Shown: in pieces, positions 1 through 64,000 of the stretch
How positions within the stretch are numbered: the stretch's first letter is position 1
Layout of the letters: every line of letters starts with the position of its first letter
Origin: an uncultured Clostridium sp.
GTDB lineage: Bacteria > Bacillota > Clostridia > TANB77 > CAG-508
Direction: 5' to 3'
NCBI GenBank assembly: GCA_902496295.1
Contig: CABVAF010000002.1
Coordinates: 67,503-131,502 of the forward strand
DNA: 64,000 nt
Made by a program: the position numbers and the translations under genes
Notes under the pieces: model-generated
What the model was told of the DNA's origin: nothing
The model's input: only the letters and a program-made list of their open reading frames with translations
The model's database searches: none

Positions 1-39
1 CTTTATCCTAGTTTCGTTCGCATTAATCTCGTTTGTCAT
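1..39 (-). CDS. 5' end of an unidentified gene running off the left edge (MTNEINANETRIK...)
   Basis: ATG at 39-37 with GGAGAG Shine-Dalgarno about 9 nt upstream. Only 13 codons are visible. Confidence 0.3.
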   Translation of the reverse strand, partial: MTNEINANETRIK

Positions 40-453
40 ATATTTTCTCTCCTTCTTTTATTTTGTTAAGGTCTATATAGTAATTTTAGAATTGGAAAAA
101 ATATACAGTTAGTTAATAATATTTAAAATGAATAATGTTACAATATACAATAATACAATTTAATTTAACAAATTTACTTTAATATAATATAATCTTCTAC
201 TTATATTTTACTTATATACTTTTTTAATTCACGCACAAAAGTATATATTTATTTTTATAAATATATTTTTAATTATATAAAATATTGATCCGCACAAAAA
301 CTAACTATTATTTCCTACAATTATAAAATAAATAATATATAAATCTCTTCTTTACCATCTCTTGGTAACAACTGGTTATTATTATACTATATGTTTAATT
401 ATTTGTCAAATTAATAAATTTATACAAAAAAGAAATATACTAATGTTTAACTC

Positions 454-483
454 ATACAAAAAGACGCCCATTTTGAGCGTCTT
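454..483 (-). terminator. Rho-independent terminator after glucokinase
   Basis: Stem AAGACGC/GCGTCTT (461-467 / 477-483) followed by a T-run on the minus strand, directly after the stop at 485. Confidence 0.7.
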
Positions 484-484
484 A

Positions 485-1372
485 CTAGTTTATTGTTGCT
501 CCTATTATACCTGCATCATTCCCTAACATAGCTAGTTTTATTTCTGTTTTTATATCTTTATTAAAGTAATACTTTCTTCGGTTAAATTCATTTACTAATT
601 TATCATAAAAAATGTCTCTAAAATATACAAAACTTCCTCCAAGTGAAATTGCCTCTGGTTCAAATATATCTATTAAGTTTGAAAATCCAATTATTAAGTT
701 TTCTATATACTCATCTATCAAAGATTTAATTCTTATATTATCTTTATTCTTTTCTATAATATCTAATAACTCTACTGCTGATATTTCTGATGTTAACCCT
801 AAAATTTCTCTTGCACTATCTTTAAACCTTTTCATTGAACAATATGTTTCAAAGCATCCATTTTTTCCACAATTGCACTTTATTCCATTTCTATTTATAA
901 CCATATGGCCTATTTCAAAACCTGGTGCTCTTGTTGTTTCCAAAAGTTTTCCATCTAAGAATACGCCCGCACCAATTCCTGTACCTAAACATAAAAATAC
1001 ACAATCATCATATTCTTTTAAACTGCCATATTTCTTTTCTGCTAATGCAGAACATTTTCCATCATTTCTTATATTCACAGGAATATTATAGTATTTTTGT
1101 ATCATTTTTGCTATATCAAGTTCTTCTATTCCTAAATTATACATTGAAAATATTTTTCCATGTTTAGGTGTTCCTGGAGATGCTATTCCAATTAATTCTA
1201 TTTCATTTTGTGGAACCATATTATGAATATTTTTCATAATATATTTCTCTATAAATATTTCTGCATTTTCTATATCCTCTATGTCTGTTTCATTCTTTTC
1301 TATTATTTTTCCTTCTTCATTTACAAGCGCAATAGCAATATGGCTACCACCAATATCAATTCCTATTTTCAT
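485..1372 (-). CDS. glcK: ROK-family glucokinase
   Basis: N-terminal IGIDIGGSHI ATP-binding motif and ROK zinc motif CNCGKNGCFETYCS. 295 aa. Confidence 0.85.
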   Translation of the reverse strand: MKIGIDIGGSHIAIALVNEEGKIIEKNETDIEDIENAEIFIEKYIMKNIHNMVPQNEIELIGIASPGTPKHGKIFSMYNLGIEELDIAKMIQKYYNIPVNIRNDGKCSALAEKKYGSLKEYDDCVFLCLGTGIGAGVFLDGKLLETTRAPGFEIGHMVINRNGIKCNCGKNGCFETYCSMKRFKDSAREILGLTSEISAVELLDIIEKNKDNIRIKSLIDEYIENLIIGFSNLIDIFEPEAISLGGSFVYFRDIFYDKLVNEFNRRKYYFNKDIKTEIKLAMLGNDAGIIGATIN

Positions 1373-1490
1373 ATATTCTCCTTTTCTTATACTTCTTAAA
1401 ACATTTATTATAAGTTGTATTTTTTATTTATAAAATTTCTTAATTATACTGCTTTAAACTTTTAACTGCATTATATCATAAATTTTTATA

Positions 1491-1520
1491 TTAAAAAAGA
1501 GGCTATAAAAGCCTCTTTCT
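1491..1520 (-). terminator. Terminator ending the type IV pilus operon
   Basis: Stem AAAGAGGC/GCCTCTTT flanked by A/T runs, immediately downstream of the pilC stop (1528). Confidence 0.7.
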
Positions 1521-1527
1521 ATTTTTT

Positions 1528-2880
1528 CTAAACACCCATTGCTTCTATTAGCCAGTTACCCATATACATTTCAATACATGGTACTAATACTACAACTACT
1601 AAGAATATTAATACTACTCCAACAATTGCATATGAAATTTCTGGTAATACTTTCATTATCTTTTGCATCTTATTATCTATATCTATATCCATATACTCTA
1701 AAAGCTTTGCCATCATTTCAGATAAGTCTGTTTGCATACCTATTTTAAGCATTTCTGTTTCCATTGCAGAAGATAATCCAGAATTTTCAAATGGTTCGAT
1801 CCATGAACCACCTATTAAAATATTATTTATAGACGATTCTATTATTGATAACATAACATAATTTTTTACAACAGATTTTGATACTTCTAAAGATTCTTGT
1901 ATTCTCATACCATTTTGTAAGTTCAAAAGCATTGCTCTCATTAATCTAGAAAAATCTATAGCATATATTAATGAACCAAACACTGGCATTTTATATTTAA
2001 AATAGTCAAAATTGTACCTTCCCTTTGGAGTATTTATATACCAGAAAATTCCTCCTGCAATAGCTACTACAATCATTACTGGAATATACCAGTATGCAAG
2101 AATCCAATCAACTACATCCATAAACCACAAAGTTATATCCGGAAGTTTAACACTAGAACCTACTTGTGCAAATACATCTTGGATTAGTGGTAATATATAA
2201 ATTGTTCCTACAAATAATAATATAATAATTGCTATAAATTGAGCTATATTTGGTATTAAAATAGATTTTAATTTTCTATTTCTTGAACCTGTATCATCTA
2301 AATATTTTACCGCTTGCTGTAATGATTGTGTAAGAGATCCTGATAACTCTCCAACTTTTATCATATTAATATATATATATGGGAATACATCTGAATAATA
2401 TTCCATAGTTGTATACATGTATTCACCAGCTTCTACACCAGCTAGAATATCCTCTAATACTCCTCTAAAAGACATATTTTCTGTACTTTGTATTAAAGTA
2501 TTTAATGCATGTATATTGTTAAAGTTAGCTTTTTTTAGTAAGTAGAAATTTTGTGTAAAAATTCTTACGTCTCTCTCTGTTATTTTTTCTTCAAGAGATA
2601 GAGCAAGACTTACCTTTTCAGATAGTTTTTGGTCTCTTGCTTTTCTACCTTGCATTACATCAGCAGAATTTGCCATTTTCATAATATCGTCTATATCCGT
2701 TACATTTCTTTTTCTACTTTTATGTTTTTTTACACTTCTATATCCTACTTGAGAAACGCTAATTGGTAGTAAATTATTACTCTTTAATCTTTTTATTAAT
2801 GTATTCTTGCTTACATCTTCTACCCTGTTTCGTACTATTTGTCCCTTTTCGGTAATAGCTCTGTAAACATATTCTGGCAT
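1528..2880 (-). CDS. pilC: Type IV pilus platform protein PilC (GspF family)
   Basis: 450-aa polytopic protein with duplicated GspF-like organisation. It is the last gene of the pil cluster, next to pilT/pilB. Confidence 0.85.
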   Translation of the reverse strand: MPEYVYRAITEKGQIVRNRVEDVSKNTLIKRLKSNNLLPISVSQVGYRSVKKHKSRKRNVTDIDDIMKMANSADVMQGRKARDQKLSEKVSLALSLEEKITERDVRIFTQNFYLLKKANFNNIHALNTLIQSTENMSFRGVLEDILAGVEAGEYMYTTMEYYSDVFPYIYINMIKVGELSGSLTQSLQQAVKYLDDTGSRNRKLKSILIPNIAQFIAIIILLFVGTIYILPLIQDVFAQVGSSVKLPDITLWFMDVVDWILAYWYIPVMIVVAIAGGIFWYINTPKGRYNFDYFKYKMPVFGSLIYAIDFSRLMRAMLLNLQNGMRIQESLEVSKSVVKNYVMLSIIESSINNILIGGSWIEPFENSGLSSAMETEMLKIGMQTDLSEMMAKLLEYMDIDIDNKMQKIMKVLPEISYAIVGVVLIFLVVVVLVPCIEMYMGNWLIEAMGV

Positions 2881-2896
2881 TTAGAATACCTCCCTT

Positions 2897-4021
2897 CTAG
2901 TTATCTTCTTGTCTTCTATTTCTATTTTCTTGTTTTATCTTTAATTGCATTATAGTTCTATTTAATACTTCTATATTCTTTTCTTCTATTTGAGCTTTTG
3001 CTTGCTCTAACGTAATTTTGTCTTTTGTAAATAATTCTGCTAATGAATTTATTAATCCAATGCTTCCCTTTTCAGAATTACTTTGTATAGCATCTTCTAT
3101 TTCAGAAACACTTATTTTCTCTTTTCTAACTATACCTGCTACTATGTTGTCTACAACCATAACTTCTGGAACCAATACTAAATCTCCTGCCCTTCCAGGT
3201 AACAATCTTTGAGAAACAACTAGTTTTAACAATGATGCTATTAAGAATTTTATAGTTTGTTGGTCTCTTATATCATAGAAGTTAATCATTCTATCTATTG
3301 TCTCTGCACAAGACTTAGTATGAAGTGTTCCTATTACTAAATGTCCTGCTTCTGCTGTTTCTATTGCTGCATCCATTGTTTCTTTATCACGAATCTCTCC
3401 TATAACTAAGATATCGCAGTCCTCTCTTAAAGAGTTTTTTACACCATCACTATAAGTTAAACAATCTTGTCCTACTCCTACTTCTTTTTGTACTATAATT
3501 GATTTTTTACATTTGTGTTTATATTCTATAGGACTTTCCAATGTTAATATTTTCTTATTTTGGTTTACATTAATTTCATTAATTAAAGCATTTAATGTAG
3601 TTGTTTTACCAGAGTTAGTCTTTCCTGTTACTAATATAAGTCCTTGTGGCTGATACATCATTCTTCTTACTATATCTGGAACTCCTAGTGACTCATATGA
3701 TGGAAGCTCATTTTTTATAATTCTTAAAGTTACAACTGGTACTTCATTTGAAAGCGATATGTTTACTCTTAAACGAATATCTGAAAATACAAATGAAGAG
3801 TCTAACTTCTTAGTTTCTTTAAATACTCTATCTTTATCTACATTTCCTCTAACAAAATAGTCATATATTTCCCACATGTCCTCTTCTGTTAATATATCAA
3901 ATTCTTCATAATTTATTAAGTCTCTTCTTACTCTCATTACTGGTTTTATTCCAGCAATTAAGTGAATGTCAGACGCATCTTTTTTTATTGCTAAATACAT
4001 AATTTTGTCAATGTCTATCAT
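2897..4021 (-). CDS. pilT: Type IV pilus retraction ATPase PilT
   Basis: Walker A GKTNSGKTTT, GEIRDKETM Asp box and GHLVIGTLHT His box. The size of about 370 aa is typical of PilT. Confidence 0.85.
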   Translation of the reverse strand: MIDIDKIMYLAIKKDASDIHLIAGIKPVMRVRRDLINYEEFDILTEEDMWEIYDYFVRGNVDKDRVFKETKKLDSSFVFSDIRLRVNISLSNEVPVVTLRIIKNELPSYESLGVPDIVRRMMYQPQGLILVTGKTNSGKTTTLNALINEINVNQNKKILTLESPIEYKHKCKKSIIVQKEVGVGQDCLTYSDGVKNSLREDCDILVIGEIRDKETMDAAIETAEAGHLVIGTLHTKSCAETIDRMINFYDIRDQQTIKFLIASLLKLVVSQRLLPGRAGDLVLVPEVMVVDNIVAGIVRKEKISVSEIEDAIQSNSEKGSIGLINSLAELFTKDKITLEQAKAQIEEKNIEVLNRTIMQLKIKQENRNRRQEDN

Positions 4022-4042
4022 TATTCTTCCCCCTATCTTTTG

Positions 4043-5671
4043 TTAATATATAACTAATTTATTATTAAGTTCGTCTAATGTAGTTATTCCTGAGATAACT
4101 TTTCCTATTCCGTCTATAATTAAAGGCTTATATCCTTCATTTAGTGCAGCCTTTCTTATTTCTATACTTGACTCACCCTTTGTAATTAATTCTCTAATTG
4201 TATCTGTTATAGATAATACTTCAAATATACCAATTCTTCCATAGTAACCTGTATTATTACATTTCTTACAGCCCACCACGTCATATGTTCTAGCATTATC
4301 TAAGTCAAATTTGCAACCATATCTTTCTGCAAATTTACTTATAATTTCTTTTTCTTTTGATGTAAATTCTCTTTCTTTTGCACAATTTGGACATACTCTT
4401 CTTACTAATCTTTCTGAAACAGATGTTGCTAATGTACTAGAAATATCGTAATCTGAAACACCCATTTTTCTTAATCTTGTTATAACTTCTATTGCATCTA
4501 TTGTGTGGATTGTAGACAATACATAATGTCCTGTTTGACCAGCTTGCATGGCAATTTCAGCCGTCTCTTTATCTCTAATTTCTCCTACTAAGATTATATC
4601 TGGATCCTGTCTTAAAACAGTTCTTAAAGAATCTTGAAATGTTGCTTTTGCCTCAACCTCAATTTGGTTTAATCCATCTATTCTTATTTCTACTGGATCC
4701 TCGATTGTAGTAATATTTATTTCTGGTCTATTTAAATAATCTATAATACTATATAATGTTGTTGTTTTACCTTCTCCAGTTGGTGCTGCAACTACTGTAA
4801 TACTATTTTTCTTATTGAAACAGTCATTAACCAATTTTTCATCATCTGGAAATCCAAGTTCAAATAACCTTTTAATATCCTCATTTTTCTTTAATAATCT
4901 TAAAACAAACTTTTCTCCATGAACATTCTTTTGTGAAGACACACGAATATTATAGTCTGGATATGCTAAAATTCTACCATCTTGTGCTTCTTGTTTTTCT
5001 TGGTGCATATTAGAAATAGCTTTTAATCTTCCAACTATTTGAGATTGTTTTTCTTTGTCTATAGTAACTGCTGTAATTAACTGTCCGTCTATTCTGTATC
5101 TAACTCTAACAAATTTCTCCATTGGCTCTATGTGAATATCACTAGCCCTTTTTTCCATAGCAGTCTTTATAATACTATCTACCAATCCAGATACATCTGT
5201 GTTTGTATTAATATCATCAGAAACTACACCCTCTAATGAATTTATTATGTTGTCTATATTACTTTCAAACGTAATATATCTATCCATTACAAGACCTTTA
5301 TTTAAAAGTAATAATCTTATTACATCTGTAGACTTTCTATTAGAAGTATCTGCAAAACATACTTTTACTCTGCCAGATACAATATCAAATGGTACTGCTT
5401 TATTCTCTTTTATAATATCTAGAGATACATAGTCTAACACGTTAATTTTTATATCATTTTCTTGTAAATATATGGCTTTTTCTTCTAATATTTCCCCTAT
5501 TGTATCTATTAGTACATGTGAATCACATAGTTTTAATATATCTAATATATCTCCTATTTTTTTCCTTGGATGTTTCTTTTGATAGTCTAATGCTTTATCA
5601 ATATCTGCTTCTGTAACAATGCCTCTTCTTACTAATTCTATTCCTATTGGTTGACTTCTTTTTACTTCCAT
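4043..5671 (-). CDS. pilB: Type IV pilus assembly ATPase PilB (GspE family)
   Basis: Walker A APTGEGKTTT, GEIRDKETA and HYVLSTIHT motifs, plus a tetracysteine Zn motif CPNC...CKKC. 542 aa. Confidence 0.9.
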   Translation of the reverse strand: MEVKRSQPIGIELVRRGIVTEADIDKALDYQKKHPRKKIGDILDILKLCDSHVLIDTIGEILEEKAIYLQENDIKINVLDYVSLDIIKENKAVPFDIVSGRVKVCFADTSNRKSTDVIRLLLLNKGLVMDRYITFESNIDNIINSLEGVVSDDINTNTDVSGLVDSIIKTAMEKRASDIHIEPMEKFVRVRYRIDGQLITAVTIDKEKQSQIVGRLKAISNMHQEKQEAQDGRILAYPDYNIRVSSQKNVHGEKFVLRLLKKNEDIKRLFELGFPDDEKLVNDCFNKKNSITVVAAPTGEGKTTTLYSIIDYLNRPEINITTIEDPVEIRIDGLNQIEVEAKATFQDSLRTVLRQDPDIILVGEIRDKETAEIAMQAGQTGHYVLSTIHTIDAIEVITRLRKMGVSDYDISSTLATSVSERLVRRVCPNCAKEREFTSKEKEIISKFAERYGCKFDLDNARTYDVVGCKKCNNTGYYGRIGIFEVLSITDTIRELITKGESSIEIRKAALNEGYKPLIIDGIGKVISGITTLDELNNKLVIY

Positions 5672-5759
5672 AGGTTATCCTCCTCTTAAGTTTAGTCTTA
5701 TATAAATATTATACTATAAAATTTGAAAATTAAATATGAATATACTATAAGTCCATTAA

Positions 5760-6200
5760 TTACCAATATTTTAATACATACTCTATTTCTTTTGTAAATA
5801 AAGAACCTGTATTTCCTATTGCTATACTTACATTTACTATGTTTTTAGTTGTATTTCTTATAGTCTCTGTAGATGCCTTAAAAACTGCCACTTGCACATT
5901 TTTAGCTATTGCTTTTCCATTCCTATATATTGCTTTTTGCTCTAAATTAAAGTCATATTTTGTGCCATCTGCAAATGTAACTGTATTACCACTTACTGTC
6001 ACATCTGTATTATTTTTCACATCTTGTATAAAGAACATATTAAACTTATTAAATTCAGGAGCATAATTAGCTTGATCTTTTACTAAATTTACATTTGAAA
6101 AGAAAAAGCTAGATATTAATGCTAAAATTGATATAACAATTGTAAACACAATAACATAAATTACTAATGCAACTAATGTGACACCTTTTTGACTTTTCAT
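5760..6200 (-). CDS. Pilin-like protein (minor pilin) with prepilin-type N-terminus
   Basis: MKSQKG|VTLVALVIYVIVFTIV: short basic leader, Gly, then a hydrophobic helix. Located inside the pil operon. Confidence 0.65.
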   Translation of the reverse strand: MKSQKGVTLVALVIYVIVFTIVISILALISSFFFSNVNLVKDQANYAPEFNKFNMFFIQDVKNNTDVTVSGNTVTFADGTKYDFNLEQKAIYRNGKAIAKNVQVAVFKASTETIRNTTKNIVNVSIAIGNTGSLFTKEIEYVLKYW

Positions 6201-6215
6201 TATACCCTCCTAACT

Positions 6216-6647
6216 TTAAGCTTCTCTCACTTTATATCTAGTTATTACAAGCTCTTCTTCTCTTCCTTTGAATTGGTATTTTACCCTTAGTTCAACTCTT
6301 TTAGTAGGTTGTCCACCAACTTTTTTAGAAGAATCTGTTACATTTATTTTTAGTGCAAATCCTGTAGGTATTTGAAATTTAGTTTTGTACGAATCTTCCA
6401 TTCCATTTTGAATAAGGTCATAATCTGTTTTATCTATATCTTCTAATATTTGTATAGCACAAACAGTTGCTTCTGCCGATAATTGTGTGCTTAACTTTAC
6501 CTCTGTAATTTGATATAATATAGTTCCTATTGTTCCTGCAAAAAGCATAATTATAAAAATGGCAATAGCTAAATCTGTAAAAGTAAAGCCATATTCTGAT
6601 TTTATATTTAATTTCTTTAAATTTACATTATCCATTTTTTCCTCCAA
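6216..6647 (-). CDS. Pilin-like protein (minor pilin) with prepilin-type N-terminus
   Basis: ...KSEYG|FTFTDLAIAIFIIMLFAG: class III signal-like with an acidic residue (Asp) at +5. Confidence 0.65.
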   Translation of the reverse strand: MEEKMDNVNLKKLNIKSEYGFTFTDLAIAIFIIMLFAGTIGTILYQITEVKLSTQLSAEATVCAIQILEDIDKTDYDLIQNGMEDSYKTKFQIPTGFALKINVTDSSKKVGGQPTKRVELRVKYQFKGREEELVITRYKVREA

Positions 6648-6652
6648 TTACC

Positions 6653-7468
6653 TTATGCATAAAAGCTAATTACGTTTGTAATAATTAAAACTATTATATT
6701 TGATACGCACATATAGAAACCTATAGGTAACTTTAATTCTTTGTTCTTTTTTGTTTTTATACTTTTTGCCTTTCTATTTTTTATTTTATAAAGTAATAGT
6801 ACAAAAGCAATTGTTAATAATGTCATTGTTGCTGTTATTGCATATTGTAATTCATACGTAAATGCTATCATTAATACAGATAACAATAATATTTCAACAG
6901 GATAATTGTCTTTTACTTTTTTTCTTAAGTAAAAAATATCTATTAACATAAGTATAAGTACAACAAATAGATATATAACATATCTATATATACTAGTATC
7001 TCCTTCTACTATATATAGATAAATTATATATGCTGTTACCAATATGTATCCAAATAATAATACAGATTTTTCTATTCTTATTTTTTCTTTATCTATTCCT
7101 GCTATTATAAATAAAGTTGATATATATAATAAGCCAAATATTAAATAAGTCATATTGTTAATGCTTAAATTATACATACTAAATTTTATAGACATGGCAA
7201 ATAATACAAATACTATTCCAGAAAATACTTCTAAGATTAAATATCTTATTCTTATTTTTTGTTTGCAGTATCTGCATTTTCCACCTAAAAATATATAACT
7301 TAAAATAGGTATCATATCTAAAAAGCCTAACTTATGATCACAGTTAGGGCAGTAAGAACGCTCATGTGTAATATCTTGTCCTATTGGAATTCTGCTAACT
7401 GCTAATGTAAAGAAACTTCCAAAAACTGTACCTATACAGAAAAGTAGTATATATAAAATAATGTCCAT
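6653..7468 (-). CDS. pilD: Prepilin peptidase / N-methyltransferase PilD (A24 family)
   Basis: Polytopic 271-aa protein with N-terminal CPNC...CRYC cysteine pairs, AGIDKEK and VEGD candidate catalytic Asp motifs. Lies adjacent to the pilins. Confidence 0.8.
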   Translation of the reverse strand: MDIILYILLFCIGTVFGSFFTLAVSRIPIGQDITHERSYCPNCDHKLGFLDMIPILSYIFLGGKCRYCKQKIRIRYLILEVFSGIVFVLFAMSIKFSMYNLSINNMTYLIFGLLYISTLFIIAGIDKEKIRIEKSVLLFGYILVTAYIIYLYIVEGDTSIYRYVIYLFVVLILMLIDIFYLRKKVKDNYPVEILLLSVLMIAFTYELQYAITATMTLLTIAFVLLLYKIKNRKAKSIKTKKNKELKLPIGFYMCVSNIIVLIITNVISFYA

Positions 7469-7544
7469 TTTTTTCTCCTAAGTGTTATATTAAAAAATAA
7501 GGCATATACATTAATTCTGCATATGCCATATTATGCATTAACTA

Positions 7545-7991
7545 TTATCCTTCTGTATTGTCTGCTGCATCTGAAGCTGGTGTTAATGTTGGATATCCGT
7601 TTGTATATGCTGTAAAGTTATAGCTTTGTCCACCTAATGTGAATGTAATTGTTCCTGTAACAGCTACTGTTGTGTCAGCATTAACTGTTACTGTTCCTAA
7701 TCCGCTATTTGAAATTCCTACAGCTGTAAGAGCTGATTTTAAATCTGTTGTAATATCTTGAGAAGCATTATTTTGAATTGCTTCCATTTGTTTAGATACT
7801 ATATATCCTTGGATATTGTCTGCTATTGTTCCTTTATTTGAATCAGCAGCAGCTTGTTGAGCTTTTCCCACAACACCATTTTGTGCAAATACTAATGATA
7901 TTGTTATTCCTGCTAATATTAATAATACTACGATTGTAACAACTAATGCTACTAATGTAATACCACCTTGTCCTTTTGTTTTCTTTAACAT
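7545..7991 (-). CDS. pilA: Type IV major pilin paralog 1
   Basis: MLKKTKGQGG|ITLVALVVTIVVLLILAGITI prepilin N-terminus. 148 aa. One of three tandem copies. Confidence 0.85.
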   Translation of the reverse strand: MLKKTKGQGGITLVALVVTIVVLLILAGITISLVFAQNGVVGKAQQAAADSNKGTIADNIQGYIVSKQMEAIQNNASQDITTDLKSALTAVGISNSGLGTVTVNADTTVAVTGTITFTLGGQSYNFTAYTNGYPTLTPASDAADNTEG

Positions 7992-8040
7992 GTTGCATTC
8001 TCCCTTCTTATTTTTTATTTAGTAATACTTAAAAATATTA

Positions 8041-8472
8041 CTATTTTAAATCTGGATATCCTGTGTCATATCCTCCAGTAGTTAAAGTGTAAGTTTGTCC
8101 ATTTAGTGTAAATGTTATATCACCACTTATTGTTACTGTTGTATCAGCAGCTATTGAAATTGTATTAGAACTTGCTGTTACAGTTATACCAACAGCTCCT
8201 AATTTTGATGTCATATCTGCAGTAACATCTCCTGGTGCATTACCTTGGATAGCTTCCATTTGTTTAGATACTATATATCCTTGAATGTTGTCTGCTATTG
8301 TTCCTTTATTTGAATCAGCAGCAGCTTGTTGTGCTTTATCTACAACACCATTATCTGCAAATACTAATGCTATTGTTATTCCAGCTAATATTAATAATAC
8401 TACGATTGTAACAACTAATGCTACTAATGTAATACCACCTTGTCCTTTTACTTTCTTTACCATACTATTCAC
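8041..8472 (-). CDS. pilA: Type IV major pilin paralog 2
   Basis: Same prepilin N-terminus (KVKGQGG|ITLVALVV...). The C-terminus is diverged but keeps ADTTV..G.ITFTLNGQ.Y. Confidence 0.85.
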   Translation of the reverse strand: MNSMVKKVKGQGGITLVALVVTIVVLLILAGITIALVFADNGVVDKAQQAAADSNKGTIADNIQGYIVSKQMEAIQGNAPGDVTADMTSKLGAVGITVTASSNTISIAADTTVTISGDITFTLNGQTYTLTTGGYDTGYPDLK

Positions 8473-8521
8473 TTCCTTTCTCTTAAAAATTTGTATTAAA
8501 TTAAAATAATTATATCAAAAA

Positions 8522-8962
8522 TTATTGTGCTGCAGCAGTTAATACTGGATATCCATTTTTATATCCATCTACAGTAAGATTATATTTTTGACCATTTAAT
8601 GTAAATGTTATTATTCCTGCAATTGTTACTGTTGTATCTGCATTTACTGTAATTGTTCCACTTCCTGTAGCTGTATCTACTGAAATTCCAGCTGCTGAAA
8701 GTGCTGTACTTAAACCATCTGTAATATTTTGAGAAGTACCTGATTGAATTACTTCCATTTGTTTAGATACTACATATCCTTGGATATTGTCTGCTATTGT
8801 TCCTTTATTTGAATCAGCAGCAGCTTGTTGAGCTTTTCCCACAACACCATTTTGTGCAAATACTAATGATATTGTTATTCCTGCTAGTATCAATAATACT
8901 ACAATTGTAACAACCAATGCTACTAGTGTAATACCACCTTGTCCTTTTGTTTTTTCTAACAT
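8522..8962 (-). CDS. pilA: Type IV major pilin paralog 3
   Basis: The first ~64 aa are nearly identical to paralog 1. The 5' ~190 nt are near-identical at DNA level. Confidence 0.85.
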   Translation of the reverse strand: MLEKTKGQGGITLVALVVTIVVLLILAGITISLVFAQNGVVGKAQQAAADSNKGTIADNIQGYVVSKQMEVIQSGTSQNITDGLSTALSAAGISVDTATGSGTITVNADTTVTIAGIITFTLNGQKYNLTVDGYKNGYPVLTAAAQ

Positions 8963-9029
8963 TTTACTTACTCCTTTCTCTTTAGATTTTTTGTATATAT
9001 TTATGTTTAATAAATATAACCTAATTTAA

Positions 9030-9443
9030 TTATTTCTTTCCAGTCTCGTTGAAGAATGTCCCTGTTGAATTTGGATCAGAATTTGTATTTGTTTCTCCTC
9101 CACTAGCTGTATTTCCAGTATTTGTTGTTCCACCAGTTGTATTATCTTGTACTTGTGTAGATTCCATAGAGAATGGATCTCTTTTTCCTGGTACATAACT
9201 ATTGCTTTGTTTATATATATTTAAGTCTGCATCTGTTACTTCATAAGTAATTTTAGTTTTATTTGCCTCTATTACTTCTTGATTTACTTCTTCTTGAATA
9301 TTTTCTGGTGTTGAGTATGCTATTTTACTTGGCACTACTTTATTACTTGGAATATAATCATAAAATAACACACCAAGTATTAACAATATAGCAACACATA
9401 GCAATAACATAATAATAATTTCTTTAATTATCGATTTTGCCAT
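9030..9443 (-). CDS. Membrane-anchored T4P-operon protein with Thr/Gly/Asn-rich tail
   Basis: Single N-terminal TM segment (IIIMLLLCVAILLILGVLF), then a soluble part ending TTGGTTNTGNTASGGETNTNSD. Positioned between the pilO-like gene and pilA. Confidence 0.5.
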   Translation of the reverse strand: MAKSIIKEIIIMLLLCVAILLILGVLFYDYIPSNKVVPSKIAYSTPENIQEEVNQEVIEANKTKITYEVTDADLNIYKQSNSYVPGKRDPFSMESTQVQDNTTGGTTNTGNTASGGETNTNSDPNSTGTFFNETGKK

Positions 9444-9461
9444 TTTAACCTCCTACTTAGT

Positions 9462-10181
9462 TTAAGATTGAGTATTTGTGGTTGTTGTGTTATTTACTGT
9501 AGTATCTGTCGTATTTGTTGTATCTGTTGTAGTCGTTGTGTTTGTTACAGTATTTGTATTTGTTGTTTGTGTTGATGTTGAATTAACATTTGTAGTAGTT
9601 TGTTCATTTTTTATTCTTATGTTTCTTGTAACAAATGTAGCTGTTAAGTCATTTCCTCCTGGAACAACCTTGAAGTTTTCTATTCTAAATCCAAGTTTAC
9701 TATCATTCTCTATTGCAGAAACAAAGTTTATAATTGCTATATAATGTCCTGTTATTGTATAGTTTATATTATAAACATTACTTTCTCCAGTATCTCCTGA
9801 AACCATTTCAAATTTAGCTATAACTCCTTCATTTGTTGCATGATTTCCCATTCTTGTCCACAAAAATTCAATTAAATAAGTTTCTTCTTGATTTGCCTCT
9901 TTCAATTCTCCTTCAGTACTTACACTAGCTAAGTCTAAATAAGTTTTCTTAGCATCCATCATAGTGTCTGTTTCTCTTCCTAGTTCTGAAGTTTTAGATG
10001 GAAATGTAGTTTCTCTTTGTGTTTCTATTTCGCTTATTTCTTGATCGAGTTTATCATTCTTATCTTTTATTTGGCTTACACTTAATACTTGGAAACTTCC
10101 AATCGAAATTCCATTAAATATTGCAAAATATCCTAGTACGCACAATAAAATTATAAGAATTATCAATAATAATTTTCTCAT
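9462..10181 (-). CDS. PilO-like pilus assembly protein with Thr/Asn-rich C-terminal tail
   Basis: N-terminal TM, a coiled-coil segment and position right after pilMN (4-nt overlap). About 45 aa of T/N low-complexity sequence at the C-terminus. Confidence 0.55.
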   Translation of the reverse strand: MRKLLLIILIILLCVLGYFAIFNGISIGSFQVLSVSQIKDKNDKLDQEISEIETQRETTFPSKTSELGRETDTMMDAKKTYLDLASVSTEGELKEANQEETYLIEFLWTRMGNHATNEGVIAKFEMVSGDTGESNVYNINYTITGHYIAIINFVSAIENDSKLGFRIENFKVVPGGNDLTATFVTRNIRIKNEQTTTNVNSTSTQTTNTNTVTNTTTTTDTTNTTDTTVNNTTTTNTQS

Positions 10182-11824
10182 GGTAAATCTCCTTCTATTA
10201 CAATTTTAACCATATTGCCATCTTTTGTTCCCATTGTTGATACTACAGTGTCTGCTTTTAAAATGTTTTCATTAGCTATTTTTACTTTAAAATATCCTAA
10301 TTGTTCATATTTTTCAGACTGTGCATTTATAACAATATGACTTCCTGTAGTATTTTCTACTGAAGTAAGCTGTACTTCTTTTGGAATTATAAACATAATT
10401 TCACTAAGCATTGTTGTAACTGCATTTTTATTTTTCTGGTCATCTTGTATTTTTTCACTTGTGCTTCTTAAATTGTCTGCTAATTGTAAATATTGATTTG
10501 TTTTTGCTTTTACTGCATTTATATCTGTATTTACTTCTGCTAGCTTTGATATGGTATCTGCTCTTACTTCATCTGCTTCTCTAGTCTTTTCTTCATATTG
10601 GTTATTAATTATTGCCGTAAATCCTGTATATAATAAAATTAATATTAAAACTCCTGCTGATACTCTTAATAACCATCTTTCTGTTGCATCTAATTTAGAT
10701 TTCCAATCAACAGAGAAAAAGTCCTTTAGCCCATTTCCTATTTTACTATTAGCATTTGGACTTCCAATGTCTACTGTCATCCATTCTGGTAAATTATCTG
10801 TAATGCTATGTTTTTTAAAGTTCATGTCTTTAACACCATAGCCCAATCCTTGTAAAGCCATTGCCATTGCAGAATTAACTTCTACATAGTCTTTAATATT
10901 AACTTTTATAGTGTCCTTTATAAAAAATGGTTTTAATATTTCACATTTTTCTGTATTAAAAAATTCTTGGAAGTATAAGTCTATGTTGTTTACAACTGAT
11001 AATGTTCCTGTAATATATATTCTATCTATGTCTATTGCAGAATTTTCTATTATTTTTTGTGATTTTTCTGCTATTTTATATAATGTAGGCATAATATTAT
11101 CTAAGTACTCATTTTCTGTGTCTTGTAACTCTTGTCCTTCCATTGTGTATATAGTAGAATTCTTACAAATTTCATATGCTTTTGAATAAGAATTCTCTTT
11201 AACATTTATACCATCTAATACTTCACTTGCCCCATTTTCTATAGTATCTACACTATAAACTTTTTGATTAACTATTAATGTTACTGTTGTTTTGTCTTCC
11301 ATATTTATAATTGCAATATTTTCTTTTTGTTTCATTTTAGCAATATTTGCAATTGTCATTCCTATAGGAGAAATTGCAGCAATTTTATTTTCTGATAGTT
11401 GTTGTTCTATTGCATTAAGATTATTTTTATTTGCTGCTACATGTATAACTTTTACTCTATCTTTGTCACTTAAAGAATTTACAAGAGCATATCTTGTATC
11501 TACTGCATTTTTATTTAATCCCTTTTCCGCACAATAAGATTCATATTCTGTCTCAATAGCTTTTTTCAAGTCTTTTTTATTTAGCATGCTAAACATATAA
11601 AAGTAGTTGTACACTTCGTCTGCTAAATTTATACTTACTGGTACTTTAAAGCTGTATGTCTCAGAAATTATTTGCTTTATTGCTTCTCCTAATTTATCAT
11701 AAAATTTTAGCCCGAATGACTCTACTTTTAAGTTATCACGATCTTTCGATATTTTTGCATATTTAATTATATTACTTTCTACATATAATCCTAAGCAACT
11801 CGTCATTTCTTTCTCCTTTGTCAA
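10178..11824 (-). CDS. pilM: PilM-PilN fusion (actin-like ATPase plus bitopic PilN-like domain)
   Basis: FtsA/PilM-like N-terminal ~340 aa, then a TM (VSAGVLILILLYTGFTAII) and coiled coil. The real start is probably ATG at 11806 (MTSCLGL...), preceded by AAGGAGAAAG. The track start is a TTG. Confidence 0.75.
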   Translation of the reverse strand: MTKEKEMTSCLGLYVESNIIKYAKISKDRDNLKVESFGLKFYDKLGEAIKQIISETYSFKVPVSINLADEVYNYFYMFSMLNKKDLKKAIETEYESYCAEKGLNKNAVDTRYALVNSLSDKDRVKVIHVAANKNNLNAIEQQLSENKIAAISPIGMTIANIAKMKQKENIAIINMEDKTTVTLIVNQKVYSVDTIENGASEVLDGINVKENSYSKAYEICKNSTIYTMEGQELQDTENEYLDNIMPTLYKIAEKSQKIIENSAIDIDRIYITGTLSVVNNIDLYFQEFFNTEKCEILKPFFIKDTIKVNIKDYVEVNSAMAMALQGLGYGVKDMNFKKHSITDNLPEWMTVDIGSPNANSKIGNGLKDFFSVDWKSKLDATERWLLRVSAGVLILILLYTGFTAIINNQYEEKTREADEVRADTISKLAEVNTDINAVKAKTNQYLQLADNLRSTSEKIQDDQKNKNAVTTMLSEIMFIIPKEVQLTSVENTTGSHIVINAQSEKYEQLGYFKVKIANENILKADTVVSTMGTKDGNMVKIVIEGDLP

Positions 11825-11999
11825 AATAAACTTTTATACTACTATGTTTCTCATAACCATAATAAAAATACTTGTATTTTTTTCTAAAGTTACAAAATCC
11901 CCTTTTTTTGGTCAAAATAACCTTTAATTGTTACTTAAATTTTATCGTTTTTATCGAAAAAGTCAATATTAGCTCTTAATTTTTAATGCAAATGTAATA

Positions 12000-12908
12000 T
12001 CATTGTAATATACGTGTAACATTATTTTCATATATAATATTTTTAATTTTTTCAGCACATGCAACTGGAGAAATTTCTGCGGGAATTCCTAATTTCCATG
12101 AAAATTTTATATTATTTTTTTGTGCAATTTCACGATTAATTCCTCCCGGTTTAGATGCTATATCTAGAACAAATACTTCCTTATTTAATAGTTCAATTTC
12201 TTTTTTATCTAAAACTAATTTTGGAATTGTATTAACAATAATTTCGAATTTTGTTAAATTATTGTTTAAATTTTCTTTTGAAATTGTATTAATAGCATTA
12301 GCATTTAATAATTCTTTCTCTTCTTTACTATTTGGCATACAATATATATTTTCCGTAAAGTTTTTCAAAACATTACATAAAATTTTTCCTATTCTTCCAT
12401 ATCCTAGGACTAAAATTTTGCTATTAAATATAGTGTTTTCTGTATTTTCTATTAAATATTTTATTATTCCTTCAACAGTAATTTTTGCATTTGTAATTAC
12501 ATATCTTTCATCTTTCAATATATCTAAAAATTTATTATTATTTTTCTTTAACATCTCATCAAACTTTTCTGGAACCATTCCCGAAATTAAAAAATTATTT
12601 TTCAAATTTAAAAAGAATTCTTCCAAACTTATTTTTAAATTTGTATATTCTCCTGTTAAATATTCCTTATCTTTGCTAATTGGTATACCTGTAACAACTA
12701 TATTGCTATTTGTAATTGCTTTTTCTAAATTTGTACACTCTTCTAGATTAGTATAATTTTCTTCATTTTCTAGTTTTTTACTTTCTATAATTTCATAATA
12801 CATTTTTTCATTTGCATATAATCTCACATAATTATCATTATCTTTTAAAAGTAATTTAGCAAGTTCTAAGTTTCTTCTATCTCCACCTATTAAACATATA
12901 TTTTTCAT
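12000..12908 (-). CDS. dpaA: Dipicolinate synthase subunit A-like dehydrogenase
   Basis: Resembles SpoVFA as I recall it: LIGGDRR at the N-terminus, TVEG, VLGYGRIGK Rossmann motif, NTIP, LDIASKPGG and GIPA. Confidence 0.6.
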   Translation of the reverse strand: MKNICLIGGDRRNLELAKLLLKDNDNYVRLYANEKMYYEIIESKKLENEENYTNLEECTNLEKAITNSNIVVTGIPISKDKEYLTGEYTNLKISLEEFFLNLKNNFLISGMVPEKFDEMLKKNNNKFLDILKDERYVITNAKITVEGIIKYLIENTENTIFNSKILVLGYGRIGKILCNVLKNFTENIYCMPNSKEEKELLNANAINTISKENLNNNLTKFEIIVNTIPKLVLDKKEIELLNKEVFVLDIASKPGGINREIAQKNNIKFSWKLGIPAEISPVACAEKIKNIIYENNVTRILQ

Positions 12909-13030
12909 AAAAAATCACCCATATATTATATGGGTGTTAATTAATAAAGTTATTAAATTTTCAGTAATTTTACTATTGGTGTTATTTTCATTATTATAAT
13001 TCTATAATAATTTGGATTTAATCTCTTAAT

Positions 13031-14224
13031 TTATTTTTCTTTTTCCTTTTCTTTACTTACCTTTCTCATGTTTTCCATCATCTTTATGTCATTATTATTT
13101 AATCTTCCTACTAATATATATGTATTTTTCAAATGTTCTCTTGCTGTTTTTTCTTTTTTATTCATCTTTACTTCCAATTTTACTTTTTCTTCATTTGGTT
13201 TAATTTTATCTTTTATAGAAAAGAAAATTGGGTCTTTCACTATTTTATCGTAAATTTCATAATCCATTTGTATAGCTAAATTAATGTAATTTACTGCTTT
13301 ATCTTCCTCTCCCTTTAGCATAGCTATTTGTGCTAGATAATAATATGGTCCCGCTTCTTTTTCTTCTGATTGAACATTTTTCATAAAATATTTTTCTGCC
13401 TCTTCTAGGTCCCCATATAAAAGTGCAATTTGTCCTAAGCTAAAGTTAGGATTATATAAAAGAGAATTAAGTTCTGCTGCTTTTTCATAAAATTCTTTTG
13501 CTCTTTGGAAGTCATTAAGCATTGTATATGCAATTCCTAGATTATAATAAATATCATAGTTTGTAGCATTATATTTAAGTGCATTCATATATACGTTAAT
13601 CGCTTCTTTATATTTCTCTTGCTCCATATATATATTGCCCAACAAGTCAACCGCTTTATAATTTTCTGGAACTATTTTTACTAAATCTGTTAGTATTTCT
13701 ACCGCTTCATCTTTTCTTTGATTTTCATTTAACAGTCTAGAAAGTTCGTATGTTGAAGCATAATCTCTAGGATTTATACTTACTACTTTCATATATTCCG
13801 TAATAGCCCATTCATAATTTTCCTCTTGCTCGTATATCTTCGCAAGCATCTTGTGAGCCATATAACTTTCTTCATTTTCTTCTATTATTTTTTCAAGGTA
13901 TTTTTTTGCCATTTCATTTTTATTTAGTCTTATACAAGTTTTAGCTGCAATAAAATTAAATAATTCTGGAAATTGTATTTTTTTTACTTTTTCAATAATA
14001 AGTACTACAACAGGTATTATTATTGCTAATAAATATGATATTAATCTTATTATTATATTTAATTCTATAGAAAATATTAGCTCTAGAAAACTAATTAGCA
14101 TTCCTATAAATTGTACTACCAATAGATAAACATATGTAGCATTATTTTTAGATATCATTTTTAGAAAAAAGATTGTAAAAAGCGCAATTGATAATACCCC
14201 AAATATTATTTTCTCTATTATCAT
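13031..14224 (-). CDS. Membrane-anchored TPR-repeat protein
   Basis: About 3 N-terminal TM helices followed by repeated Y-x-x-A-x-x-Y/F-x-K-A/L TPR-like units. Confidence 0.7.
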   Translation of the reverse strand: MIIEKIIFGVLSIALFTIFFLKMISKNNATYVYLLVVQFIGMLISFLELIFSIELNIIIRLISYLLAIIIPVVVLIIEKVKKIQFPELFNFIAAKTCIRLNKNEMAKKYLEKIIEENEESYMAHKMLAKIYEQEENYEWAITEYMKVVSINPRDYASTYELSRLLNENQRKDEAVEILTDLVKIVPENYKAVDLLGNIYMEQEKYKEAINVYMNALKYNATNYDIYYNLGIAYTMLNDFQRAKEFYEKAAELNSLLYNPNFSLGQIALLYGDLEEAEKYFMKNVQSEEKEAGPYYYLAQIAMLKGEEDKAVNYINLAIQMDYEIYDKIVKDPIFFSIKDKIKPNEEKVKLEVKMNKKEKTAREHLKNTYILVGRLNNNDIKMMENMRKVSKEKEKEK

Positions 14225-14242
14225 ATTATCCCTTCCTAAATA

Positions 14243-14773
14243 TTATTTTTCAAAGACTTCCTTATATCTTTCTATACATTTTTGTATTATTTTTTCTGCT
14301 TCCTCTCTGCCTAGCATTTTGTCTACTGTTGTGCATTTACCTTCTAACTGCTTATACACTTCAAAAAAGTGCTTTAATTCTGCTAGTAAATTTTGAGGTA
14401 TTTCAGAAATATCTTTATAACAATTTAAAAAAGGATCATCTTTACATATTGCTATAATTTTTTCATCTTCTTCATTATCGTCTGTCATTATTAAAACCCC
14501 TATAGGATATGTTTCTACCAAAGTCATAGGTGTAATTTCTTCTTGGCATATAACAAGAACATCTAATGGATCATTATCTCCTGCATACGTTCTTGGAATA
14601 AAACCGTAATTTGCTGGATAATGTGTAGATGTATATAATACTCTATCTAGTTTTAACATTCCAGTTTCTTTGTCTAGTTCATATTTATTTCTACAATTTT
14701 TGTTTATTTCGATTACAGATATAAAACTATCTTTTGAAATTCTATCTTTATTAATATCATGCCAAATATTCAT
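14243..14773 (-). CDS. ppa: Family I inorganic pyrophosphatase
   Basis: YPANYGFIP and DNDPLDVLV signature. 176 aa. Confidence 0.9.
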   Translation of the reverse strand: MNIWHDINKDRISKDSFISVIEINKNCRNKYELDKETGMLKLDRVLYTSTHYPANYGFIPRTYAGDNDPLDVLVICQEEITPMTLVETYPIGVLIMTDDNEEDEKIIAICKDDPFLNCYKDISEIPQNLLAELKHFFEVYKQLEGKCTTVDKMLGREEAEKIIQKCIERYKEVFEK

Positions 14774-14934
14774 AACAATTGTAAAATAGTTATAAAACTA
14801 TTTTCTCCTTTCTTAATAAACTCAATTATAATTTAACATTTTTATATAATATAGTCAACATTTAATGCACAATTGTTGATATCATGTAATAATATTTAAC
14901 TTTTAAATTTATATTATTGATGATAATTTTATAC

Positions 14935-14995
14935 GAAAAAAAGACTTAAAATTGGTAAATTAATAAATTTTAATTACCATTTTTATTTTAAGTCT
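14935..14995 (-). terminator. Long-hairpin terminator after the XRE/72-aa module
   Basis: Outer stem AGACTTAAAAT/ATTTTAAGTCT with an inner TGGTAA..TTACCA stem, followed by T7 on the minus strand. Confidence 0.6.
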
Positions 14996-15088
14996 ATACT
15001 AACTTGTGTTATTAATTATTAAAAATAATGTGTATTAAATTAGTGTCAAATAATAAAAATAAACGCCTTAAGTAAAATAACTTTACAG

Positions 15089-15307
15089 TTATTTGCCTTT
15101 TAACTCTTTTAAAATGTTTTTACATAACTTATTAAATTTAATTTTGGAAAGATAACCTATTGTCTCACTAGATAAATAATTTTCTTTAAAAGCAAGTCTA
15201 TTCCATTCCACTTCGGTAATGGTTTTTCTCTCTTGTTCTATATAAGCCCTCAATGCTTTTAAACTTTTGTTATAATAATCGTTATTTTCCATTTCTGCCA
15301 TTACCAT
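15089..15307 (-). CDS. Small hypothetical protein co-transcribed with the XRE regulator
   Basis: Start overlaps the XRE stop (ATGGTAATGG). 70-72 aa, charged and helical. No recognisable family. Confidence 0.5.
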   Translation of the reverse strand: MVMAEMENNDYYNKSLKALRAYIEQERKTITEVEWNRLAFKENYLSSETIGYLSKIKFNKLCKNILKELKGK

Positions 15308-15501
15308 TTCACCCTATATAACTCGTTAATGTCAACATTTAACGCCTTTGCTAATTTAACCATAACTAATAAACTAGGTGATTTTACGTTGTTTTCAATA
15401 TCATTAATATGAGTTTTCGAAACCCCGCTTTTCTCAGCTAGTTTTGTTAAAGTCATTCCTTTCTTTTCTCTTACTTGCCCTAGTAATATTTCAATATGCA
15501 T
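15301..15501 (-). CDS. XRE-family helix-turn-helix transcriptional regulator
   Basis: MTLTKLAEKSGVSKTHINDIENNVKSPSLLVMVKLAKALNV is a classic Cro/C1 HTH. 66 aa. Confidence 0.85.
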   Translation of the reverse strand: MHIEILLGQVREKKGMTLTKLAEKSGVSKTHINDIENNVKSPSLLVMVKLAKALNVDINELYRVKW

Positions 15502-15806
15502 TTTCCCTCACCAAAAGATATATCTGTTATTTTGTTCTATTTAAACACAGAAACTCTCCGCTGTGGCGGAAATTACATATTTTATTTCTTTTAATTTTTC
15601 GTTTAATTAGTACAACTGAATTCCCATGCTAGTTTCAAAGCTTGGTATTAATTGTAAAGACATACAATTTTTTCTATTTAATTATGTAAAATAGATATTA
15701 GCATAGCAATGTCTTTTTGTCAAACGTCTTTTAATATGTATTTATAGGTAAAATAAGTACATTTTATTCCATATTTTATATTATTAATATAGTTTTCGCC
15801 TACTTT

Positions 15807-16616
15807 TCAAATATAATGCTCTATTGCGACAATTAGTTTGCCTTTTTTAGTTTTCCCTTCTATGTTTTTTATTATAAACTTCCCTTTTCCTCTAATTACT
15901 ATTATGTCATTTACATTTATTATCTTTGAATTCTTTGTCTCATTTATATAATTTAAAAATACCCTTTGATCCTCAATTATTTTAACTACCATTGTTCTTG
16001 AACAATGTGCAAGTTCTGAAACTATGCAATCTAATCTCATTGCAGCAACAGTAATTTTAAGTTCTTCTGTTTTTATATTAGGTTTTCTTATTGCGTTTAT
16101 TTCAAGTTCTTCTATTTCTGATTTGCTAAAACGAGTTAATTGTTTTAAATTAGTTAAAACATAATTACAAATATCTTTGCTTACTACCACATCTGCACCA
16201 TCCTCGAAAACCAATATATCTCCTATTTTTTCTCTTTTTATCCCCAACTTCATTATTCCACTTAAATAATCTTTATGTACATACTCTCCTTTTAGCTGAT
16301 TAGGTAATGTAATTCTTATTAATTTTATAAATTGTGAAAAATTGAATTTATTATTTTTAAATATATCGTCATACTTTTCTGGATATATAATAAGCATCGC
16401 TTTTTCTGTATTTTCACAAGGATAATAATATAAAAAATTCTTCTCTTTTTCTGAATTCAGTACTTCTTCTGTAATTTTTCTTTGGTACATATCTAAAAAA
16501 TCGGTATTAGTTATTTGGTTTTTTGTTTTTGAAAATTTAATTTTATCTAATATTTTAGATACTAATAATTTATCTTCTTCATTTTTATATCTATTTATTA
16601 ATTCTTGCTTATCCAT
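15807..16616 (-). CDS. YlmH-like S4-domain RNA-binding protein
   Basis: Size (~269 aa) and C-terminal S4-like segment (MRLDCIVSELAHCSRTMVVKIIEDQRVFLNY) resemble YlmH. Confidence 0.5.
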   Translation of the reverse strand: MDKQELINRYKNEEDKLLVSKILDKIKFSKTKNQITNTDFLDMYQRKITEEVLNSEKEKNFLYYYPCENTEKAMLIIYPEKYDDIFKNNKFNFSQFIKLIRITLPNQLKGEYVHKDYLSGIMKLGIKREKIGDILVFEDGADVVVSKDICNYVLTNLKQLTRFSKSEIEELEINAIRKPNIKTEELKITVAAMRLDCIVSELAHCSRTMVVKIIEDQRVFLNYINETKNSKIINVNDIIVIRGKGKFIIKNIEGKTKKGKLIVAIEHYI

Positions 16617-16771
16617 ATTTTTTCTAACCTCATATAAATCTATATTAATATAATATCAAAAATCTTAAGTTATAACAAGTGGCGGCAGGTAAATCAGAAC
16701 TTTCCTATTGAAAATTATAAAAAACTTATGTTATACTCTGCTTATAAAAAATTATTTATGGAGGTACAATT

Positions 16772-17431
16772 ATGAGTACAGAAAACAAGAAGACTATAGA
16801 AGTGTACGAAAGAACAGCACATTTATACTTGGCTAACAGTATTGAGCATGATAATCTTGACCCAGCTAAAGCTATGCGAAAACGTGAAAAATTACAAAAG
16901 TTAATTAAAACAAGTTTTTTAGATTTACCAAAAAACGCTAAAGTATTTGAGATTGGCGCTGGAGATGGCTCTAACTCAAAATTTATTAAAGATTTAGGTT
17001 TTGATGTAACAGCAAGTGATACAGCAGATGATTTTATAAATGCTATAAAAAGTAAGAACTTACATACAATAAAATTTGACGCTTTAGAAGATAACTTTCC
17101 AGAAAAGTATTCTGGAGTTTTTTGTTGGAGAGTATTCGTTCATTTTACTAAAGAAGATGCTTCAAAAATAATTCAAAAAGTATATGATGCACTTGAGGAC
17201 AATGGAATTTTTATATTTAATGCTATGAATCGTGAAATTAGAACTATTGATAATGAGTGGGTAGATTTTAGTGGAGAATACCACATGGGAGAAGAACGTT
17301 ATTATAGTTATTTCCGTCAAGAAGACTTAGACAACATAATTAATAAAACTAATTTTAAAATAAAATCTTTCTATAAAGAAGGCGGCGAAAACAATAATAA
17401 ATGGCTAGTATATGTATTAGAAAAAAATTAG
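16772..17431 (+). CDS. Class I SAM-dependent methyltransferase
   Basis: Motif I VFEIGAGDGSNS followed by an acidic loop VTASD. 219 aa. Confidence 0.7.
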   Translation: MSTENKKTIEVYERTAHLYLANSIEHDNLDPAKAMRKREKLQKLIKTSFLDLPKNAKVFEIGAGDGSNSKFIKDLGFDVTASDTADDFINAIKSKNLHTIKFDALEDNFPEKYSGVFCWRVFVHFTKEDASKIIQKVYDALEDNGIFIFNAMNREIRTIDNEWVDFSGEYHMGEERYYSYFRQEDLDNIINKTNFKIKSFYKEGGENNNKWLVYVLEKN

Positions 17432-17480
17432 TCATTATGAATTAATTTTATCATTTTACATATAAAGTATTTACAACTTA

Positions 17481-17524
17481 AAAAAAAGCAGTGAAAAGAT
17501 TTTAAAATCTTTTCACTGCTTTTT
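17481..17524. terminator. Bidirectional terminator
   Basis: Perfect 16-bp arms GCAGTGAAAAGATTTT/AAAATCTTTTCACTGC flanked by A8 and T5. Sits between convergent genes. Confidence 0.8.
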
Positions 17525-17533
17525 AGGGTTAGC

Positions 17534-17848
17534 TCATTTCCTCAATTCTCTGCGTATTTTTTCGGCCATGCCGACGTCGTTGAAAGTAATTCGAATGTTT
17601 TTCCCACTAGCTTTTACCTGCGCACCACACTTCTCGAACGTTTCTTGCATATACTGCTTTAACTCTTTCATATAGATTTGTGCCAACGCATCGTTCTGCT
17701 CCTGAAGCTGGAATTCGATAACTCTTCCTCTGCTTGGTTCCACTAATTTGAGTGGAACCTTTCCCATTTTTCTTCTCCGATACGAGTTTTGACGTGCCCG
17801 CTCTGCTCCTCTACGGAATCCCTCAGAAAACGAAGCTAAAATTCCCAT
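17534..17848 (-). CDS. Orphan 104-aa protein of foreign composition, Arg-rich N-terminus
   Basis: AGGAGG SD 7 nt before the ATG. About 42-45% G+C in hand-counted blocks versus ~27% in neighbouring pepT. C/G-ending codons. No family recognised. Confidence 0.6.
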   Translation of the reverse strand: MGILASFSEGFRRGAERARQNSYRRRKMGKVPLKLVEPSRGRVIEFQLQEQNDALAQIYMKELKQYMQETFEKCGAQVKASGKNIRITFNDVGMAEKIRRELRK

Positions 17849-17855
17849 ATTGTTT

Positions 17856-17894
17856 CCTCCTAAAAATATCTGGAGGTTTACACAGCCCCTCCAG
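17856..17894 (-). promoter_or_regulatory. 5' leader with anti-anti-SD / anti-SD / SD arrangement
   Basis: RNA reads CUGGAGG-11 nt-CCUCCAG-AUAUUUUU-AGGAGG-7 nt-AUG. CCUCC can pair with either the upstream GGAGG or the SD. Confidence 0.4.
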
Positions 17895-17950
17895 AAAAAA
17901 TAAATAAATTCTCTCTTGACTTTGCTGTGTAAAGTGCAATAGATAAGTTT

Positions 17951-17979
17951 ATTATATCATGTTTTCCGCTAAAAATCAA
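17951..17979 (-). promoter_or_regulatory. Sigma-A type promoter of the 104-aa orphan gene
   Basis: TTGATT-17 nt-TATAAT on the minus strand. Confidence 0.6.
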
Positions 17980-18024
17980 AACATCTCATTTTGTTGCATA
18001 GTAAGTAAACATTCTATAACTACA

Positions 18025-19227
18025 TTATTCAGAATATTTTTTTACAATTTCCACAAGAATATCTACAACCTTTTCCATATCTTCTAAAAAAATGTATTCA
18101 TATATTCCGTGAAAATTGTGTCCTCCTGTTCCAAGATTAGGACAAGGTAATCCTTTTTCAGATAAATTGGAACCATCTGTGCCACCTCTTATTTCATGAA
18201 TTAAAGGTTGTACATTTACTTTTCGCATTGCTTTTTCGGCATTATCTACAAGATGTATATGTTTAGAAATTATTTCTTTCATATTGTGATATGTATCGGA
18301 AATCTCAATAGTTATACAGTTATTATATTTTTCGTTTAGGTTTCTAACTATTTTTCTAAACTCATTCTTTCTCTTTTCGAAGCCCTCTTTTTCAAAATCT
18401 CTAATTAAAAATTTAACTTGCGTGTCTGTAACATCTCCTTGAATTGAACTGAGATGATAATATCCTTCACGTTTTTCTGTAGTTTCTGGGTATTCTTTAG
18501 GAATTAAGTTAATTATTTCATTTGCAATCAATTGCGAATTAACCATTACATTTTTAGCTGAACCCAGATGGGTAGAAATTCCCTTAATACTAATATTTAT
18601 GGTTGCCGCATTAAAATTTTCATAAGATATTTCACCTAAATTAGAGCCGTCAATTGTATAAGCAAAATCTGCTTTAAATTTAGAAAAATCAAAATAATCT
18701 GTACCTCTTCCAATTTCTTCATCTGGAGTAAATGCAACATAAATATCGCCATGCTTAATATTATTATTTATAATATTTTCTAGCATAACCATTATTTCTG
18801 CAATTCCTGCTTTGTCGTCAGCTCCAAGTAAAGTTGTTCCATCTGTTGTAATTAAAGTTTTTCCTTTATGTTTTCTTAAGTCAGGATACTTATTCACATC
18901 TAAATACTCTTTTTCACTAAGCTGTATAGATTCACCGTTGTAATTACGTATTATCTTGGGATTTACGTCTACATCAGTAACCGCTTCTGATGTATCCATA
19001 TGTGCTATAAAACCAATTTTAGGTGCATTTTCTACTCCCTTAAGAAAAGCATAAACATAGCAATAAGTTTCATCCAGCCAAACTTCATCCATATTTAATT
19101 CTTTAAGTTCTTCTACTAGCACTTTTGCTAAACTTCTTTGGTTGTTTGTGCTTGGTGTTGTTTTAGTATTAGAATTTGAATTCGTCGGAATATGAATGTA
19201 CTTTAAAAATTTGTTTAGTAAAGACAT
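18025..19227 (-). CDS. pepT: Peptidase T (M20B tripeptidase)
   Basis: IAHMDT, GADDKAGIAEIM and TPDEEIG metal-binding motifs. 400 aa. Confidence 0.85.
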   Translation of the reverse strand: MSLLNKFLKYIHIPTNSNSNTKTTPSTNNQRSLAKVLVEELKELNMDEVWLDETYCYVYAFLKGVENAPKIGFIAHMDTSEAVTDVDVNPKIIRNYNGESIQLSEKEYLDVNKYPDLRKHKGKTLITTDGTTLLGADDKAGIAEIMVMLENIINNNIKHGDIYVAFTPDEEIGRGTDYFDFSKFKADFAYTIDGSNLGEISYENFNAATINISIKGISTHLGSAKNVMVNSQLIANEIINLIPKEYPETTEKREGYYHLSSIQGDVTDTQVKFLIRDFEKEGFEKRKNEFRKIVRNLNEKYNNCITIEISDTYHNMKEIISKHIHLVDNAEKAMRKVNVQPLIHEIRGGTDGSNLSEKGLPCPNLGTGGHNFHGIYEYIFLEDMEKVVDILVEIVKKYSE

Positions 19228-19450
19228 ATATTACCTCCTTCAAACTTTTTAATAATTTTCCTACTACAAAAATTAACTTCTGTCAGATAATTAATAATTA
19301 TATACTACCATGTTTCATATAATTTATCAATCAAGATTTAATTTTCAAAAACAACTACCAAATTTTAGTTAGCAGTTGTTTTTATTTAACTAAATCAATT
19401 TAATATTTTCTATTCTTCCTCTAATAAATTGTAGATTAAGAATTTGAATA

Positions 19451-19490
19451 AAAATAAAAAAAGCTGAAATTAGTTAAAATTTCAACTTTT
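19451..19490 (-). terminator. Terminator after tRNA-Leu
   Basis: Stem AAAGTTGAAATT/AATTTCAGCTTT followed by a T-run on the minus strand. Confidence 0.6.
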
Positions 19491-19511
19491 TTCCTTCAAA
19501 ACTATATGTTT

Positions 19512-19599
19512 TGGTGCAGTTGGCCGGAATCGAACCGGCACGGTTTATTCAACCGCAGGATTTTAAGTCCTGTGCGTCTGCCAGTTCCGCCACAACTGC
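19512..19599 (-). tRNA. tRNA-Leu (anticodon UAA), class II with long variable arm, encoded CCA
   Basis: Reverse complement folds by hand: acceptor GCAGTTG/CAACTGC, anticodon arm CAGGA-CTTAAAA-TCCTG, long variable arm, T arm GCCGG-TTCGATT-CCGGC, ACCA end. Confidence 0.9.
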
Positions 19600-19621
19600 A
19601 TTTATTGAACTGACAAGATAT

Positions 19622-19651
19622 ATTGTACTACGCTTATTTATGTTTTGTCAA
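19622..19651 (-). promoter_or_regulatory. Promoter of tRNA-Leu
   Basis: TTGACA-18 nt-TACAAT on the minus strand, about 20 nt upstream of the tRNA 5' end. Confidence 0.55.
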
Positions 19652-19841
19652 GACGTTTTTGCAAATTTATTAATTTTTTGAACCGATATTTTTTGAACTC
19701 AAATTTTTAAACTTCTTTTGGAAGTTACTTTTACAATTTACTATTTTTGGGCTTATACTTTTTAAGCTATATAAAACAAAATAAGCAGGGAGAAATTCCC
19801 TACCTATTTCTATGAATTCATAGATTCTATTAAATCATAAA

Positions 19842-20120
19842 TTATTTCTTGTTTACTAAATCTTTTAAAGCTTTTCCTGCTTTGAATACAGGTGCTTTAG
19901 ATGCAGGTATTTTTATTTCTTCCTTAGTTTGTGGATTTCTACCTTTTCTAGCAGCTCTTTTTCTTACTTCGAAAGAACCAAATCCAACTAATTGAATTTT
20001 GTCTCCCTTAACTAATGATTCTGTTACAACATCTGTAAAAGCATTTAATGATGCTTCAGCGTCTTTTTTTGTTGCTCCTGTTTTAGCTGCTATAGCTGCT
20101 ACTAAATCTGATTTGTTCAT
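19842..20120 (-). CDS. hup: HU-family DNA-binding protein
   Basis: [11 protein letters not shown]...[20 protein letters not shown] is a canonical HU sequence. 92 aa. Confidence 0.9.
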
Positions 20121-20306
20121 CTTTCATTACCTCCTATAAGATTTTATATGTAGAATACTTGAGCAATATCTACTAGTTACATTATTCGCCATTCTTGTAT
20201 AAAATCCTTCTTTTTTTTCATTTTATTTTTTATCAAACTATTTATTTTCTAGGCTTTCATTTTGTTTTGTGTTTGTAATTGGCTTTTTTCTAGCATTCTA
20301 CGACTT

Positions 20307-21929
20307 TTATTCTTGAAATTTCTTCAAGAATTTACTCCCGTATGGAATCATGCAAATTTCATTTTTTGAAAAAGTTTTTAAAATAATAATCATTATAAAA
20401 TAAATTATTACCGAAAATAACATAGTGATAATTAATGTTAAGTTTGCGCTAACAAATCCTAATAAAACTTTATATACTATTTTTGAGCTAACTGTCATTA
20501 TTAGTACTGCAATTACTGGCTTAACTATGAATTTACTTTTTTCAAACTTTATTCCCACTTTCTTTGTTAAAACTGCTAGTTCAATTATTAAAACAACAGC
20601 ATGACATACCACTGATGATAGTGCAGCTCCAGCTGTCCCTCCTAATATAAATGTTTCACTATTAATCGGCACTAAAATTAAGTTTAATATTAATTTAACT
20701 ATTCCTCCTATTGCTAATGCTATTGCAGGAATAAAAACTTTTCCTATTCCATGTAATGCAGCACCTACAGTTTGCTCTATTAAAATAAATATTATTCCTA
20801 GACAACTTATCTGATATATAAATTCTCCAGACGCGGCATTTGGAAATAGTAATAATAAAATTTGTTTTGCATAAAGTATCATTCCAACCATACATGGTAA
20901 ACCTATTAAAATACTAACCAAAATAGAAAATTTTATACGCTTTTCCGCAGTTTTTATATCTCCTTTTGCAGTTGCTTTCGACATTGCGGGAACCAAAGCA
21001 GTTGCAAATGCCATATTGAAAGACATCGGTATTGTAACTAGAGTTTCAACTTTCCCACTAAGTATACCATACTGTATTTTTGCTGCTTCTTCAGACATAA
21101 AATTTTTTAGACCTCTTACAACTGTCATAGAGTCTATATTTCTGTTAAGTGCTCCAAATATACCACTTAAAGACATAGGTATTGAAACAAAAAGTATTTG
21201 TTTTATAGTTTTTCTAATTCTAGTTGGTTTATAATTAACTGTATTTTTTATTTCTCCCGCAATAATTGGTCTAATTGTTCTATAATAATTTATTAAATAT
21301 ATAAAACATGTACAAGCAGATAAACTTGTTGCCAAATTTGCTCCTGCTGCCATAACAACTGTATCCATTCCTGAAATTATACTTAATGAATTTACAATTA
21401 AAATTGTAAATAATGTTTTAAATACTTGTTCTAGACTTTGTGATCTTGCTGTAATAGCTATATTTTCTCTACCATTAAAATATCCTCTTATAACTGCAAT
21501 TACAGAAACAAAGAATATAGATGGTGAAAGAGCAACTAGTGCCATTTCTGCTTCTGGTATTTGCAAAAAAACATTAGATATAGTATGTGCTCCAAAGAAA
21601 AGTACCATAGAACAAAAAAATCCAATTGTTGAAAATGTGACTAATGCAATTTTAAAAACTTTATGTGCTCCTCTATGGTCTCCAACTGCAACTCTTTCAG
21701 ATATAAGTTTTGACAAAGCATTTGGTACTCCCATTGCAGATATTGTAAGGAGTAGAGTATATACCTGAAATCCGCTACTATATATTGCATTTCCCTTATC
21801 TCCAAAACCTTCTTTGTTTGTTAAATAAAGTTTATATACCAATCCTAAAACTTTTACAAACACTTGTGATATCATAAGTACAACAACACTTTGCATAAAA
21901 GTTTCTTTTTTTAATTTTTTTCTTTTCAT
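20307..21929 (-). CDS. MOP-superfamily flippase (SpoVB / polysaccharide biosynthesis protein-like)
   Basis: 540 aa with about 14 TM helices. Layout is typical of SpoVB/MurJ-type Wzx-like exporters. Confidence 0.6.
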   Translation of the reverse strand: MKRKKLKKETFMQSVVVLMISQVFVKVLGLVYKLYLTNKEGFGDKGNAIYSSGFQVYTLLLTISAMGVPNALSKLISERVAVGDHRGAHKVFKIALVTFSTIGFFCSMVLFFGAHTISNVFLQIPEAEMALVALSPSIFFVSVIAVIRGYFNGRENIAITARSQSLEQVFKTLFTILIVNSLSIISGMDTVVMAAGANLATSLSACTCFIYLINYYRTIRPIIAGEIKNTVNYKPTRIRKTIKQILFVSIPMSLSGIFGALNRNIDSMTVVRGLKNFMSEEAAKIQYGILSGKVETLVTIPMSFNMAFATALVPAMSKATAKGDIKTAEKRIKFSILVSILIGLPCMVGMILYAKQILLLLFPNAASGEFIYQISCLGIIFILIEQTVGAALHGIGKVFIPAIALAIGGIVKLILNLILVPINSETFILGGTAGAALSSVVCHAVVLIIELAVLTKKVGIKFEKSKFIVKPVIAVLIMTVSSKIVYKVLLGFVSANLTLIITMLFSVIIYFIMIIILKTFSKNEICMIPYGSKFLKKFQE

Positions 21930-22116
21930 TTTTCACCTTTTACTTACTTCATGAGTTATTTAATTTTATTAAAATTCCATAACAATTATGCAAAATAGTT
22001 AAAAATCTAAAAAGTCAAAAAAGTATATAAATATATGTAAATTAAGCAACTTTTTTTACAAAATCTATTGTATTTTTTGTCATTTTATAAGATAATATAT
22101 ATGTATAATAATAACG

Positions 22117-24489
22117 TTGAAAGCGGTGAATTATTTGAAACTAATAGACAAATTTTTAAAATTTTTAAAAACAGATAGAAATACATTTGTATCTTATATA
22201 TTAGCATTAATATCTGCTTACATAATGGTAGATAGAATTGTTGAAATATTATTTATAATATTTACTGGAGTCTCTTATTCTTATTGGGGACCAATAGAAT
22301 ATACATTATCATTTGCTTGTATAGCATTTGCATTTTTTATTTCCTTTGGATCTAAATTTGCCAAAAATGATAGAGATAAAATTAGAATATTCCATATATT
22401 TTGTATATCACTTTATATAGTAGCTATTTCAGCATGTGTACAATGGTTAAACCAAGCATTATGGTTAGGTTTATTATCACTTCCAAACTTCCCTGGATTA
22501 GTAAGTGAATTTCACAACTTATTCTTCCCAGCCTTAACCGCTCTTGGAATTTATTTTCCACTTACTACATTCTACAAGTTATTTAAGTGGTTAACATTTA
22601 CTGTAGATGATAGTAAAGATACTGTAGACTCTATATGTGATTATGGTGGAATTAGTTTAGCTACAACTAGCAAAGACCATGGAGTATATTCATGTGACGT
22701 AAAAATTTGTACAGACTCTGAAACAGGTGACAATGTAAAAATACCAGAAGTTAAAAGATTTGAATCTTTACTTGCTGTTGGTGTTTCTGGTTCAGGAAAA
22801 ACATCTATGATATATGAGCCAATGCTTGCTATAGATATAAACAAAAAGTTCTTCTTTAAAGAAGTTTCTAAGGAATTGGGTTTTACAGCATTAAAAACTA
22901 GAATCGCTACACTAAATTGCCCATATGATAACGAATACATTAATAAAAACTTCAATCTTTCAATGCTTATACCAAATCCTGATAAATTAGATGTATATAA
23001 AAAATATATGTCAAAAATGATACTTGCATCTAGTGGAGAAAATATTGTATATAGAGACTTAGGACTTACATATGTTTCTGCAGAACCAGAGTCTACAAGT
23101 AAAATTATAAAAATAGTACAAAACTATAATTTACCTATTAACATAGTAGATCCTGGAAGCAATGATTCGGTCGGCATTAATCCATTTATATACAAAGATC
23201 CTATAAAAACAGGTATTGCAATATCAAGTGTATTAAAAGGACTATTTGCTTACCACAGACCAGATTTACAAATGGCATTTAGAGAAAATGCAGCTATACA
23301 AATTATAGAAAACTTATCTATATTATTAAAAGAAATGTATCCAAGGCTAAATAATGGAGTTTTACCAACATTAGAAGACATGCTTAATTTATTAAATGAC
23401 TTCTCTTTGGTACAACAAATGACTGAAGAAATGAAACAAATTCCAGAACTTGCTGAAAAATATAGAATACTTATAAAATATTTAGAAAGTAATTTCTATG
23501 AAGATGGAATAGATGTTACTAGCACAAAACAGTCCGTATTTACAGCATCTTCAGAGTTGGATAATTTATTAAGATATCCTGGTGTAAAAAATGTACTATG
23601 TAATAGAAATAACAATATAGATTTCGATAAAGCTTTATCTGAAGGACAAATAACTATAGTTTGCACAAGAAGAGGAGATTTAGGTGCAACAGCGCATAAA
23701 GCATTTGGACTATTCTTCTTACTATTAATGCAACAATCTGTTTTAGCAAGACCTGGAAATGATAATACAAGAATTCCACATTTCTTATACATAGATGATT
23801 TCCCAGACTTTGTATGTAAAGCAATAGAACCTATATACACTATCTATAGAAAATACAAAGTTGCAACAGTTTTAGATTCTCAAAACTTATCACAACTAGA
23901 AGGTTCAATGGGAGATTCTGGTGCTAAGAAGATGAAAGAAACTATTTTGGCAAACTGTGTTAATAAAGTTATATTTGGTAATGCTCTTCCAGAAGATATT
24001 GAATGGTGGCAAAAAGAAATGCAAGACAAGAGGGAGTGGACTTGGAGTAGTACGATGGATGGAAGTAAAAATGAATACGATCCAAAAATGAGCGGCATAA
24101 AATATTCTTGGGTTGCAAACTATTCTGCAGGTAAAATTAAAGCTTTAAAAGGAAAACAAATTATTTATAAGGTTAAAGCAACTAATGGAAAAAGTTCTGT
24201 TGGTAAAGGTAACTTAGACTTCATAGACCCTAAATATAAAGCTCCAAAAAGCATTAAAAAGTATGACTTCTTAAAATACACGACTGGTATTTCAGATGCT
24301 GAAAAAGCTAAACAAGCATTTGAAAAAGTAAAAGGAAATTTTGAAGCAGTAACTAAATTAAATGATGTTACTAACACAGATGACGAATATGATCCAATTC
24401 AAACAAATACCAAAAATTCGAGTTTCTTATTTAATAATGATGATGCAATTGTTGTTAATTTAAAAAGGAAAAATAAGAAAGAAGAGTAA
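22117..24489 (+). CDS. Membrane-anchored TraG/TraD/VirD4-like (type IV coupling protein-like) P-loop ATPase
   Basis: About 4-5 N-terminal TM helices, Walker A GVSGSGKTS, Walker B-like HFLYIDDFPDF. The start is uncertain: the track uses TTG at 22117, and TTG at 22135 has a GGTGA SD. Confidence 0.5.
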   Translation: MKAVNYLKLIDKFLKFLKTDRNTFVSYILALISAYIMVDRIVEILFIIFTGVSYSYWGPIEYTLSFACIAFAFFISFGSKFAKNDRDKIRIFHIFCISLYIVAISACVQWLNQALWLGLLSLPNFPGLVSEFHNLFFPALTALGIYFPLTTFYKLFKWLTFTVDDSKDTVDSICDYGGISLATTSKDHGVYSCDVKICTDSETGDNVKIPEVKRFESLLAVGVSGSGKTSMIYEPMLAIDINKKFFFKEVSKELGFTALKTRIATLNCPYDNEYINKNFNLSMLIPNPDKLDVYKKYMSKMILASSGENIVYRDLGLTYVSAEPESTSKIIKIVQNYNLPINIVDPGSNDSVGINPFIYKDPIKTGIAISSVLKGLFAYHRPDLQMAFRENAAIQIIENLSILLKEMYPRLNNGVLPTLEDMLNLLNDFSLVQQMTEEMKQIPELAEKYRILIKYLESNFYEDGIDVTSTKQSVFTASSELDNLLRYPGVKNVLCNRNNNIDFDKALSEGQITIVCTRRGDLGATAHKAFGLFFLLLMQQSVLARPGNDNTRIPHFLYIDDFPDFVCKAIEPIYTIYRKYKVATVLDSQNLSQLEGSMGDSGAKKMKETILANCVNKVIFGNALPEDIEWWQKEMQDKREWTWSSTMDGSKNEYDPKMSGIKYSWVANYSAGKIKALKGKQIIYKVKATNGKSSVGKGNLDFIDPKYKAPKSIKKYDFLKYTTGISDAEKAKQAFEKVKGNFEAVTKLNDVTNTDDEYDPIQTNTKNSSFLFNNDDAIVVNLKRKNKKEE

Positions 24490-24493
24490 AAAG

Positions 24494-24528
24494 TAAGCGA
24501 AGATTAAAATAAATCTTCGCTTTTTTTG
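24494..24528. terminator. Terminator between the convergent T4CP-like and Replic_Relax-like genes
   Basis: Stem AAGCGAAGATT/AATCTTCGCTT followed by T7. Confidence 0.7.
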
Positions 24529-24585
24529 TGAACGATATAGGGTTCACTTCAACCTATCTTTTTTATTAAACTTATATTGTAGTTT

Positions 24586-25527
24586 CTATATTCCCAATAA
24601 CTTAACCTCTACATCTTGCATTTTATATTTTCCTGTTGTTTCATCAATCTTAAACTCTACTAATGTTTTAGCTAAAGTCTCTTCATTTTGTCTTAAATCT
24701 GTAGTAAAATATAATTTTATATTTGATATTTCTACTTGATTTATTACTATCGTTTTAAAAGTTTCTGCCATATGTCTTTCATCTTCGCATACTATAATTA
24801 ATTGTGGTAAACTCATATATCCAGAATCTCCAACTTGAAAATTCTCATAAAAGTCTTTATAAAGTTTCATCTTGTCTACAAGTTTCTTCTCCCAATCTTC
24901 TTCTCTTCTAATTACTTCAAAAACGAATTCTATATATTTATTATTTTTAGTTAATTTTACGCTTCCTCCTGTTGCTTTAAATGCCTTACCATTTTGTTTT
25001 GCTGTAAATGATGGCTTTGGTATATAAGAGTCAAATGCAGATACTTTTCTTAAATATGCTATTATTACTTGATTTCCTGCAAGTCTTTTCTTTACCATTG
25101 CTACAGGTTTTGTATTATCTGTTGGTTGCCATTTACAGTCAATTCCTCTTGAATTAAGTAAATATTTTCCCATTTTTTCTAAGGAATATATACGATATAC
25201 TCCTTTTCCATCTTTGCAATCAAAATAGTATCTAGTTAAAATTTTAGACTTTGTTAACTGCTCTAATTTATTATTTAATTTATCTTGTGAATCTACTTCT
25301 ACATGTTCCCACTCTAGCATTTGAAATATTTGCCTTGATGTCATAAATTCAAATTTATTTACTAACTCTAATATTTTAAAATGTAGGTCATTTATATGCC
25401 CAACATTTATTTTATGGATAATTTGATTCATCGAAACATATCCATCTTTTCCATCAAATACTTTTATTTCACCAGGTCTTATTGCAAATGGTGATACAGT
25501 TGCTTTTATTTCATTATCTTCTACCAT
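24586..25527 (-). CDS. Replication-relaxation (Replic_Relax)-like winged-helix protein
   Basis: The pattern DLHFKILELVNKFEFMTSRQIFQML...KLEQLTKSKILTRY...VYRIYSLEKMG matches my recollection of the family. This assignment is from memory only. Confidence 0.4.
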   Translation of the reverse strand: MVEDNEIKATVSPFAIRPGEIKVFDGKDGYVSMNQIIHKINVGHINDLHFKILELVNKFEFMTSRQIFQMLEWEHVEVDSQDKLNNKLEQLTKSKILTRYYFDCKDGKGVYRIYSLEKMGKYLLNSRGIDCKWQPTDNTKPVAMVKKRLAGNQVIIAYLRKVSAFDSYIPKPSFTAKQNGKAFKATGGSVKLTKNNKYIEFVFEVIRREEDWEKKLVDKMKLYKDFYENFQVGDSGYMSLPQLIIVCEDERHMAETFKTIVINQVEISNIKLYFTTDLRQNEETLAKTLVEFKIDETTGKYKMQDVEVKLLGI

Positions 25528-25573
25528 TTTGCCCTCCTTAACTTTTTCTCAATTTATTTTATCACATTATTTA

Positions 25574-26308
25574 TTATATGTCCAATAGTGATTTTATTTC
25601 GTTTGGCTTTAAGTATCTCCAAGTACCTAATCTTAAATCTTTTACAGAAATATTGCCTATTTTTGTTCTATGTAATGCGAGCACCTTTCTTCCTATAGCT
25701 TCGCACATTTTTCTTACTTCTCTGTTTTTACCTTCATGTATAATTATTTCTACCCTAGAAAGGTCTTTTTCTTTATCTATTCTAAGTATTTTTACCTTAG
25801 CTTTTCCTGTAATATAATCTTCTACTTCTACACCATTTCTTAATTTTTCTACTTCTTCTTCCGCAATTTGACCCTTTAAAGTAACATTATATGTTTTTTC
25901 TACTTCATACTTTGGATGAGTTATTTTATATATAAATTCTCCGTCATTGCTTAATATTATAGCGCCAGACGTATACATATCTAATCTTCCTACTGGTAGC
26001 ACCTTCTCTTTTACTTTTACTAAATCTATAACTGTATTTCTATCAAATTGATCCTTTGTTGTGGTTACATACCCTATTGGTTTATTTAATAGTATGTACA
26101 CCTTTTTACCAGTAATATTAGATATTTTTTTGCCATCTACTTCTACTACATCCTTATTAGGGTCTATTTTTGTTCCAAGCTCTGTTACAACATTTCCATT
26201 TACATTTACTCTTCCAGATAAAATATACTCTTCTGCTTTTCTTCTAGAGCAAATTCCTTGATTTGCTATAAACTTTTGTAATCTTTCTACTTCCAAATTT
26301 TCCTCCAT
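25574..26308 (-). CDS. rluB: Pseudouridine synthase, RsuA/RluB family
   Basis: N-terminal S4 domain (RLQKFIANQGICSRRKAEEYI) and catalytic VGRLDMYTSG. Confidence 0.85.
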   Translation of the reverse strand: MEENLEVERLQKFIANQGICSRRKAEEYILSGRVNVNGNVVTELGTKIDPNKDVVEVDGKKISNITGKKVYILLNKPIGYVTTTKDQFDRNTVIDLVKVKEKVLPVGRLDMYTSGAIILSNDGEFIYKITHPKYEVEKTYNVTLKGQIAEEEVEKLRNGVEVEDYITGKAKVKILRIDKEKDLSRVEIIIHEGKNREVRKMCEAIGRKVLALHRTKIGNISVKDLRLGTWRYLKPNEIKSLLDI

Positions 26309-26372
26309 ATCAGCTTCATTTTATATTTTATTTCTATTACATTTTCAGTTTATATCTTACTTTAATTAATTT

Positions 26373-27371
26373 CTATTTAGAATTCTCTATTGTTTCTAAT
26401 TCTTTTAACACCTTTTCAAAATATTCTGGTAAAGGTGCCTCAAAGTGCATGTTTTCTCCAGTAGTTGGATGCTTAAAGTCTAATTCTTTGGCATGTAGCA
26501 TTTGTCCCTCTACTCCAAAGTCATTCTTCCCATTAGAATATACTGCATCTCCTACGACTGGATACCCTATATGCGACATATGAACTCTTATTTGATGAGT
26601 TCTTCCTGTGTCTATTTTTACTTGTATATAAGTATACTTGTTATATCTATTTAATACTTTAAAATGAGTTATCGCTTCTTTTCCGTTTTTGTCTACAGCC
26701 ATCTTCTTTCTATCTTTTGTACTTCTTCCTATTGGCATTTTTATTGTGGCCTCATTTTCAGAAATAACACCTCTTACTAAAGCAACATATATTTTCTTTA
26801 CCTCTCTATTTTTTATTTGGTTAGATAAATTTATATGAGCCACATCATTCTTAGCAATAACTAACAATCCAGATGTATCCTTATCTATTCTATGTACAAT
26901 TCCAGGTCTTATTTCTCCACCAATTCCAGATAAAGAACCCTCGCAATGTGCCATTATTGCATTAGCTAAAGTTCCGTCTGGATTGCCATTTCCAGGATGT
27001 ACTACCATTCCCTTAGGTTTATTTACTACTAAAATATCTTTGTCTTCATAAATAATATCTAGTGGAATATTTTGCTTTTTTAAATTACTTTCTTCTGGTC
27101 TTGGAAGTTCTACAGTTATAATGTCATTTTCTTGAACCTTATATGATTCTTTTTCTATTTCATTATTTACTAATACATTTCCACTTTTTATTAACTTTTG
27201 CACCATGCTTCTAGATAACTCATCTATGTTATTTGTTATATATGCATCAAGTCTTATTCCAGGCTCCTTTACTATTAACTCTTTTAACAATATGTTTTTT
27301 TCATGGTTATTATCTAGTTTACTATTAGCTTTATTACTATTTATTACGCTATTTTTTACTTTCTCCTCCAC
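26373..27371 (-). CDS. rluD: Pseudouridine synthase, RluA/RluD family
   Basis: S4 domain, catalytic HRIDKDTSGLL and GRTHQIRVH motif. Confidence 0.85.
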   Translation of the reverse strand: MEEKVKNSVINSNKANSKLDNNHEKNILLKELIVKEPGIRLDAYITNNIDELSRSMVQKLIKSGNVLVNNEIEKESYKVQENDIITVELPRPEESNLKKQNIPLDIIYEDKDILVVNKPKGMVVHPGNGNPDGTLANAIMAHCEGSLSGIGGEIRPGIVHRIDKDTSGLLVIAKNDVAHINLSNQIKNREVKKIYVALVRGVISENEATIKMPIGRSTKDRKKMAVDKNGKEAITHFKVLNRYNKYTYIQVKIDTGRTHQIRVHMSHIGYPVVGDAVYSNGKNDFGVEGQMLHAKELDFKHPTTGENMHFEAPLPEYFEKVLKELETIENSK

Positions 27372-27966
27372 CTTTTATATCATTTCCTTCTTTCTTCCAT
27401 TTTTCTATTTTTTCCTTTAGCCTTTGCTTTCTATTATTTGCATTTTCTTGCCTTTCCTTACTTTGTGCAAGCCTATGCTTTCTATCTTTTATTTGTTCAC
27501 TTGTAAGTATTGCTGCAAAAAATGCAAATAAAATCCATCCACCTACAATACATATATCCGCAAAATTAAATTTAGGAAAATTAATTAATGGAGATATGTC
27601 TATAAAGTCTACTACTCCCCCTCTAAATACTCTATCTATTAAATTACTAATTCCACCTGCCAAAATAAGTGATAAAGAGGTAGCAGCTTTAATTTCTATT
27701 TTTTCTTTATTAACTACTAAAAATCTTATTAATAAAAATATTACAATAATATTTATTAATAAAAACATACTAGCATCTGAACCAATTCCAAAAGCTCCTC
27801 CAGTATTTTTTATATAAGTAAAGTTTAATACTCCCTTTATAACTTCTACTGTTCCTCCATTAGTTACAGATATTGCAATTATTTTTATAATCTGGTCCAT
27901 TAGTATTACTAAAGAAATAAATATTATTGTTAGTTTTGACCTTGTAATGGAATGTTTTTTATTCAT
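27349..27966 (-). CDS. lspA: Lipoprotein signal peptidase II with a charged C-terminal extension
   Basis: NTGGAFG and FNFADICI motifs and 4 TM helices. About 50 extra K/E/R-rich residues overlap the rluD start. Confidence 0.75.
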   Translation of the reverse strand: MNKKHSITRSKLTIIFISLVILMDQIIKIIAISVTNGGTVEVIKGVLNFTYIKNTGGAFGIGSDASMFLLINIIVIFLLIRFLVVNKEKIEIKAATSLSLILAGGISNLIDRVFRGGVVDFIDISPLINFPKFNFADICIVGGWILFAFFAAILTSEQIKDRKHRLAQSKERQENANNRKQRLKEKIEKWKKEGNDIKGGGESKK

Positions 27967-27982
27967 AATACCTCATTTCAAT

Positions 27983-29767
27983 TTAATCTTCTATCCTTTG
28001 ATAAAATACGAAATTATCATCGCTATATAGTTCTATATAATTATCATTTCTTGATACAAACATATTTAATTTTGAATTTTTTCTTATTAAAACATGTGTT
28101 ATATCATATTGTTTAAATTTATCTTCATAGTAGACACCAATGTTTGACGTATTTATATAATCCGAGAAAATATCTCTTCCATCATACTTACCATTTTCTT
28201 GTTTCTCTCCATTAAATTGTGGTGTATATAAATCCGCTCTTGAATCTACAAATACAGGTATTCCTCTAAATAATAAATAACTACCATAATTATACTCATT
28301 ATAAATTTTCATACTTTCTAAATCCACATTTTCTAAAATGTAGTCTGCCGCTTGTACAGGATATGTATTTTCGTCTACAAATTTACTATTTAATTTCGGT
28401 TTTAATATATTAAAACTAATTAATATTACTACTAAAATCGTTATTGCTTTACCATATATAGTATTTATTGACTTTAATAGCTTTTCTTCTCCTCCTGCAT
28501 CATATTTATCAAAAAAGCTAGCAACAATTCTTGCAAAGACAATTCCTCCTATAATATCAAACATAGATGCCTGTCTTCTAGACATAAAAGACAAATATAA
28601 AAGCCCCCCTAGCATAAATAAGTCGCTTAGTTTTATTTTTGTGTCTGTAAATGTTATTAATCCTAAAACTAAAATTATACAAATTATCATTTCTGTATTA
28701 TTAATTAATGTAAGAGGTTGATGTTCGCTTATATTATCCATTGTATTACCTTGCATTGTCTTTGATAAATATGTATACGGTGTATCTCCAAGTGGCGTCA
28801 AAAGCCCCGTGAAGGCACATATTATCATAATTAATATTAGCCATTTAACTGCATCTTGTTTTTCTATTATTATTTTATATGGATTATTTCTTCTTTTTAA
28901 AGCATTTCTCTCAGATTTCTCTTGAGCTTTGTCTATCTCTATTAGTTTTTGTTTAATATCTTCAATTTTATCGTCTAAATTTTTTATAACTTTGTTGTTT
29001 ATTTTTGCTTTTTCTAATCTCTTTAGTTTAGTTTCTTTTAGCTTTTTATTAATTTTATACAATAACTTCGACCTGGTAATAAGTGCTATTATATATTGAG
29101 CTATATATGGTAAGTACAATACAAAATAAAATGGCCAAACTGCTACATGGAGATTAGCAATTAATATAGAAATAATTATTAATCCTACCGCATATCGTTT
29201 TTTCTTGGAAGATAAAAATTCCTCTATAAAAAGTACTGTTAATGCAAAAAGTATAAATGTAACAAGCTGAGCTCTTGCTGTAATGAAATTCTTTAGCAAA
29301 TACATTATTCCCATTGTAATTAAAAATGATGCTATATTATGCTTACTTACTTTTACACACGCCATATATATAACTAGTCCCAAAGTTACAGACAATAATA
29401 TTGTTAATATATATATAGCTGCAAATCCACCAATTCCTACATTTTCCCCTAGTTGATATACTAAATAAGTTCCAACATCATATAGCCAATGTGGGTATGT
29501 ATATGGTAAATCTTCATGCCATGAAAAGTGGTCTTTCATATCTATTGTACCAGTTTCTACAATATCTTTTCCTATTGCAATTGTATAATATGTATCATTT
29601 TGAAATGTAACTGGTGTTAATGCAATACTAAATATTATTATTGCAAAAATTGCTAAAATATTAAATTTGACCTTATTAATTTTTATACTCTTCTCGCTTG
29701 TTATATCTTCACTTTTTGTAGATTTTAAGCTTTCACTTTCTATATTTTCATTTTTATTTTTTTCCAT
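27983..29767 (-). CDS. Large polytopic membrane protein (possibly a GT-C-like glycosyltransferase) with internal coiled coil
   Basis: More than 10 TM helices, a ~60-aa K/E-rich helical insertion and a C-terminal soluble domain. No firm family recognised. Confidence 0.3.
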   Translation of the reverse strand: MEKNKNENIESESLKSTKSEDITSEKSIKINKVKFNILAIFAIIIFSIALTPVTFQNDTYYTIAIGKDIVETGTIDMKDHFSWHEDLPYTYPHWLYDVGTYLVYQLGENVGIGGFAAIYILTILLSVTLGLVIYMACVKVSKHNIASFLITMGIMYLLKNFITARAQLVTFILFALTVLFIEEFLSSKKKRYAVGLIIISILIANLHVAVWPFYFVLYLPYIAQYIIALITRSKLLYKINKKLKETKLKRLEKAKINNKVIKNLDDKIEDIKQKLIEIDKAQEKSERNALKRRNNPYKIIIEKQDAVKWLILIMIICAFTGLLTPLGDTPYTYLSKTMQGNTMDNISEHQPLTLINNTEMIICIILVLGLITFTDTKIKLSDLFMLGGLLYLSFMSRRQASMFDIIGGIVFARIVASFFDKYDAGGEEKLLKSINTIYGKAITILVVILISFNILKPKLNSKFVDENTYPVQAADYILENVDLESMKIYNEYNYGSYLLFRGIPVFVDSRADLYTPQFNGEKQENGKYDGRDIFSDYINTSNIGVYYEDKFKQYDITHVLIRKNSKLNMFVSRNDNYIELYSDDNFVFYQRIED

Positions 29768-29888
29768 AGTTTGCCTTTCTTTACTTTTAATTTGCTATAT
29801 TATATCAAAAAAGCACCTGCTAATACAAGTGCTTTTATTAGTTAATTTTGCCTAAATTTGTTATAAATACTTCGCTTTTCTTCGTTTA

Positions 29889-30770
29889 TTATCCATTAAT
29901 TTGTTTTGCAACTTCTTCTGCAAAATTTTCTTCTTTTTTAGCTAGTCCTTCACCTTTTTCAAATCTAACAAATCTATTTAATTTAGCTCCTTCTGATGCA
30001 ACTAATTTTCCTACTGTTGTATCTGGATCTTTAACAAATTCTTGGTCAACTAGGCATATTTCTGAATAAAATTTTCCAATTCTTCCTTGAACAATTTTTT
30101 CAGCTATTTGTTCTGGTTTTCCTTCATTCATAGCTTGAGCTTTTAATATTTCCATTTCTTTTTCTAATCTTTCAGCTGGAACAGCTTCTCTGTCTAAAAA
30201 TTCTGGTTTTGCAGCAGCAATTTGCATGCAAACGTCTTTTGCTAATGTTTCGTCTCCACCTGTAATGTCTAATAAAACACCAATTTTTCCTTCACCGTGG
30301 ATATAGCTTTCTACCATACCTTCTGTTTCAAATCTTTCAAATCTTCTAATAGACATGTTTTCGCCTATTGTAGCTATTTTATTTGTTAATACTTCTTGAA
30401 CTGTTTTGTCAGGCTCTGCCATAGATGTTTGTGCTAATAAAGCTTCTACATCTGCTGGATTTTTTTCTGCAACTTGTTTTACAACATCTGCAACAAATTG
30501 TTTAAATTCTTCGTTTTTAGCAACAAAGTCTGTTTCTGCATTAACTTCTACAACTGCACCTACTTTTTTATCTGCTGATACATATGCTGCAACTAATCCT
30601 TCTGATGCAATTCTATCTGCCTTTTTAGCAGCCTTTGCAATTCCTCTTTCACGCAATAATTCAATTGCTTTTTCTTCGTCTCCATTTGTTTCTGTTAAAA
30701 CTTTTTTGCAGTCCATCATACCTGCACCTGTTTTTTCTCTAAGCTCTTTAACTTGGCTTGCAGTAATCAT
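29889..30770 (-). CDS. tsf: Translation elongation factor Ts
   Basis: ITASQVKELREKTGAGMMDCKKVL UBA-like N-terminus. Lies downstream of rpsB. Confidence 0.95.
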   Translation of the reverse strand: MITASQVKELREKTGAGMMDCKKVLTETNGDEEKAIELLRERGIAKAAKKADRIASEGLVAAYVSADKKVGAVVEVNAETDFVAKNEEFKQFVADVVKQVAEKNPADVEALLAQTSMAEPDKTVQEVLTNKIATIGENMSIRRFERFETEGMVESYIHGEGKIGVLLDITGGDETLAKDVCMQIAAAKPEFLDREAVPAERLEKEMEILKAQAMNEGKPEQIAEKIVQGRIGKFYSEICLVDQEFVKDPDTTVGKLVASEGAKLNRFVRFEKGEGLAKKEENFAEEVAKQING

Positions 30771-30893
30771 TATAAAAACCTCCCTTTATTCATTTAAAAA
30801 GGCATTCTTAACAAATTTATACACTTTGAAACTATTGTTTCTTTGGTTAGAATTTGTTTTAAGAAATGCCTCCTTTATTATTAATTTTATAAA

Positions 30894-31673
30894 TTATTTA
30901 TTTTCTTCTGCAGCTACAACCTCTTCCATACTTTCTGGCTTAACTTCTTCTGCCATTTGTTCTTGTTCATCTACTTCTTGTTCCATAGATTCACCTTGTC
31001 TTCCTTCTATAACTGCATTTGCCATTACGTCCATTATTAATTTAACAGCACGAATAGCGTCGTCATTTCCTGGAATTGGGTAATCTACATCTTCTGGATT
31101 ACAGTTTGTATCTACTAAACCTATAACAGGTATTCCTAATTTTCTAGCTTCTAATATAGCTATTCTTTCTTTATTAGGATCTACTACAAACATAACTCCT
31201 GGTAGTTCTGTCATTTCTTTAATTCCACCAAGGTTCTTTTCAAGTTTTTCCATTTCTTTCTTTAAAAGAATTACTTCTTTTTTTGGTAAAACATCAAAAG
31301 TTCCATCTTCTTGCATTTTTTCAATATCTGTTAATCTTTTTACTCTGTTTCTAATAGTTTTGAAGTTTGTTAAAGTTCCTCCTAACCATCTTTGATTAAC
31401 AAAGTACATTCCGCATTTCTCTGCAGCTTCTTTAGCACATTCTTGTGCTTGTTTTTTAGTTCCTACAAAAAGAACTGTTTTTCCTTCTTCTGCTTGATTT
31501 TTTAGGAAATCATAAGCTTCGTCTAATTTTTTTGATGACTTTTGTAAGTCAATAATATGGATACCATTTCTAGCTTGGAATATATATTCAGCCATTTTAG
31601 GATTCCATCTTCTTGTTTGATGTCCGAAATGAACACCAGCTTCTAGTAATTGTTTCATTGCAACTACTGACAT
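30894..31673 (-). CDS. rpsB: 30S ribosomal protein S2
   Basis: [19 protein letters not shown] and [10 protein letters not shown] signatures. Confidence 0.95.
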
Positions 31674-31790
31674 TTTCTATTCCTCCTTTTAGTTAATTCC
31701 TCCATATAGCTTTATACACATAAACCAACTTGAAAGTATTTCAAGCACTATTTTATGCTAACTATATGTGTGTATTTTTCAACGCTTATT

Positions 31791-31820
31791 ATTATAACAC
31801 AAAAAGTGCTGCAATTGCAA
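31791..31820 (-). promoter_or_regulatory. Candidate rpsB-tsf promoter
   Basis: TTGCAA-18 nt-TATAAT on the minus strand. The -35 lies inside the upstream terminator palindrome. Confidence 0.45.
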
Positions 31821-31827
31821 CACTTTT
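31797..31827 (-). terminator. Terminator after the giant surface protease gene
   Basis: AAAAGUGUUGC-AAUU-GCAGCACUUUU (11 bp including one G-U pair) followed by UGUGUU. Confidence 0.55.
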
Positions 31828-31899
31828 ATTATATTTTATTTAGTTTTTGAACTCATAGTTCTTAAAATCTATACTTTTGAAAATCTTTTTGGAAATTGA

Positions 31900-31951
31900 G
31901 ACCTGTCCCCAATTTCTGTATTTCAGAAAAAATGACCTGTCCCTAATTTCT
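31900..31951. repeat. 18-bp direct repeat straddling the stop codon of the giant gene
   Basis: GACCTGTCCCCAATTTCT (31900-31917) and GACCTGTCCCTAATTTCT (31934-31951): 17/18 identical, 34 bp apart. Confidence 0.6.
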
Positions 31952-34900
31952 AATTTTATAATAGCGGATTGCAATAATTACTGCTGAAACGCCTAATATA
32001 CTAATTAGTATTAAAATTATATTTGATAAACCTGTTTGAGGTATAGGCTTTTTAGTTACAGTATTATCAACTGTATTATTTGTAATTACAACTGTTGTTT
32101 CTTTCTTTATTGTAAATGTAAATGGTTCTGTTGTGTCACTTACTGTTCCTACTTCGTTTACGGTTCTAAATATTATTGTTGTTGTTCCTTCACTACTTAT
32201 TACAACTTTTCCATCTTCTACTTTATGCCATGTCTTTCCACCATCTGTACTGTATTCGTGTTCTATATCACTCTCTGTTGGATCTCCTTCAACTTTTATA
32301 ACTACATCTTCATCTGTTGTGTCACCATTGTCAACGCTTGGAGTAATTGTTGGTGGATTTGGTTTTGAGTTGTCTAAATAAAATGCCTCACTTCTAATAA
32401 TACTTTCGTTTCCTAGCTTATCTTTTGCATAAATCCATAAGTATAATTTTCCTGTTTCTTCATCATTTATTATAGTATCTCCATTTTTAAATTTCTCTAC
32501 GAATTCATCTTTTTCTGGTGGCTCTTCTGAGTCAGTCCAAATATATAATAAGCTATCTTCATCTACTCCAGATGGATCTTCCACTTTTACTTCTGTTTCT
32601 TGAACCTTTTCATACTTTTTGTTTCCATTTGGTGTAAATGTTGCAGTAGGACCTGTTGTGTCTTTTTCTTTACTTTGTACTACAAAGCTTACATTAGCTG
32701 TATTTCCTGCTTCGTCTTCTACATTTATTTGATATACACCACTTTGTTTAAAAGTAATTTGTTCCATAAATGCCATTTCTTCTTCATATATATCTAATGA
32801 TGTATCTTGGTCATTTACTGTACTATAGGCATATTTTCTTCCGTCTTTTAGAACTTCTATTGTAACTTCGCTTGTTTTATCCATTATTACTGCTTTTATT
32901 TCTTCATATGTTTTGCCTTCTTCTACTCCATCTATAATTGGGTCATCATTGTCTAAATAGAACCCTTCACTTCTTTCTATTTTTACCTCGTTATCCACAT
33001 TTTTTGCAATTACCCACAAGTACCAAATTCCGCTTTCTTCATCTTTTGTTAAAGTATCATTGTTCGTTAATTTTTCTGTAATGTTTTCTTCTGTTATTCC
33101 TTCACTTTCTGTTGTCCATAAGTAATATAAACTATCTTCGTCTATTCCTATACTACTTCTAACTCTTACTCTTGTAGATTGTTCATTTTCATACTTGTCG
33201 TTTCCGTCTGGTATAAATTGAATTAATGGAATTCTCGTTACAACTTCTATTATCTCCATATCTGTTGTTTTACCTTCTGTTCCAACATTGTTTACTGCTC
33301 TTGCTAAGAATTCGTAGTCTCCGATTTCATCTAATACCAATGTTTCTCCTTTTGCTAAGTCGTTCCATGTTTTTCCGTTGTCTAAGCTATATTGATATTT
33401 TGCAATACCACTTGGACTAGAACTTCCACTTATATCTACATTTACTAAGTCATTTTCTGTATCTACATCTTTTGTTACTATTGGAGCCTCTGGAATTTCA
33501 TTATCTAAATAAAATGCTCCACTTCTTTGTAATACTTGTTTTCCTATGTTATCTTCTACATATACCCATAAATACCATGGTCCACTTTCTGTGTCTTTTG
33601 TTATATCTTCGTTATTTTCAAAATTATTAACTATTTCACCTTGTCCAACACCAGTTTCTTTTTGGCTCCATAAGTATCTTGCTATTTCTATTTCATTATT
33701 AGTATCTATAGAAACTTTTGTTGACTGTGATTTTGCATAAGTAGAATTTTCGTTAGGTGTTATTGTTACATTTAAAGGTGACTTATCTATTGTCACTTCA
33801 AACGCAGTATCTGATACCCTTCCTATTGTTCCAACATTGTTTACTGCTCTGGCTTTTATTTGATATCTGCCTGACTTTTCTACTATAACTTTTCCATCTT
33901 GACTTGCATCGTTCCAACTTCCGCCATTGTCTAAACTATATTGATATTTTGCTATTCCACTAGGGCTTGTACTTCCGCTTAGAGTAAATTCTAAGCTTTC
34001 GCTTATAACACTTCCTGCATCAGTATTTGAACTTATTGTTGGTGCATTAGGTATTTCATTGTCTAAATTAAAGCCTTCACTTCTTGCCATTTTATTTGCT
34101 CCTGCACTATCTACTGCATATACCCATAGATACCACATTCCACTTCCGGTATTCTTTGTTATAGTTTGATTATTATTAAAACTTTGTAAAAACTCTCCTG
34201 TTGTAACTCCATCTGCTTTTTGACTCCATAAGTATTTTAATCCATCACTTGCAATTCCTACTACTGATTCTACTTTTACTGATGTACTTTGAACTTTCGC
34301 AAATGTAGCGTTTCCACTTGGTGTAAATGTTATAGTTGGTCCTTCTTTATCTACTGTTATAATATATGCTTCTTTAGTTACTTCTCCTGCAGTTCCAACA
34401 TTGTTAACTGCTCTTGCTATAATCGTATAAACTCCTGTTGTATCTAATGTTACAGTTTCTCCTAAATTAACATCTGTCCAAGTACTTCCTCCATTTAAAC
34501 TATATTGATATTTTGCTATTCCACTCAAGCTACTACTTCCACTAATGTCAAATGTAACTTCTGTGCTACTTTTTCCTCCATTTTCTACACTTGCATTAAT
34601 ATTTGGAGCTGGTGGTATACCATTATCTAAGTAGAAGCTAGTTGTTTTTACTAAAGCCATATTTCCTTGTAAATCTTTTGCATATACCCACAAATACCAA
34701 TTGTTGCCACTTACGCCATCTATTGATATACTATCTCCATTCTTAAATGTTTTAGAATCTGGTAAGAAAGTATCTTCTGTTAAAACTTGTACACTTTGTG
34801 TCCATTTATATCTTAAAGAGCTTTCATCTAATCCTCTTTCATCTGTTACTGTTACTATTGTTGACTGAGTTTTTGCCCAAGTAGTATTTCCATTTGGATT

Positions 34901-37900
34901 AAATGTAACAGTTGGAGGAGTTGAATCTATTATAAAATTAATTATTGTGCTATGGTCAAACTCATCTGTTGCCTTAATTGTATACTCTCCATCTTCTGTT
35001 ATTTCGTCACCTTCTGTATATGGAACTTTTTCTCCATCTTTTGTAAGCTCAACTTCTGTATCTGTAGCATCTTCTATTATAGGAGTTGCTTTATCATAAG
35101 TTTTTCCTTCTTCTACTCCTTTAATTACTGGTGCTGTTTTATCTATCATTATTACATAAGGGTCTGATACTTCTCCTGTTCTTCCAACATTATTTACAGC
35201 TGCTGCATATATTGTATATATACCGTCTTTATTAAGTACAAATTCTCCCCCTATGTCTAAGTCTATCCATGAAACTTGGTTATTTAAACTATATTTATAT
35301 TTTCTAATTCCACTTGGACTTGAACTTCCTGTAATAGTTACAGTAGCATCTTCTCCTATATATACTCCATTTTCTGCATTACTATTAATTGTTGGTGCAG
35401 GTGGTATTTCGTTATCCAAGTAAAAACCTTCACTTCTTGTTATAGAAGTATTTCCAAGTTTATCTTTAGCTAGCGCCCATATGTACCATACTCCACTATC
35501 TGTGTCTTTTTCTACAGTTTCACTTTGTCTAAATGTTTCTGTAAATTCTCCTTCATCTGGAGTTTCTGTAGATTGGCTCCACATATAACGGAAGCTGCTT
35601 TCATCTAATTCTCCAGAATGTGTTACTGTAATTGTACTAGATTGAGCCCTTTTGTATAGTGTATTTCCATTTGGATTAAAATTAATTACAGGTGCTGCTT
35701 TAGTAATTGTTATTACATATTCTCCTGTGCTTTCTCCTTCTGTATCTAAATTATTTACTGCTCTTGCTATAATTCTATATGTTTTTTCTTCTGTAAGTTT
35801 AACTTTTTCTCCTTCAGTAACATCTATCCAATTTAGACCACCATCTAAACTATATTGATATTTCTTTATTCCACTTAATGCACTACTTCCACTAATAGAA
35901 AATTCTATATCTTGGTTAGTTGAAGTACCTGTTGGAACATCTGCACTAATTGTTGGTATAGTTGGCTTATCATTGTCTAAATAAAATGGATTACTCTTTT
36001 CTATTGTAGTGTTTCCTAATTCATCTTTTGCAATAACTACTAAATTATAATCATTTCCAGTTCCTTCGCTTATTGTAATTGTATCTCCTGTTGTAAATTC
36101 TGTTGCCCCAGAATTAAACAAACCTTCATATAAGTCTGTTGCATTACGTATCCATTTGTATTTTAAAGAAGTTTCATCTAAGTCACTATTAGCATCTATA
36201 ACTGTTACTTTCGTACTTTGAGATTTTCTGTATGTAGTATCTCCATTTGGAGCAAATGAAATAACTGGTCCAGTGCTATCTATTGTAAAATGAATTATTG
36301 TTTCATTTCCTAATTCATCTTCTACCTTTAATGTATATTCTCCATCTTCTGTAATTGGATCTCCTTTTCCATCTTTTATAGGATAATCTTTTTCTGGTTC
36401 ATCATCTTTTTGAATTGTTGCAACTACTTCTGTTTCATCTTCTACTGTTGGATTTGCTTCTCGATATGTTTCTCCTTCTTCTACTCCTCCTACTTTTGGA
36501 GCATCTTTATCTATTTTTATAATATATGTCGCGCTTTCAGCTCCTGTTAAACCAACATTGCTGACTGCTCTTGCTTTTATTTGGTAAGTACCACTTTTAC
36601 TAATTTCAATAGTTCCATTTACATCATTCCATGTAGTTCCATTATTTAAACTATACTGATATTTGGCAATTCCACTTAATGCTGTTGAACCATCTATAGT
36701 TATAATTGCATTATCTTTTGTATAAACATTATTTGCTGCATTACTTGTTATTGTTGGAGCTGTTGGTGGAGTATTGTCTAAATAAAATGCTTCTGTTCTT
36801 TTATATGTGGCATTTCCTTGTAAGTCTTTAGCCACAACCCATAGATACCAGTTATTTCCTGTGTCTGTACTATTAGAAACTACAGAATTATTTGTGTAAT
36901 AACTATCAAATTCACTATCTATTGGCTGAGATGTACTTTGTGTCCAAACATATCTTAAAGTAGAATTATTAACTCCACTTGAATCTGTAACCGTTACTTT
37001 TGTTCCCTGCACTCTTTGATATGTAGTATTTCCATTTGTCTCAAATGTTATAGTAGGACCTGCATTATCTGCATCTTTTGTAAATGCTTTTATACAAATA
37101 CTTGGGTTTTCTACTCCTCCTATACCTAATGTAGTAATATCTTGCCATGTACTATCTGCCCCTGTAGCAGAAATAAAACCTTCATTTGCGTTTGCAGTAG
37201 CTGTGTCCCATTTAGTACTTTCTGCAACTTTTGCCTCTAATGGTAATCTTGCTTGAGAACCATCTGTTGAAGAATACTTTACTATAACTGCAAATTGACT
37301 ATTTGTAAGAGTTATTGGATTTGTAATTTTTATTGTTTTATATTCTTCTTGTAGAACCAACCCACTAGCAACTTGAGTTGCTCCTGTTAAACTTAAAGTT
37401 CCTGTTGGATTAACATATACATCTACTGTTGTATTACCAACACTATGAACAGAAACCTCGCTTAAATACTCTGCTGCACTATCTTTTCTTGTAAATACAT
37501 TTGCTGCATATACAGATGTAAGTGGAACTTCATTTCCATTTAATCCAACATTTATATTAGAACCCAAAGTATCATATTGATAAATATTTTTATAATCTCT
37601 ATCTGATACTAAAACTGTACCAGTATTTTCTTTTTCTATCATAACATCTTCATATGAAATATAATAATAGCCTCCATTAAATCCTGTTCCATATGAATTA
37701 AGTACAAGCCATGCTCCATCTTTAGTTGGCCTATGAGATGCATTAAAGTTATCTTTTGAATAATTATCATCCCATCCAACTAATGTTACTAAATGGTCTG
37801 GTGTAATAGATGTATCATCACAATAATATGCTGTTGCAAGTATTGGAGATACATTATTAAAGAATTGTGTTTGGCTTGAGTTTGTATTTGCACTTACACC

Positions 37901-38743
37901 ACCATATGCAATAATATGTTCTTTTATTTGTTGTCTAATATTGTTTACATCTGCATCTCCAAGTGTATTTCCATCTCCATCCTTATATGTTGTTACTCCT
38001 CCTGAAACTTCTTTTATAATACTTGGAAATCTTATGTAATTTTCTAAATGTTGTCCTGCTTGTTTATCTATTTCAGATAAGTTAATTAGTGCTTCTGAGT
38101 TAACAAATGGCATATCAGTCTCTAAAACTGGTCCTCTACCACTTGCCATATAGCTCATTCCTAAATAACTATTTCCTCCACTTCCTACTTCTCTATTATA
38201 TCCATTTGGGTTTGTCCCATCTAAAAATGTTTTAGCTGTAGCATATTCCATATGTCTTATAGAAAATATAGGAGATGTATAACTTCTAGTTAAGCTAATA
38301 TTTGTTTCCACTTCACTAATTAATGGGAATGTCCAACAAGTTTGTGTATCTAATTGATTTTTTACTGTTATGTCTATATAATCCCTTAAATCATATTTAG
38401 AATTACTTACAGCTAAAGCTACTGCATTAAAAGTTCTTCTATCTAATGAAAAGGCTTCATTCAATTTATTTTCTTCACTAGAAAGTGGATAATATGAAGC
38501 ATAATAAGGACTTGGCTCAACTTCTGCATTTCTTTCTTCTTCTGGTAGTTCAAGCCACCTTTTATAATCTTCTGAAAACTCTTTAACATCCACTGTATAG
38601 TTTAATTCATTATTACTTTCATCACTGTCTTCCTGCTCGTTTGCTCCATCAAGAGCAAATGCTCGCATTGGAAAACCACTTGTAATAATTAAAAATAAAA
38701 TTATAAAAATAATTTTTAAAATATAGCTTTTGTTTCTCCCCAT
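31943..38743 (-). CDS. Giant cell-wall-anchored papain-like (C1) cysteine protease with tandem Ig-like repeat modules
   Basis: Signal peptide. C1 triad context QTCWTF (Cys), DHLVTLVGWDD (His) and LNSYGTGFNGGYYYISY (Asn). 8 modules ending (Y/N)LDN..P, 7 KYQYSL..G..W modules and 3 GVEEG.TY modules. C-terminal IPQTG sorting motif plus TM plus basic tail. Confidence 0.8.
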   Translation of the reverse strand: MGRNKSYILKIIFIILFLIITSGFPMRAFALDGANEQEDSDESNNELNYTVDVKEFSEDYKRWLELPEEERNAEVEPSPYYASYYPLSSEENKLNEAFSLDRRTFNAVALAVSNSKYDLRDYIDITVKNQLDTQTCWTFPLISEVETNISLTRSYTSPIFSIRHMEYATAKTFLDGTNPNGYNREVGSGGNSYLGMSYMASGRGPVLETDMPFVNSEALINLSEIDKQAGQHLENYIRFPSIIKEVSGGVTTYKDGDGNTLGDADVNNIRQQIKEHIIAYGGVSANTNSSQTQFFNNVSPILATAYYCDDTSITPDHLVTLVGWDDNYSKDNFNASHRPTKDGAWLVLNSYGTGFNGGYYYISYEDVMIEKENTGTVLVSDRDYKNIYQYDTLGSNINVGLNGNEVPLTSVYAANVFTRKDSAAEYLSEVSVHSVGNTTVDVYVNPTGTLSLTGATQVASGLVLQEEYKTIKITNPITLTNSQFAVIVKYSSTDGSQARLPLEAKVAESTKWDTATANANEGFISATGADSTWQDITTLGIGGVENPSICIKAFTKDADNAGPTITFETNGNTTYQRVQGTKVTVTDSSGVNNSTLRYVWTQSTSQPIDSEFDSYYTNNSVVSNSTDTGNNWYLWVVAKDLQGNATYKRTEAFYLDNTPPTAPTITSNAANNVYTKDNAIITIDGSTALSGIAKYQYSLNNGTTWNDVNGTIEISKSGTYQIKARAVSNVGLTGAESATYIIKIDKDAPKVGGVEEGETYREANPTVEDETEVVATIQKDDEPEKDYPIKDGKGDPITEDGEYTLKVEDELGNETIIHFTIDSTGPVISFAPNGDTTYRKSQSTKVTVIDANSDLDETSLKYKWIRNATDLYEGLFNSGATEFTTGDTITISEGTGNDYNLVVIAKDELGNTTIEKSNPFYLDNDKPTIPTISADVPTGTSTNQDIEFSISGSSALSGIKKYQYSLDGGLNWIDVTEGEKVKLTEEKTYRIIARAVNNLDTEGESTGEYVITITKAAPVINFNPNGNTLYKRAQSSTITVTHSGELDESSFRYMWSQSTETPDEGEFTETFRQSETVEKDTDSGVWYIWALAKDKLGNTSITRSEGFYLDNEIPPAPTINSNAENGVYIGEDATVTITGSSSPSGIRKYKYSLNNQVSWIDLDIGGEFVLNKDGIYTIYAAAVNNVGRTGEVSDPYVIMIDKTAPVIKGVEEGKTYDKATPIIEDATDTEVELTKDGEKVPYTEGDEITEDGEYTIKATDEFDHSTIINFIIDSTPPTVTFNPNGNTTWAKTQSTIVTVTDERGLDESSLRYKWTQSVQVLTEDTFLPDSKTFKNGDSISIDGVSGNNWYLWVYAKDLQGNMALVKTTSFYLDNGIPPAPNINASVENGGKSSTEVTFDISGSSSLSGIAKYQYSLNGGSTWTDVNLGETVTLDTTGVYTIIARAVNNVGTAGEVTKEAYIITVDKEGPTITFTPSGNATFAKVQSTSVKVESVVGIASDGLKYLWSQKADGVTTGEFLQSFNNNQTITKNTGSGMWYLWVYAVDSAGANKMARSEGFNLDNEIPNAPTISSNTDAGSVISESLEFTLSGSTSPSGIAKYQYSLDNGGSWNDASQDGKVIVEKSGRYQIKARAVNNVGTIGRVSDTAFEVTIDKSPLNVTITPNENSTYAKSQSTKVSIDTNNEIEIARYLWSQKETGVGQGEIVNNFENNEDITKDTESGPWYLWVYVEDNIGKQVLQRSGAFYLDNEIPEAPIVTKDVDTENDLVNVDISGSSSPSGIAKYQYSLDNGKTWNDLAKGETLVLDEIGDYEFLARAVNNVGTEGKTTDMEIIEVVTRIPLIQFIPDGNDKYENEQSTRVRVRSSIGIDEDSLYYLWTTESEGITEENITEKLTNNDTLTKDEESGIWYLWVIAKNVDNEVKIERSEGFYLDNDDPIIDGVEEGKTYEEIKAVIMDKTSEVTIEVLKDGRKYAYSTVNDQDTSLDIYEEEMAFMEQITFKQSGVYQINVEDEAGNTANVSFVVQSKEKDTTGPTATFTPNGNKKYEKVQETEVKVEDPSGVDEDSLLYIWTDSEEPPEKDEFVEKFKNGDTIINDEETGKLYLWIYAKDKLGNESIIRSEAFYLDNSKPNPPTITPSVDNGDTTDEDVVIKVEGDPTESDIEHEYSTDGGKTWHKVEDGKVVISSEGTTTIIFRTVNEVGTVSDTTEPFTFTIKKETTVVITNNTVDNTVTKKPIPQTGLSNIILILISILGVSAVIIAIRYYKIRN

Positions 38744-39171
38744 AATTCCTATCCCTTTTCCTTTTTGCTATTTTTAGCTAATATATTATTATATAATTTT
38801 ATATTAATTCATTTTTTTCATATTTTCAATGTATATTCTTTCCATACACTTTTAGCATGAAACTCTATTCATTACGGGAATTATATTTATAGATAAAATA
38901 TTTCTTTTTTTACTTTTTCTTAACATTTTTTATACAAATTTAATATTTTTGTTTTATAAACTTTAAGTTGCTACGGAAATTAAGCGAATCCGTAATTAAA
39001 TTATCTTTCTAGCCCGAATTCATTTCTGAATGCATTTAGATAATTATAGCAAAAAGGAATCCAAATAAATTATTTGAATTCCTTTTTAATTTTTATTATA
39101 TTTTACTATTATTTTAAATGCAGTTTGTTTTTTGATTAATATAATTTATATTTTGCTACGCTTTTAGTTTA

Positions 39172-39750
39172 TTATGCACCAAAATATCTTTTTAATAATC
39201 CATCAAAACCTCTTCCATGTCTTGCTTCATCTTTACACATTTCATGTACAGTATCATGTATTGCATCATAATTTAGTTCTTTTGCTCTTGTTGCTAACAT
39301 TTTCTTTCCTTCACAAGCACCTTGCTCTGCTGCTGCTCTTAACATTAAGTTTTTCTTTGTATCTGGATATACTAATTCTCCTAATAATTCAGCAAATTTA
39401 GCAGCATGTTCTGCTTCTTCAAAAGCATATCTTTTAAATGCTTCTGCTATCTCTGGGTATCCATCTCTATCTGCTTGACGGCTCATAGCTAAGTACATTC
39501 CTACTTCTGTAGACTCTCCCATAAAATTGTCTCTTAATCCTTTTACAACTTCTTCATCTAATCCTTGTGCTACACCAATTCTGTGTTCATCTGCGTAAGT
39601 TTTTACATCTCCTGAAATTTTTTCTGTTTCAGATACATTTACTTCTTTTAATTCAAATTGCTCTTTTGGAGCTCCACATTGTGGGCACTTTTCTGGTGCT
39701 TCTTCTCCAAAATGAATATATCCACATACTTTACAAACATAAGCTTTCAT
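39172..39750 (-). CDS. rbr: Reverse rubrerythrin (N-terminal rubredoxin-like domain plus diiron ferritin-like domain)
   Basis: CKVCGYIH...CPQCGAPK at the N-terminus, then EEAEHAAKF and DEARHG diiron ligand motifs. Confidence 0.8.
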
Positions 39751-39851
39751 ATATTAATCCTCCCTATAATTTTTTATTTAATAATATACATCTATTTTCT
39801 TCATTTTTATTGTATATTTTTTCAAATATTTCTTTAATAAATAATTATAAA

Positions 39852-39971
39852 TTATTCATCCATTGGTACTTCTTCAAATTGGTCTGCTGGTACTCCACAT
39901 ACTGGGCAAACTGCTGGTGGTTCTTCTGCAACTACCTCATAACCACATACTTTGCATCTCCATTTTTTCAT
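39852..39971 (-). CDS. 39-aa rubredoxin-like zinc/iron-ribbon protein (absent from the ORF track)
   Basis: Own translation: MKKWRCKVCGYEVVAEEPPAVCPVCGVPADQFEEVPMDE. CxxC-x14-CxxC. The ATG overlaps the upstream regulator's TGA (ATGA). Confidence 0.65.
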   Translation of the reverse strand: MKKWRCKVCGYEVVAEEPPAVCPVCGVPADQFEEVPMDE

Positions 39972-40384
39972 ATTTCTCTTCCTCCTTTCGCTTTTTTCTT
40001 ACACTTTTTACATAGCCCTGTTATTGTTATTTCAGAGCCATCTACTTCTGCATTTATTTGTTTTGCAAAATCTTTTAAATCATTATCTAATTGCTTTACC
40101 TGTTCTTCAAATAAAACTATATCTGTAATATCTCCACATTCTTTACATTCAAAATGTATGTGTGGCATTGTATTACCGTCAAATCTATCCGGCCCAGATG
40201 ATGTTTTAATTCTTATAATTAATCCTTCTTCACATAAGTCTGACAAATTTCTATACACAGTTGCTATACCGATTTCTGGCATTTTACTTTTTAAGTCTAG
40301 GTAAAGTTTTTCTGCTGTAGGATGATCTTTTCTGCTTTTTAATGAATTTAATATTAATTCTCTCTGTTTACTATACTTCTTCAT
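39968..40384 (-). CDS. perR: Fur-family metalloregulator (PerR-like by context)
   Basis: Winged-helix N-terminus, HIHFECKECG and C-terminal CKKCKK cysteine pairs. Lies upstream of the rubredoxin-like and rubrerythrin genes. Confidence 0.7.
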   Translation of the reverse strand: MKKYSKQRELILNSLKSRKDHPTAEKLYLDLKSKMPEIGIATVYRNLSDLCEEGLIIRIKTSSGPDRFDGNTMPHIHFECKECGDITDIVLFEEQVKQLDNDLKDFAKQINAEVDGSEITITGLCKKCKKKAKGGREI

Positions 40385-40438
40385 AAATCACCTATATTAT
40401 AACCACTTTCTTTAACTAAAATACATTATATTCTTAAT

Positions 40439-40453
40439 TGATAATGATTATCA
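40439..40453. promoter_or_regulatory. Fur-type 7-1-7 operator in the promoter of the Fur-family gene
   Basis: TGATAAT-G-ATTATCA, a perfect inverted repeat 55-70 nt upstream of the start codon. Confidence 0.65.
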
Positions 40454-40470
40454 TTATATTATATCAATAT

Positions 40471-40510
40471 AAAAAAAATTTCAATAGTTTTATTGAAATT
40501 TTTTATTTTT
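40471..40510. terminator. Bidirectional terminator after the pilin-like FGE gene
   Basis: Stem AAAATTTCAATA/TATTGAAATTTT with a 4-nt loop, flanked by A8 and T runs. Confidence 0.7.
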
Positions 40511-40513
40511 ATA

Positions 40514-42025
40514 TTATTTTAAGTATAAAGCTATTCTATAAGAATACTCCCTTTCTTTACTCTCTAATGTTCTTTTAGCTATATAATCTGTACTTCCTAA
40601 ATTATAATATTGTCCACCTCTTATTACATAACTTTCATTTGCTTTTTCTACAGTCCATTCATAATTGTTTCCTGCCATATCATAAATATTGTTTGTCACC
40701 CAGCTTCCACTATATCCTGTTGTTTTAGGTTTATTAGACATTTGTGTTATATTAATATCTGTAGCACTTTTAGTAGTAAGCCATGCTAATTTTAAATCAT
40801 CATCAATAATACTTTTATTGCTAACAGACATTATATTATAACTATTATAATTATTTTTAGCTATCGGCCAACCTCCTTCTTCTGGTATATCTATATTTTC
40901 CTTTTGTAATGCATATACGGTAATATCTATAGTTGCTTCTTTATCCTGCATAGTATTATTAATATTTGTTTTTATTTCTGGAACATTCCAATTATACCAT
41001 TCTCCTTCATTATCTAAGCATTCTTCTGGCAACTCTTTTGAGTTAACAAAATCACTTTTATTTTTTATAATATTATCTGGGTCATTTATTTCATACTCTA
41101 ATCTTATATATGCAGCATCACTACCTTCATCTAAACGAGTACTTAATGCAAAACTAGAACTACTTTCATATGATGGCACTATAAATTCATTATTTGATGC
41201 ATACAAAAATATACTTATAGTACCCAATTTCCCAACTTTGAATATATCTAACAGGCTACTATAACCTGTTTTTACTATTGGCAATCTGTTTTCTGTTTCT
41301 TTGCTTGTTGTAATGTTGTTATTATCTTTAACAACATAGTTAGCATAATTTCCATATTGTGAACTATCTTTAATATTAAAATTACTTGAAATAAAGTTTA
41401 CCACAGAGTCCCACTGTTTGCCATGTATTAATGTTGAGCTTACAGAAGAAGTATTGTACATATTCTTTGAAGAATTAATTGCCTCGTCTAAGCTAACTTG
41501 TGATGTTTCTTTTCCTTGCTTTACAACTGTTTCTCTATTTTCTACTCCTGTTTCATATCTTCCAACATAAAATCCACCATATTTTTCTATACTAGCTTCT
41601 ATACTTTGACTTTCAGCTGTCATTTCTTCGTCTATATCTTCTGAATATGTTAATCCAGATTCATCAAAATCTGTTGTTCCGTAGCTTTCTACAGGTATCC
41701 ACACAAATTGATTACCCTTTAGACTACTAGCTACTTCATGTGAATCTCCCTTATTATAGTCTTCTTCATTATCTGATATAATAAGCCCTGTCTCTTTGTC
41801 TCCTCCAACATAATAAAATCCATCTGGAATAATTACTCCATCTACAGTATTATTGTCTCCTGAATTTCCATTAAGCATGCTATCTAATTCATTATATAGT
41901 TCATTTAGTCTTTGTTGTTCATCTATTATAGCAGCGTCCATTTTATTTGAAGCCTCTTGAGCCTTTTTTATAATTCCGTTGTCATTAAATATTGCATTTA
42001 TTGTTACACTTGCTAAAATAAGCAA
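40514..42025 (-). CDS. Pilin-helix / FGE-sulfatase (SUMF1-like) domain protein lacking a prepilin leader, possibly 5'-truncated
   Basis: The N-terminus (NFF)ALVVTIIVLLILASVTINAIFNDNGIIKKAQEA is homologous to the pilA helices. FGE motifs FVWIPV, GGFYVGRYE, NIYDMAGNNYEWT and IRGGQYY. There is no ATG or SD; the frame is closed 17 codons upstream, inside the fabI terminator. Confidence 0.55.
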   Translation of the reverse strand: MLILASVTINAIFNDNGIIKKAQEASNKMDAAIIDEQQRLNELYNELDSMLNGNSGDNNTVDGVIIPDGFYYVGGDKETGLIISDNEEDYNKGDSHEVASSLKGNQFVWIPVESYGTTDFDESGLTYSEDIDEEMTAESQSIEASIEKYGGFYVGRYETGVENRETVVKQGKETSQVSLDEAINSSKNMYNTSSVSSTLIHGKQWDSVVNFISSNFNIKDSSQYGNYANYVVKDNNNITTSKETENRLPIVKTGYSSLLDIFKVGKLGTISIFLYASNNEFIVPSYESSSSFALSTRLDEGSDAAYIRLEYEINDPDNIIKNKSDFVNSKELPEECLDNEGEWYNWNVPEIKTNINNTMQDKEATIDITVYALQKENIDIPEEGGWPIAKNNYNSYNIMSVSNKSIIDDDLKLAWLTTKSATDINITQMSNKPKTTGYSGSWVTNNIYDMAGNNYEWTVEKANESYVIRGGQYYNLGSTDYIAKRTLESKEREYSYRIALYLK

Positions 42026-42049
42026 TACTATAATTGTTACAACTAGTGC

Positions 42050-42105
42050 AAAAAAATTGTAGCAAATTATCTTCTCTTAATTATTGAAAAGATAATTTGC
42101 TACAA
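42050..42105 (-). terminator. Terminator of the fab/acc operon (after fabI)
   Basis: Perfect 17-bp arms TTGTAGCAAATTATCTT/AAGATAATTTGCTACAA followed by T7 on the minus strand. Confidence 0.8.
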
Positions 42106-42111
42106 TATCTT

Positions 42112-42882
42112 TTATACTCCGACAGTTGAAAAACCATTATCTACATGTATTACTTCACCAGTAATTGCAGATGACATATCACTAAACAAGAATGATGCCG
42201 TATCTCCAACTTGTTTTGTTGTTACATTTTGATGTAATGGTGCTCTTTCTTCTACTACATCAAGTATAGTTCCAAAATCTTTTATTCCTTTTGCAGACAA
42301 TGTTTTTATAGGCCCTGCGGAAATAGCATTTATACGCATTTTGTCTTTTCCTAAGTCTCTTGCTAAATAACGAATACTTGCTTCTAAAGCAGCTTTTGCA
42401 ACTCCCATAACATTATATCCTTCTACAGACTTCTCTGAACCCCAATATGTTAATGCTACTATGCTTGCACCTTCTCCTAACATATCAAGTTCTTTAGCTA
42501 TTCTAGAAATTGCAACTAATGAATATGCGCTTATATCTCCTGCATGATTAAATCCATCTCTTGATGTTTTTATAAAGTCATTTCTTAAATCTTCTGTATT
42601 TGCATGTGCAATACTATGTAATATACCATCAACTTTTCCAACTTCTTGTTTTATTTGCCCAAAACATTTTCTTATATCTTCGTCTGTTGCAACATCACAT
42701 GGGTATGATTTAGCACCTGGTATTTCAGAAATTAAATCTAATATTTTATCTTCCTTTTCTGTTGGATGATGTGTAAATATTACCTTTGCACCATTTTCAT
42801 AAGCAGACATTGCTGCTCCCCATGCAATACTCCATTTGTTCCTAATTCCCATAATTAATATTGTTTTTCCTTCTAATAACAT
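42112..42882 (-). CDS. fabI: Enoyl-ACP reductase FabI
   Basis: SDR fold with GIRNKWSIAWG and Y..MGVAKAALE catalytic Tyr/Lys spacing. 256 aa. Confidence 0.85.
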   Translation of the reverse strand: MLLEGKTILIMGIRNKWSIAWGAAMSAYENGAKVIFTHHPTEKEDKILDLISEIPGAKSYPCDVATDEDIRKCFGQIKQEVGKVDGILHSIAHANTEDLRNDFIKTSRDGFNHAGDISAYSLVAISRIAKELDMLGEGASIVALTYWGSEKSVEGYNVMGVAKAALEASIRYLARDLGKDKMRINAISAGPIKTLSAKGIKDFGTILDVVEERAPLHQNVTTKQVGDTASFLFSDMSSAITGEVIHVDNGFSTVGV

Positions 42883-43003
42883 CTTTTATCCACCTTTCTA
42901 ATTTTTAATTAAAATTTTTTTATTTTTTCAGATTCTTATTACTTTTAATTTTTATAATTTGTTTTTAACTTTTCCATTCTTAAGTTCTTTACTATATTCT
43001 ATT

Positions 43004-43807
43004 TTATAAGTCTCTACCTATTTTTCTATATTTTTCATATCTATTTTCTATTAAATCTTCTGGATTTTCTTTTAATAGTTTCTTTAAATCCTTTTTTATA
43101 GTATCTTTCAAGCTTTCTGCTACTTTTTCCAAATCTTCTTGTGCTCCATTTTCTGGTTCTTTTACAATTTCGTCTATTATATTTAATTTTTTCAAATCAT
43201 ATGAAGTAATTTTCATATGTTCTGCTGCTTCCTTGCTCTTACTAGAATCTTTATATAAAATACTTGCAAATCCTTCTGGTGAAAGTATACTATATACCGC
43301 GTTTTCAAGCATTATTATTTTATCTGAAACGCATATAGCAAGTGCACCTCCACTTGAGCCTTCTCCAATTACCACTGCAATAATTGGAACTTTTAGTCTA
43401 GACATTTCCATCATACTTCTAGCTATTGCTTCTCCTTGTCCTCTTTCTTCTGCTCCCATTCCAGGATAAGCTCCTGGTGTATCTATAAAAGTTATTATTG
43501 GTCTACCAAATTTTTCTGCTTGTTTCATTAGTCTTAAAGCCTTTCTATAGCCTTCTGGCTCTGGCATTCCAAAGTTTCTTTCCATATTTTCTTTTGTAGT
43601 TTTTCCTTTTTGCTCTCCTATAACTGTTACTGGCATTCCATCTAAATATGCAATACCTCCAACAATAGACTTATCGTCTCCATATAGTCTATCTCCATGT
43701 AGTTCCATAAACTCATCAAAAATATATTTTATATAGTCTAATGACTTTGGTCTATCTGCTTTTCTTGCAAGTAGCACTCTATCCCATGCACTTATACTAT
43801 TTGCCAT
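43004..43807 (-). CDS. accA: Acetyl-CoA carboxylase carboxyltransferase alpha subunit
   Basis: [15 protein letters not shown] and [10 protein letters not shown] motifs. Confidence 0.9.
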
Positions 43808-43847
43808 TTTTATCTTCCTTTCATAAGAAATTTACTTGACTTTATTC

Positions 43848-44705
43848 TTATATTTTATCTTTTTTGTGAAATTTTAATATCTTGTATAAAGTTTCTTTCA
43901 TGTCTTTTCTTTCTACAATTTTATCTATAAACCCATGCTCTAATAAAAATTCTGCTCTTTGGAAACCTTCTGGAAGTTTTTGTTTTACAGTTTGTTCAAT
44001 TACTCTTGGTCCTGCAAAACCTATTAAAGCATTTGGCTCTGCTAAAATTATATCTCCTAAGCTTGCAAAACTTGCTGTAACTCCTCCAGTTGTTGGGTCT
44101 GTTAAAACAGATATATAAAGAAGACCAGCCTCATTTAATTTAGCTAATGCTTCTGATGTTTTAGCCATTTGCATAAGAGAAATTAATCCCTCTTGCATTC
44201 TAGCACCACCAGATACGCAAAATATTATAATAGGTAATTTCTTTTCTATGGCATCTTCTATAGCACATGTTATTTTTTCTCCAACAACACTTCCCATACT
44301 ACCCATCATAAAGTTTCCATCCATAACAGCTATTACAACATCTTCTCCATTTATTTTTCCGAAACCTGTTTTTACAGCCTCGTTTATTTGTGTTTTTTCT
44401 TTTAATGATTGTATTTTCTTTTCATAACCTTCAAATTTTAAAGGATTTTTTGTTGTCATATTTTCATTTGTTTCAACAAAAGTTCCCTCATCAATTATTT
44501 GATGTATTCTTCTTCTCGCAGATACTCTAAAATGTTTACCACAATTTGGACATACGCTTAAATTATTATGTACCTCTTCTTTGTACAAAATTTCTTTACA
44601 GCTATCACATTTTACCCATTTTCCAACAAGCATATCTGATGCTTTTACATTTTTTTCTGGTTCTTCATCTGACTTATTTATTTTTCTTATTTTATCTATA
44701 ACCAT
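43848..44705 (-). CDS. accD: Acetyl-CoA carboxylase carboxyltransferase beta subunit
   Basis: N-terminal zinc ribbon CDSC...CPNCG, then GGARMQEG. Confidence 0.9.
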
Positions 44706-44715
44706 GTTTTTCTCC

Positions 44716-46050
44716 TTAATTCTTTTCTATAAATGAAGTGTCATAATTATTATTTATAAAATCTTCATTTTCTAATATTTTGTATAAGAAGTCTATGTTC
44801 GTAGTTATTCCATCTACTATAAATTCTCCTAATGCACTTTTCATTTTTGCTATACATTCGTTTCTATCATTTCCGTGAACTATAACTTTTGCAATCATTG
44901 AATCATAGCACGCTGGAATTGTATAGTCCGCATAAATTGCAGTATCTACTCTTATTCCGTTTCCACCTGGTAAGTGTAATCCTGTAATTTTTCCGGGACA
45001 AGGCATAAAGTTTTTATCTGGATTCTCAGCGTTTACTCTACATTCAATTGCATGTCCTGTAAATATAATATCCTTTTGAGAATACTTTAGTTTTTCTCCC
45101 CCCGCTATTTTAATTTGTTCCTTTACTATATCTATTCCAGTTACAAATTCAGTTACTGGGTGCTCTACTTGAAGCCTTGTATTCATTTCCATAAAATAAT
45201 AATTTTTATTTTTGTCTACTAAAAATTCTATAGTTCCTGCATTACTGTATCCAACTTCTTTTACAGCTTTAACAACAGTTTCACCCATTTTCTTTCTTAA
45301 TTTTTCATCAATTGCCATTGATGGGCTTTCCTCTAAAACTTTCTGGTGCCTTCTTTGTACTGAGCAATCTCTTTCTCCTAAAGATACAGCATTTCCATGT
45401 TCATCTGCTAAGACTTGAATTTCAACATGTCTTGGATTTTCTATAAACTTTTCTATATAAATACTATCATCACTAAAAGAATTTTTAGCTTCTTGTTTAA
45501 CTAAATCATACTCTTTAATAAGTTCTTTTTCAGAATAAGCTACTCTTATTCCTTTTCCTCCTCCACCTGCTGATGCTTTTAAAATAACTGGATAACCAAT
45601 TTTTTCTGCAATTTTCATTGCTTCTGAGACACTATTTATTACACCTTCTGAGCCAGGAACAACTGGTACTCCTGCTTTTTTCATTGTCTCTTTCGCTTTA
45701 GACTTATTTCCCATAAGATCTATTAATTTATAAGAAGGTCCTATAAATTTTATTCCTATTTCGTCGCAAATTTTTGCAAAATGGCTATTTTCAGATAAGA
45801 ATCCAAACCCTGGATGTATGCTATCACAGCCCTTTAAACATGCTGCTTCTATAATGTTCTTTATATTTAAATAACTTTTGCTAGATTTTGCAGGTCCTAT
45901 ACATACTGCTTCGTCTGCAAGTTTTACATGCAAAGCGTCTTTATCTGCTTCTGAATATACAGCAACAGATTGTATTCCCATTTCTCTGCATGCTCTTATT
46001 ATTCTTACCGCTACCTCTCCTCTATTTGCAACTAAAACTTTTTTTAACAT
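44716..46050 (-). CDS. accC: Biotin carboxylase
   Basis: [20 protein letters not shown]-grasp GGGGKGIR and [14 protein letters not shown]. Confidence 0.95.
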
Positions 46051-46064
46051 ATTCCATTTTCTCC

Positions 46065-46093
46065 TTGTTATTAAGATTTATTTGTGCTAGAAT
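46065..46093 (+). promoter_or_regulatory. Promoter of the plus-strand orphan gene
   Basis: TTGTTA-17 nt-TAGAAT with TG at the extended -10 position. Overlaps the accC RBS region on the other strand. Confidence 0.55.
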
Positions 46094-46126
46094 AATAACT
46101 ACCAACTCTTGAAGGGAGTGTTTATA

Positions 46127-46459
46127 ATGAATGATGTTGCTTCCTACTACTTCGACTTGGGAAAGCAAGACGCTTTCAGGTTCAAAGGTCACGTCAAAGC
46201 AACTGTTGAAGCAGACAACTCTTGTTTCTACCGGCTCGGCGTGCTGAGCGAGAGATACAAGAATTGTCCCAAACGTTTAGCCCTCATAGAGGAGCTTTGT
46301 CGGGAGTTTTCGTTTTACGACGAGCTTCCAAACCATGTGGTCATTACTCTAAAATATGACTACAGCCATCGTCTCCTTAAAAGAATGATGGACAACTTGG
46401 GATATCATGTCCCTGCACGTCCTAATTTCTTAGGTTTTAACGCCTGGAGAATTTTCTAA
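46127..46459 (+). CDS. Orphan 110-aa protein of foreign composition, antisense within the fab/acc operon
   Basis: GGGAG SD 8 nt before ATG 46127 (the track start at 46109 is a TTG). 47-50% G+C in hand-counted blocks. C/G-ending codons. No family recognised. Confidence 0.6.
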   Translation: MNDVASYYFDLGKQDAFRFKGHVKATVEADNSCFYRLGVLSERYKNCPKRLALIEELCREFSFYDELPNHVVITLKYDYSHRLLKRMMDNLGYHVPARPNFLGFNAWRIF

Positions 46460-46477
46460 GTTCAACATTTTTTCACT

Positions 46478-46517
46478 TTCTGGGTGGCTCCTGCCACCCA
46501 GAATTCTTTTTATTTTT
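46478..46517 (+). terminator. Strong GC-rich intrinsic terminator of the orphan gene
   Basis: TTCTGGGTGGC-tcct-GCCACCCAGAA followed by TTCTTTTTATTTTT. Confidence 0.85.
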
Positions 46518-46557
46518 ATACTTTTATAGTTTGCGATTCTAACATCTTACTATTATC

Positions 46558-46980
46558 TTATACTATTGCAAAAGTTAACTCTCCTTTTGCTGCAACTTTT
46601 CCATCAACAGTCGCAATTGCTTCTCCAACGCCAATTGGACCTTTTTGCTTTATAATTTTTACTTCTAATTTTAAAACATCTCCTGGTAAAACTGGCTTCT
46701 TAAAACGTAATTTATCAATTCCACCAAATAATGCATTCTTACCTTTGTTTTCTTCCATAGAAAGAATTGCTACTGCTCCAGTTTGAGCTAATGATTCAAC
46801 TATAAGAACACCTGGCATAATTGGATTACCTGGAAAATGTCCTTCAAAATATGGCTCATTTATGCACACATTTTTATATGCTGTACAGCTTTTACCTGGA
46901 ATTAGTTCTTCTACCTTATCTATCATTAAAATAGGTGGTCTTTGTGGAATTATTTTCATAATTTCGTTTATATCTAACAT
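46558..46980 (-). CDS. fabZ: 3-hydroxyacyl-ACP dehydratase FabZ
   Basis: [19 protein letters not shown] hot-dog active-site motif. Confidence 0.9.
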
Positions 46981-46995
46981 TTATAATTCTCCTCT

Positions 46996-47490
46996 TTATT
47001 TTAATTTAAATAATACACTTCCGTATTCTACTAAGTCTTCATCATTATAGCATATTTCTGCTATTTCGCCATCTACATCACTTTCTATTTCGTTCATTAA
47101 TTTCATGGCTTCTATAATGCAAAGTACATCTCCTTTTTTTACTTTGTCTCCCACTTTAACAAATGGTTCTGCTGTTGGAGACGCTTTTCCATAAAAAGTT
47201 CCTACCATTGGAGATTTTACTGTTTTATAGTTTTCTTCATTTTTGCTATTGCTTTTTTCAGTAATTTCTTCTTTATTATTTAGATTATTATCTGTATTTT
47301 CAACTACATTTTTTTCCTTGCTTATATTTTGCATAGATGAATTTTCTACTGCGTCATAGTTTAATCCAGCATATACAATTGGACTTTTTCTCATTTTTAC
47401 TTTTGTTCCTTCTGGAAGTTCTATTTCAATTGAATCTAAGCTAGAATTTTCCATATCTTTCATTAAATTTTTTATTTCAGCGTAATCCAT
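46996..47490 (-). CDS. accB: Biotin carboxyl carrier protein
   Basis: C-terminal biotinyl domain with the EAMKLMNEI motif. Confidence 0.9.
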   Translation of the reverse strand: MDYAEIKNLMKDMENSSLDSIEIELPEGTKVKMRKSPIVYAGLNYDAVENSSMQNISKEKNVVENTDNNLNNKEEITEKSNSKNEENYKTVKSPMVGTFYGKASPTAEPFVKVGDKVKKGDVLCIIEAMKLMNEIESDVDGEIAEICYNDEDLVEYGSVLFKLK

Positions 47491-47510
47491 TTAAAAATTT
47501 CCTCCTAAAA

Positions 47511-48749
47511 TTAATCTTCATATTTTTTGAATATAATAGAGCTATTATGTCCGCCAAATCCTAAAGAGTTTGACATTACTACTTTTACATCTGCTTTTCT
47601 TCCTACATTTGGTACTATGTCTAAATCGCATTCTTCATCTTTTACCTTATATCCTATTGTTGCAGGAACAAATCCATCTTCAATTGCTTTTATTGATGCA
47701 ATTGCCTCTACTCCTCCTGCTGCTCCTAGTAAGTGCCCTGTATTTCCTTTTGTTGAACTTACCATTACAGTTTTTGCAGCTTCTCCTAAGGCTGTTTTTA
47801 TTGCCATTGTCTCACATTTATCATTTAAAGGTGTTGATGTACCATGTGCATTAATATATGTAATGTCTTTTGGCTCAATTCCCGCATCTTTTATAGCTGA
47901 AACCATAGCTCTAGCTCCACCTTCTCCTCCTGGAGCTGGTGATGTAATATGATATGCATCAGAACTTGCTCCATATCCAATCATTTCTGCATAAATTTTT
48001 GCTCCTCTTTTTTTAGCATGTTCTAATTCTTCTAGTATAATAATTCCTGCACCTTCGCCCATTACAAATCCGCTTCTTTCTTTATCAAAAGGAATACTTG
48101 CTCTTGTTGGGTCTGTTTCTTGTGTAAGTGCTTTTATGTTAGCAAATCCTGCTATACCTGTTGGAGTTATTGAGCCTTCTGTTCCACCGGCTAATACAGC
48201 ATCTTGATATCCGTGTCTTATCATTCTAAATGCCTCTCCAATTGAATGAGTAGCACTAGCACATGCTGTAACTGCACAATAAGATTCTCCTTTTATTCCT
48301 AAGTCTATTGCTACATTTCCGGCAGCCATATTACAAATTGCCATTGGTATGTACATAGGAGAAACTCTGTCTGGTCCTTTTTCTACTAAAGCTCTATTTT
48401 CTTTTTCTATTGTTCCAAGTCCTCCTATACCAGAACCTAATACAACTCCCATTCTTGTTAAATCTGTATTTTCTTCATTTATTCCGCTATCTTTAAAAGC
48501 TTCTCTTGAAGCTACTATAGCTAATTGTGTAAATCTGTCTAATCTTTTACAACTTCTTTTGTCAAAATAATCTTCTGGATTAAAATTCTTTACTTCCCCT
48601 GCCACATGAACTTTTTGGTCTGTTGTATCAAATGCTGTTATTTCAGCTATACCACATTTACCTTCCTTTAATCCATTCCAAAATTCCTCTGCATTATTTC
48701 CAATAGGTGTTATTGCACCTATACCTGTAACAACAACTCTTCTTTCCAT
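47511..48749 (-). CDS. fabF: 3-oxoacyl-ACP synthase II
   Basis: RVVVTGIGAITPIG, active-site TACASATH, and HGTSTP / GHLLGAAG motifs. Confidence 0.95.
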   Translation of the reverse strand: MERRVVVTGIGAITPIGNNAEEFWNGLKEGKCGIAEITAFDTTDQKVHVAGEVKNFNPEDYFDKRSCKRLDRFTQLAIVASREAFKDSGINEENTDLTRMGVVLGSGIGGLGTIEKENRALVEKGPDRVSPMYIPMAICNMAAGNVAIDLGIKGESYCAVTACASATHSIGEAFRMIRHGYQDAVLAGGTEGSITPTGIAGFANIKALTQETDPTRASIPFDKERSGFVMGEGAGIIILEELEHAKKRGAKIYAEMIGYGASSDAYHITSPAPGGEGGARAMVSAIKDAGIEPKDITYINAHGTSTPLNDKCETMAIKTALGEAAKTVMVSSTKGNTGHLLGAAGGVEAIASIKAIEDGFVPATIGYKVKDEECDLDIVPNVGRKADVKVVMSNSLGFGGHNSSIIFKKYED

Positions 48750-48827
48750 ACTTACTCCTTCTTAACTGAATAAATTATAATCTTATTTAAATATTACTTA
48801 ATAAATTTTATAAACATGTAATTTAAA

Positions 48828-49571
48828 TTACATAAGCATTCCGCCGTCTACATTTAAAACTTGACCTGTTATATATGTATTTTCCTCATTTCCTAAAAAG
48901 TATACTGCTTTTGCAACCTCTTCTGCTGTTCCCATTTTCTTAAGTGGTATTTGTGCATTTATACTTTCTTTAACGCTATCTGAAAGTACATCTGTCATAT
49001 CTGTTTTTATAAATCCTGGTGCTACACAGTTAGCTAAAATATTTCTACTTGCAAGTTCTTTAGCAACAGATTTTGTAAAACCTATAATTCCTGCTTTAGA
49101 AGCAGAATAATTTGCCTGACCAGCATTTCCACTTACTCCAACAACTGAAGATATATTTACAATTTTTCCATATTTCTGTTTCATCATATAAGGAATTACA
49201 TTTTTAGTAACATTGTATGTACCTTTTAAATTAACATTAATTACTTTATCAAAGTCTTCTTCCTTCATTCTCATAAGAAGTCCATCTTTTGTTATACCAG
49301 CATTATTTACAACTACATCAATATGTCCAAACTTTTCAATTGCTTTGTTTATCATGTTTTCACAAGATTCAAAACTTGTAACATCTGCTTGTATAAATAA
49401 AATTTCTATATTTGAATTTCCCTTAATTTTTTCTTCAAGTTCTTTTTCGTCTCCAATATTAGAAACATAGTTTATAACTAAGTTATATCCTTCACTTGCA
49501 AATTTTTCTGCTATTTTCTCTCCTATTCCTCTTGATCCACCTGTTATTAAAGCAACTTTATTATCACTCAT
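48828..49571 (-). CDS. fabG: 3-oxoacyl-ACP reductase
   Basis: TGGSRGIG, NNAG and YSASKAG SDR motifs. Confidence 0.9.
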   Translation of the reverse strand: MSDNKVALITGGSRGIGEKIAEKFASEGYNLVINYVSNIGDEKELEEKIKGNSNIEILFIQADVTSFESCENMINKAIEKFGHIDVVVNNAGITKDGLLMRMKEEDFDKVINVNLKGTYNVTKNVIPYMMKQKYGKIVNISSVVGVSGNAGQANYSASKAGIIGFTKSVAKELASRNILANCVAPGFIKTDMTDVLSDSVKESINAQIPLKKMGTAEEVAKAVYFLGNEENTYITGQVLNVDGGMLM

Positions 49572-49685
49572 TGTTTACCTCTCCTAATCTTTTTATAATT
49601 TCAAATTTTCTAATTAAAATTTCATATTATTTTTTTAAGCTTTTAAATTTTAGTCATTTACCTTTTTTATTTTAATGTTCACAAA

Positions 49686-50624
49686 TTATAATTCTGTTTT
49701 CAACTCTAAAAACTTATTTAAACTATCTAAATTGTTAAGAGTATATACTTCTGCATTTTCTAATTCTCTTTTTACAAATCCTGATAAAGCCTTTCCTGGT
49801 CCTATTTCCACATATGTATCAATTTCTCTATTATTCATTAATTCTATTGCTTTATCAAATCTTACTGGACTTATTATATGTTTTGCTAATATTTCTTTTA
49901 TATTGTCCTCTTTTGAATATATGCTTCCATCTATATTTTTTATAACATCTATTCTAGGCTCATTAAATTTTACATTTTCTAAACATTTTGCAAATTCTTC
50001 ACTTGCTTTTTGTAGTTTTATTGTGTGGAATGGTCCTCCTGTTTTTAGTTTTATTACTTTTTTAGCACCTTTTTCTTTAAATACTTCCATGCATTTTTCT
50101 ACTGCTTCTTCATTACCAGATATAACTATTTGTCCTGAATAATTATAATTTGCCGGAACCACAAAATTTCCTTCTTGCATTTCCTTTTTACAAATTTCTT
50201 CAATTACATTTGCATTTAAGCCAATTACAGCTGCCATAGCATAATTTTCATTTGGTACTAAATTCCCCATTAAATAGCCTCTTTGTTTTAAAAGTTTCAT
50301 TCCATCTTCGATGTTAAGAATTCCTGAATACATTAAAGCTACATACTCTCCCAAACTTAGACCTGTTGCTATTTCTGCTTTTATTCCACGTTTTTCTAGT
50401 ATTGCTAGTATAGATAAACTCATTGTAGCTATTGCTATTTGTGTATTTTCTGTTTTACTTAATTCTTCCATTGTAGATTCAAAACACAATTTACACATAT
50501 CAATATCTAAAATTTTGCTTACATTATTATAAATTTCTCTTGCCTCTTCATAATTATCGTAAATATCTTTTCCCATTCCTGCAACTTGTGAACCTTGCCC
50601 AGGAAACATAAATGCTAATTTCAT
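49686..50624 (-). CDS. fabD: Malonyl-CoA:ACP transacylase
   Basis: FMFPGQGSQ and GLSLGEY motifs. ATG at 50624 follows AAGGAG by 9 nt (the track start at 50633 is a TTG inside the RBS). Confidence 0.9.
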   Translation of the reverse strand: MKLAFMFPGQGSQVAGMGKDIYDNYEEAREIYNNVSKILDIDMCKLCFESTMEELSKTENTQIAIATMSLSILAILEKRGIKAEIATGLSLGEYVALMYSGILNIEDGMKLLKQRGYLMGNLVPNENYAMAAVIGLNANVIEEICKKEMQEGNFVVPANYNYSGQIVISGNEEAVEKCMEVFKEKGAKKVIKLKTGGPFHTIKLQKASEEFAKCLENVKFNEPRIDVIKNIDGSIYSKEDNIKEILAKHIISPVRFDKAIELMNNREIDTYVEIGPGKALSGFVKRELENAEVYTLNNLDSLNKFLELKTEL

Positions 50625-50661
50625 ATAGTTCAACTCCTTATATAATGTTTTTTATTACTTA

Positions 50662-51597
50662 TTATATTTCAAGTAAAATACTTGCTGTATTTAATCCTCC
50701 ACCATATCCTATTAAAATAACTTTATCTCCTTCTTTTAGCATTTTCTTTTCATACATTTGTGTTAGTGCAATTGGTATACTTGCACAAAACGTATTTCCA
50801 ACTTCAGCTATATTCATATATAATTTATCAATAGTTACATCTAATTTTGCTACCATTGATTTCATTATCTTAACATTTGATTGATGTGGAATTATATATT
50901 TTATATCTTCTAACTTCACATTGCTTTCTAATAATAATTCTTCAATATTTTTTACTGTTTCTGTTACTGCATATTTATATACTGCTTTTCCATCCATTTT
51001 TATTTTTTCATAGGTTTTATATGTTAATATTTCTCCATTTTTCCCGTCACTTTGTATATAAGAAGAATATATTTTATTATTTTTAGTTCTTTTTATTATC
51101 GTTGCACCTGCACCATCTGATAATATAATTTTTGTATTTATATCATTGTTATCAGTGCACTCTGATAGTGCGTCAACCCCAACTATTAAAGCTGTTTCTA
51201 CTTTTCTTGTGCCTATATACATTTTTGCTATATCAAATGCATTAATATAACCTGCACATCCTGCAAGTATATCTAAACATATGCACTTTTCTATATTAAG
51301 TTCTTTTTGTATGTAATATGAAATTCCTGGCATTAATGTATTTGTGGATGTTGTTGCTACTATAACTAATTCAATATCGTTTGCAGATATTTTAGAGTCT
51401 TCTATTGCCATTTTAGAAGCTTTTAATGCCATTTCACATATATTTTCATTTTCTTTATAATATCTCGTATTTATTCCCGTTCTTTTTAATATATATCCTT
51501 CTTCTACATTAAACTTTTCTTCTAACTCTTTATTTCCGATTTTTAATGCTGGCAGATATAGTCCATTTCCTATTATTTGTATGTTTTCCATATTCAC
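50662..51597 (-). CDS. fabH: 3-oxoacyl-ACP synthase III
   Basis: Active-site Cys context LAGCAGY, plus PHQSN and GGGLN motifs. Confidence 0.9.
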   Translation of the reverse strand: MNMENIQIIGNGLYLPALKIGNKELEEKFNVEEGYILKRTGINTRYYKENENICEMALKASKMAIEDSKISANDIELVIVATTSTNTLMPGISYYIQKELNIEKCICLDILAGCAGYINAFDIAKMYIGTRKVETALIVGVDALSECTDNNDINTKIILSDGAGATIIKRTKNNKIYSSYIQSDGKNGEILTYKTYEKIKMDGKAVYKYAVTETVKNIEELLLESNVKLEDIKYIIPHQSNVKIMKSMVAKLDVTIDKLYMNIAEVGNTFCASIPIALTQMYEKKMLKEGDKVILIGYGGGLNTASILLEI

Positions 51598-51635
51598 CTC
51601 ATAATCTTTAGTATTTTACATTATTTATAGTAAAA

Positions 51636-51657
51636 AGTCTATTAGACTGACCGGTCA
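51636..51657. promoter_or_regulatory. Twin perfect palindromes upstream of fabH (candidate operator)
   Basis: AGTCTA-T-TAGACT (51636-51648) abutting TGACCGGTCA (51648-57). The loops are too short for RNA hairpins. Confidence 0.35.
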
Positions 51658-51681
51658 AAAAATGATGTATTCCACTTATAT

Positions 51682-52269
51682 TTAAAATATTTTGGTATTA
51701 TCTTTTAAGCTTTTCTCCAATTTTTCTAAAATTTTAGATATAATTTCCTCTCTTTCAAACTCAGTATTAAAATCTTTTTTCAATGATGTTGCAATATTTA
51801 AAATTTCATTATTAAATTCTACCTGATTAACATTAAATCCAATTCCTACTAGTACATAACATACTTTTTCTTCTAAAGTAACACTTTGAGTTAAAATGCC
51901 ACAGATTTTTTTGCCATTTAGCATCACATCGTTTGGCATTTTTACTTCTAATTTATATCCATATAATTCATATATAGCCAAAACAATTGCCTTTGCTATT
52001 TCTACTGTAAGTCCTTCTAGATTTTCAGCATTGCAATTAGGATAAATAACAAATGACATTGTAATATTTTTCTCTCTTTCTGTAGACCAAGTCCTTCCTT
52101 TTGTACCTTTTCCTTTTATTTGATTGTCTGTAATTACCAACGTACCATTTTGGGCATGTTCCTCTGCTAGTTTTCGTACTATATCTTGTGTAGAATCAAT
52201 TTCACTATAATATATTACATTCTTTCCTAAAAACTTTGTATTTGAATTTTTTATTTTTTCTATATTCAT
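51682..52269 (-). CDS. birA: Biotin-protein ligase family protein (short, no HTH domain)
   Basis: GKGTKGRTW motif of BPL catalytic domains. ATG at 52269 is preceded by AGGGAGAAATA. About 195 aa, with no DNA-binding or obvious C-terminal domain. Confidence 0.65.
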   Translation of the reverse strand: MNIEKIKNSNTKFLGKNVIYYSEIDSTQDIVRKLAEEHAQNGTLVITDNQIKGKGTKGRTWSTEREKNITMSFVIYPNCNAENLEGLTVEIAKAIVLAIYELYGYKLEVKMPNDVMLNGKKICGILTQSVTLEEKVCYVLVGIGFNVNQVEFNNEILNIATSLKKDFNTEFEREEIISKILEKLEKSLKDNTKIF

Positions 52270-52448
52270 TATTTCTCCCTTTCTAAACTTGTAATATAAT
52301 ACCAAACTGTAATAATAAAATCAAATTTTATAATACTTGGTCAATTTTTCATTAATATGTAAAAAACTGTTTGAGTTTGTCTAATTTTGTGTTATAATAT
52401 TTATAAATTTTAACTAACTTATGAAAAATTGAAAGGAATGAAGATAAT

Positions 52449-52694
52449 ATGAATTTTAACAAATGCTGTCGTTGTGGCTGTTTTTATCTTAGTAATTCTC
52501 ATGTTTGCCCTAATTGCGAACAAAAAGATTTAAGTGATATTTCTACTTTAAAAAATTATTTTAACGAAAACGGACTACCAAATTCTATAGAAAGTCTTTC
52601 TAATTACACAGGTATTTCGCAAAGAAATGTAAATAGATTAATTAACGAAAATAAAGAATTAACTAATTTATATGGAAAAGATTTTAATTTATAA
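52449..52694 (+). CDS. Small zinc-ribbon plus HTH-like protein (YvyF/TIGR03826-like pattern)
   Basis: CCRCG...CPNC ribbon followed by SNYTGISQRNVNRLI. Family assignment is from memory only. Confidence 0.35.
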   Translation: MNFNKCCRCGCFYLSNSHVCPNCEQKDLSDISTLKNYFNENGLPNSIESLSNYTGISQRNVNRLINENKELTNLYGKDFNL

Positions 52695-52831
52695 AATACC
52701 TATTATAGAAATTACTAAATATTTATAATTCATTATAAAAAATATTATGCCTGTAATAATTATAAAAATAGTTGACTACATTTATATGTAATCAACTATT
52801 TTTTATTTTACCCTTTTTCGTTTTATATTTT

Positions 52832-54088
52832 TTAAATTATTTCATATACATTTCTTAAATCTATAACTGCTTTTTCCGCAAGTTCTTCATTGTTTCCATG
52901 TACATATGCTAAAACCTCTCCAATTCCAACACCATCTCCAACTTTTTTGTTTAATTCAATTCCAACTTCTTTTACTATGTCATCTTCTTTTCGCACTCTT
53001 CCAGCCCCTAAATACATGGCTATTTTCCCTACCATTTCTGCATTAAGTGTACTTACTGTTCCACTTTTAGTAGCTATTACAGGCAATATATATTTTGCTT
53101 TTGGGAATTTTTCTACATCTTCAATATAAGAAACATCTCCACATTGCTTTTGTACTAATTCTTTAAACTTATTTAGAGCCTCTCCATTTTCAATTTGTCT
53201 TAACATTTTTTCTTTGTTTTCTTCTATATTATCACCTTTTCCTGCAAGTTTAATCATATTTGCTCCTAATAATAGAACAACTTCTTTTACATCTTCTTGC
53301 CATTTGCCATTAAGCGCCTCTATTGCTTCTATTACTTCTAATGTATTTCCTACATATTTTCCTAACGGTTGGTCCATAGCTGTTATAATAGAAACAGTCT
53401 CTCTATTAGCTAGTTTTCCTATATTCTCCATTGTATCTGCCAATTTTTTTGCGTCTTCTTTTGTCTTCATAAAAGCTCCGCTTCCACATGTTACATCTAA
53501 TACTATTTTATCTGCACCAGATGCAATTTTTTTGCTCATTATGCTAGACGCAATTAACGGTATACTTTCTACACAATTTATACTATCTCTTAGCGCATAT
53601 AATTTTTTATCTGCTGGTGCTAAGTTTGCAGTTTGAGTAATTAAACTAATTCCTATTTCCTTAACATTTTGAATAAACTGTTTTTCTTCTAAGCTCACAT
53701 TATATCCTGGTATAGCTTCTAGTTTGTCTGCTGTTCCTCCTGTATACCCCAAACCTCTTCCAGACATTTTTGCAACTGGAATTCCTAAGGAAGCAATAAT
53801 TGGTGCTAAGATTAAAGTAACTTTATCTCCTATTCCTCCTGTACTATGCTTATCTACTACTATTCCAAGCTCAGACAAATCTAAAACATCTCCTGAACTT
53901 GCCATTGCTAAAGTTAAATTGGTTATTTCTTCTTCATCCATTCCATTAATATAAATTGCCATAATAAGTGCTGCTGCTTGATAATCGGTTATTTCTCCAT
54001 TTGTATAACTTTTTACGAAATAGTCAATTTGTTCTTTAGTTAATTTTCCACTATCTCTTTTAACTTCTATTACATCTTGAATATTCAA
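52832..54088 (-). CDS. pdp: Pyrimidine-nucleoside (thymidine) phosphorylase
   Basis: DKHSTGGIGDK and SGRGLGYTGGT motifs. 418 aa. Confidence 0.9.
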   Translation of the reverse strand: MNIQDVIEVKRDSGKLTKEQIDYFVKSYTNGEITDYQAAALIMAIYINGMDEEEITNLTLAMASSGDVLDLSELGIVVDKHSTGGIGDKVTLILAPIIASLGIPVAKMSGRGLGYTGGTADKLEAIPGYNVSLEEKQFIQNVKEIGISLITQTANLAPADKKLYALRDSINCVESIPLIASSIMSKKIASGADKIVLDVTCGSGAFMKTKEDAKKLADTMENIGKLANRETVSIITAMDQPLGKYVGNTLEVIEAIEALNGKWQEDVKEVVLLLGANMIKLAGKGDNIEENKEKMLRQIENGEALNKFKELVQKQCGDVSYIEDVEKFPKAKYILPVIATKSGTVSTLNAEMVGKIAMYLGAGRVRKEDDIVKEVGIELNKKVGDGVGIGEVLAYVHGNNEELAEKAVIDLRNVYEII

Positions 54089-54687
54089 TCTAATATTCCT
54101 CCCAATTCATTTATAAGATTTTTATAATTTGTATATAGAATTCCTCTCATTCCAAGTTCATTTGCTTTTTCTACATTTCTTAATTTATCATCTATAAAAA
54201 TACATTCATTTGGTTTTAAACTGTATTTAGAAAATAGTAAATCATATATTTTTTTATTTGGTTTTCCTATATGTGCTTCATAAGAATATACTCCGCCTTT
54301 TGTATCTTCAACAAAATTATAAATTTCTTTAAAGCTCTCCATTGTTTCTTTTGTTATATTAGAAAGCAAATATATATTATATTTATTTGATAGTTCATTT
54401 AACAATTTTGTATTTTCCTTTATTTGATATGTAATATACTCCGTATTTTCTTTAAGAAGTAATAATTTATATTCATCAGAAAATTCTGGATTGTTTTTAA
54501 TTAGATTATCCAATATTTCTTTATTTTGTATATTACCATCTAAATATTCTCTCCATTCTTTTGTATGAACTAATATATCATGTGCTTTATTTAAATTATC
54601 AACAGATATATTATTTTTAACTGCATAATTATTTGGATTATAGCCTACTAAAACCGCTCCAATATCAAATACAATATTTTTTATCAT
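54085..54687 (-). CDS. HAD-superfamily hydrolase
   Basis: Motif I VFDIGAVL and distal IFIDDKLRNV motif. 4-nt overlap with pdp. Confidence 0.7.
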   Translation of the reverse strand: MIKNIVFDIGAVLVGYNPNNYAVKNNISVDNLNKAHDILVHTKEWREYLDGNIQNKEILDNLIKNNPEFSDEYKLLLLKENTEYITYQIKENTKLLNELSNKYNIYLLSNITKETMESFKEIYNFVEDTKGGVYSYEAHIGKPNKKIYDLLFSKYSLKPNECIFIDDKLRNVEKANELGMRGILYTNYKNLINELGGILD

Positions 54688-54732
54688 ATATTTCTCGCAT
54701 AATGAAAATATAACATTATACGAATCTCCTTT

Positions 54733-55392
54733 CTATTTTATAAAATTTTTAACAAAACTTAGTCTATGAAGTGGGCATATTCCATATTCTTTTATCGCTT
54801 GTATATGTGCTGCTGTTCCATAGCCTTTATGTTTTGCAAAACCATATTGAGGATATATTTCATCCCACTGTCTCATAATTCTATCCCTTGTAACTTTTGC
54901 TATAATTGATGCTGCTGCTATTGAATAACTAAGTGCATCACCATGTATAATAGATTTATACGGAATACTGTCTGTATCTATTTTTGTTAATGCATCTACA
55001 AAAATTACATCTGGTTTTGTATAACCACTACCATTTTCTTGTAAATTTTTTTCTAACTCTTTAATGCTACGTGTAAGTCCTTCTTTTGTTGCATTTAATA
55101 TATTAATTTCGTCTATTTCCTTTTGGTCTATTATTCCTACTCCATAACCTATTGCTTCTTCTAAAATTAGGTCATATAACTTTTCTCTCTTTTTTTCTGA
55201 TACTTTTTTAGAGTCATTTACACCTTCTATAAAAGAATTTTCTGGCATAATAACAGATGCAACAACTACTGGTCCTGCCAATGGCCCACGTCCTGCTTCA
55301 TCAATTCCTGCAATTAATTTTAATCCTTTTTTATAAAACTCTCTATCTATTTTTTTTAATTCATTTAACCTTGCTTCTTCTTTTTCTTTCAT
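54733..55392 (-). CDS. rnhB: Ribonuclease HII
   Basis: GIDEAGRGPLAGPVV and DSKK motifs. Confidence 0.9.
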   Translation of the reverse strand: MKEKEEARLNELKKIDREFYKKGLKLIAGIDEAGRGPLAGPVVVASVIMPENSFIEGVNDSKKVSEKKREKLYDLILEEAIGYGVGIIDQKEIDEINILNATKEGLTRSIKELEKNLQENGSGYTKPDVIFVDALTKIDTDSIPYKSIIHGDALSYSIAAASIIAKVTRDRIMRQWDEIYPQYGFAKHKGYGTAAHIQAIKEYGICPLHRLSFVKNFIK

Positions 55393-55452
55393 TTTATATA
55401 CCTTCCTAGTTTTTACATTTTAATCACAGCAAAATAATAGAAGTTATAAGCA

Positions 55453-55935
55453 TTAATTTTCCAATTTTTCTATATCTGATAACTTATAATATATTTGACC
55501 ATCTGTTGCCTCATACCCTTTAGTTGTAATTATGTCATTCTTTTTATAATCAACTATATAATACATTCCATCTTCTTGTTTTATATTATTTAATTCTAAA
55601 TCTTTTAAATCTTGCTCATTTAATACATAGAAATCACTTTCTTCTGATTCTATATCAATTATTTGCTTTTCTAAAAAGGATTTTATTATTTCGTCTTCTT
55701 TCATGTCTGCAATTTTAGTTCCAGTTAGCTTTGCATCTTTCTCTTTCATTTCTACGTGCTGGGAAACTATATCTGTTTTTCCCTGTATTAATAATAAATT
55801 TGTCTTTAATGTCGCTAATCCTTCTTTAGATATTTGCATTCTTGCAAAGTAAATAACAGCAAATACTATTATTGCTATTAAGATTATTATAAATATCATT
55901 GCTATATATGTTAGTCCATTTTCTTTTTTTAACAT
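55453..55935 (-). CDS. Small membrane-anchored protein with a weakly prepilin-like N-terminus
   Basis: MLKKENG|LTYIAMIFIIILIAIIVF: basic leader, Gly, hydrophobic helix, but no acidic +5 and far from the pil operon. Confidence 0.35.
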   Translation of the reverse strand: MLKKENGLTYIAMIFIIILIAIIVFAVIYFARMQISKEGLATLKTNLLLIQGKTDIVSQHVEMKEKDAKLTGTKIADMKEDEIIKSFLEKQIIDIESEESDFYVLNEQDLKDLELNNIKQEDGMYYIVDYKKNDIITTKGYEATDGQIYYKLSDIEKLEN

Positions 55936-56103
55936 TGCTATTCCTCACTTAATAAAATTTAAACTTCTTTATATTATACATATATCCTGAATTTTTTTCA
56001 ATATTGTCACATTTTTTTCACAAAACTATTGTATGATATAATTGTTTTAGGATAATATATTTATAATAAATTACTTGATAGAAATATCAAGAAAGGAGAA
56101 CTT

Positions 56104-57573
56104 ATGGAACAAAATAATAACACAAATGGAAATCAAAACAAAAATGAAAATTTAAATATGAACTCTGGTTCAAATTTTAGCACATCTCAAGGACAAAATC
56201 CTATTGGATCAAGTCAGAATTTTAATATAAATTCTAATCCAAATCCAAATTTTAACCAAGGTGCTAATCAAAATTTCAATCAGAATTCTAACCCAAACTT
56301 TAGCCAAAATCACTTTAATAATTTCACAACTAATTCACAAAATGTGAATAATAACAGACCAAATTATAATGCATCTGCATATCAATCTGTTAAACAACCA
56401 AAAGTAAAGAATAAAAACGCTGCAGGGTTTGGTAAATCTATATTACTACCATTCGTTTCTGGCGTTTTAGGAACTGTAATTGTAATTGGTGCTTGTGTTG
56501 GAATTCCTGGTATAAGAGATGGAATTTCTAAGAAAATTGTAGGTACATCTAGTAGCACTTCAAGTACTTCTACAACTACACCTATTCTAAATACACAACA
56601 AATTTCTTTAGAAAACTACTCTGGTACAGCAGTAGCTGCTGCAAATAAAGTTCTACCTTCTATAGTCGGAATAAAAATAGAATTTGCTGTTAATTCTGTA
56701 TTTAATCGTGGAACAAGTGTTGCTTCTGCTGAAGGTTCTGGAATTATTATTAGTGAAGATGGATATATTTTAACAAATAACCATGTAGTAAATTCTTCTT
56801 CAACTTCTTCATTCTATGAAGTAGAAGAAGCAAGCAAGGTTACTGTAAAATTATATAATGACGATACAGAATACGAAGCTAAAATTATTGGAACAGATGA
56901 GCAAACAGATTTAGCTGTTATAAAAATAGATAAAACTGGTTTAACAGCTGCTGAGCTTGGAGATTCTGATGGCGTACAAGTTGGAGAATTTGCAATGGCA
57001 ATTGGAAATCCTTTAGGCTTAAGTAGTAGTGTTACATCAGGTATAATAAGTGCTGTAAACAGAGAAGTTACAGATGAAGATGGAAACACTTATGTAGCAC
57101 TTCAAACAGATGCTTCCATAAATTCTGGTAACAGCGGTGGTGCATTAGTTAATAGCCAAGGTCAAGTAATAGGTGTTAATACTTTAAAATTGTCTGGAAC
57201 AGGTGTTGAAGGCGTTGGATTTGCAATTCCTATTAATTCAACTAAAGACATAACAGACCAATTAATTAAATATAATAAAGTAAAAAGACCTTATATAGGA
57301 ATTGGTGGAATTGAATTAGATGAGCAAACAGCAAAAGCTAACAACTTAGTTGTAGGTATATATGTAAAACAACTTGAAGATTTCTCTGCTGCTGAAAAAG
57401 GTGGAGTCAAAGTTGGAGATGTTATTACAGAAGTAGATGGACAAAAAGTTACAACAATGGATGAAGTAAACGAAATTAAAAACAAGAAAAATATTGGAGA
57501 TACAATTACTTTAAAAGTATATCGTAATGGAAAATATACAGATTTAACTATAACACTTCAAGAACAACCTTAG
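56104..57573 (+). CDS. htrA: HtrA/DegP-family serine protease with Asn/Gln-rich N-terminal region and PDZ domain
   Basis: His-Asp-Ser context TNNHVV, DLAVIK and GNSGGAL. TM anchor. C-terminal PDZ. Confidence 0.85.
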   Translation: MEQNNNTNGNQNKNENLNMNSGSNFSTSQGQNPIGSSQNFNINSNPNPNFNQGANQNFNQNSNPNFSQNHFNNFTTNSQNVNNNRPNYNASAYQSVKQPKVKNKNAAGFGKSILLPFVSGVLGTVIVIGACVGIPGIRDGISKKIVGTSSSTSSTSTTTPILNTQQISLENYSGTAVAAANKVLPSIVGIKIEFAVNSVFNRGTSVASAEGSGIIISEDGYILTNNHVVNSSSTSSFYEVEEASKVTVKLYNDDTEYEAKIIGTDEQTDLAVIKIDKTGLTAAELGDSDGVQVGEFAMAIGNPLGLSSSVTSGIISAVNREVTDEDGNTYVALQTDASINSGNSGGALVNSQGQVIGVNTLKLSGTGVEGVGFAIPINSTKDITDQLIKYNKVKRPYIGIGGIELDEQTAKANNLVVGIYVKQLEDFSAAEKGGVKVGDVITEVDGQKVTTMDEVNEIKNKKNIGDTITLKVYRNGKYTDLTITLQEQP

Positions 57574-57576
57574 TTT

Positions 57577-57613
57577 AAAAAACAACCTATTATATATAAT
57601 AGGTTGTTTTTTT
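57577..57613 (+). terminator. htrA terminator
   Basis: AAAAAACAACCTATTAT/ATAATAGGTTGTTTTTTT palindrome 4 nt after the stop. Confidence 0.8.
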
Positions 57614-57716
57614 AAATTATTTTAACATTATTAAATATTCTTAATAAAATCTTTCACTTTTCTTTTCATACAAATCACATTTAGTTCACAAAATGGACAA
57701 ACTTGTTAGCTATAAT

Positions 57717-57822
57717 ATAACCATAGTTGATAAATAAGTTACTCCGTTATCAACTAAAAAAGAAGAACATCCCCTTTTATTTTCGAAAGACCTTCTCGTA
57801 CGCTTGAGAAGGTCTTTTTTTC
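57717..57822 (+). ncRNA. Candidate small RNA (two hairpins, C-rich linker, own terminator)
   Basis: TATAAT at 57711-16. Hairpin AGTTGATAA/TTATCAACT. Single-stranded CAUCCCCUUUU. Terminator AGACCTTCTC/GAGAAGGTCT plus T7. No ORF with an SD. Confidence 0.25.
57788..57822 (+). terminator. Plus-strand oriented intrinsic terminator in the htrA-M23 spacer
   Basis: 10-bp GC-rich stem with an 8-nt loop, followed by T7 on the plus strand only. Confidence 0.7.
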
Positions 57823-57846
57823 TTACTTAAATTTTTTTATTTAGTT

Positions 57847-58776
57847 CTATTTATATAAATAATTTTGAGGGTTTACACATTGACCATTTATTTGAATTTC
57901 AAAGTGTAAGTGGTTACCTGTAGAGTTACCTGTTGAACCCACTGCTGCAATTACATCTCCTGCTTCTACTTGTTCACCAGCTTTAACATATAACTTACTA
58001 CAGTGTCCGTAATAAATAACAACACCATTACCACTATCTATCTTAACTAAGTTACCATAGCTTCCTTGGTATCCAGACCATATAACTTTGCCGGAAGCAG
58101 CTGCCTTAATTGGAGTTCCTGCTGATGCTGCTATATCTAAACCTCTGTGGGCATAACTTCTTATAGATTCTCTGTTACCAAATCTTGATGTTATTACACC
58201 TGATACTGGTTTAACTGCTAAATATATACCATTTACAGTTTGTTCTTTTTTCCTTTGCTCTTCCTCTTCTTTTTCAATCTGCTCTTCTATGGCGTCTGTA
58301 ATTTCATTTCTAGCTGTTTTTACGCTTACAGCTTGATATTCCTCGTTGTTTATTGAATATACTTTTTGTATTCCAACTTTTCTTTCTTCACCATATTTTT
58401 CTTCCATTTCGTCTACTAATTTTTCAGCATCTTCTAATTTTTCTAAAACTGTTTCTTGCTCGTTATCCAATGTAACAGCATATCTTACATAAGTTCTTGT
58501 CGCATCATTATCTAATTTTGCTATAATTTCGTCCTCATTTGTCTCTTCTGACTTACTTAAAAAAGTTAATTTATATTGAGGTTCTTCTGCAAGTTCCACA
58601 GATTCTAAAGTTCCATCTTCTGTTTTTAATACTTCATTTTGTATTTTTTCTTCAAATGCTTTTCTATTCTTTATATATCCTATTTCTTCTCCAGAAATAG
58701 AAACCTCGACTGCTATATTAAATTTAAATAAAATAATTGTAATAATTATAAACAAAGCTATTCCTACTATGCTCAT
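57847..58776 (-). CDS. Membrane-anchored M23 (LytM-type) metallopeptidase
   Basis: N-terminal TM. HRGLDIA and GNHLHFEI zinc-ligand motifs. Confidence 0.8.
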   Translation of the reverse strand: MSIVGIALFIIITIILFKFNIAVEVSISGEEIGYIKNRKAFEEKIQNEVLKTEDGTLESVELAEEPQYKLTFLSKSEETNEDEIIAKLDNDATRTYVRYAVTLDNEQETVLEKLEDAEKLVDEMEEKYGEERKVGIQKVYSINNEEYQAVSVKTARNEITDAIEEQIEKEEEEQRKKEQTVNGIYLAVKPVSGVITSRFGNRESIRSYAHRGLDIAASAGTPIKAAASGKVIWSGYQGSYGNLVKIDSGNGVVIYYGHCSKLYVKAGEQVEAGDVIAAVGSTGNSTGNHLHFEIQINGQCVNPQNYLYK

Positions 58777-59133
58777 AAGTTTTAAACCTTCTTTTGTGTA
58801 GTATTTTATTTGCTTGTTTAAAATACAAATTCACACTCCTTTTTATGAACGCGACAATAACTATTATACCATATATTCTAAACAATTTCAAATATACTAT
58901 ACTCTTGATTTTACATTTTGAGCAAATATTAGCTTTTTTGCCATTTCTCGATTTTAATTTATCATATGAATTGCTCCGCTTTTCTCTATTTTTCTCCGTT
59001 TTTCTTGGTTTTTCATTGCTTGACTTATAGAAAAAATAGACATTTTTTCTATAAAATGCCTATTTTTCAATATTTATATTTTCATAACTATATAATTCAT
59101 AACTTTGTTTATTGTTATATATTGTTAATATAT

Positions 59134-62100
59134 TTATTGTAACTTCATAGAAAGTAATTTACTTATTCCGTTTTCTTCCATTGTAATTCCATAAACACTA
59201 TCTGCGGCTTCCATAGTACCTTTTCTATGTGTTATTACCAAAAATTGAGTAGTTTTACTAAATTTTTTCAAATATTCAGCATACCTATATACATTTACAT
59301 CATCTAAAGCAGCCTCTATTTCGTCTAAAATACAGAATGGTGCTGGATTTATTTTAAGTATTGCAAATAAAAGTGCAATTGCTGTAAATGCTCTTTCTCC
59401 ACCAGATAGAAGTAGCATGTTTTGAAGTTTCTTTCCTGTTGGTTGTACTTGTATGTCTATTCCACATTCTAGTATATTGTTTTCATCTTCTAGTATAAGC
59501 TCTGCTTTTCCTCCTCCAAATAGCTCTATAAATACCTCATTGAAGTTTTTGTTTATAATTTCAAATTTTTCTTTAAATTGTTTCTTCATAGTATCAGTCA
59601 TGTCTGAAATTACTTTTCTTAACTTAGCCATTGTGTCTTCTAAATCTAGTCTTTGCTCATTCATAAATTCATATCTATCTTTTAGTTTCTTATATTCTTC
59701 TATAGAATCTATGTTTATGCTTCCTAAATCTTTTATACTATTTCTAATTTCGTTTACTTGCTTTTGCGTTTGGGCTACATTTTCTGGAATTTTATAGTCT
59801 TTAGCTGTATTTGGTGTTATTTCGTATTCATTCCAAAGCTCATCAGTATAACTTTGTATTTCTTCTTCTACTTTAGTTTTCTTTATATCTATTTTTACAA
59901 GTTGTTCTTTTAATCCATCTATTACACTAAATTGATTTTCTATATCTTTTTCAACTTTATTTAATTTATCATTTTGATCTACTCTTTCATTCTTTAGTTT
60001 TTCTATGTCTCTAGAGCTATTTGCTATCTCTCTTTTTATTTCTTCTATTTGCTTTTCTAAATCTTCTATTTGCTTATTTAAAGCTTCCGTTTCTTTTATT
60101 GTACTTTCAATAGTATCTTGTTTATTATTTATACTTGCCCTGCTGTTTTCTATGTCATTTTCAATTCTTTCAACAAGTTCGTCTATTGAATTTTTACTCT
60201 CATCAAAAGAGGATACAGAAATTTTTAAGTTTGTAATATCAAAATTTAAATCGTCTATATATTTTTGGTTATCTTTATTAAGCTCTGCAAATTCTTTTAT
60301 TACAACATTTAGTTCTTCTATTTCCTTGCTTAAAGACTCTATTTCTTGTTCTTTTTCTTCTTTTAAAGCTATACTGTTTTTCTTTTGATTTTCTATAGAA
60401 ACTTTTTCATCTTTTAATTTATTTAATCTTTCTTCTAACTTTGTTATTTCGCCTTCTATAGACAGCATTTTTTGTTTCTCAGTTGCATATACAACCTCTG
60501 TATCTTGCAATTCTTTTTCTAATTTTGCAGTTTCTTCTATAACATCTGCAATTGAGGCAGAATATTTTTCTTTTTCTTCTGCTTTTGATTTTATTTGTTT
60601 TTGTAAATTTTCTATTTGCTTTGCAAGTTCTTCTATTTCTCTACTTCTTCCTAATATATTTACAGTTTTTTGTGCTATAGAACCACCTGTAATTGCACCA
60701 GAAGAATTTATTATATCCCCTTTTACAGTAACTACTCTAAATGTGTAATTGTTTAATTTAGAAAGTGCAATACCTGTGTCCATATTATCTACAATAACAG
60801 TTCTTCCTAACAAGCTATATACTATTTGCTCATATTTTTTATCATATTTAACCAAATCTGATGCAATTCCTATAACTCCGCTTACTCCATTTGTTACAAC
60901 TTTATCTATTTTCTTACCTTTAACAGATGTTATAGGTAAAAAAGAAGCTCTTCCTAAATTATTTTCACGTAGATGTTTAACCAATTTTTTTGCATCATCT
61001 TCTGTCTGTGTAACAATATTTTGCAAAGCTTGTCCTAATGCCATTTCTATTGCTACTTCGTAATCTTTTGGCACATTTATTAAATTAGCTAAAATTCCAT
61101 GCATTCCTTTTTTAAGTTCTGCATTTTTTTCACAGTCTAATAAAAGAGACCTTACACTTTTTATATATCCTTCTTTTTCTTTCTCAGTTTCAATTAAGAA
61201 TTTATGTCTAGAATCTTTCATTCTTACTTCATATGATAATCTATTAATTTCGTCGTCAAAATCTTTTACTTTTTGCATAGCAGTTTCTTTTTGATTAATC
61301 ATATTTTGTAAATTATCGTTTGAGCTATTTCTCTTATTTTCCAACTCATAAAATCCTTGTGATAACTGTTGTTTTTCATCTCTTTTAAAGTCAAGCTCTG
61401 ATATAGTATCTTGAATTTCTAAATTAACTGTTTTTTCTCTTTTTTCTAAGTTTTCATAGTTTTGTTTTTCTACATTAATATCTGATGTAAGCTCATATCT
61501 TTTGTCTGTATTAGCTTCAACAATTTGTTTTTTTCCCTCAATTTCTTTTTCCTTCTCTGTTAACTTTCCACTTAATTCAGCAAGTTCTTTCTCTTTTTCT
61601 TCTAATTCTTTTACATATCTTTCTTTGTTTGTATTTAAGTTTTCCTTTTTATCTAGTTTTTGCTTTTTCTCCTCTTCTAATTCAGCAATCTTAGCTTTAG
61701 CAGTTTCTATTTCTTTTTCTAATCTCTCGTTATTTATTTTATTATTTTGTATTCTTTCTTTTGAAATTCCTATTTCTGAATTAATTTTCTCTATTTTATT
61801 GCTACTTTCAAAACCTATATTTTGCTTTTCTTCAATAGTTTGTATAATCTCGTCTATTCTTTGTTTTATAGCTGCCTTTTCACTTTGGAAACTTTCCATT
61901 TTTAAGTTTTCGCTACTGTTTTGCTCATTTAAAATCTCTACATCTTTAATTATTTGTTCTAATTTCTCTTTATCCACATTAATATTGTGTATAAATAAAC
62001 CTACTTCTATAGATTTTAGTTCTTCTCTTAAGTCTAAATATTTTCTAGCTTTTTCGGCTTGTTCTCTTAAAGGATCTATACTACTTTCAATTTCAGAAAG

Positions 62101-62682
62101 AATGTCATTTATTCTTAATAAATTTAATTTTGTTTGTTCTAATTTTTTCTCAGAATCTTGCTTTCTTACTCTATATTTTACAATTCCGGCAGCTTCCTCA
62201 AATATATGGCGCCTATCTTCAGATTTATTACTTAAAATTTCGTCTATTTTTCCTTGTCCAATTATACTGTATCCATCTTTACCAATTCCTGTGTCCATAA
62301 ATAATTCTACAATATCTTTTAATCTACAAGGAGTTTTGTTAATAAAATATCCGGTTTCACCGCTTCTATATATTTTTCTAGTTACGGTAACTTCTGTATA
62401 TTCAATAGGAAGTTTGCCATCTGAGTTATCTATCACAATTGAAACTTCTGCAAAACCTAATGATTTTCTAGCTTGTGTTCCAGCAAAAATTACATCCTCA
62501 GATTTTGCTCCTCTTAAAGACTTCATACTTTGCTCTCCAAGCACCCATCTTATAGCATCTGAAATGTTACTTTTTCCAGAACCATTTGGTCCTATAACCG
62601 TTGTTATTCCTGGTTTAAATTCTAATACTGTTCTATCTGCAAATGATTTAAAACCTTGTAATTCCATTCTTTTTAAATACAT
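59134..62682 (-). CDS. smc: Chromosome segregation protein SMC
   Basis: N-terminal GPNGSGKSN Walker A, long coiled coils, hinge, and C-terminal LSGGERA plus ILDEIEAALD. Confidence 0.95.
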   Translation of the reverse strand: MYLKRMELQGFKSFADRTVLEFKPGITTVIGPNGSGKSNISDAIRWVLGEQSMKSLRGAKSEDVIFAGTQARKSLGFAEVSIVIDNSDGKLPIEYTEVTVTRKIYRSGETGYFINKTPCRLKDIVELFMDTGIGKDGYSIIGQGKIDEILSNKSEDRRHIFEEAAGIVKYRVRKQDSEKKLEQTKLNLLRINDILSEIESSIDPLREQAEKARKYLDLREELKSIEVGLFIHNINVDKEKLEQIIKDVEILNEQNSSENLKMESFQSEKAAIKQRIDEIIQTIEEKQNIGFESSNKIEKINSEIGISKERIQNNKINNERLEKEIETAKAKIAELEEEKKQKLDKKENLNTNKERYVKELEEKEKELAELSGKLTEKEKEIEGKKQIVEANTDKRYELTSDINVEKQNYENLEKREKTVNLEIQDTISELDFKRDEKQQLSQGFYELENKRNSSNDNLQNMINQKETAMQKVKDFDDEINRLSYEVRMKDSRHKFLIETEKEKEGYIKSVRSLLLDCEKNAELKKGMHGILANLINVPKDYEVAIEMALGQALQNIVTQTEDDAKKLVKHLRENNLGRASFLPITSVKGKKIDKVVTNGVSGVIGIASDLVKYDKKYEQIVYSLLGRTVIVDNMDTGIALSKLNNYTFRVVTVKGDIINSSGAITGGSIAQKTVNILGRSREIEELAKQIENLQKQIKSKAEEKEKYSASIADVIEETAKLEKELQDTEVVYATEKQKMLSIEGEITKLEERLNKLKDEKVSIENQKKNSIALKEEKEQEIESLSKEIEELNVVIKEFAELNKDNQKYIDDLNFDITNLKISVSSFDESKNSIDELVERIENDIENSRASINNKQDTIESTIKETEALNKQIEDLEKQIEEIKREIANSSRDIEKLKNERVDQNDKLNKVEKDIENQFSVIDGLKEQLVKIDIKKTKVEEEIQSYTDELWNEYEITPNTAKDYKIPENVAQTQKQVNEIRNSIKDLGSINIDSIEEYKKLKDRYEFMNEQRLDLEDTMAKLRKVISDMTDTMKKQFKEKFEIINKNFNEVFIELFGGGKAELILEDENNILECGIDIQVQPTGKKLQNMLLLSGGERAFTAIALLFAILKINPAPFCILDEIEAALDDVNVYRYAEYLKKFSKTTQFLVITHRKGTMEAADSVYGITMEENGISKLLSMKLQ

Positions 62683-62801
62683 CTATTTCACCTATTCTTT
62701 CGATTGTTAACTTTTTATTTATAACTAAATTTACTAAATACCTTAAATTTATAATTTCTGTCACAAATATTTTATATTTAAGTTCATATAAAAGTATAAT
62801 T

Positions 62802-64000
62802 TTAGAATAATCTTTCTATTATGTCGTTACACTTATTTATAATTTCTTGTACATTTATATTTTTAATCTTCCTGTTTTCCATTAGTATGTTGCCTTTTAC
62901 TATTGTTGTGTCCACATTTTTTCCACTTGTGTTGTAAACTAAATTTGCTATTTTGTTTAAATTAGGCACCATTGTAATATTATCTAAATTTTCTTCTATA
63001 TTTACTAAAATTATATCTGCATCTTTGCCTTCTTCAATTGAACCTACTCTATCTTCCATTTGCAATGCTTTAGCTCCATTTATAGTTGCCATTTTTGTTA
63101 CATCTTTTGCATTTATTCTATCCTCATTTTCATGTATTCCACCTTGAATCAAACATGCCACTCTCATTGCCTCAAACATATCTAAGTTACTTCCAGAGCC
63201 TTGTCCGTCTGTACCTAAGCATACATTTATTCCATTTTGTAAGTATTTAGTTGTATCTGCTATTTTGCAACCTAACCTCATATTAGAAACAGGATTATGC
63301 ACAATTGCTATATCCATATTTTTTAATACTTCTAAATCGCTATCACTTATTTTAACACCATGTGCCAAAATTGTATGAATGTCTTTAAAATACTTTTGTA
63401 ATACATCTATTGCTTTTATTCCATGTTTATTTTTTATATCCTCAATTTCGTCTATGCTCTCTAAAAAGTGAATATGTACAGGTAAATTGTACTTTTTAGA
63501 AAGCTTACTACTTTTCTCTAAAGCTTTATCTGAACAAGTATACATACTATGTGGAGAAACTGTGTATGAAATTAAATTATTTTCTTTATTTCTAGTTTCA
63601 TATAATTTTTCAAATTCTTTTACTCTTTGATTAAGCCCTTCTTCTCCATCTGAGTCCATTAGAACTCTTGTAAGTACAGTTCTTACTTTTGCATCTTCTG
63701 CTGCTTTTCTAATTGCATTAGAAATAAAATAGTGGTCATTTACACAGGTTGTCCCTGTTGAAATCATTTCTATATATGAAAGCATACTTGCATAATAAAC
63801 ATCTTCTTCTGTTAACTTATCTTCTACAGGCCATATTTTATCTTTAAGCCAGTCATATAATTTACAACCTTCTGTTGTCTCTCTAAATATACTCATTGGT
63901 ATGTGTGCATGAACATTAATTAATCCTGGCATTACAATTTTATTTGTTGCATCTATAATGTGCATATTGTTTTCATTAATTTTGTACTCATTATATACAC
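62802..64000 (-). CDS. Amidohydrolase-family deaminase (MtaD / SAH-MTA deaminase-like), N-terminus outside the window
   Basis: MPGLINVHAHIPMS metal-binding HxH motif, and HFLES, VHNP and CLGTDG motifs. The frame stays open upstream of M63965 to the window edge. Confidence 0.7.
   Translation of the reverse strand, partial: VYNEYKINENNMHIIDATNKIVMPGLINVHAHIPMSIFRETTEGCKLYDWLKDKIWPVEDKLTEEDVYYASMLSYIEMISTGTTCVNDHYFISNAIRKAAEDAKVRTVLTRVLMDSDGEEGLNQRVKEFEKLYETRNKENNLISYTVSPHSMYTCSDKALEKSSKLSKKYNLPVHIHFLESIDEIEDIKNKHGIKAIDVLQKYFKDIHTILAHGVKISDSDLEVLKNMDIAIVHNPVSNMRLGCKIADTTKYLQNGINVCLGTDGQGSGSNLDMFEAMRVACLIQGGIHENEDRINAKDVTKMATINGAKALQMEDRVGSIEEGKDADIILVNIEENLDNITMVPNLNKIANLVYNTSGKNVDTTIVKGNILMENRKIKNINVQEIINKCNDIIERLF

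Follow-up and report, generated by a model that had tools for sequence, protein, structure and literature searches.

In the erm/cat translational attenuators of Firmicutes, of which ermC is an example, the pairing of segments 1:2 and 3:4 of the mRNA leader masks the Shine-Dalgarno sequence (SD) and 2:3 pairing frees it, with a ribosome stalled on a leader-peptide open reading frame (ORF) over segment 1 as the driver (PMC5118997, PMC5499644). Type I toxin mRNAs also switch, among them timP (PMC13000454) and aapA3, which uses metastable hairpins (PMC6733600). Putative mobile promoters are upstream sequences that share 80% identity or more across 50 nt or more and stand before non-homologous coding sequences within or between genomes (Nijveen, Matus-Garcia & van Passel 2012, PMC3575422); they may carry post-transcriptional regulators, and most have no Rfam match (PMC3575422).

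We describe here a 104-aa gene and its leader, found in a 64-kb stretch of DNA (hereafter the window), which we read, with a probability of roughly 0.55, as a translationally gated small-protein gene that uses a reused promoter-leader module. The leader would follow the same four-segment logic as erm/cat leaders and control translation rather than termination, SD:anti-SD pairing that excludes 2:3 pairing being predicted from sequence; it differs in having no conserved leader-peptide ORF with its own SD, and its cargo genes are not resistance genes. As in timP and aapA3, the SD would be hidden intramolecularly and alternative long-range or pseudoknot pairings would decide ribosome access, possibly here through a pseudoknot-like loop-loop contact of ACACAGC with GCUGUGU. 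Unlike those systems, the module precedes many unrelated cargoes, and sequence and structure model revealed neither a short hydrophobic toxin at this locus nor an overlapping antisense antitoxin RNA. The resemblance to putative mobile promoters shows in the numbers: leader identity, taken over about 88 aligned leader columns, averages 80% between ORF families and 83% within them, and reaches 98% between unrelated ORFs. That class is descriptive and implies no mechanism, whereas the unit reused here includes a structured leader with its end precisely at the SD, and its cargo is consistently small, GC3-rich and monocistronic. An anti-SD and an anti-anti-SD upstream of AGGAGG also recall SD-sequestering riboswitches and RNA thermometers, but this leader belongs to no Rfam family, has no evident aptamer, and its SD stays paired on heating in silico.

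The gene occupies positions 17534-17848 on the minus strand, as placed by the ORF list, its homologues and the family alignment, and its sequence is identical to the one quoted in an earlier note on this DNA. That note had located it between pepT and a methyltransferase gene, and profile matches verify both flanks: one neighbor, at 18025-19227, is PepT (TIGR01882, 453 bits against a cut-off of 286), and the other flank, at 16772-17431, encodes a class-I SAM methyltransferase. An intact orthologue, 95% identical, is found at the same locus in the sister strain L112, whose PepT is 98% identical; the two ORFs differ by five nonsynonymous and two synonymous codon changes. Scans for tRNA/tmRNA and Rfam families returned nothing at the 104-aa ORF, and a structured non-coding RNA in place of a gene was rejected on the basis of 40 protein homologues, a folding z of −0.7 for the coding sequence and the lack of an Rfam match. 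As the earlier note supposed, the gene stands alone with its own promoter, SD and terminator, and it is a genuine, monocistronic small-protein gene.

The promoter identified by consensus scan was also the one the note had named, with a −35 hexamer TTGATT (17974-17979, minus strand), a 17-nt spacer and TATAAT (17951-17956), the latter within an extended −10 element, TGaTATAAT (17951-17959). It matches the consensus at 10 of 12 positions plus the TG extension, a quality for which 2.4 matches would be expected by chance in a 64-kb stretch, and what lends it weight is therefore its conserved position in 24 related leaders and not the consensus match alone: a TTG-like element recurs at the −35 position of related modules, and TGnTATAAT is present in 23/23 unique modules retrieved. 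Judged by these elements, this is a strong sigma-A-type extended −10 promoter. Transcription would end at an intrinsic terminator (17483-17524, minus strand), a perfect palindrome with a 19-bp stem, counting its A/T flanks, a 4-nt loop and a T-run; because an A-run and a T-run flank the palindrome, it is usable on both strands, in agreement with the bidirectional role proposed for it.

The protein had been described as an orphan, and a word-indexed search indeed matched only the gene itself; an exhaustive phmmer search overturned this result, recovering 40 cluster representatives (E ≤ 1e-3) that align over the full length at 30-47% identity. The 104-aa protein is a member of an uncharacterised family of about 100 aa from very AT-rich, uncultured gut Clostridia, which keeps the pattern PVKLVEPSxGRIVELEVTEqN...MAE..R..W. 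The remark that no family could be recognised holds for curated resources: the top Pfam-A match reached 13.9 bits against a cut-off of 26, all matches to NCBIfam and PHROGs profiles had E > 0.01, a PADLOC scan returned nothing, a profile compared with PDB sequences gave E ≥ 0.11 at best, and Foldseek searches of PDB and BFVD with both the full-length and the pLDDT-92 domain models yielded nothing at E ≤ 1e-3. The predicted architecture is a basic N-terminal helix followed by a compact strand-strand-helix-strand-strand-helix domain (residues 29-104 of the AlphaFold model, pLDDT 92). Assignment of a function from the fold was abandoned, the matches being weak and generic alpha/beta ones (HAD cap domains, RRF domain II). 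The arginine-rich N-terminal segment, in which the note saw a hint of nucleic-acid binding, is variable and missing from some family members, and only part of the family reaches a hydrophobic moment of 0.5-0.6 in the N-terminal helix; this basic, at times amphipathic N-terminus might associate with a membrane or with nucleic acids. At the loci of family and module relatives the neighboring genes all differ (Fic, HU, DUF1287, RsmD-like, dxs, tsaE). Shared neighbors were considered as a source of functional clues and set aside, since neighbor genes differ at every locus compared.

The 5′ leader spans about 96 nt (17849-17944, minus strand), with the transcription start predicted at A17944 from the position of the −10 element, and a covariance model of it (R1) finds a single copy in the window, namely this leader, at 119.6 bits. 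Rfam 15 at gathering threshold reported only a tRNA-Leu in the whole window, and when 17300-18200 was scanned permissively (E ≤ 10), the sole match at 17849-17944 was noise, with E = 8.5, and merely touched the 5′ end of the leader.

Four segments can be distinguished along the leader, all on the minus strand. Segment 1, UUUACACAGC (17924-17933), forms a 10/10 inverted repeat with segment 2b and would pair with it in helix H1; its ACACAGC is the loop of a weak hairpin, P1 (ACUUU 17931-17935 : AAAGU 17919-17923). Between segments 1 and 2b lies H2, AGAGAGAAU : AUUUUUUCU (17893-17916), a hairpin of the predicted OFF state that appears in the MFE, RNAalifold and prefix folds and takes in the start of the 5′ arm of a further hairpin, P2. 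That arm is segment 2a, UCUGGAGG (17888-17895), the candidate anti-anti-SD, identified by an 8/8 inverted repeat. Segment 2b, GCUGUGUAAA (17877-17886), recognised from the inverted repeat and the folds, would serve both as the P2 loop and as the 3′ strand of H1, and segment 3, the anti-SD CCUCCAGA (17869-17876), as either the 3′ arm of P2 (ON) or the partner of the SD in helix H3 (OFF). Segment 4, the SD itself, is the AGGAGG at 17856-17861, visible in the sequence 7 nt ahead of the ATG. Two inverted repeats underlie this arrangement, TCTGGAGG/CCTCCAGA (8/8) and TTTACACAGC/GCTGTGTAAA (10/10), the second of which is absent from the earlier note. The note had proposed that CCUCCAG pairs either with an upstream CUGGAGG or with the SD, and both complementarities are present; of its SD-sequestering two-way switch, the two pairings stand, and the model becomes one of four segments in which, once the upstream segment is counted in, the SD-masked form is the predicted default.

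In silico folding of the leader gave an MFE of −31.0 kcal/mol (z = −4.97 against shuffles), and across leader variants the MFE structure, at −26 to −36 kcal/mol, pairs all five SD bases in 23 of 23. The SD-masked fold consists of UUUACACAGC : GCUGUGUAAA (H1), a purine:U hairpin and CCUCC : GGAGG. All 23 leaders fold with H1 in their MFE structure, and it recurs in the RNAalifold consensus, which contains the same three helices with 97% of cells paired. Prefix folds, which approximate co-transcriptional folding, have H2 forming earliest and both H2 and H1 in place ahead of the transcription of segment 3. The predicted probability that the SD is unpaired rises from 0.0006 at 20 °C to 0.002 at 37 °C and 0.006 at 50 °C; an RNA thermometer was rejected because in silico the SD remains over 99% paired at every temperature to 50 °C. 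The alternative, SD-free state is the CUGGAGG:CCUCCAG hairpin (P2), which lies outside the MFE. Taken alone P2 is worth −13.9 kcal/mol against −7.1 for the anti-SD:SD helix alone. The complementarities of the proposed switch are present; the ON state (P1 + P2) is 12-17 kcal/mol less stable than the SD-masked fold and becomes competitive only with an added loop-loop duplex (−9.5 kcal/mol) or an outside factor.

Comparison of leaders provided some evolutionary evidence for these pairings. Among 24 distinct leaders, P2 is paired in 99% of cells; one GC-to-AU double change (GGAGG/CCUCC to GGAAG/CUUCC) and three wobble changes occur in it, and three lineages have replaced the AU core pair of P1 by GC. 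For covariation, the score is above 500/500 shuffles for the model-fitted alignment and 494/500 for the MAFFT alignment, figures drawn from very similar leaders with an effective sequence number of 2.04 and only one or two informative covarying pairs per helix; covariation thus offers modest support for P2 as an alternative SD-free state. The search pattern itself keeps H1 invariant and the ribosome constrains the SD, which makes covariation uninformative for the OFF fold, and the predicted role of this fold as the default draws mainly on nearest-neighbor thermodynamics. Single changes fall within its helices: in L135 all ten H1 pairs are preserved through a U.G change, and in L093 and L101 a C-to-U change in the anti-SD retains pairing with the SD. 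The leader of L105, which differs in sequence (UUGCACCUUUGAAA...UUUCGGAGGUGCAA...UCUCC...GGAGG), has the same 1:2/3:4 logic, with an SD-unpaired probability of 0.04.

The mechanism that we envisage would operate as follows. The mRNA made from the extended −10 promoter would begin with a four-segment translational gate of about 96 nt. In the OFF state, predicted to be the ground state and plausibly the default in vivo, segment 1 (UUUACACAGC plus AGAGAGAAU) would pair with segment 2 (AUUUUUUCUGG...GCUGUGUAAA), so that segment 3 (CCUCCAGA) would be available to cover the AGGAGG of the SD, segment 4. Were segment 1 removed, occupied or out-competed, segment 2a (UCUGGAGG) could capture segment 3 in P2, and the SD would be freed. 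The trigger might, at a guess, be processing at the 5′ end, or else an RNA or protein binding segment 1 in trans; a search of the window for a trans-RNA complementary to segment 1 found none. Among the leaders compared, no leader-peptide ORF with its own SD over segment 1 is conserved. A 5′-proximal UUG has no preceding SD, is AUG, UUG, ACG or CCG depending on the leader, and is followed by a stop as UUG-UAG in L114; the GUG-UAA of the P2 loop is replaced in L099 by an 8-codon ORF and in L115 by an in-frame extension. A leader peptide and a start-stop mini-ORF were both discarded, as these codons are not conserved between leaders. The earlier note also saw a possible attenuator in the AUAUUUUU tail that follows the hairpin. 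The tail is present, but its U-tract is not conserved (AUAUUUUU in the window, AACAUAAA in L114, AUAAUUCA in L117), the hairpin is outside the MFE, and a terminator scan reports no such site, all of which argues against attenuation.

The same leader precedes other genes. The pattern TTTACACAGCAAAG-N15-45-GCTGTGTA matched 30 metagenome loci, 29 of which have the same order of promoter, leader, SD and ATG. The module extends from about −45 to the SD, where homology stops, and the ORFs that follow fall into seven families with no mutual BLASTP similarity; among the cargoes are a 74-aa MKANKV family of small hydrophobic proteins, a 186-aa lipoprotein and, in L105, a small hydrophobic ORF of 59 aa. 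Judging from these alignments, the promoter-leader is a reusable module set before at least seven unrelated small genes of AT-rich gut Clostridia. One locus, L126, carries two modules 2.9 kb apart. When family members were found via the protein, and so without leader bias, the leader was present in 5 of 10 lineages, and the remaining half have other leaders, some with the SD open. No second copy was detected in the window or in 0.95 Mb of other Clostridia loci, and the leader pattern is absent from viral contigs. Because the same promoter-leader fronts them all, the module-bearing genes probably share one post-transcriptional control. The high identity of the leaders could also reflect recent spread, not selection on structure.

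The base composition of the gene is as unusual as the earlier note claimed. G+C content is 0.437 at 17600-17899 against about 0.27-0.30 in the surroundings, and only two islands in the 64 kb reach 0.45 or more, the ORF's own and 46041-46540. The GC3 of the ORF is 0.448, or z = 9.5 relative to 43 long host ORFs (mean 0.151, sd 0.031, maximum 0.28); the same protein in host codon usage would have an expected GC3 of 0.16, none of 141 host windows of 105 codons reaches 0.40, and its synonymous codons score a log-likelihood of −1.56, where the host mean is −0.73 (sd 0.09). Codon usage is therefore highly anomalous. The leader is AT-rich (G+C 0.32), and GC3 across the protein family runs from near-host values (0.27-0.29) up to 0.45.

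One explanation for this composition is that gene, promoter, leader and terminator were recently imported together from a donor of higher G+C, possibly also the source of the gene at 46127-46459, and the GC3 of 0.45 against a host mean of 0.15 is what such an event would leave behind. Members of the family do occupy different loci in different species, the range of GC3 in the family is as expected of stages of drift toward the host, and the excess of nonsynonymous changes to the sister strain (5 against 2) indicates fast evolution. We nevertheless consider a recent import unlikely. The flanks contain no integrase, repeats or mobile-element genes, phage, plasmid and viral contigs gave no match at the DNA or protein level, and unrelated genes of other AT-rich hosts carry leaders that match this AT-rich one at 94-98% identity. 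More broadly, other small genes of the same AT-rich clade have a promoter and leader with 85-98% identity to these, so that the expression module at least belongs to this clade. The idea of a foreign cassette, raised in the earlier note, is thus left with anomalous composition and without linkage to a mobile element or a phage or plasmid copy, a further mark of a genomic islet. A same-locus comparison is narrow in reach: L112, the sole close relative retrieved, has the gene, the nearest GTDB representatives have PepT at ≤73% identity and no synteny, and none of 80 genome loci of PepT relatives shares the neighborhood. Nor does a shared donor with 46127-46459 hold up. Relatives with flanking proteins only about 70-95% identical have that gene in the same place, between accC and fabZ, still GC3-rich and lacking this leader; because it is GC3-rich although its locus has been kept across deep divergence, high GC3 is here no reliable sign of recent arrival.

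One may also postulate that the leader is a constitutive 5′ element of mRNA-stabilising hairpins and a strong SD, conserved through recent copying, with the masked SD an artefact of in silico folding. Stabilisers of Firmicutes mRNAs include 5′-proximal hairpins and SD-like elements, as in ermC and the STAB-SD of cryIIIA; P2 outcompetes the anti-SD:SD helix when each is considered alone, the helices with covariation are P1 and P2, and unrelated genes share leaders of up to 98% identity. This account, which we regard as quite unlikely, leaves unexplained the perfect 10-nt upstream complement of the P2 loop, kept in L135 by its U.G change, and the nested complementarity of the sequence-distinct L105 leader; the anti-SD of L093 and L101 still pairs with the SD, and the full-length MFE masks the SD in every one of the 23 variants. 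Alternatively the inverted repeats could act as DNA, either as operators of a shared repressor or as the ends or recombination sites of a miniature mobile element, given that two perfect repeats lie just past the promoter, that conservation reaches upstream to about −45, and that the module recurs at many unrelated loci. The repeats are, however, nested, one arm inside the loop of the other, with the SD as a third partner, as is typical of alternative RNA pairing and not of operators bound by dimers; compensatory and wobble changes keep pairing and not sequence, L105 retains the pairing logic with other letters, and homology stops at the SD and not at an element end, with no terminal repeats, target duplications or transposase seen, all of which makes a DNA-level role very improbable. 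Barely credible, finally, is a type I toxin-antitoxin-like locus, in which a harmful small protein would be encoded by an mRNA untranslatable until processed and countered by an antisense RNA antidote. SD masking by long-range folding, with activation by processing or a switch, is a hallmark of toxin mRNAs (PMC6733600, PMC13000454), and two module-linked ORFs, the MKANKV family and the ORF of L105, are small and hydrophobic; against this, the 104-aa protein is predicted to be a soluble alpha/beta fold, another cargo is the 186-aa lipoprotein, the plus strand at 17350-18100 has no promoter-like site, and PADLOC gave no match. We accordingly favor a translationally gated gene that uses a reused module. 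A bolder extension of this reading, to which we give well short of even odds, is that the leader represents a cis-regulatory RNA of a class not described before, in which four segments switch the SD with the help of a loop-loop contact or a long-range helix. It would control a regulon of fast-evolving, mutually unrelated small-protein genes in uncultured AT-rich gut Clostridia and would spread by promoter-leader capture; the G/C-ending codons of these genes, shared by the locus-keeping gene at 46127-46459, would be kept by translation-linked selection and would not be a footprint of transfer.

For genome scans these results counsel caution, as high GC3 in an AT-rich genome is not proof of foreign origin; because a gene that keeps its locus shows the same signal across diverged relatives, a force other than transfer must be considered. 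The module, set before seven unrelated genes and ending at the SD, is a clean case of promoter-leader reuse, and regulatory rewiring through module capture has been inventoried and seldom dissected. If the leader does switch, a set of uncharacterised small proteins of abundant uncultured human-gut Clostridia would be under the joint control of a compact regulatory RNA that Rfam lacks, and this RNA would provide a handle on when these small-protein genes matter and which signal they answer.

The 104-aa open reading frame (ORF) lies exactly as the earlier note had described it, at 17534-17848 on the minus strand, with pepT (18025-19227; TIGR01882, 453 bits against a cut-off of 286) upstream on the same strand and a class-I SAM methyltransferase gene (16772-17431, profile match) downstream and converging on it. 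The promoter (TTGATT-17-TATAAT, with a TG extension), the SD sequence AGGAGG 7 nt 5' of the ATG, the palindromic terminator (17483-17524) and the CUGGAGG/CCUCCAG repeat are all present, and the original observation is confirmed. The reported G+C island is also real: G+C is 0.437 at 17600-17899, compared with about 0.28 in the genome, and 46041-46540 is the only other island counted above 0.45 in the 64 kb. The anomaly is at synonymous sites: GC3 is 0.448, whereas the host averages 0.151 (sd 0.031, 43 ORFs; z = 9.5), the same protein in host codon usage would have an expected GC3 of 0.16, and 0.40 is not reached in any of 141 host windows of 105 codons. Within the coding sequence (17736-17759, minus strand), GGUUCCACU-N6-AGUGGAACC is a perfect 9-bp hairpin, placed over the codons for the best-conserved peptide motif, VPLKLVEP.

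We rejected the possibility that 17534-17848 is a structured RNA, given that Rfam returned nothing except a distant tRNA and that the coding region folds much like its shuffles (z = -0.7). The protein has no match in Pfam, NCBIfam, PHROGs or PADLOC, and a word-indexed search covering 5.8 billion proteins recovered nothing beyond the gene itself. An exhaustive HMMER scan against 1.84 billion cluster representatives identified 40 proteins at E<=1e-3, of which 7 reach E<=1e-10; with few exceptions they have 80-110 aa and align end to end at 30-47% identity, and the gene is therefore not an orphan. These homologues share the core PVKLVEPSxGRIVELEVTEqN...YM.qL..YA...G......I.i.F.D..MAE..R..W, preceded by a basic, variable N-terminal stretch that some members lack. 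AlphaFold predicts a low-confidence N-terminal helix, a disordered basic linker and a confident strand-strand-helix-strand-strand-helix core (modelled by itself, pLDDT 92 and pTM 0.77). Foldseek gave no significant match in PDB or BFVD for either the full-length or the core model, nor did the family profile match any PDB sequence, so that profile and structure searches bore out the absence of a recognisable family or fold while recovering homologues of about 100 aa. The host species has no representative in the genome collection, where the best PepT identity is 73%, but a sister strain (L112; PepT 98% and methyltransferase 97% identical) carries the gene at the same place with 95% amino acid identity, differing at 5 nonsynonymous and 2 synonymous codons. 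Together with the homologue family, this indicates that the gene is real, conserved as a family and fast-evolving. One locus (L097, 580-1694, plus strand) encodes three tandem paralogues of the 104-aa family (98, 99 and 101 aa); each of the first two has a duplicated promoter, and their leader is of another kind, with a CACAGCUG/CAGUUGUG hairpin retained and the SD masked only in part. At L098 (73-492, plus strand; a 1.3-kb contig with 2.6x coverage), a called protein of 139 aa, P0037, fuses the first ~80 family residues to a NusB C-terminus, which might reflect either a chimeric assembly or a genuine nusB insertion.

In the leader, the earlier note had proposed that CCUCCAG pairs either with CUGGAGG, in a hairpin we call P2, or with the SD; it had missed a second inverted repeat, perfect over 10 nt, between TTTACACAGC (17933-17924) and GCTGTGTAAA (17886-17877), the latter arm being in the loop of P2. 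The leader is predicted to fold at -31.0 kcal/mol (z = -4.97, no shuffle being equally stable), with a 10-bp helix H1 (UUUACACAGC paired with GCUGUGUAAA), a helix H2 (AGAGAGAAU with AUUUUUUCU) that extends into the CUGG of the next segment, and a helix H3 in which CCUCC(AGA) pairs with (UUU)AGGAGG and buries the SD. This fold, referred to here as the OFF state, is the minimum-energy structure in all 23 distinct leaders (-26 to -36 kcal/mol, tertiary contacts being ignored), with SD bases paired 5/5, and the proposed SD sequestration is thus predicted in each of these folds. The RNAalifold consensus is the same (97% of cells paired), although the leaders are closely related (effective sequence number 2.04) and H1 is invariant by search design in those retrieved by pattern. 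In L135, which was retrieved via its protein and is free of this bias, all ten H1 pairs are kept through a U.G change. Folding of growing prefixes forms H2 and then H1 before the anti-SD segment is transcribed, which points to OFF as the predicted default. The predicted SD-unpaired probability of 0.002 at 37 C, remaining below 0.01 up to 50 C, argues against an RNA thermometer.

The alternative, ON state would consist of P2 (UCUGGAGG with CCUCCAGA), which is mutually exclusive with the OFF fold and frees the SD, and P1, a weak hairpin of ACUUU with AAAGU around the loop ACACAGC. Taken alone, P1 and P2 amount to only -14.4 kcal/mol and do not compete with -31.0; however, their loops are complementary, and a loop-loop duplex worth -9.5 kcal/mol would bring the ON state within ~7 kcal/mol of OFF, so that the two states would be competitive only with this contact or an outside factor added. 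Over 24 distinct leaders P2 is paired in 99% of cells, with a single GC-to-AU double change, in L093 (GGAGG/CCUCC becoming GGAAG/CUUCC), and three single changes compatible with wobble pairing, and the P1 core pair has gone from AU to GC in three lineages; on covariation, the alignment fitted to the model outscores 500 of 500 shuffles and the MAFFT alignment 494 of 500. This pattern of substitutions is evidence that the ON helices, too, are likely real. In L093 and L101 an anti-SD C-to-U change still pairs with the SD through G.U, and both partners of the anti-SD are therefore kept. A leader of unrelated sequence with the same four-segment logic precedes a 59-aa membrane ORF (MGKQILTT...) in L105 (~1590-1700, minus strand): its 5' segment UUGCACCUUUGAAA pairs with UUUCGGAGGUGCAA, leaving UCUCC to mask GGAGG (SD-unpaired probability 0.04). 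That ORF is ~400 nt downstream of a 74-aa hydrophobic ORF driven by the leader type studied here. At the P2 loop (17877-17892, minus strand), a GUG-UAA start-stop pair comes 4 nt after the upstream GGAGG; it is GUG-UGA in L135 and, because it is lost in L099 and L115/L119/L128, is probably incidental to H1 pairing.

These folds suggest a translational gate in which pairing of segment 1 (17924-17933) with segment 2 (17888-17895 and 17877-17886), and of segment 3 (the anti-SD, 17869-17876) with segment 4 (the SD, 17856-17861), would mask the SD, and the alternative pairing of 2 with 3 would free it. As the trigger we favour loss or occlusion of segment 1, which would come about through 5' processing or the binding of a partner RNA or protein; no sequence complementary to segment 1 occurs elsewhere in the window. 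The same 1:2/3:4 versus 2:3 arrangement underlies erm/cat translational attenuation (PMC5118997), but the leader lacks the leader peptide that defines those systems, and its possible start codons are unconserved. Structural switches in type I toxin mRNAs are closest in spirit (PMC13000454, PMC6733600). The suggestion that P2 could act as a transcription attenuator fails, as the U-tract after it is unconserved, the terminator scan did not report the site, and P2 is outside the ground state.

Among family members retrieved via their proteins, the ~100 nt 5' of the start codon are far better conserved than the proteins (~88% leader versus 46% protein identity between the window gene and homologue P0004). 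A pattern from the two most conserved leader stretches, TTTACACAGCAAAG-N15-45-GCTGTGTA, had no match in IMG/VR viral contigs and 30 matches in metagenome contigs, 29 of which are the same unit: a TTG-type -35, TGnTATAAT, the leader, AGGAGG and ATG at fixed spacing, an ORF of 60-186 aa and a terminator. Their ORFs form seven families without detectable mutual similarity or any curated family, namely the 104-aa family, a 74-aa hydrophobic protein (MKANKV...), a ~100-aa protein (MIIFRP...), a 77-aa protein (MAKVIV...), a 76-aa coiled-coil-like protein, a 60-aa protein and a 186-aa lipoprotein. Leader identity is independent of the ORF that follows (mean 0.80 between families and 0.83 within, and up to 0.98 for unrelated ORFs); the window leader shares 94% identity with that of a 77-aa family gene. 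Similarity starts at about -45 and ends at the SD, delimiting a promoter-leader module. One contig (L126, plus strand) carries two modules 2.9 kb apart (2946-3053 and 5843-5952), which drive unrelated ORFs of 76 and 60 aa in a housekeeping neighbourhood (tsaB, tsaE, glutamine amidotransferase); close by, a third small ORF rich in G+C (6322-6519) has a similar promoter and another leader. Of ten lineages reached via the 104-aa-family protein, five have the module and five have other leaders. The window holds one copy, and 0.95 Mb of loci from other Clostridia hold none.

One may postulate instead that the gene arrived as a foreign cassette, as its composition had suggested. We found no phage, plasmid or viral-contig match to its DNA or protein and no integrase or repeats at its flanks, and the promoter and leader are typical of this clade, leaving the claim without support. 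Family members do occupy different loci in different species, with GC3 of 0.24-0.45 against 0.12-0.23 in their hosts, which makes a degree of mobility plausible for the coding part. Elsewhere in the window, beyond murJ, are a gene (22117-24489, plus strand) whose 790-aa product weakly resembles TraG-D_C and, at ~24.5-25.5 kb, a Replic_Relax-like gene, and a tRNA-Leu lies at 19512-19599; the TraG-like gene keeps its position beside murJ in the relative L131 (62% identical) and is thus not a recent mobile element.

A donor shared with the second G+C-rich gene (46127-46459, within 46109-46459, plus strand; GC3 0.505, z = 11.3) had also been proposed. That gene lies between accC (44716-46050) and fabZ (46558-46980), both on the minus strand, and belongs to its own small family of ~10 homologue clusters. 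It is antisense inside the fab/acc cluster at the same place, and intact, in L130 (77% identical; flanking proteins 93-97%) and L131/L132 (50%; flanking proteins ~70%). Its evolution is far faster than that of its neighbours (26 nonsynonymous and 29 synonymous changes in 110 codons; for accC, 28 and 133 in 444), and its GC3 stays at 0.51, 0.41 and 0.34 where the hosts have 0.15-0.19. It has its own short leader (AAGGGAG SD) and hairpin terminator, no module copy precedes it, and its protein has no similarity to the 104-aa protein. By the criterion set in the earlier note it is not a recent import, and the shared-donor idea therefore falls. What the two genes and all module-linked genes have in common is an excess of G/C-ending codons: in these very AT-rich genomes (window genes and loci L084-L136), small fast-evolving monocistronic genes consistently have GC3 1.5-3x that of the host, in seven unrelated families and the one locus-keeping gene. 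Ordinary expression bias (the HU gene has GC3 0.11), mRNA structure (coding-region folding being unexceptional), amino acid composition (host codons lowering GC3) and, for 46127-46459, recent transfer (the locus being kept) were each rejected as its cause.

The best-supported account is that of a small-protein gene, predicted to be translationally gated, whose promoter-leader module is a reused one. The term putative mobile promoters (PMC3575422) has been applied to cases of this kind, where unrelated genes are preceded by almost identical sequence that mostly has no Rfam match. The module fits that description, and we regard it as a candidate new cis-regulatory RNA.

Follow-up and report, generated by a model that had tools for sequence, protein, structure and literature searches.

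A conserved small-protein gene antisense within the fatty-acid synthesis operon of uncultured gut Clostridia, a candidate noncontiguous operon

A fatty-acid synthesis operon on the minus strand of the 64,000-nt stretch of uncultured Clostridium DNA analysed here (the window) encloses an open reading frame (ORF) on the opposite strand, and the question is whether this ORF is a recent foreign insert, an artefact, or a gene that is kept in place by selection. The host operon, fabH-fabD-fabG-fabF-accB-fabZ-[nested gene]-accC-accD-accA-fabI, was placed at 42112..51597 (minus strand) from the ORF map. The spacer between fabZ (46558..46980, minus strand; Pfam FabA) and accC (biotin carboxylase, 44716..46050, minus strand; Pfam Biotin_carb_N, CPSase_L_D2, and Biotin_carb_C) was measured at 46051-46557, or 507 nt, as an earlier note on this DNA had it, and in the co-oriented cluster on the minus strand the nine other junctions were 10-121 nt long, in keeping with the compact operon described there. 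Pfam matches in the window operon were obtained for fabZ, accC, and fabI, and orthologous loci had the same Pfam-labelled order. The nested coding sequence spans 46127..46459 (plus strand), running from ATG to TAA, head-to-head with accC and tail-to-tail with fabZ. Its product, a basic protein of 110 aa (pI 8.8), is supported by translation, homologues, dN/dS, and an AF2 model. The peptide is identical to the one quoted in the earlier note, which had given the wider span 46060-46520.

The ORF has expression signals of its own. A sigma-A-type promoter was located by consensus scan at 46065..46093 (plus strand), with a -35 element TTGTTA (46065-46070), a 17-nt spacing, and an extended -10 element TGcTAGAAT (-10 at 46088-46093), just as previously described, including the overlap with the accC ribosome-binding site (RBS). 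Shuffled sequence yields promoter-like matches at least as often as this AT-rich DNA does, and the promoter is credible because it is conserved in orthologues, not because it matches the consensus: in the alignment of the promoter region, CTTG, TTT.TG.TA.A.T, and their spacing were invariant in 12 orthologous spacers. The accC Shine-Dalgarno sequence AAGGAGA (46060..46066, minus strand; read from the sequence) lies inside the -35 region of the nested gene, and TCTCCTTG at this site showed no variation among orthologues. The spacer between accC and the ORF had a mean identity of 71% although synonymous sites are saturated. The 5' UTR (46094..46126, plus strand), found to be conserved by orthologue comparison, contains the previously noted Shine-Dalgarno sequence GGGAG at 46114-46118, 8 nt 5' of the ATG and invariant across orthologues. 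A small UTR hairpin that pairs this sequence recurs in orthologues and is a weak lead only, because it is no stronger than in shuffles. A palindrome around the window promoter, GTTATTA...TAATAAC, was seen by eye and considered as a shared operator, and it was rejected since orthologues do not conserve it. The intrinsic terminator of the nested gene (46478..46519, plus strand; hairpin proper, 46478-46503) has a stem of 11 bp, 7 of them G-C pairs, followed by a T-run. Its description as the most GC-rich terminator of the window holds within positions 1-60000, which were scanned, the other terminator-like sites there having at most 5 G-C pairs. It is unidirectional, because the minus-strand hairpin leads into AAAGTGAAAAAA and not into a U-tract. 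Every orthologue has its own, differing G+C-rich hairpin and T-run directly 3' of the stop codon. The anatomy read by eye, a self-contained plus-strand gene with atypical codons lying antisense in a compact fab/acc operon, was therefore correct.

An abrupt composition change was the sole support for an assembly chimera or an engineered construct, the artefact that had been suggested as one explanation. The same junction was recovered at 99-100% identity in L022, which comes from another assembly, and the family was found in 8 GTDB species, on >100 independently assembled contigs that derive from many studies, and in the closed 1.57-Mb HiFi circular genome OZ007016.1, which belongs to one of these species. 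An artefact is thus exceedingly improbable. The window proteins were 79-97% identical to those of L001, and same-slot homologues, from 87% to about 30% identity, face accC and fabZ in the same orientation as the nested gene of the window. All context-resolved members down to about 30% identity (L001-L020, L026, L105, and L108) were situated between accC and fabZ. The exceptions to the slot were the two weakest members, one of which (P0037) adjoins a rimO-like gene and the other (P0039) follows rlmH.

The orphan status given to the gene did not hold. Homologues formed 10 clusters at 87-41% identity, with members of individual family clusters on 81, 40, and 30 contigs, and an exhaustive profile search extended the family to at least 32 representatives (clusters at 50% identity). 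The motifs FYRLG, P-T/K-R..LI.EL.REF, and YSHRLLK were invariant in the family, and dN/dS was 0.06-0.2 at pS of 0.5-0.9, indicating purifying selection on the protein. Synonymous-site conservation, the signature of an overlapping element, was absent, with pS at least equal to that of the neighbouring genes. The median pI of the family was 9.2. The earlier statement that no protein family is recognisable was borne out in Pfam, NCBIfam, PDB, and BFVD. Pfam and NCBIfam scans of the 110-aa protein gave no match at E<=10, and no consistent family emerged when all 42 members were scanned against Pfam. A first AF2 model (pLDDT 64) made for an uninformative Foldseek search. The model built from 42 sequences reached a pLDDT of 89.3 and a pTM of 0.82, and its predicted topology comprises four helices followed by beta-alpha-beta, E70-73 and H81-91 having no helix between them. 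With the pLDDT 89 model, the best Foldseek match in PDB had E = 0.29 with TM <= 0.39, and nothing was found at E <= 0.09 in PDB and BFVD. The sole PDB match in the profile search, RPN6 (E = 7e-4, over a helical stretch), was judged spurious. Neither a helix-turn-helix nor a winged-helix fold was recognisable in sequence scans or in the predicted model. Nothing relevant to this gene, or to any gene lying antisense between fabZ and accC, turned up in the literature searched. Conservation and purifying selection thus establish the nested gene as a real one, encoding an uncharacterised small basic protein of a small, unnamed family confined to uncultured low-G+C gut Clostridia. The family is now delimited, with a confident yet unmatched predicted fold and a position that supplies a concrete functional hypothesis.

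The composition of the ORF is far from that of its surroundings. Its G+C content was 43.8%, whereas the window as a whole has 28.6% and the 2-kb flanks have 31-33%, and the excess is confined to third codon positions (GC1 0.49, GC2 0.32, GC3 0.50). GC3 was 0.12-0.16 in the ten fab/acc genes and 0.151 ± 0.031 in the 43 long ORFs of the window, giving the nested ORF a z of 11.3, and no 111-codon chunk of those 43 genes exceeded a GC3 of 0.32. A CAI-like index was 0.26 for the ORF versus 0.71 ± 0.05 for window genes (z = -8.4). The atypical composition, initially noted from hand counts, accordingly survives both statistics. High GC3 is common to the family (0.23-0.54, versus 0.09-0.26 in flanking genes), with lower values of 0.21-0.32 in more distant members. 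Polarised synonymous changes numbered 26 GC>AT versus 36 AT>GC. Decay to the GC3 of the host would give an approximately 5:1 excess of GC>AT and was rejected (binomial p = 4e-13). The unusual GC3 is therefore not a foreign relic, because GC-ending codons are kept without drift toward host composition, and selection appears to maintain the unusual codon choice.

These data bear directly on the reading first favoured for the locus, a recent horizontal insertion in the form of a moron-like cassette, a toxin, or an anti-defence gene. It would account for the atypical composition, the separate promoter and terminator, an empty junction in a close lineage, and a patchy occurrence on flanking-gene trees, in which clades A and B, both carriers, are not sisters. 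It is contradicted by the lack of directional GC>AT decay, by purifying selection, and by the occupation of the same slot in two deep clades at identities down to about 30% and with saturated dS. Relatives largely share the ORF, its slot, and its high GC3 (0.23-0.54), the pattern that the earlier note had itself named as counting against a foreign gene. A link to mobile elements was also missing: tblastn against 50,697 phage and 72,556 plasmid records gave no match, a PHROGs scan of the protein returned noise only, and no mobility genes were present in the fab/acc cluster. Among the marks of a moron, the atypical composition was found, and strain restriction, GC>AT decay, and a mobile-element link were not. 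PADLOC assigned none of four family members to a defence family, and no partner gene was present; a cognate toxin-antitoxin partner is excluded from the spacer because 507 nt would not accommodate another gene. With a GRAVY of -0.36, the protein is soluble and therefore not a type I toxin peptide. A toxin or anti-defence role is thus disfavoured, and recent transfer as a whole is very improbable.

The codon choice has a measurable consequence at the RNA level. In dinucleotide shuffles, the folding z was -4.2 for the window ORF and about -3.4 on average for 14 orthologues, compared with -0.96 ± 1.05 for 21 control chunks, these minimum free energy (MFE) z-scores being predictions and the orthologues compared being not fully independent. 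The excess was considered as an artefact of codon periodicity under shuffling, which was rejected because it persists under synonymous-codon permutation (mean z = -3.46, versus -0.60 ± 0.99 in controls). Over-folding was greater on the sense than on the antisense strand (paired p = 0.0013), and the minus-strand stretch 46051-46557 had a folding z of -4.1. The arrangement of GC-ending codons thus makes the sense mRNA fold far more stably than its synonymous permutations. An atypical composition can therefore reflect a selected mRNA property instead of a scar of transfer, and an old selected gene that is a GC3 outlier at 11 standard deviations calls for caution in composition-based calls of horizontal transfer. 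No consensus RNA structure was found by RNAalifold in 13 orthologues (4 pairs at -0.73 kcal/mol), and alifold structures of subgroups differed from clade to clade. Because a consensus structure is absent, the purpose of the folding is conjecture: it may make the small mRNA stabler, lower its translation, or make it pair less with the antisense RNA of the essential operon.

In AT-rich genomes, G+C-rich islands frequently prove to be noncoding RNAs (ncRNAs), and a spurious ORF over a structured ncRNA would fit a G+C island within a long intergenic gap and the strongly negative folding z on both strands. A gene-like GC1 and GC2 with GC3 alone deviating, a dN/dS well below 1 with saturated synonymous sites, the confident protein model, and the missing RNAalifold consensus all stand against an ncRNA. 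Rfam gave nothing at E<=1 at the locus and only a tRNA in the whole window. An ncRNA in place of the gene is accordingly hardly credible. A milder version would keep the protein as secondary and make the sense transcript the main effector, a long, stable, folded antisense RNA to the intercistronic region that would tune the processing or stability of the accC-fabI half. The conserved folding excess with its significant strand asymmetry, the full complementarity to operon RNA given by the geometry, and the strong terminator hairpin are all compatible with this. It is nevertheless quite improbable, given the clear purifying selection on the protein and its confident fold prediction, the conserved Shine-Dalgarno sequence and start codon, and the lack of a conserved RNA structure or an Rfam match.

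A selected protein-coding gene is thus the reading carried forward, and how it stands to the operon around it was considered next from the layout of the locus. A plus-strand ORF flanked by co-directional operon genes was found in the window and in every orthologous locus, which is how genes are ordered in a noncontiguous operon (NcO). The 507 nt at 46051..46557 (minus strand) are an untranslated stretch, antisense of the nested gene, that lies on the way of the fab transcript to accC. A consensus scan, which could miss an accC promoter within the ORF that is weak or not of the sigma-A type, detected no minus-strand promoter-like or terminator-like sites in 46051-46557, and no minus-strand terminator-like sites were found from fabH to fabI. 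The start codons of accC and the nested gene were 65-80 nt apart in 11 of the 12 orthologues, a gap filled by the plus-strand promoter and UTR. With no minus-strand promoter or terminator in the spacer and the gap so occupied, transcription of accC-accD-accA-fabI would run across the nested gene on its antisense strand, and accC-fabI are thus probably read from upstream of fabZ. The overlap of the nested gene with the fab transcript claimed in the earlier note was, by this geometry, judged right.

Firing of the nested promoter, whose -35 element lies on the accC RBS, would bring head-on collision with polymerases bound for accC and would yield an mRNA fully complementary to the intercistronic RNA of the operon. 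From this predicted collision and complementarity it follows that expression of the small protein and of acetyl-CoA carboxylase (ACC) and FabI would be reciprocally coupled, by transcriptional interference and possibly by RNase III. The small protein might itself act on fatty-acid synthesis, for instance as a nucleic-acid-binding or an ACC/ACP-binding regulator. Such a regulator of type II fatty-acid synthesis (FASII) would fill a role that is locally vacant, as the cluster has no FapR or FabT gene, and this is the part of the interpretation held most loosely. Taken together, a selected protein at a fixed antisense slot in the FASII operon, with NcO-like coupling, a maintained GC3 and folded mRNA, and a possible role in FASII, is considered somewhat more probable than not.

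The evolution of the junction allows for another view. Related junctions were collected with fabZ as a metagenome probe, and the fabZ-accC junction was compact (12-122 nt) in about 45 related lineages; in L023 and L024, inside the window's own clade, it was empty at 23-24 nt and the operon was otherwise intact. The ancestral junction was therefore compact, as the idea of an insertion implies, and the gene is dispensable in L023 and L024, where the junction is empty. L027 and L072/L079 had antisense ORFs unrelated to the family at this junction; these were rejected as candidate family members at an hhalign homology probability of about 1%. Carrier clades A and B were never sisters in 100 neighbour-joining bootstraps of accC, fabF, or accB. 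The distribution of the nested gene is patchy but old, and ancient lateral spread between the clades, perhaps together with fabZ, is possible. The nested gene may accordingly be a passenger, a conserved protein unrelated to fatty-acid synthesis that entered the junction once or twice long ago, its overlap with the operon being tolerated. The protein has no homology or fold tie to FASII components or regulators, the operon does without it in L023/L024, two distant members lie outside the junction, and the unrelated ORFs of L027 and L072/L079 suggest that the junction may simply tolerate insertions. The conserved position could also reflect inertia, since the conserved operon around the gene would hold it in place. 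The tight and conserved interlock of the promoter with the accC RBS, the mRNA properties maintained by selection, and the retention of the slot in two clades across saturated synonymous divergence speak against a mere passenger, which is regarded as unlikely, though a serious contender.

The reading preferred here, a selected protein in an NcO-like arrangement, can be taken further. The gene could found a new, structurally unassigned family of small basic regulators of fatty-acid or malonyl-CoA synthesis, expressed in mutual exclusion with accCDA-fabI. Its codons would then have been pushed to G+C endings in order to form a hyper-folded mRNA, which would keep the sense RNA and the essential operon RNA from mutual pairing and from degradation. 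This bolder version is rated as rather improbable; if true, it would be a previously undescribed answer to the cost of nesting a gene in an essential operon. FASII/ACC is an antibiotic target, the hosts are abundant, uncultured gut bacteria, and the locus is a computationally well-supported candidate NcO within that pathway. Its practical importance is moderate for now, transcriptional coupling being deduced from the layout of the locus.

Several known systems invite comparison. Like ORFan or moron genes, the nested gene has atypical codons, its own signals, and a presence/absence polymorphism, and unlike them it is old, fixed in position, at compositional equilibrium, and without a link to mobile elements. 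FapR and FabT (MarR-type) are transcription regulators of FASII in Firmicutes and are encoded by co-oriented first genes of their operons. They resemble the nested product as small proteins encoded in or beside the fab cluster, whereas the nested protein has no sequence or fold similarity to them and its gene is an antisense insert. YqhY of B. subtilis, of the Asp23 family, is a small ACC-associated regulator encoded in an accB-accC-yqhY operon. It is likewise a small protein genetically tied to accB/accC, but has no homology to the nested protein and has the opposite orientation.

The NcOs of Staphylococcus aureus, such as menE-menC-MW1733-ytkD-MW1731, were reportedly described by Saenz-Lahoya et al. 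in 2019. The locus is like an NcO in that an opposite-strand gene, equipped with a promoter and a terminator of its own, sits between co-directional genes of a single pathway operon, and in a geometry that implies fully overlapping transcripts, which would repress each other through transcriptional interference and RNase III. It differs in its host operon, which is that for FASII/ACC in uncultured Clostridia, in a nested promoter that shares sequence with the RBS of the downstream gene, and in a nested gene with a selectively maintained G+C-rich, hyper-folded mRNA. To our knowledge, no selected G+C-rich, hyper-folded nested mRNA has been reported in NcOs. An atlas of noncontiguous operons describes their mutual repression and states that they are not computationally predictable (PMC11034616). 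NcOs are defined by transcript evidence, whereas co-transcription and repression at the present locus are predicted from sequence. In excludons of Listeria and other bacteria (Sesto et al. 2013, via PMC11034616 and PMC7154746), as outlined in these accounts, transcripts of divergent or convergent neighbouring genes overlap, and expression of one suppresses the other. The nested gene shares with them overlapping transcripts and the suppression of one gene by expression of the other, both of which are predictions here. In the excludon as outlined there, it is long UTRs of adjacent genes that overlap, whereas at the fabZ-accC junction a whole gene is nested in the operon.

The fab/acc genes run along the minus strand in the order fabH (50662-51597), fabD, fabG, fabF, accB, fabZ (46558-46980), accC (44716-46050), accD, accA, and fabI (42112-42882). 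The fabZ, accC, and fabI genes were confirmed using Pfam, and the others were assigned by synteny and 79-97% identity to Pfam-labelled orthologous loci. From fabH to fabI, the junctions measure 28, 114, 78, 20, 15, 507, 10, 40, and 121 nt. The 507-nt gap separates fabZ from accC and holds a plus-strand open reading frame (ORF) at 46127-46459; the earlier note had placed it only approximately, and the 110-aa product it quoted is the one encoded. No known regulator of type II fatty acid synthesis (FASII; fapR, fabT) and no acpP were found within the cluster (42112-51597). Upstream of fabH lies a gene for a 206-aa biotin/lipoate ligase-family protein (biotin-protein ligase) without a helix-turn-helix (HTH) domain (51682-52305, minus strand). 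No Pfam match was obtained for the 81-aa ORF at 52449-52694 (plus strand) or for the 502-aa ORF at 40514-42025 (minus strand) directly downstream of fabI, and a 2266-aa ORF (31943-38743, minus strand) is located farther beyond.

The nested ORF is a real, old protein-coding gene. Ten clusters of homologues at 87-41% identity emerged from 5.8 billion proteins in a word-indexed search. The family is small, since only 32 of 1.84 billion representatives matched at E <= 1e-3 in an exhaustive profile search. Family alignments contain the invariant motifs S-x-FYRLG, P-T/K-R-x-x-L-I-x-E-L-x-R-E-F, YSHRLLK, and AWR. Codon-aware Nei-Gojobori estimates of dN/dS were 0.06-0.2 where dS was unsaturated, so the protein is under purifying selection. 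Synonymous divergence (pS 0.5-0.9) was as high as or higher than that of fabZ, accC, and accB in the same genome pairs, and thus there was no sign of an overlapping element constraining the synonymous sites. The AlphaFold2 model built with 42 family sequences (pLDDT 89.3, pTM 0.82) predicts the topology H3-18, H27-31, H33-43, H48-61, E70-73, H81-91, E104-108. That the protein belongs to no recognised family was borne out: there were no matches in Pfam, NCBIfam, PHROGs, or PADLOC, Foldseek gave no significant match in PDB (best E = 0.29, TM <= 0.39) or BFVD (best E = 0.095), and a name for the family was absent from every source searched. Phage and plasmid collections also gave no tblastn matches. 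The family is basic (median pI 9.2), and membership in FapR, FabT/MarR, or other HTH regulator families was not detectable. A regulatory role in FASII is plausible from the position of the gene and the lack of a known FASII regulator in the cluster.

Homologues with readable context, down to ~30% identity, lie head-to-head with accC and tail-to-tail with fabZ. The exceptions are the two weakest and shortest matches, P0039, which follows rlmH, and P0037, which is convergent with a rimO-like gene. The slot is occupied in the related loci L001-L008, L017, L018/19, L020, L026, L105, and L108, and in the genomes of eight GTDB species, each labelled as uncultured Clostridia and one being a circular 1.57-Mb HiFi assembly. 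An assembly artefact, one of the origins proposed earlier, is excluded by family clusters with members on 81, 40, and 30 contigs and by L022, where the window's junction is reproduced from a different assembly. On L108 (873-1662), accA is split into 131- and 100-aa ORFs by either a frameshift, pseudogene formation, or sequencing error.

The atypical composition on which a recent foreign origin had been proposed is real. It is large and specific to third codon positions: GC1 (0.49) and GC2 (0.32) are neighbour-like, while GC3 is 0.50 vs 0.12-0.16 in the ten fab/acc genes and 0.151 ± 0.031 in 43 long window ORFs (z = 11.3), and the ORF scores z = -8.4 on a CAI-like index. GC3 is 0.23-0.54 in the orthologues, against 0.09-0.26 in their own fabZ, accC, and accB. 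When synonymous changes at third positions were polarised within the two carrier groups of uncultured gut Clostridia, clades A and B, 26 were GC>AT and 36 AT>GC, whereas neutral decay from GC3 ~0.45 to the host value of ~0.14 would give roughly 5:1 (binomial p = 4e-13). G+C-ending codons thus sit at an equilibrium of their own. On these counts, the "foreign" composition is probably maintained rather than inherited. A recent horizontal insertion is rejected by the absence of GC>AT decay together with the same slot down to ~30% identity and saturated synonymous sites.

The idea of a recent foreign orphan fits better a second small G+C-rich ORF, located at 17534-17848 on the minus strand between a methyltransferase gene and pepT (104 aa, 43.8% G+C, GC3 0.45), with its own long hairpin terminator (17483-17524). 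A search of 5.8 billion proteins found nothing but identical copies, so this ORF, in contrast to the nested one, is a true orphan, and its mRNA shows no excess folding (synonymous-shuffle z = -0.7).

The nested-gene mRNA has a predicted fold of -100.8 kcal/mol (all RNA energies are predictions), with a dinucleotide-shuffle z of -3.5 to -4.2. Across 14 orthologues, mean z was about -3.4 for the sense strand and -2.3 for the antisense strand, vs -0.96 ± 1.05 for 21 equal-length fab/acc chunks. Permutation of synonymous codons, which keeps protein and codon usage and alters only the arrangement, gave a mean sense-strand z of -3.46 (range -1.1 to -5.7), vs -0.60 ± 0.99 for control genes. The excess was greater on the sense strand (paired p = 0.0013, although t-tests overstate independence because the orthologues share ancestry). 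RNAalifold found no shared structure across the orthologues, and clades A and B fold differently; by these predictions, the conserved property would be how strongly the mRNA folds rather than any one structure. The simplest reading of the high GC3 is that it supplies raw material for folding, and codon usage and folding together look like a selected anomaly.

The gene is patchily distributed. Using the window FabZ as a probe of metagenomes, the usual compact fabZ-accC junction (12-122 nt) was found in ~45 related lineages. The gene occupies the same slot in clade A (window/L022, L001/L009, L010, L011) and clade B (L018, L026, L003, L016, L002/L015, L012-14), and the junction is empty (23-24 nt) in L023 and L024, which by five genes belong to the window's own clade (fabF 92%, accB 80-83%, fabZ 98-99%, accC 93%, and accD 91-92% identity). 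In neighbour-joining trees of single proteins or protein pairs (accC, fabF, accB, fabF+accC; 100 bootstraps), clades A and B were each monophyletic in 89-100/100 replicates and A+B in 0/100. Only fabZ brings the carriers closer, with 91% identity between A and B vs only 78-85% between clade A and the non-carriers nearest by accC. FabZ is anomalously similar among all insert-bearing lineages (89-92% for the window vs clade B or L027/L028), a grouping absent from fabF, accB, accC, and accD, which suggests either that fabZ and the insert were transferred together or that constraint on fabZ was altered. The data fit both a gene that predates clades A and B and was lost several times and a long-ago lateral spread of a fabZ+ORF segment between ancestors; under both histories, the event predates synonymous-site saturation.

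Several other junctions were recorded. L025 (VOFC01000007.1) has a FabZ 96% identical to the window's and the same empty junction as L023/L024, with identities of just 58-67% for fabF, accB, accC, and accD, explained either by a chimeric contig or by transfer of fabZ alone. The 23-nt L023 junction (2921-2943, fabZ-sense strand, TGCTAGAAAGAGGAGAAAAGTAT), with the last base of the fabZ stop, contains GTGCTAGAA. The same 9-mer lies at window 46084-46092, in the nested gene's extended -10 region and on the opposite strand relative to fabZ, and the match may be chance. Different antisense ORFs occupy the junction in L027 (2921-3478; 130 aa, own Shine-Dalgarno [SD] sequence and terminator) and in L072 and L079 (2918-3348; 86 aa), all with fabZ on the plus strand. 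Their hhalign probability of homology to the nested family is ~1% or lower. Either antisense small genes may have landed at this junction repeatedly, or these ORFs may be relatives that have diverged beyond recognition.

Promoters and terminators were called by consensus scans. The nested gene's promoter (TTGTTA-17-TGcTAGAAT), SD (GGGAG), and terminator hairpin followed by a T-run (46478-46503) were all found where the earlier note had put them, and the hairpin, with 7 G-C pairs, is indeed the most G+C-rich terminator-like site within 1-60000. The accC-ORF spacer is 65-80 nt in 11/12 lineages and retains 71% mean identity despite saturated synonymous sites. Invariant elements are TCTCCTTG (the plus-strand -35 core and also the minus-strand accC SD), TTT-TG-TA-A-T (extended -10), GGAGT (SD), and the ATG start. 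Immediately 3' of the nested stop lies a G+C-rich hairpin with a T-run that differs between lineages, and in no lineage is the hairpin followed by a U-tract on the minus strand. On the minus strand, the scans detected neither promoter-like nor terminator-like sites in the fabZ-accC spacer, and no terminator from fabH to fabI. Transcription of accC-accD-accA-fabI would then come from upstream and cross ~500 nt antisense to the ORF, and the nested promoter would fire head-on into operon traffic at the accC ribosome-binding site.

In a noncontiguous operon (NcO), a counter-oriented gene within the operon yields overlapping transcripts and mutual repression via transcriptional interference and RNase III, and the authors stress that recognition needs transcript evidence (PMC11034616). 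The nested locus has the gene order of an NcO and is a candidate for such co-transcription and mutual repression. What has been found is a conserved gene for a small protein in an arrangement resembling an NcO; the architecture is of a known kind, and the protein belongs to a new family.
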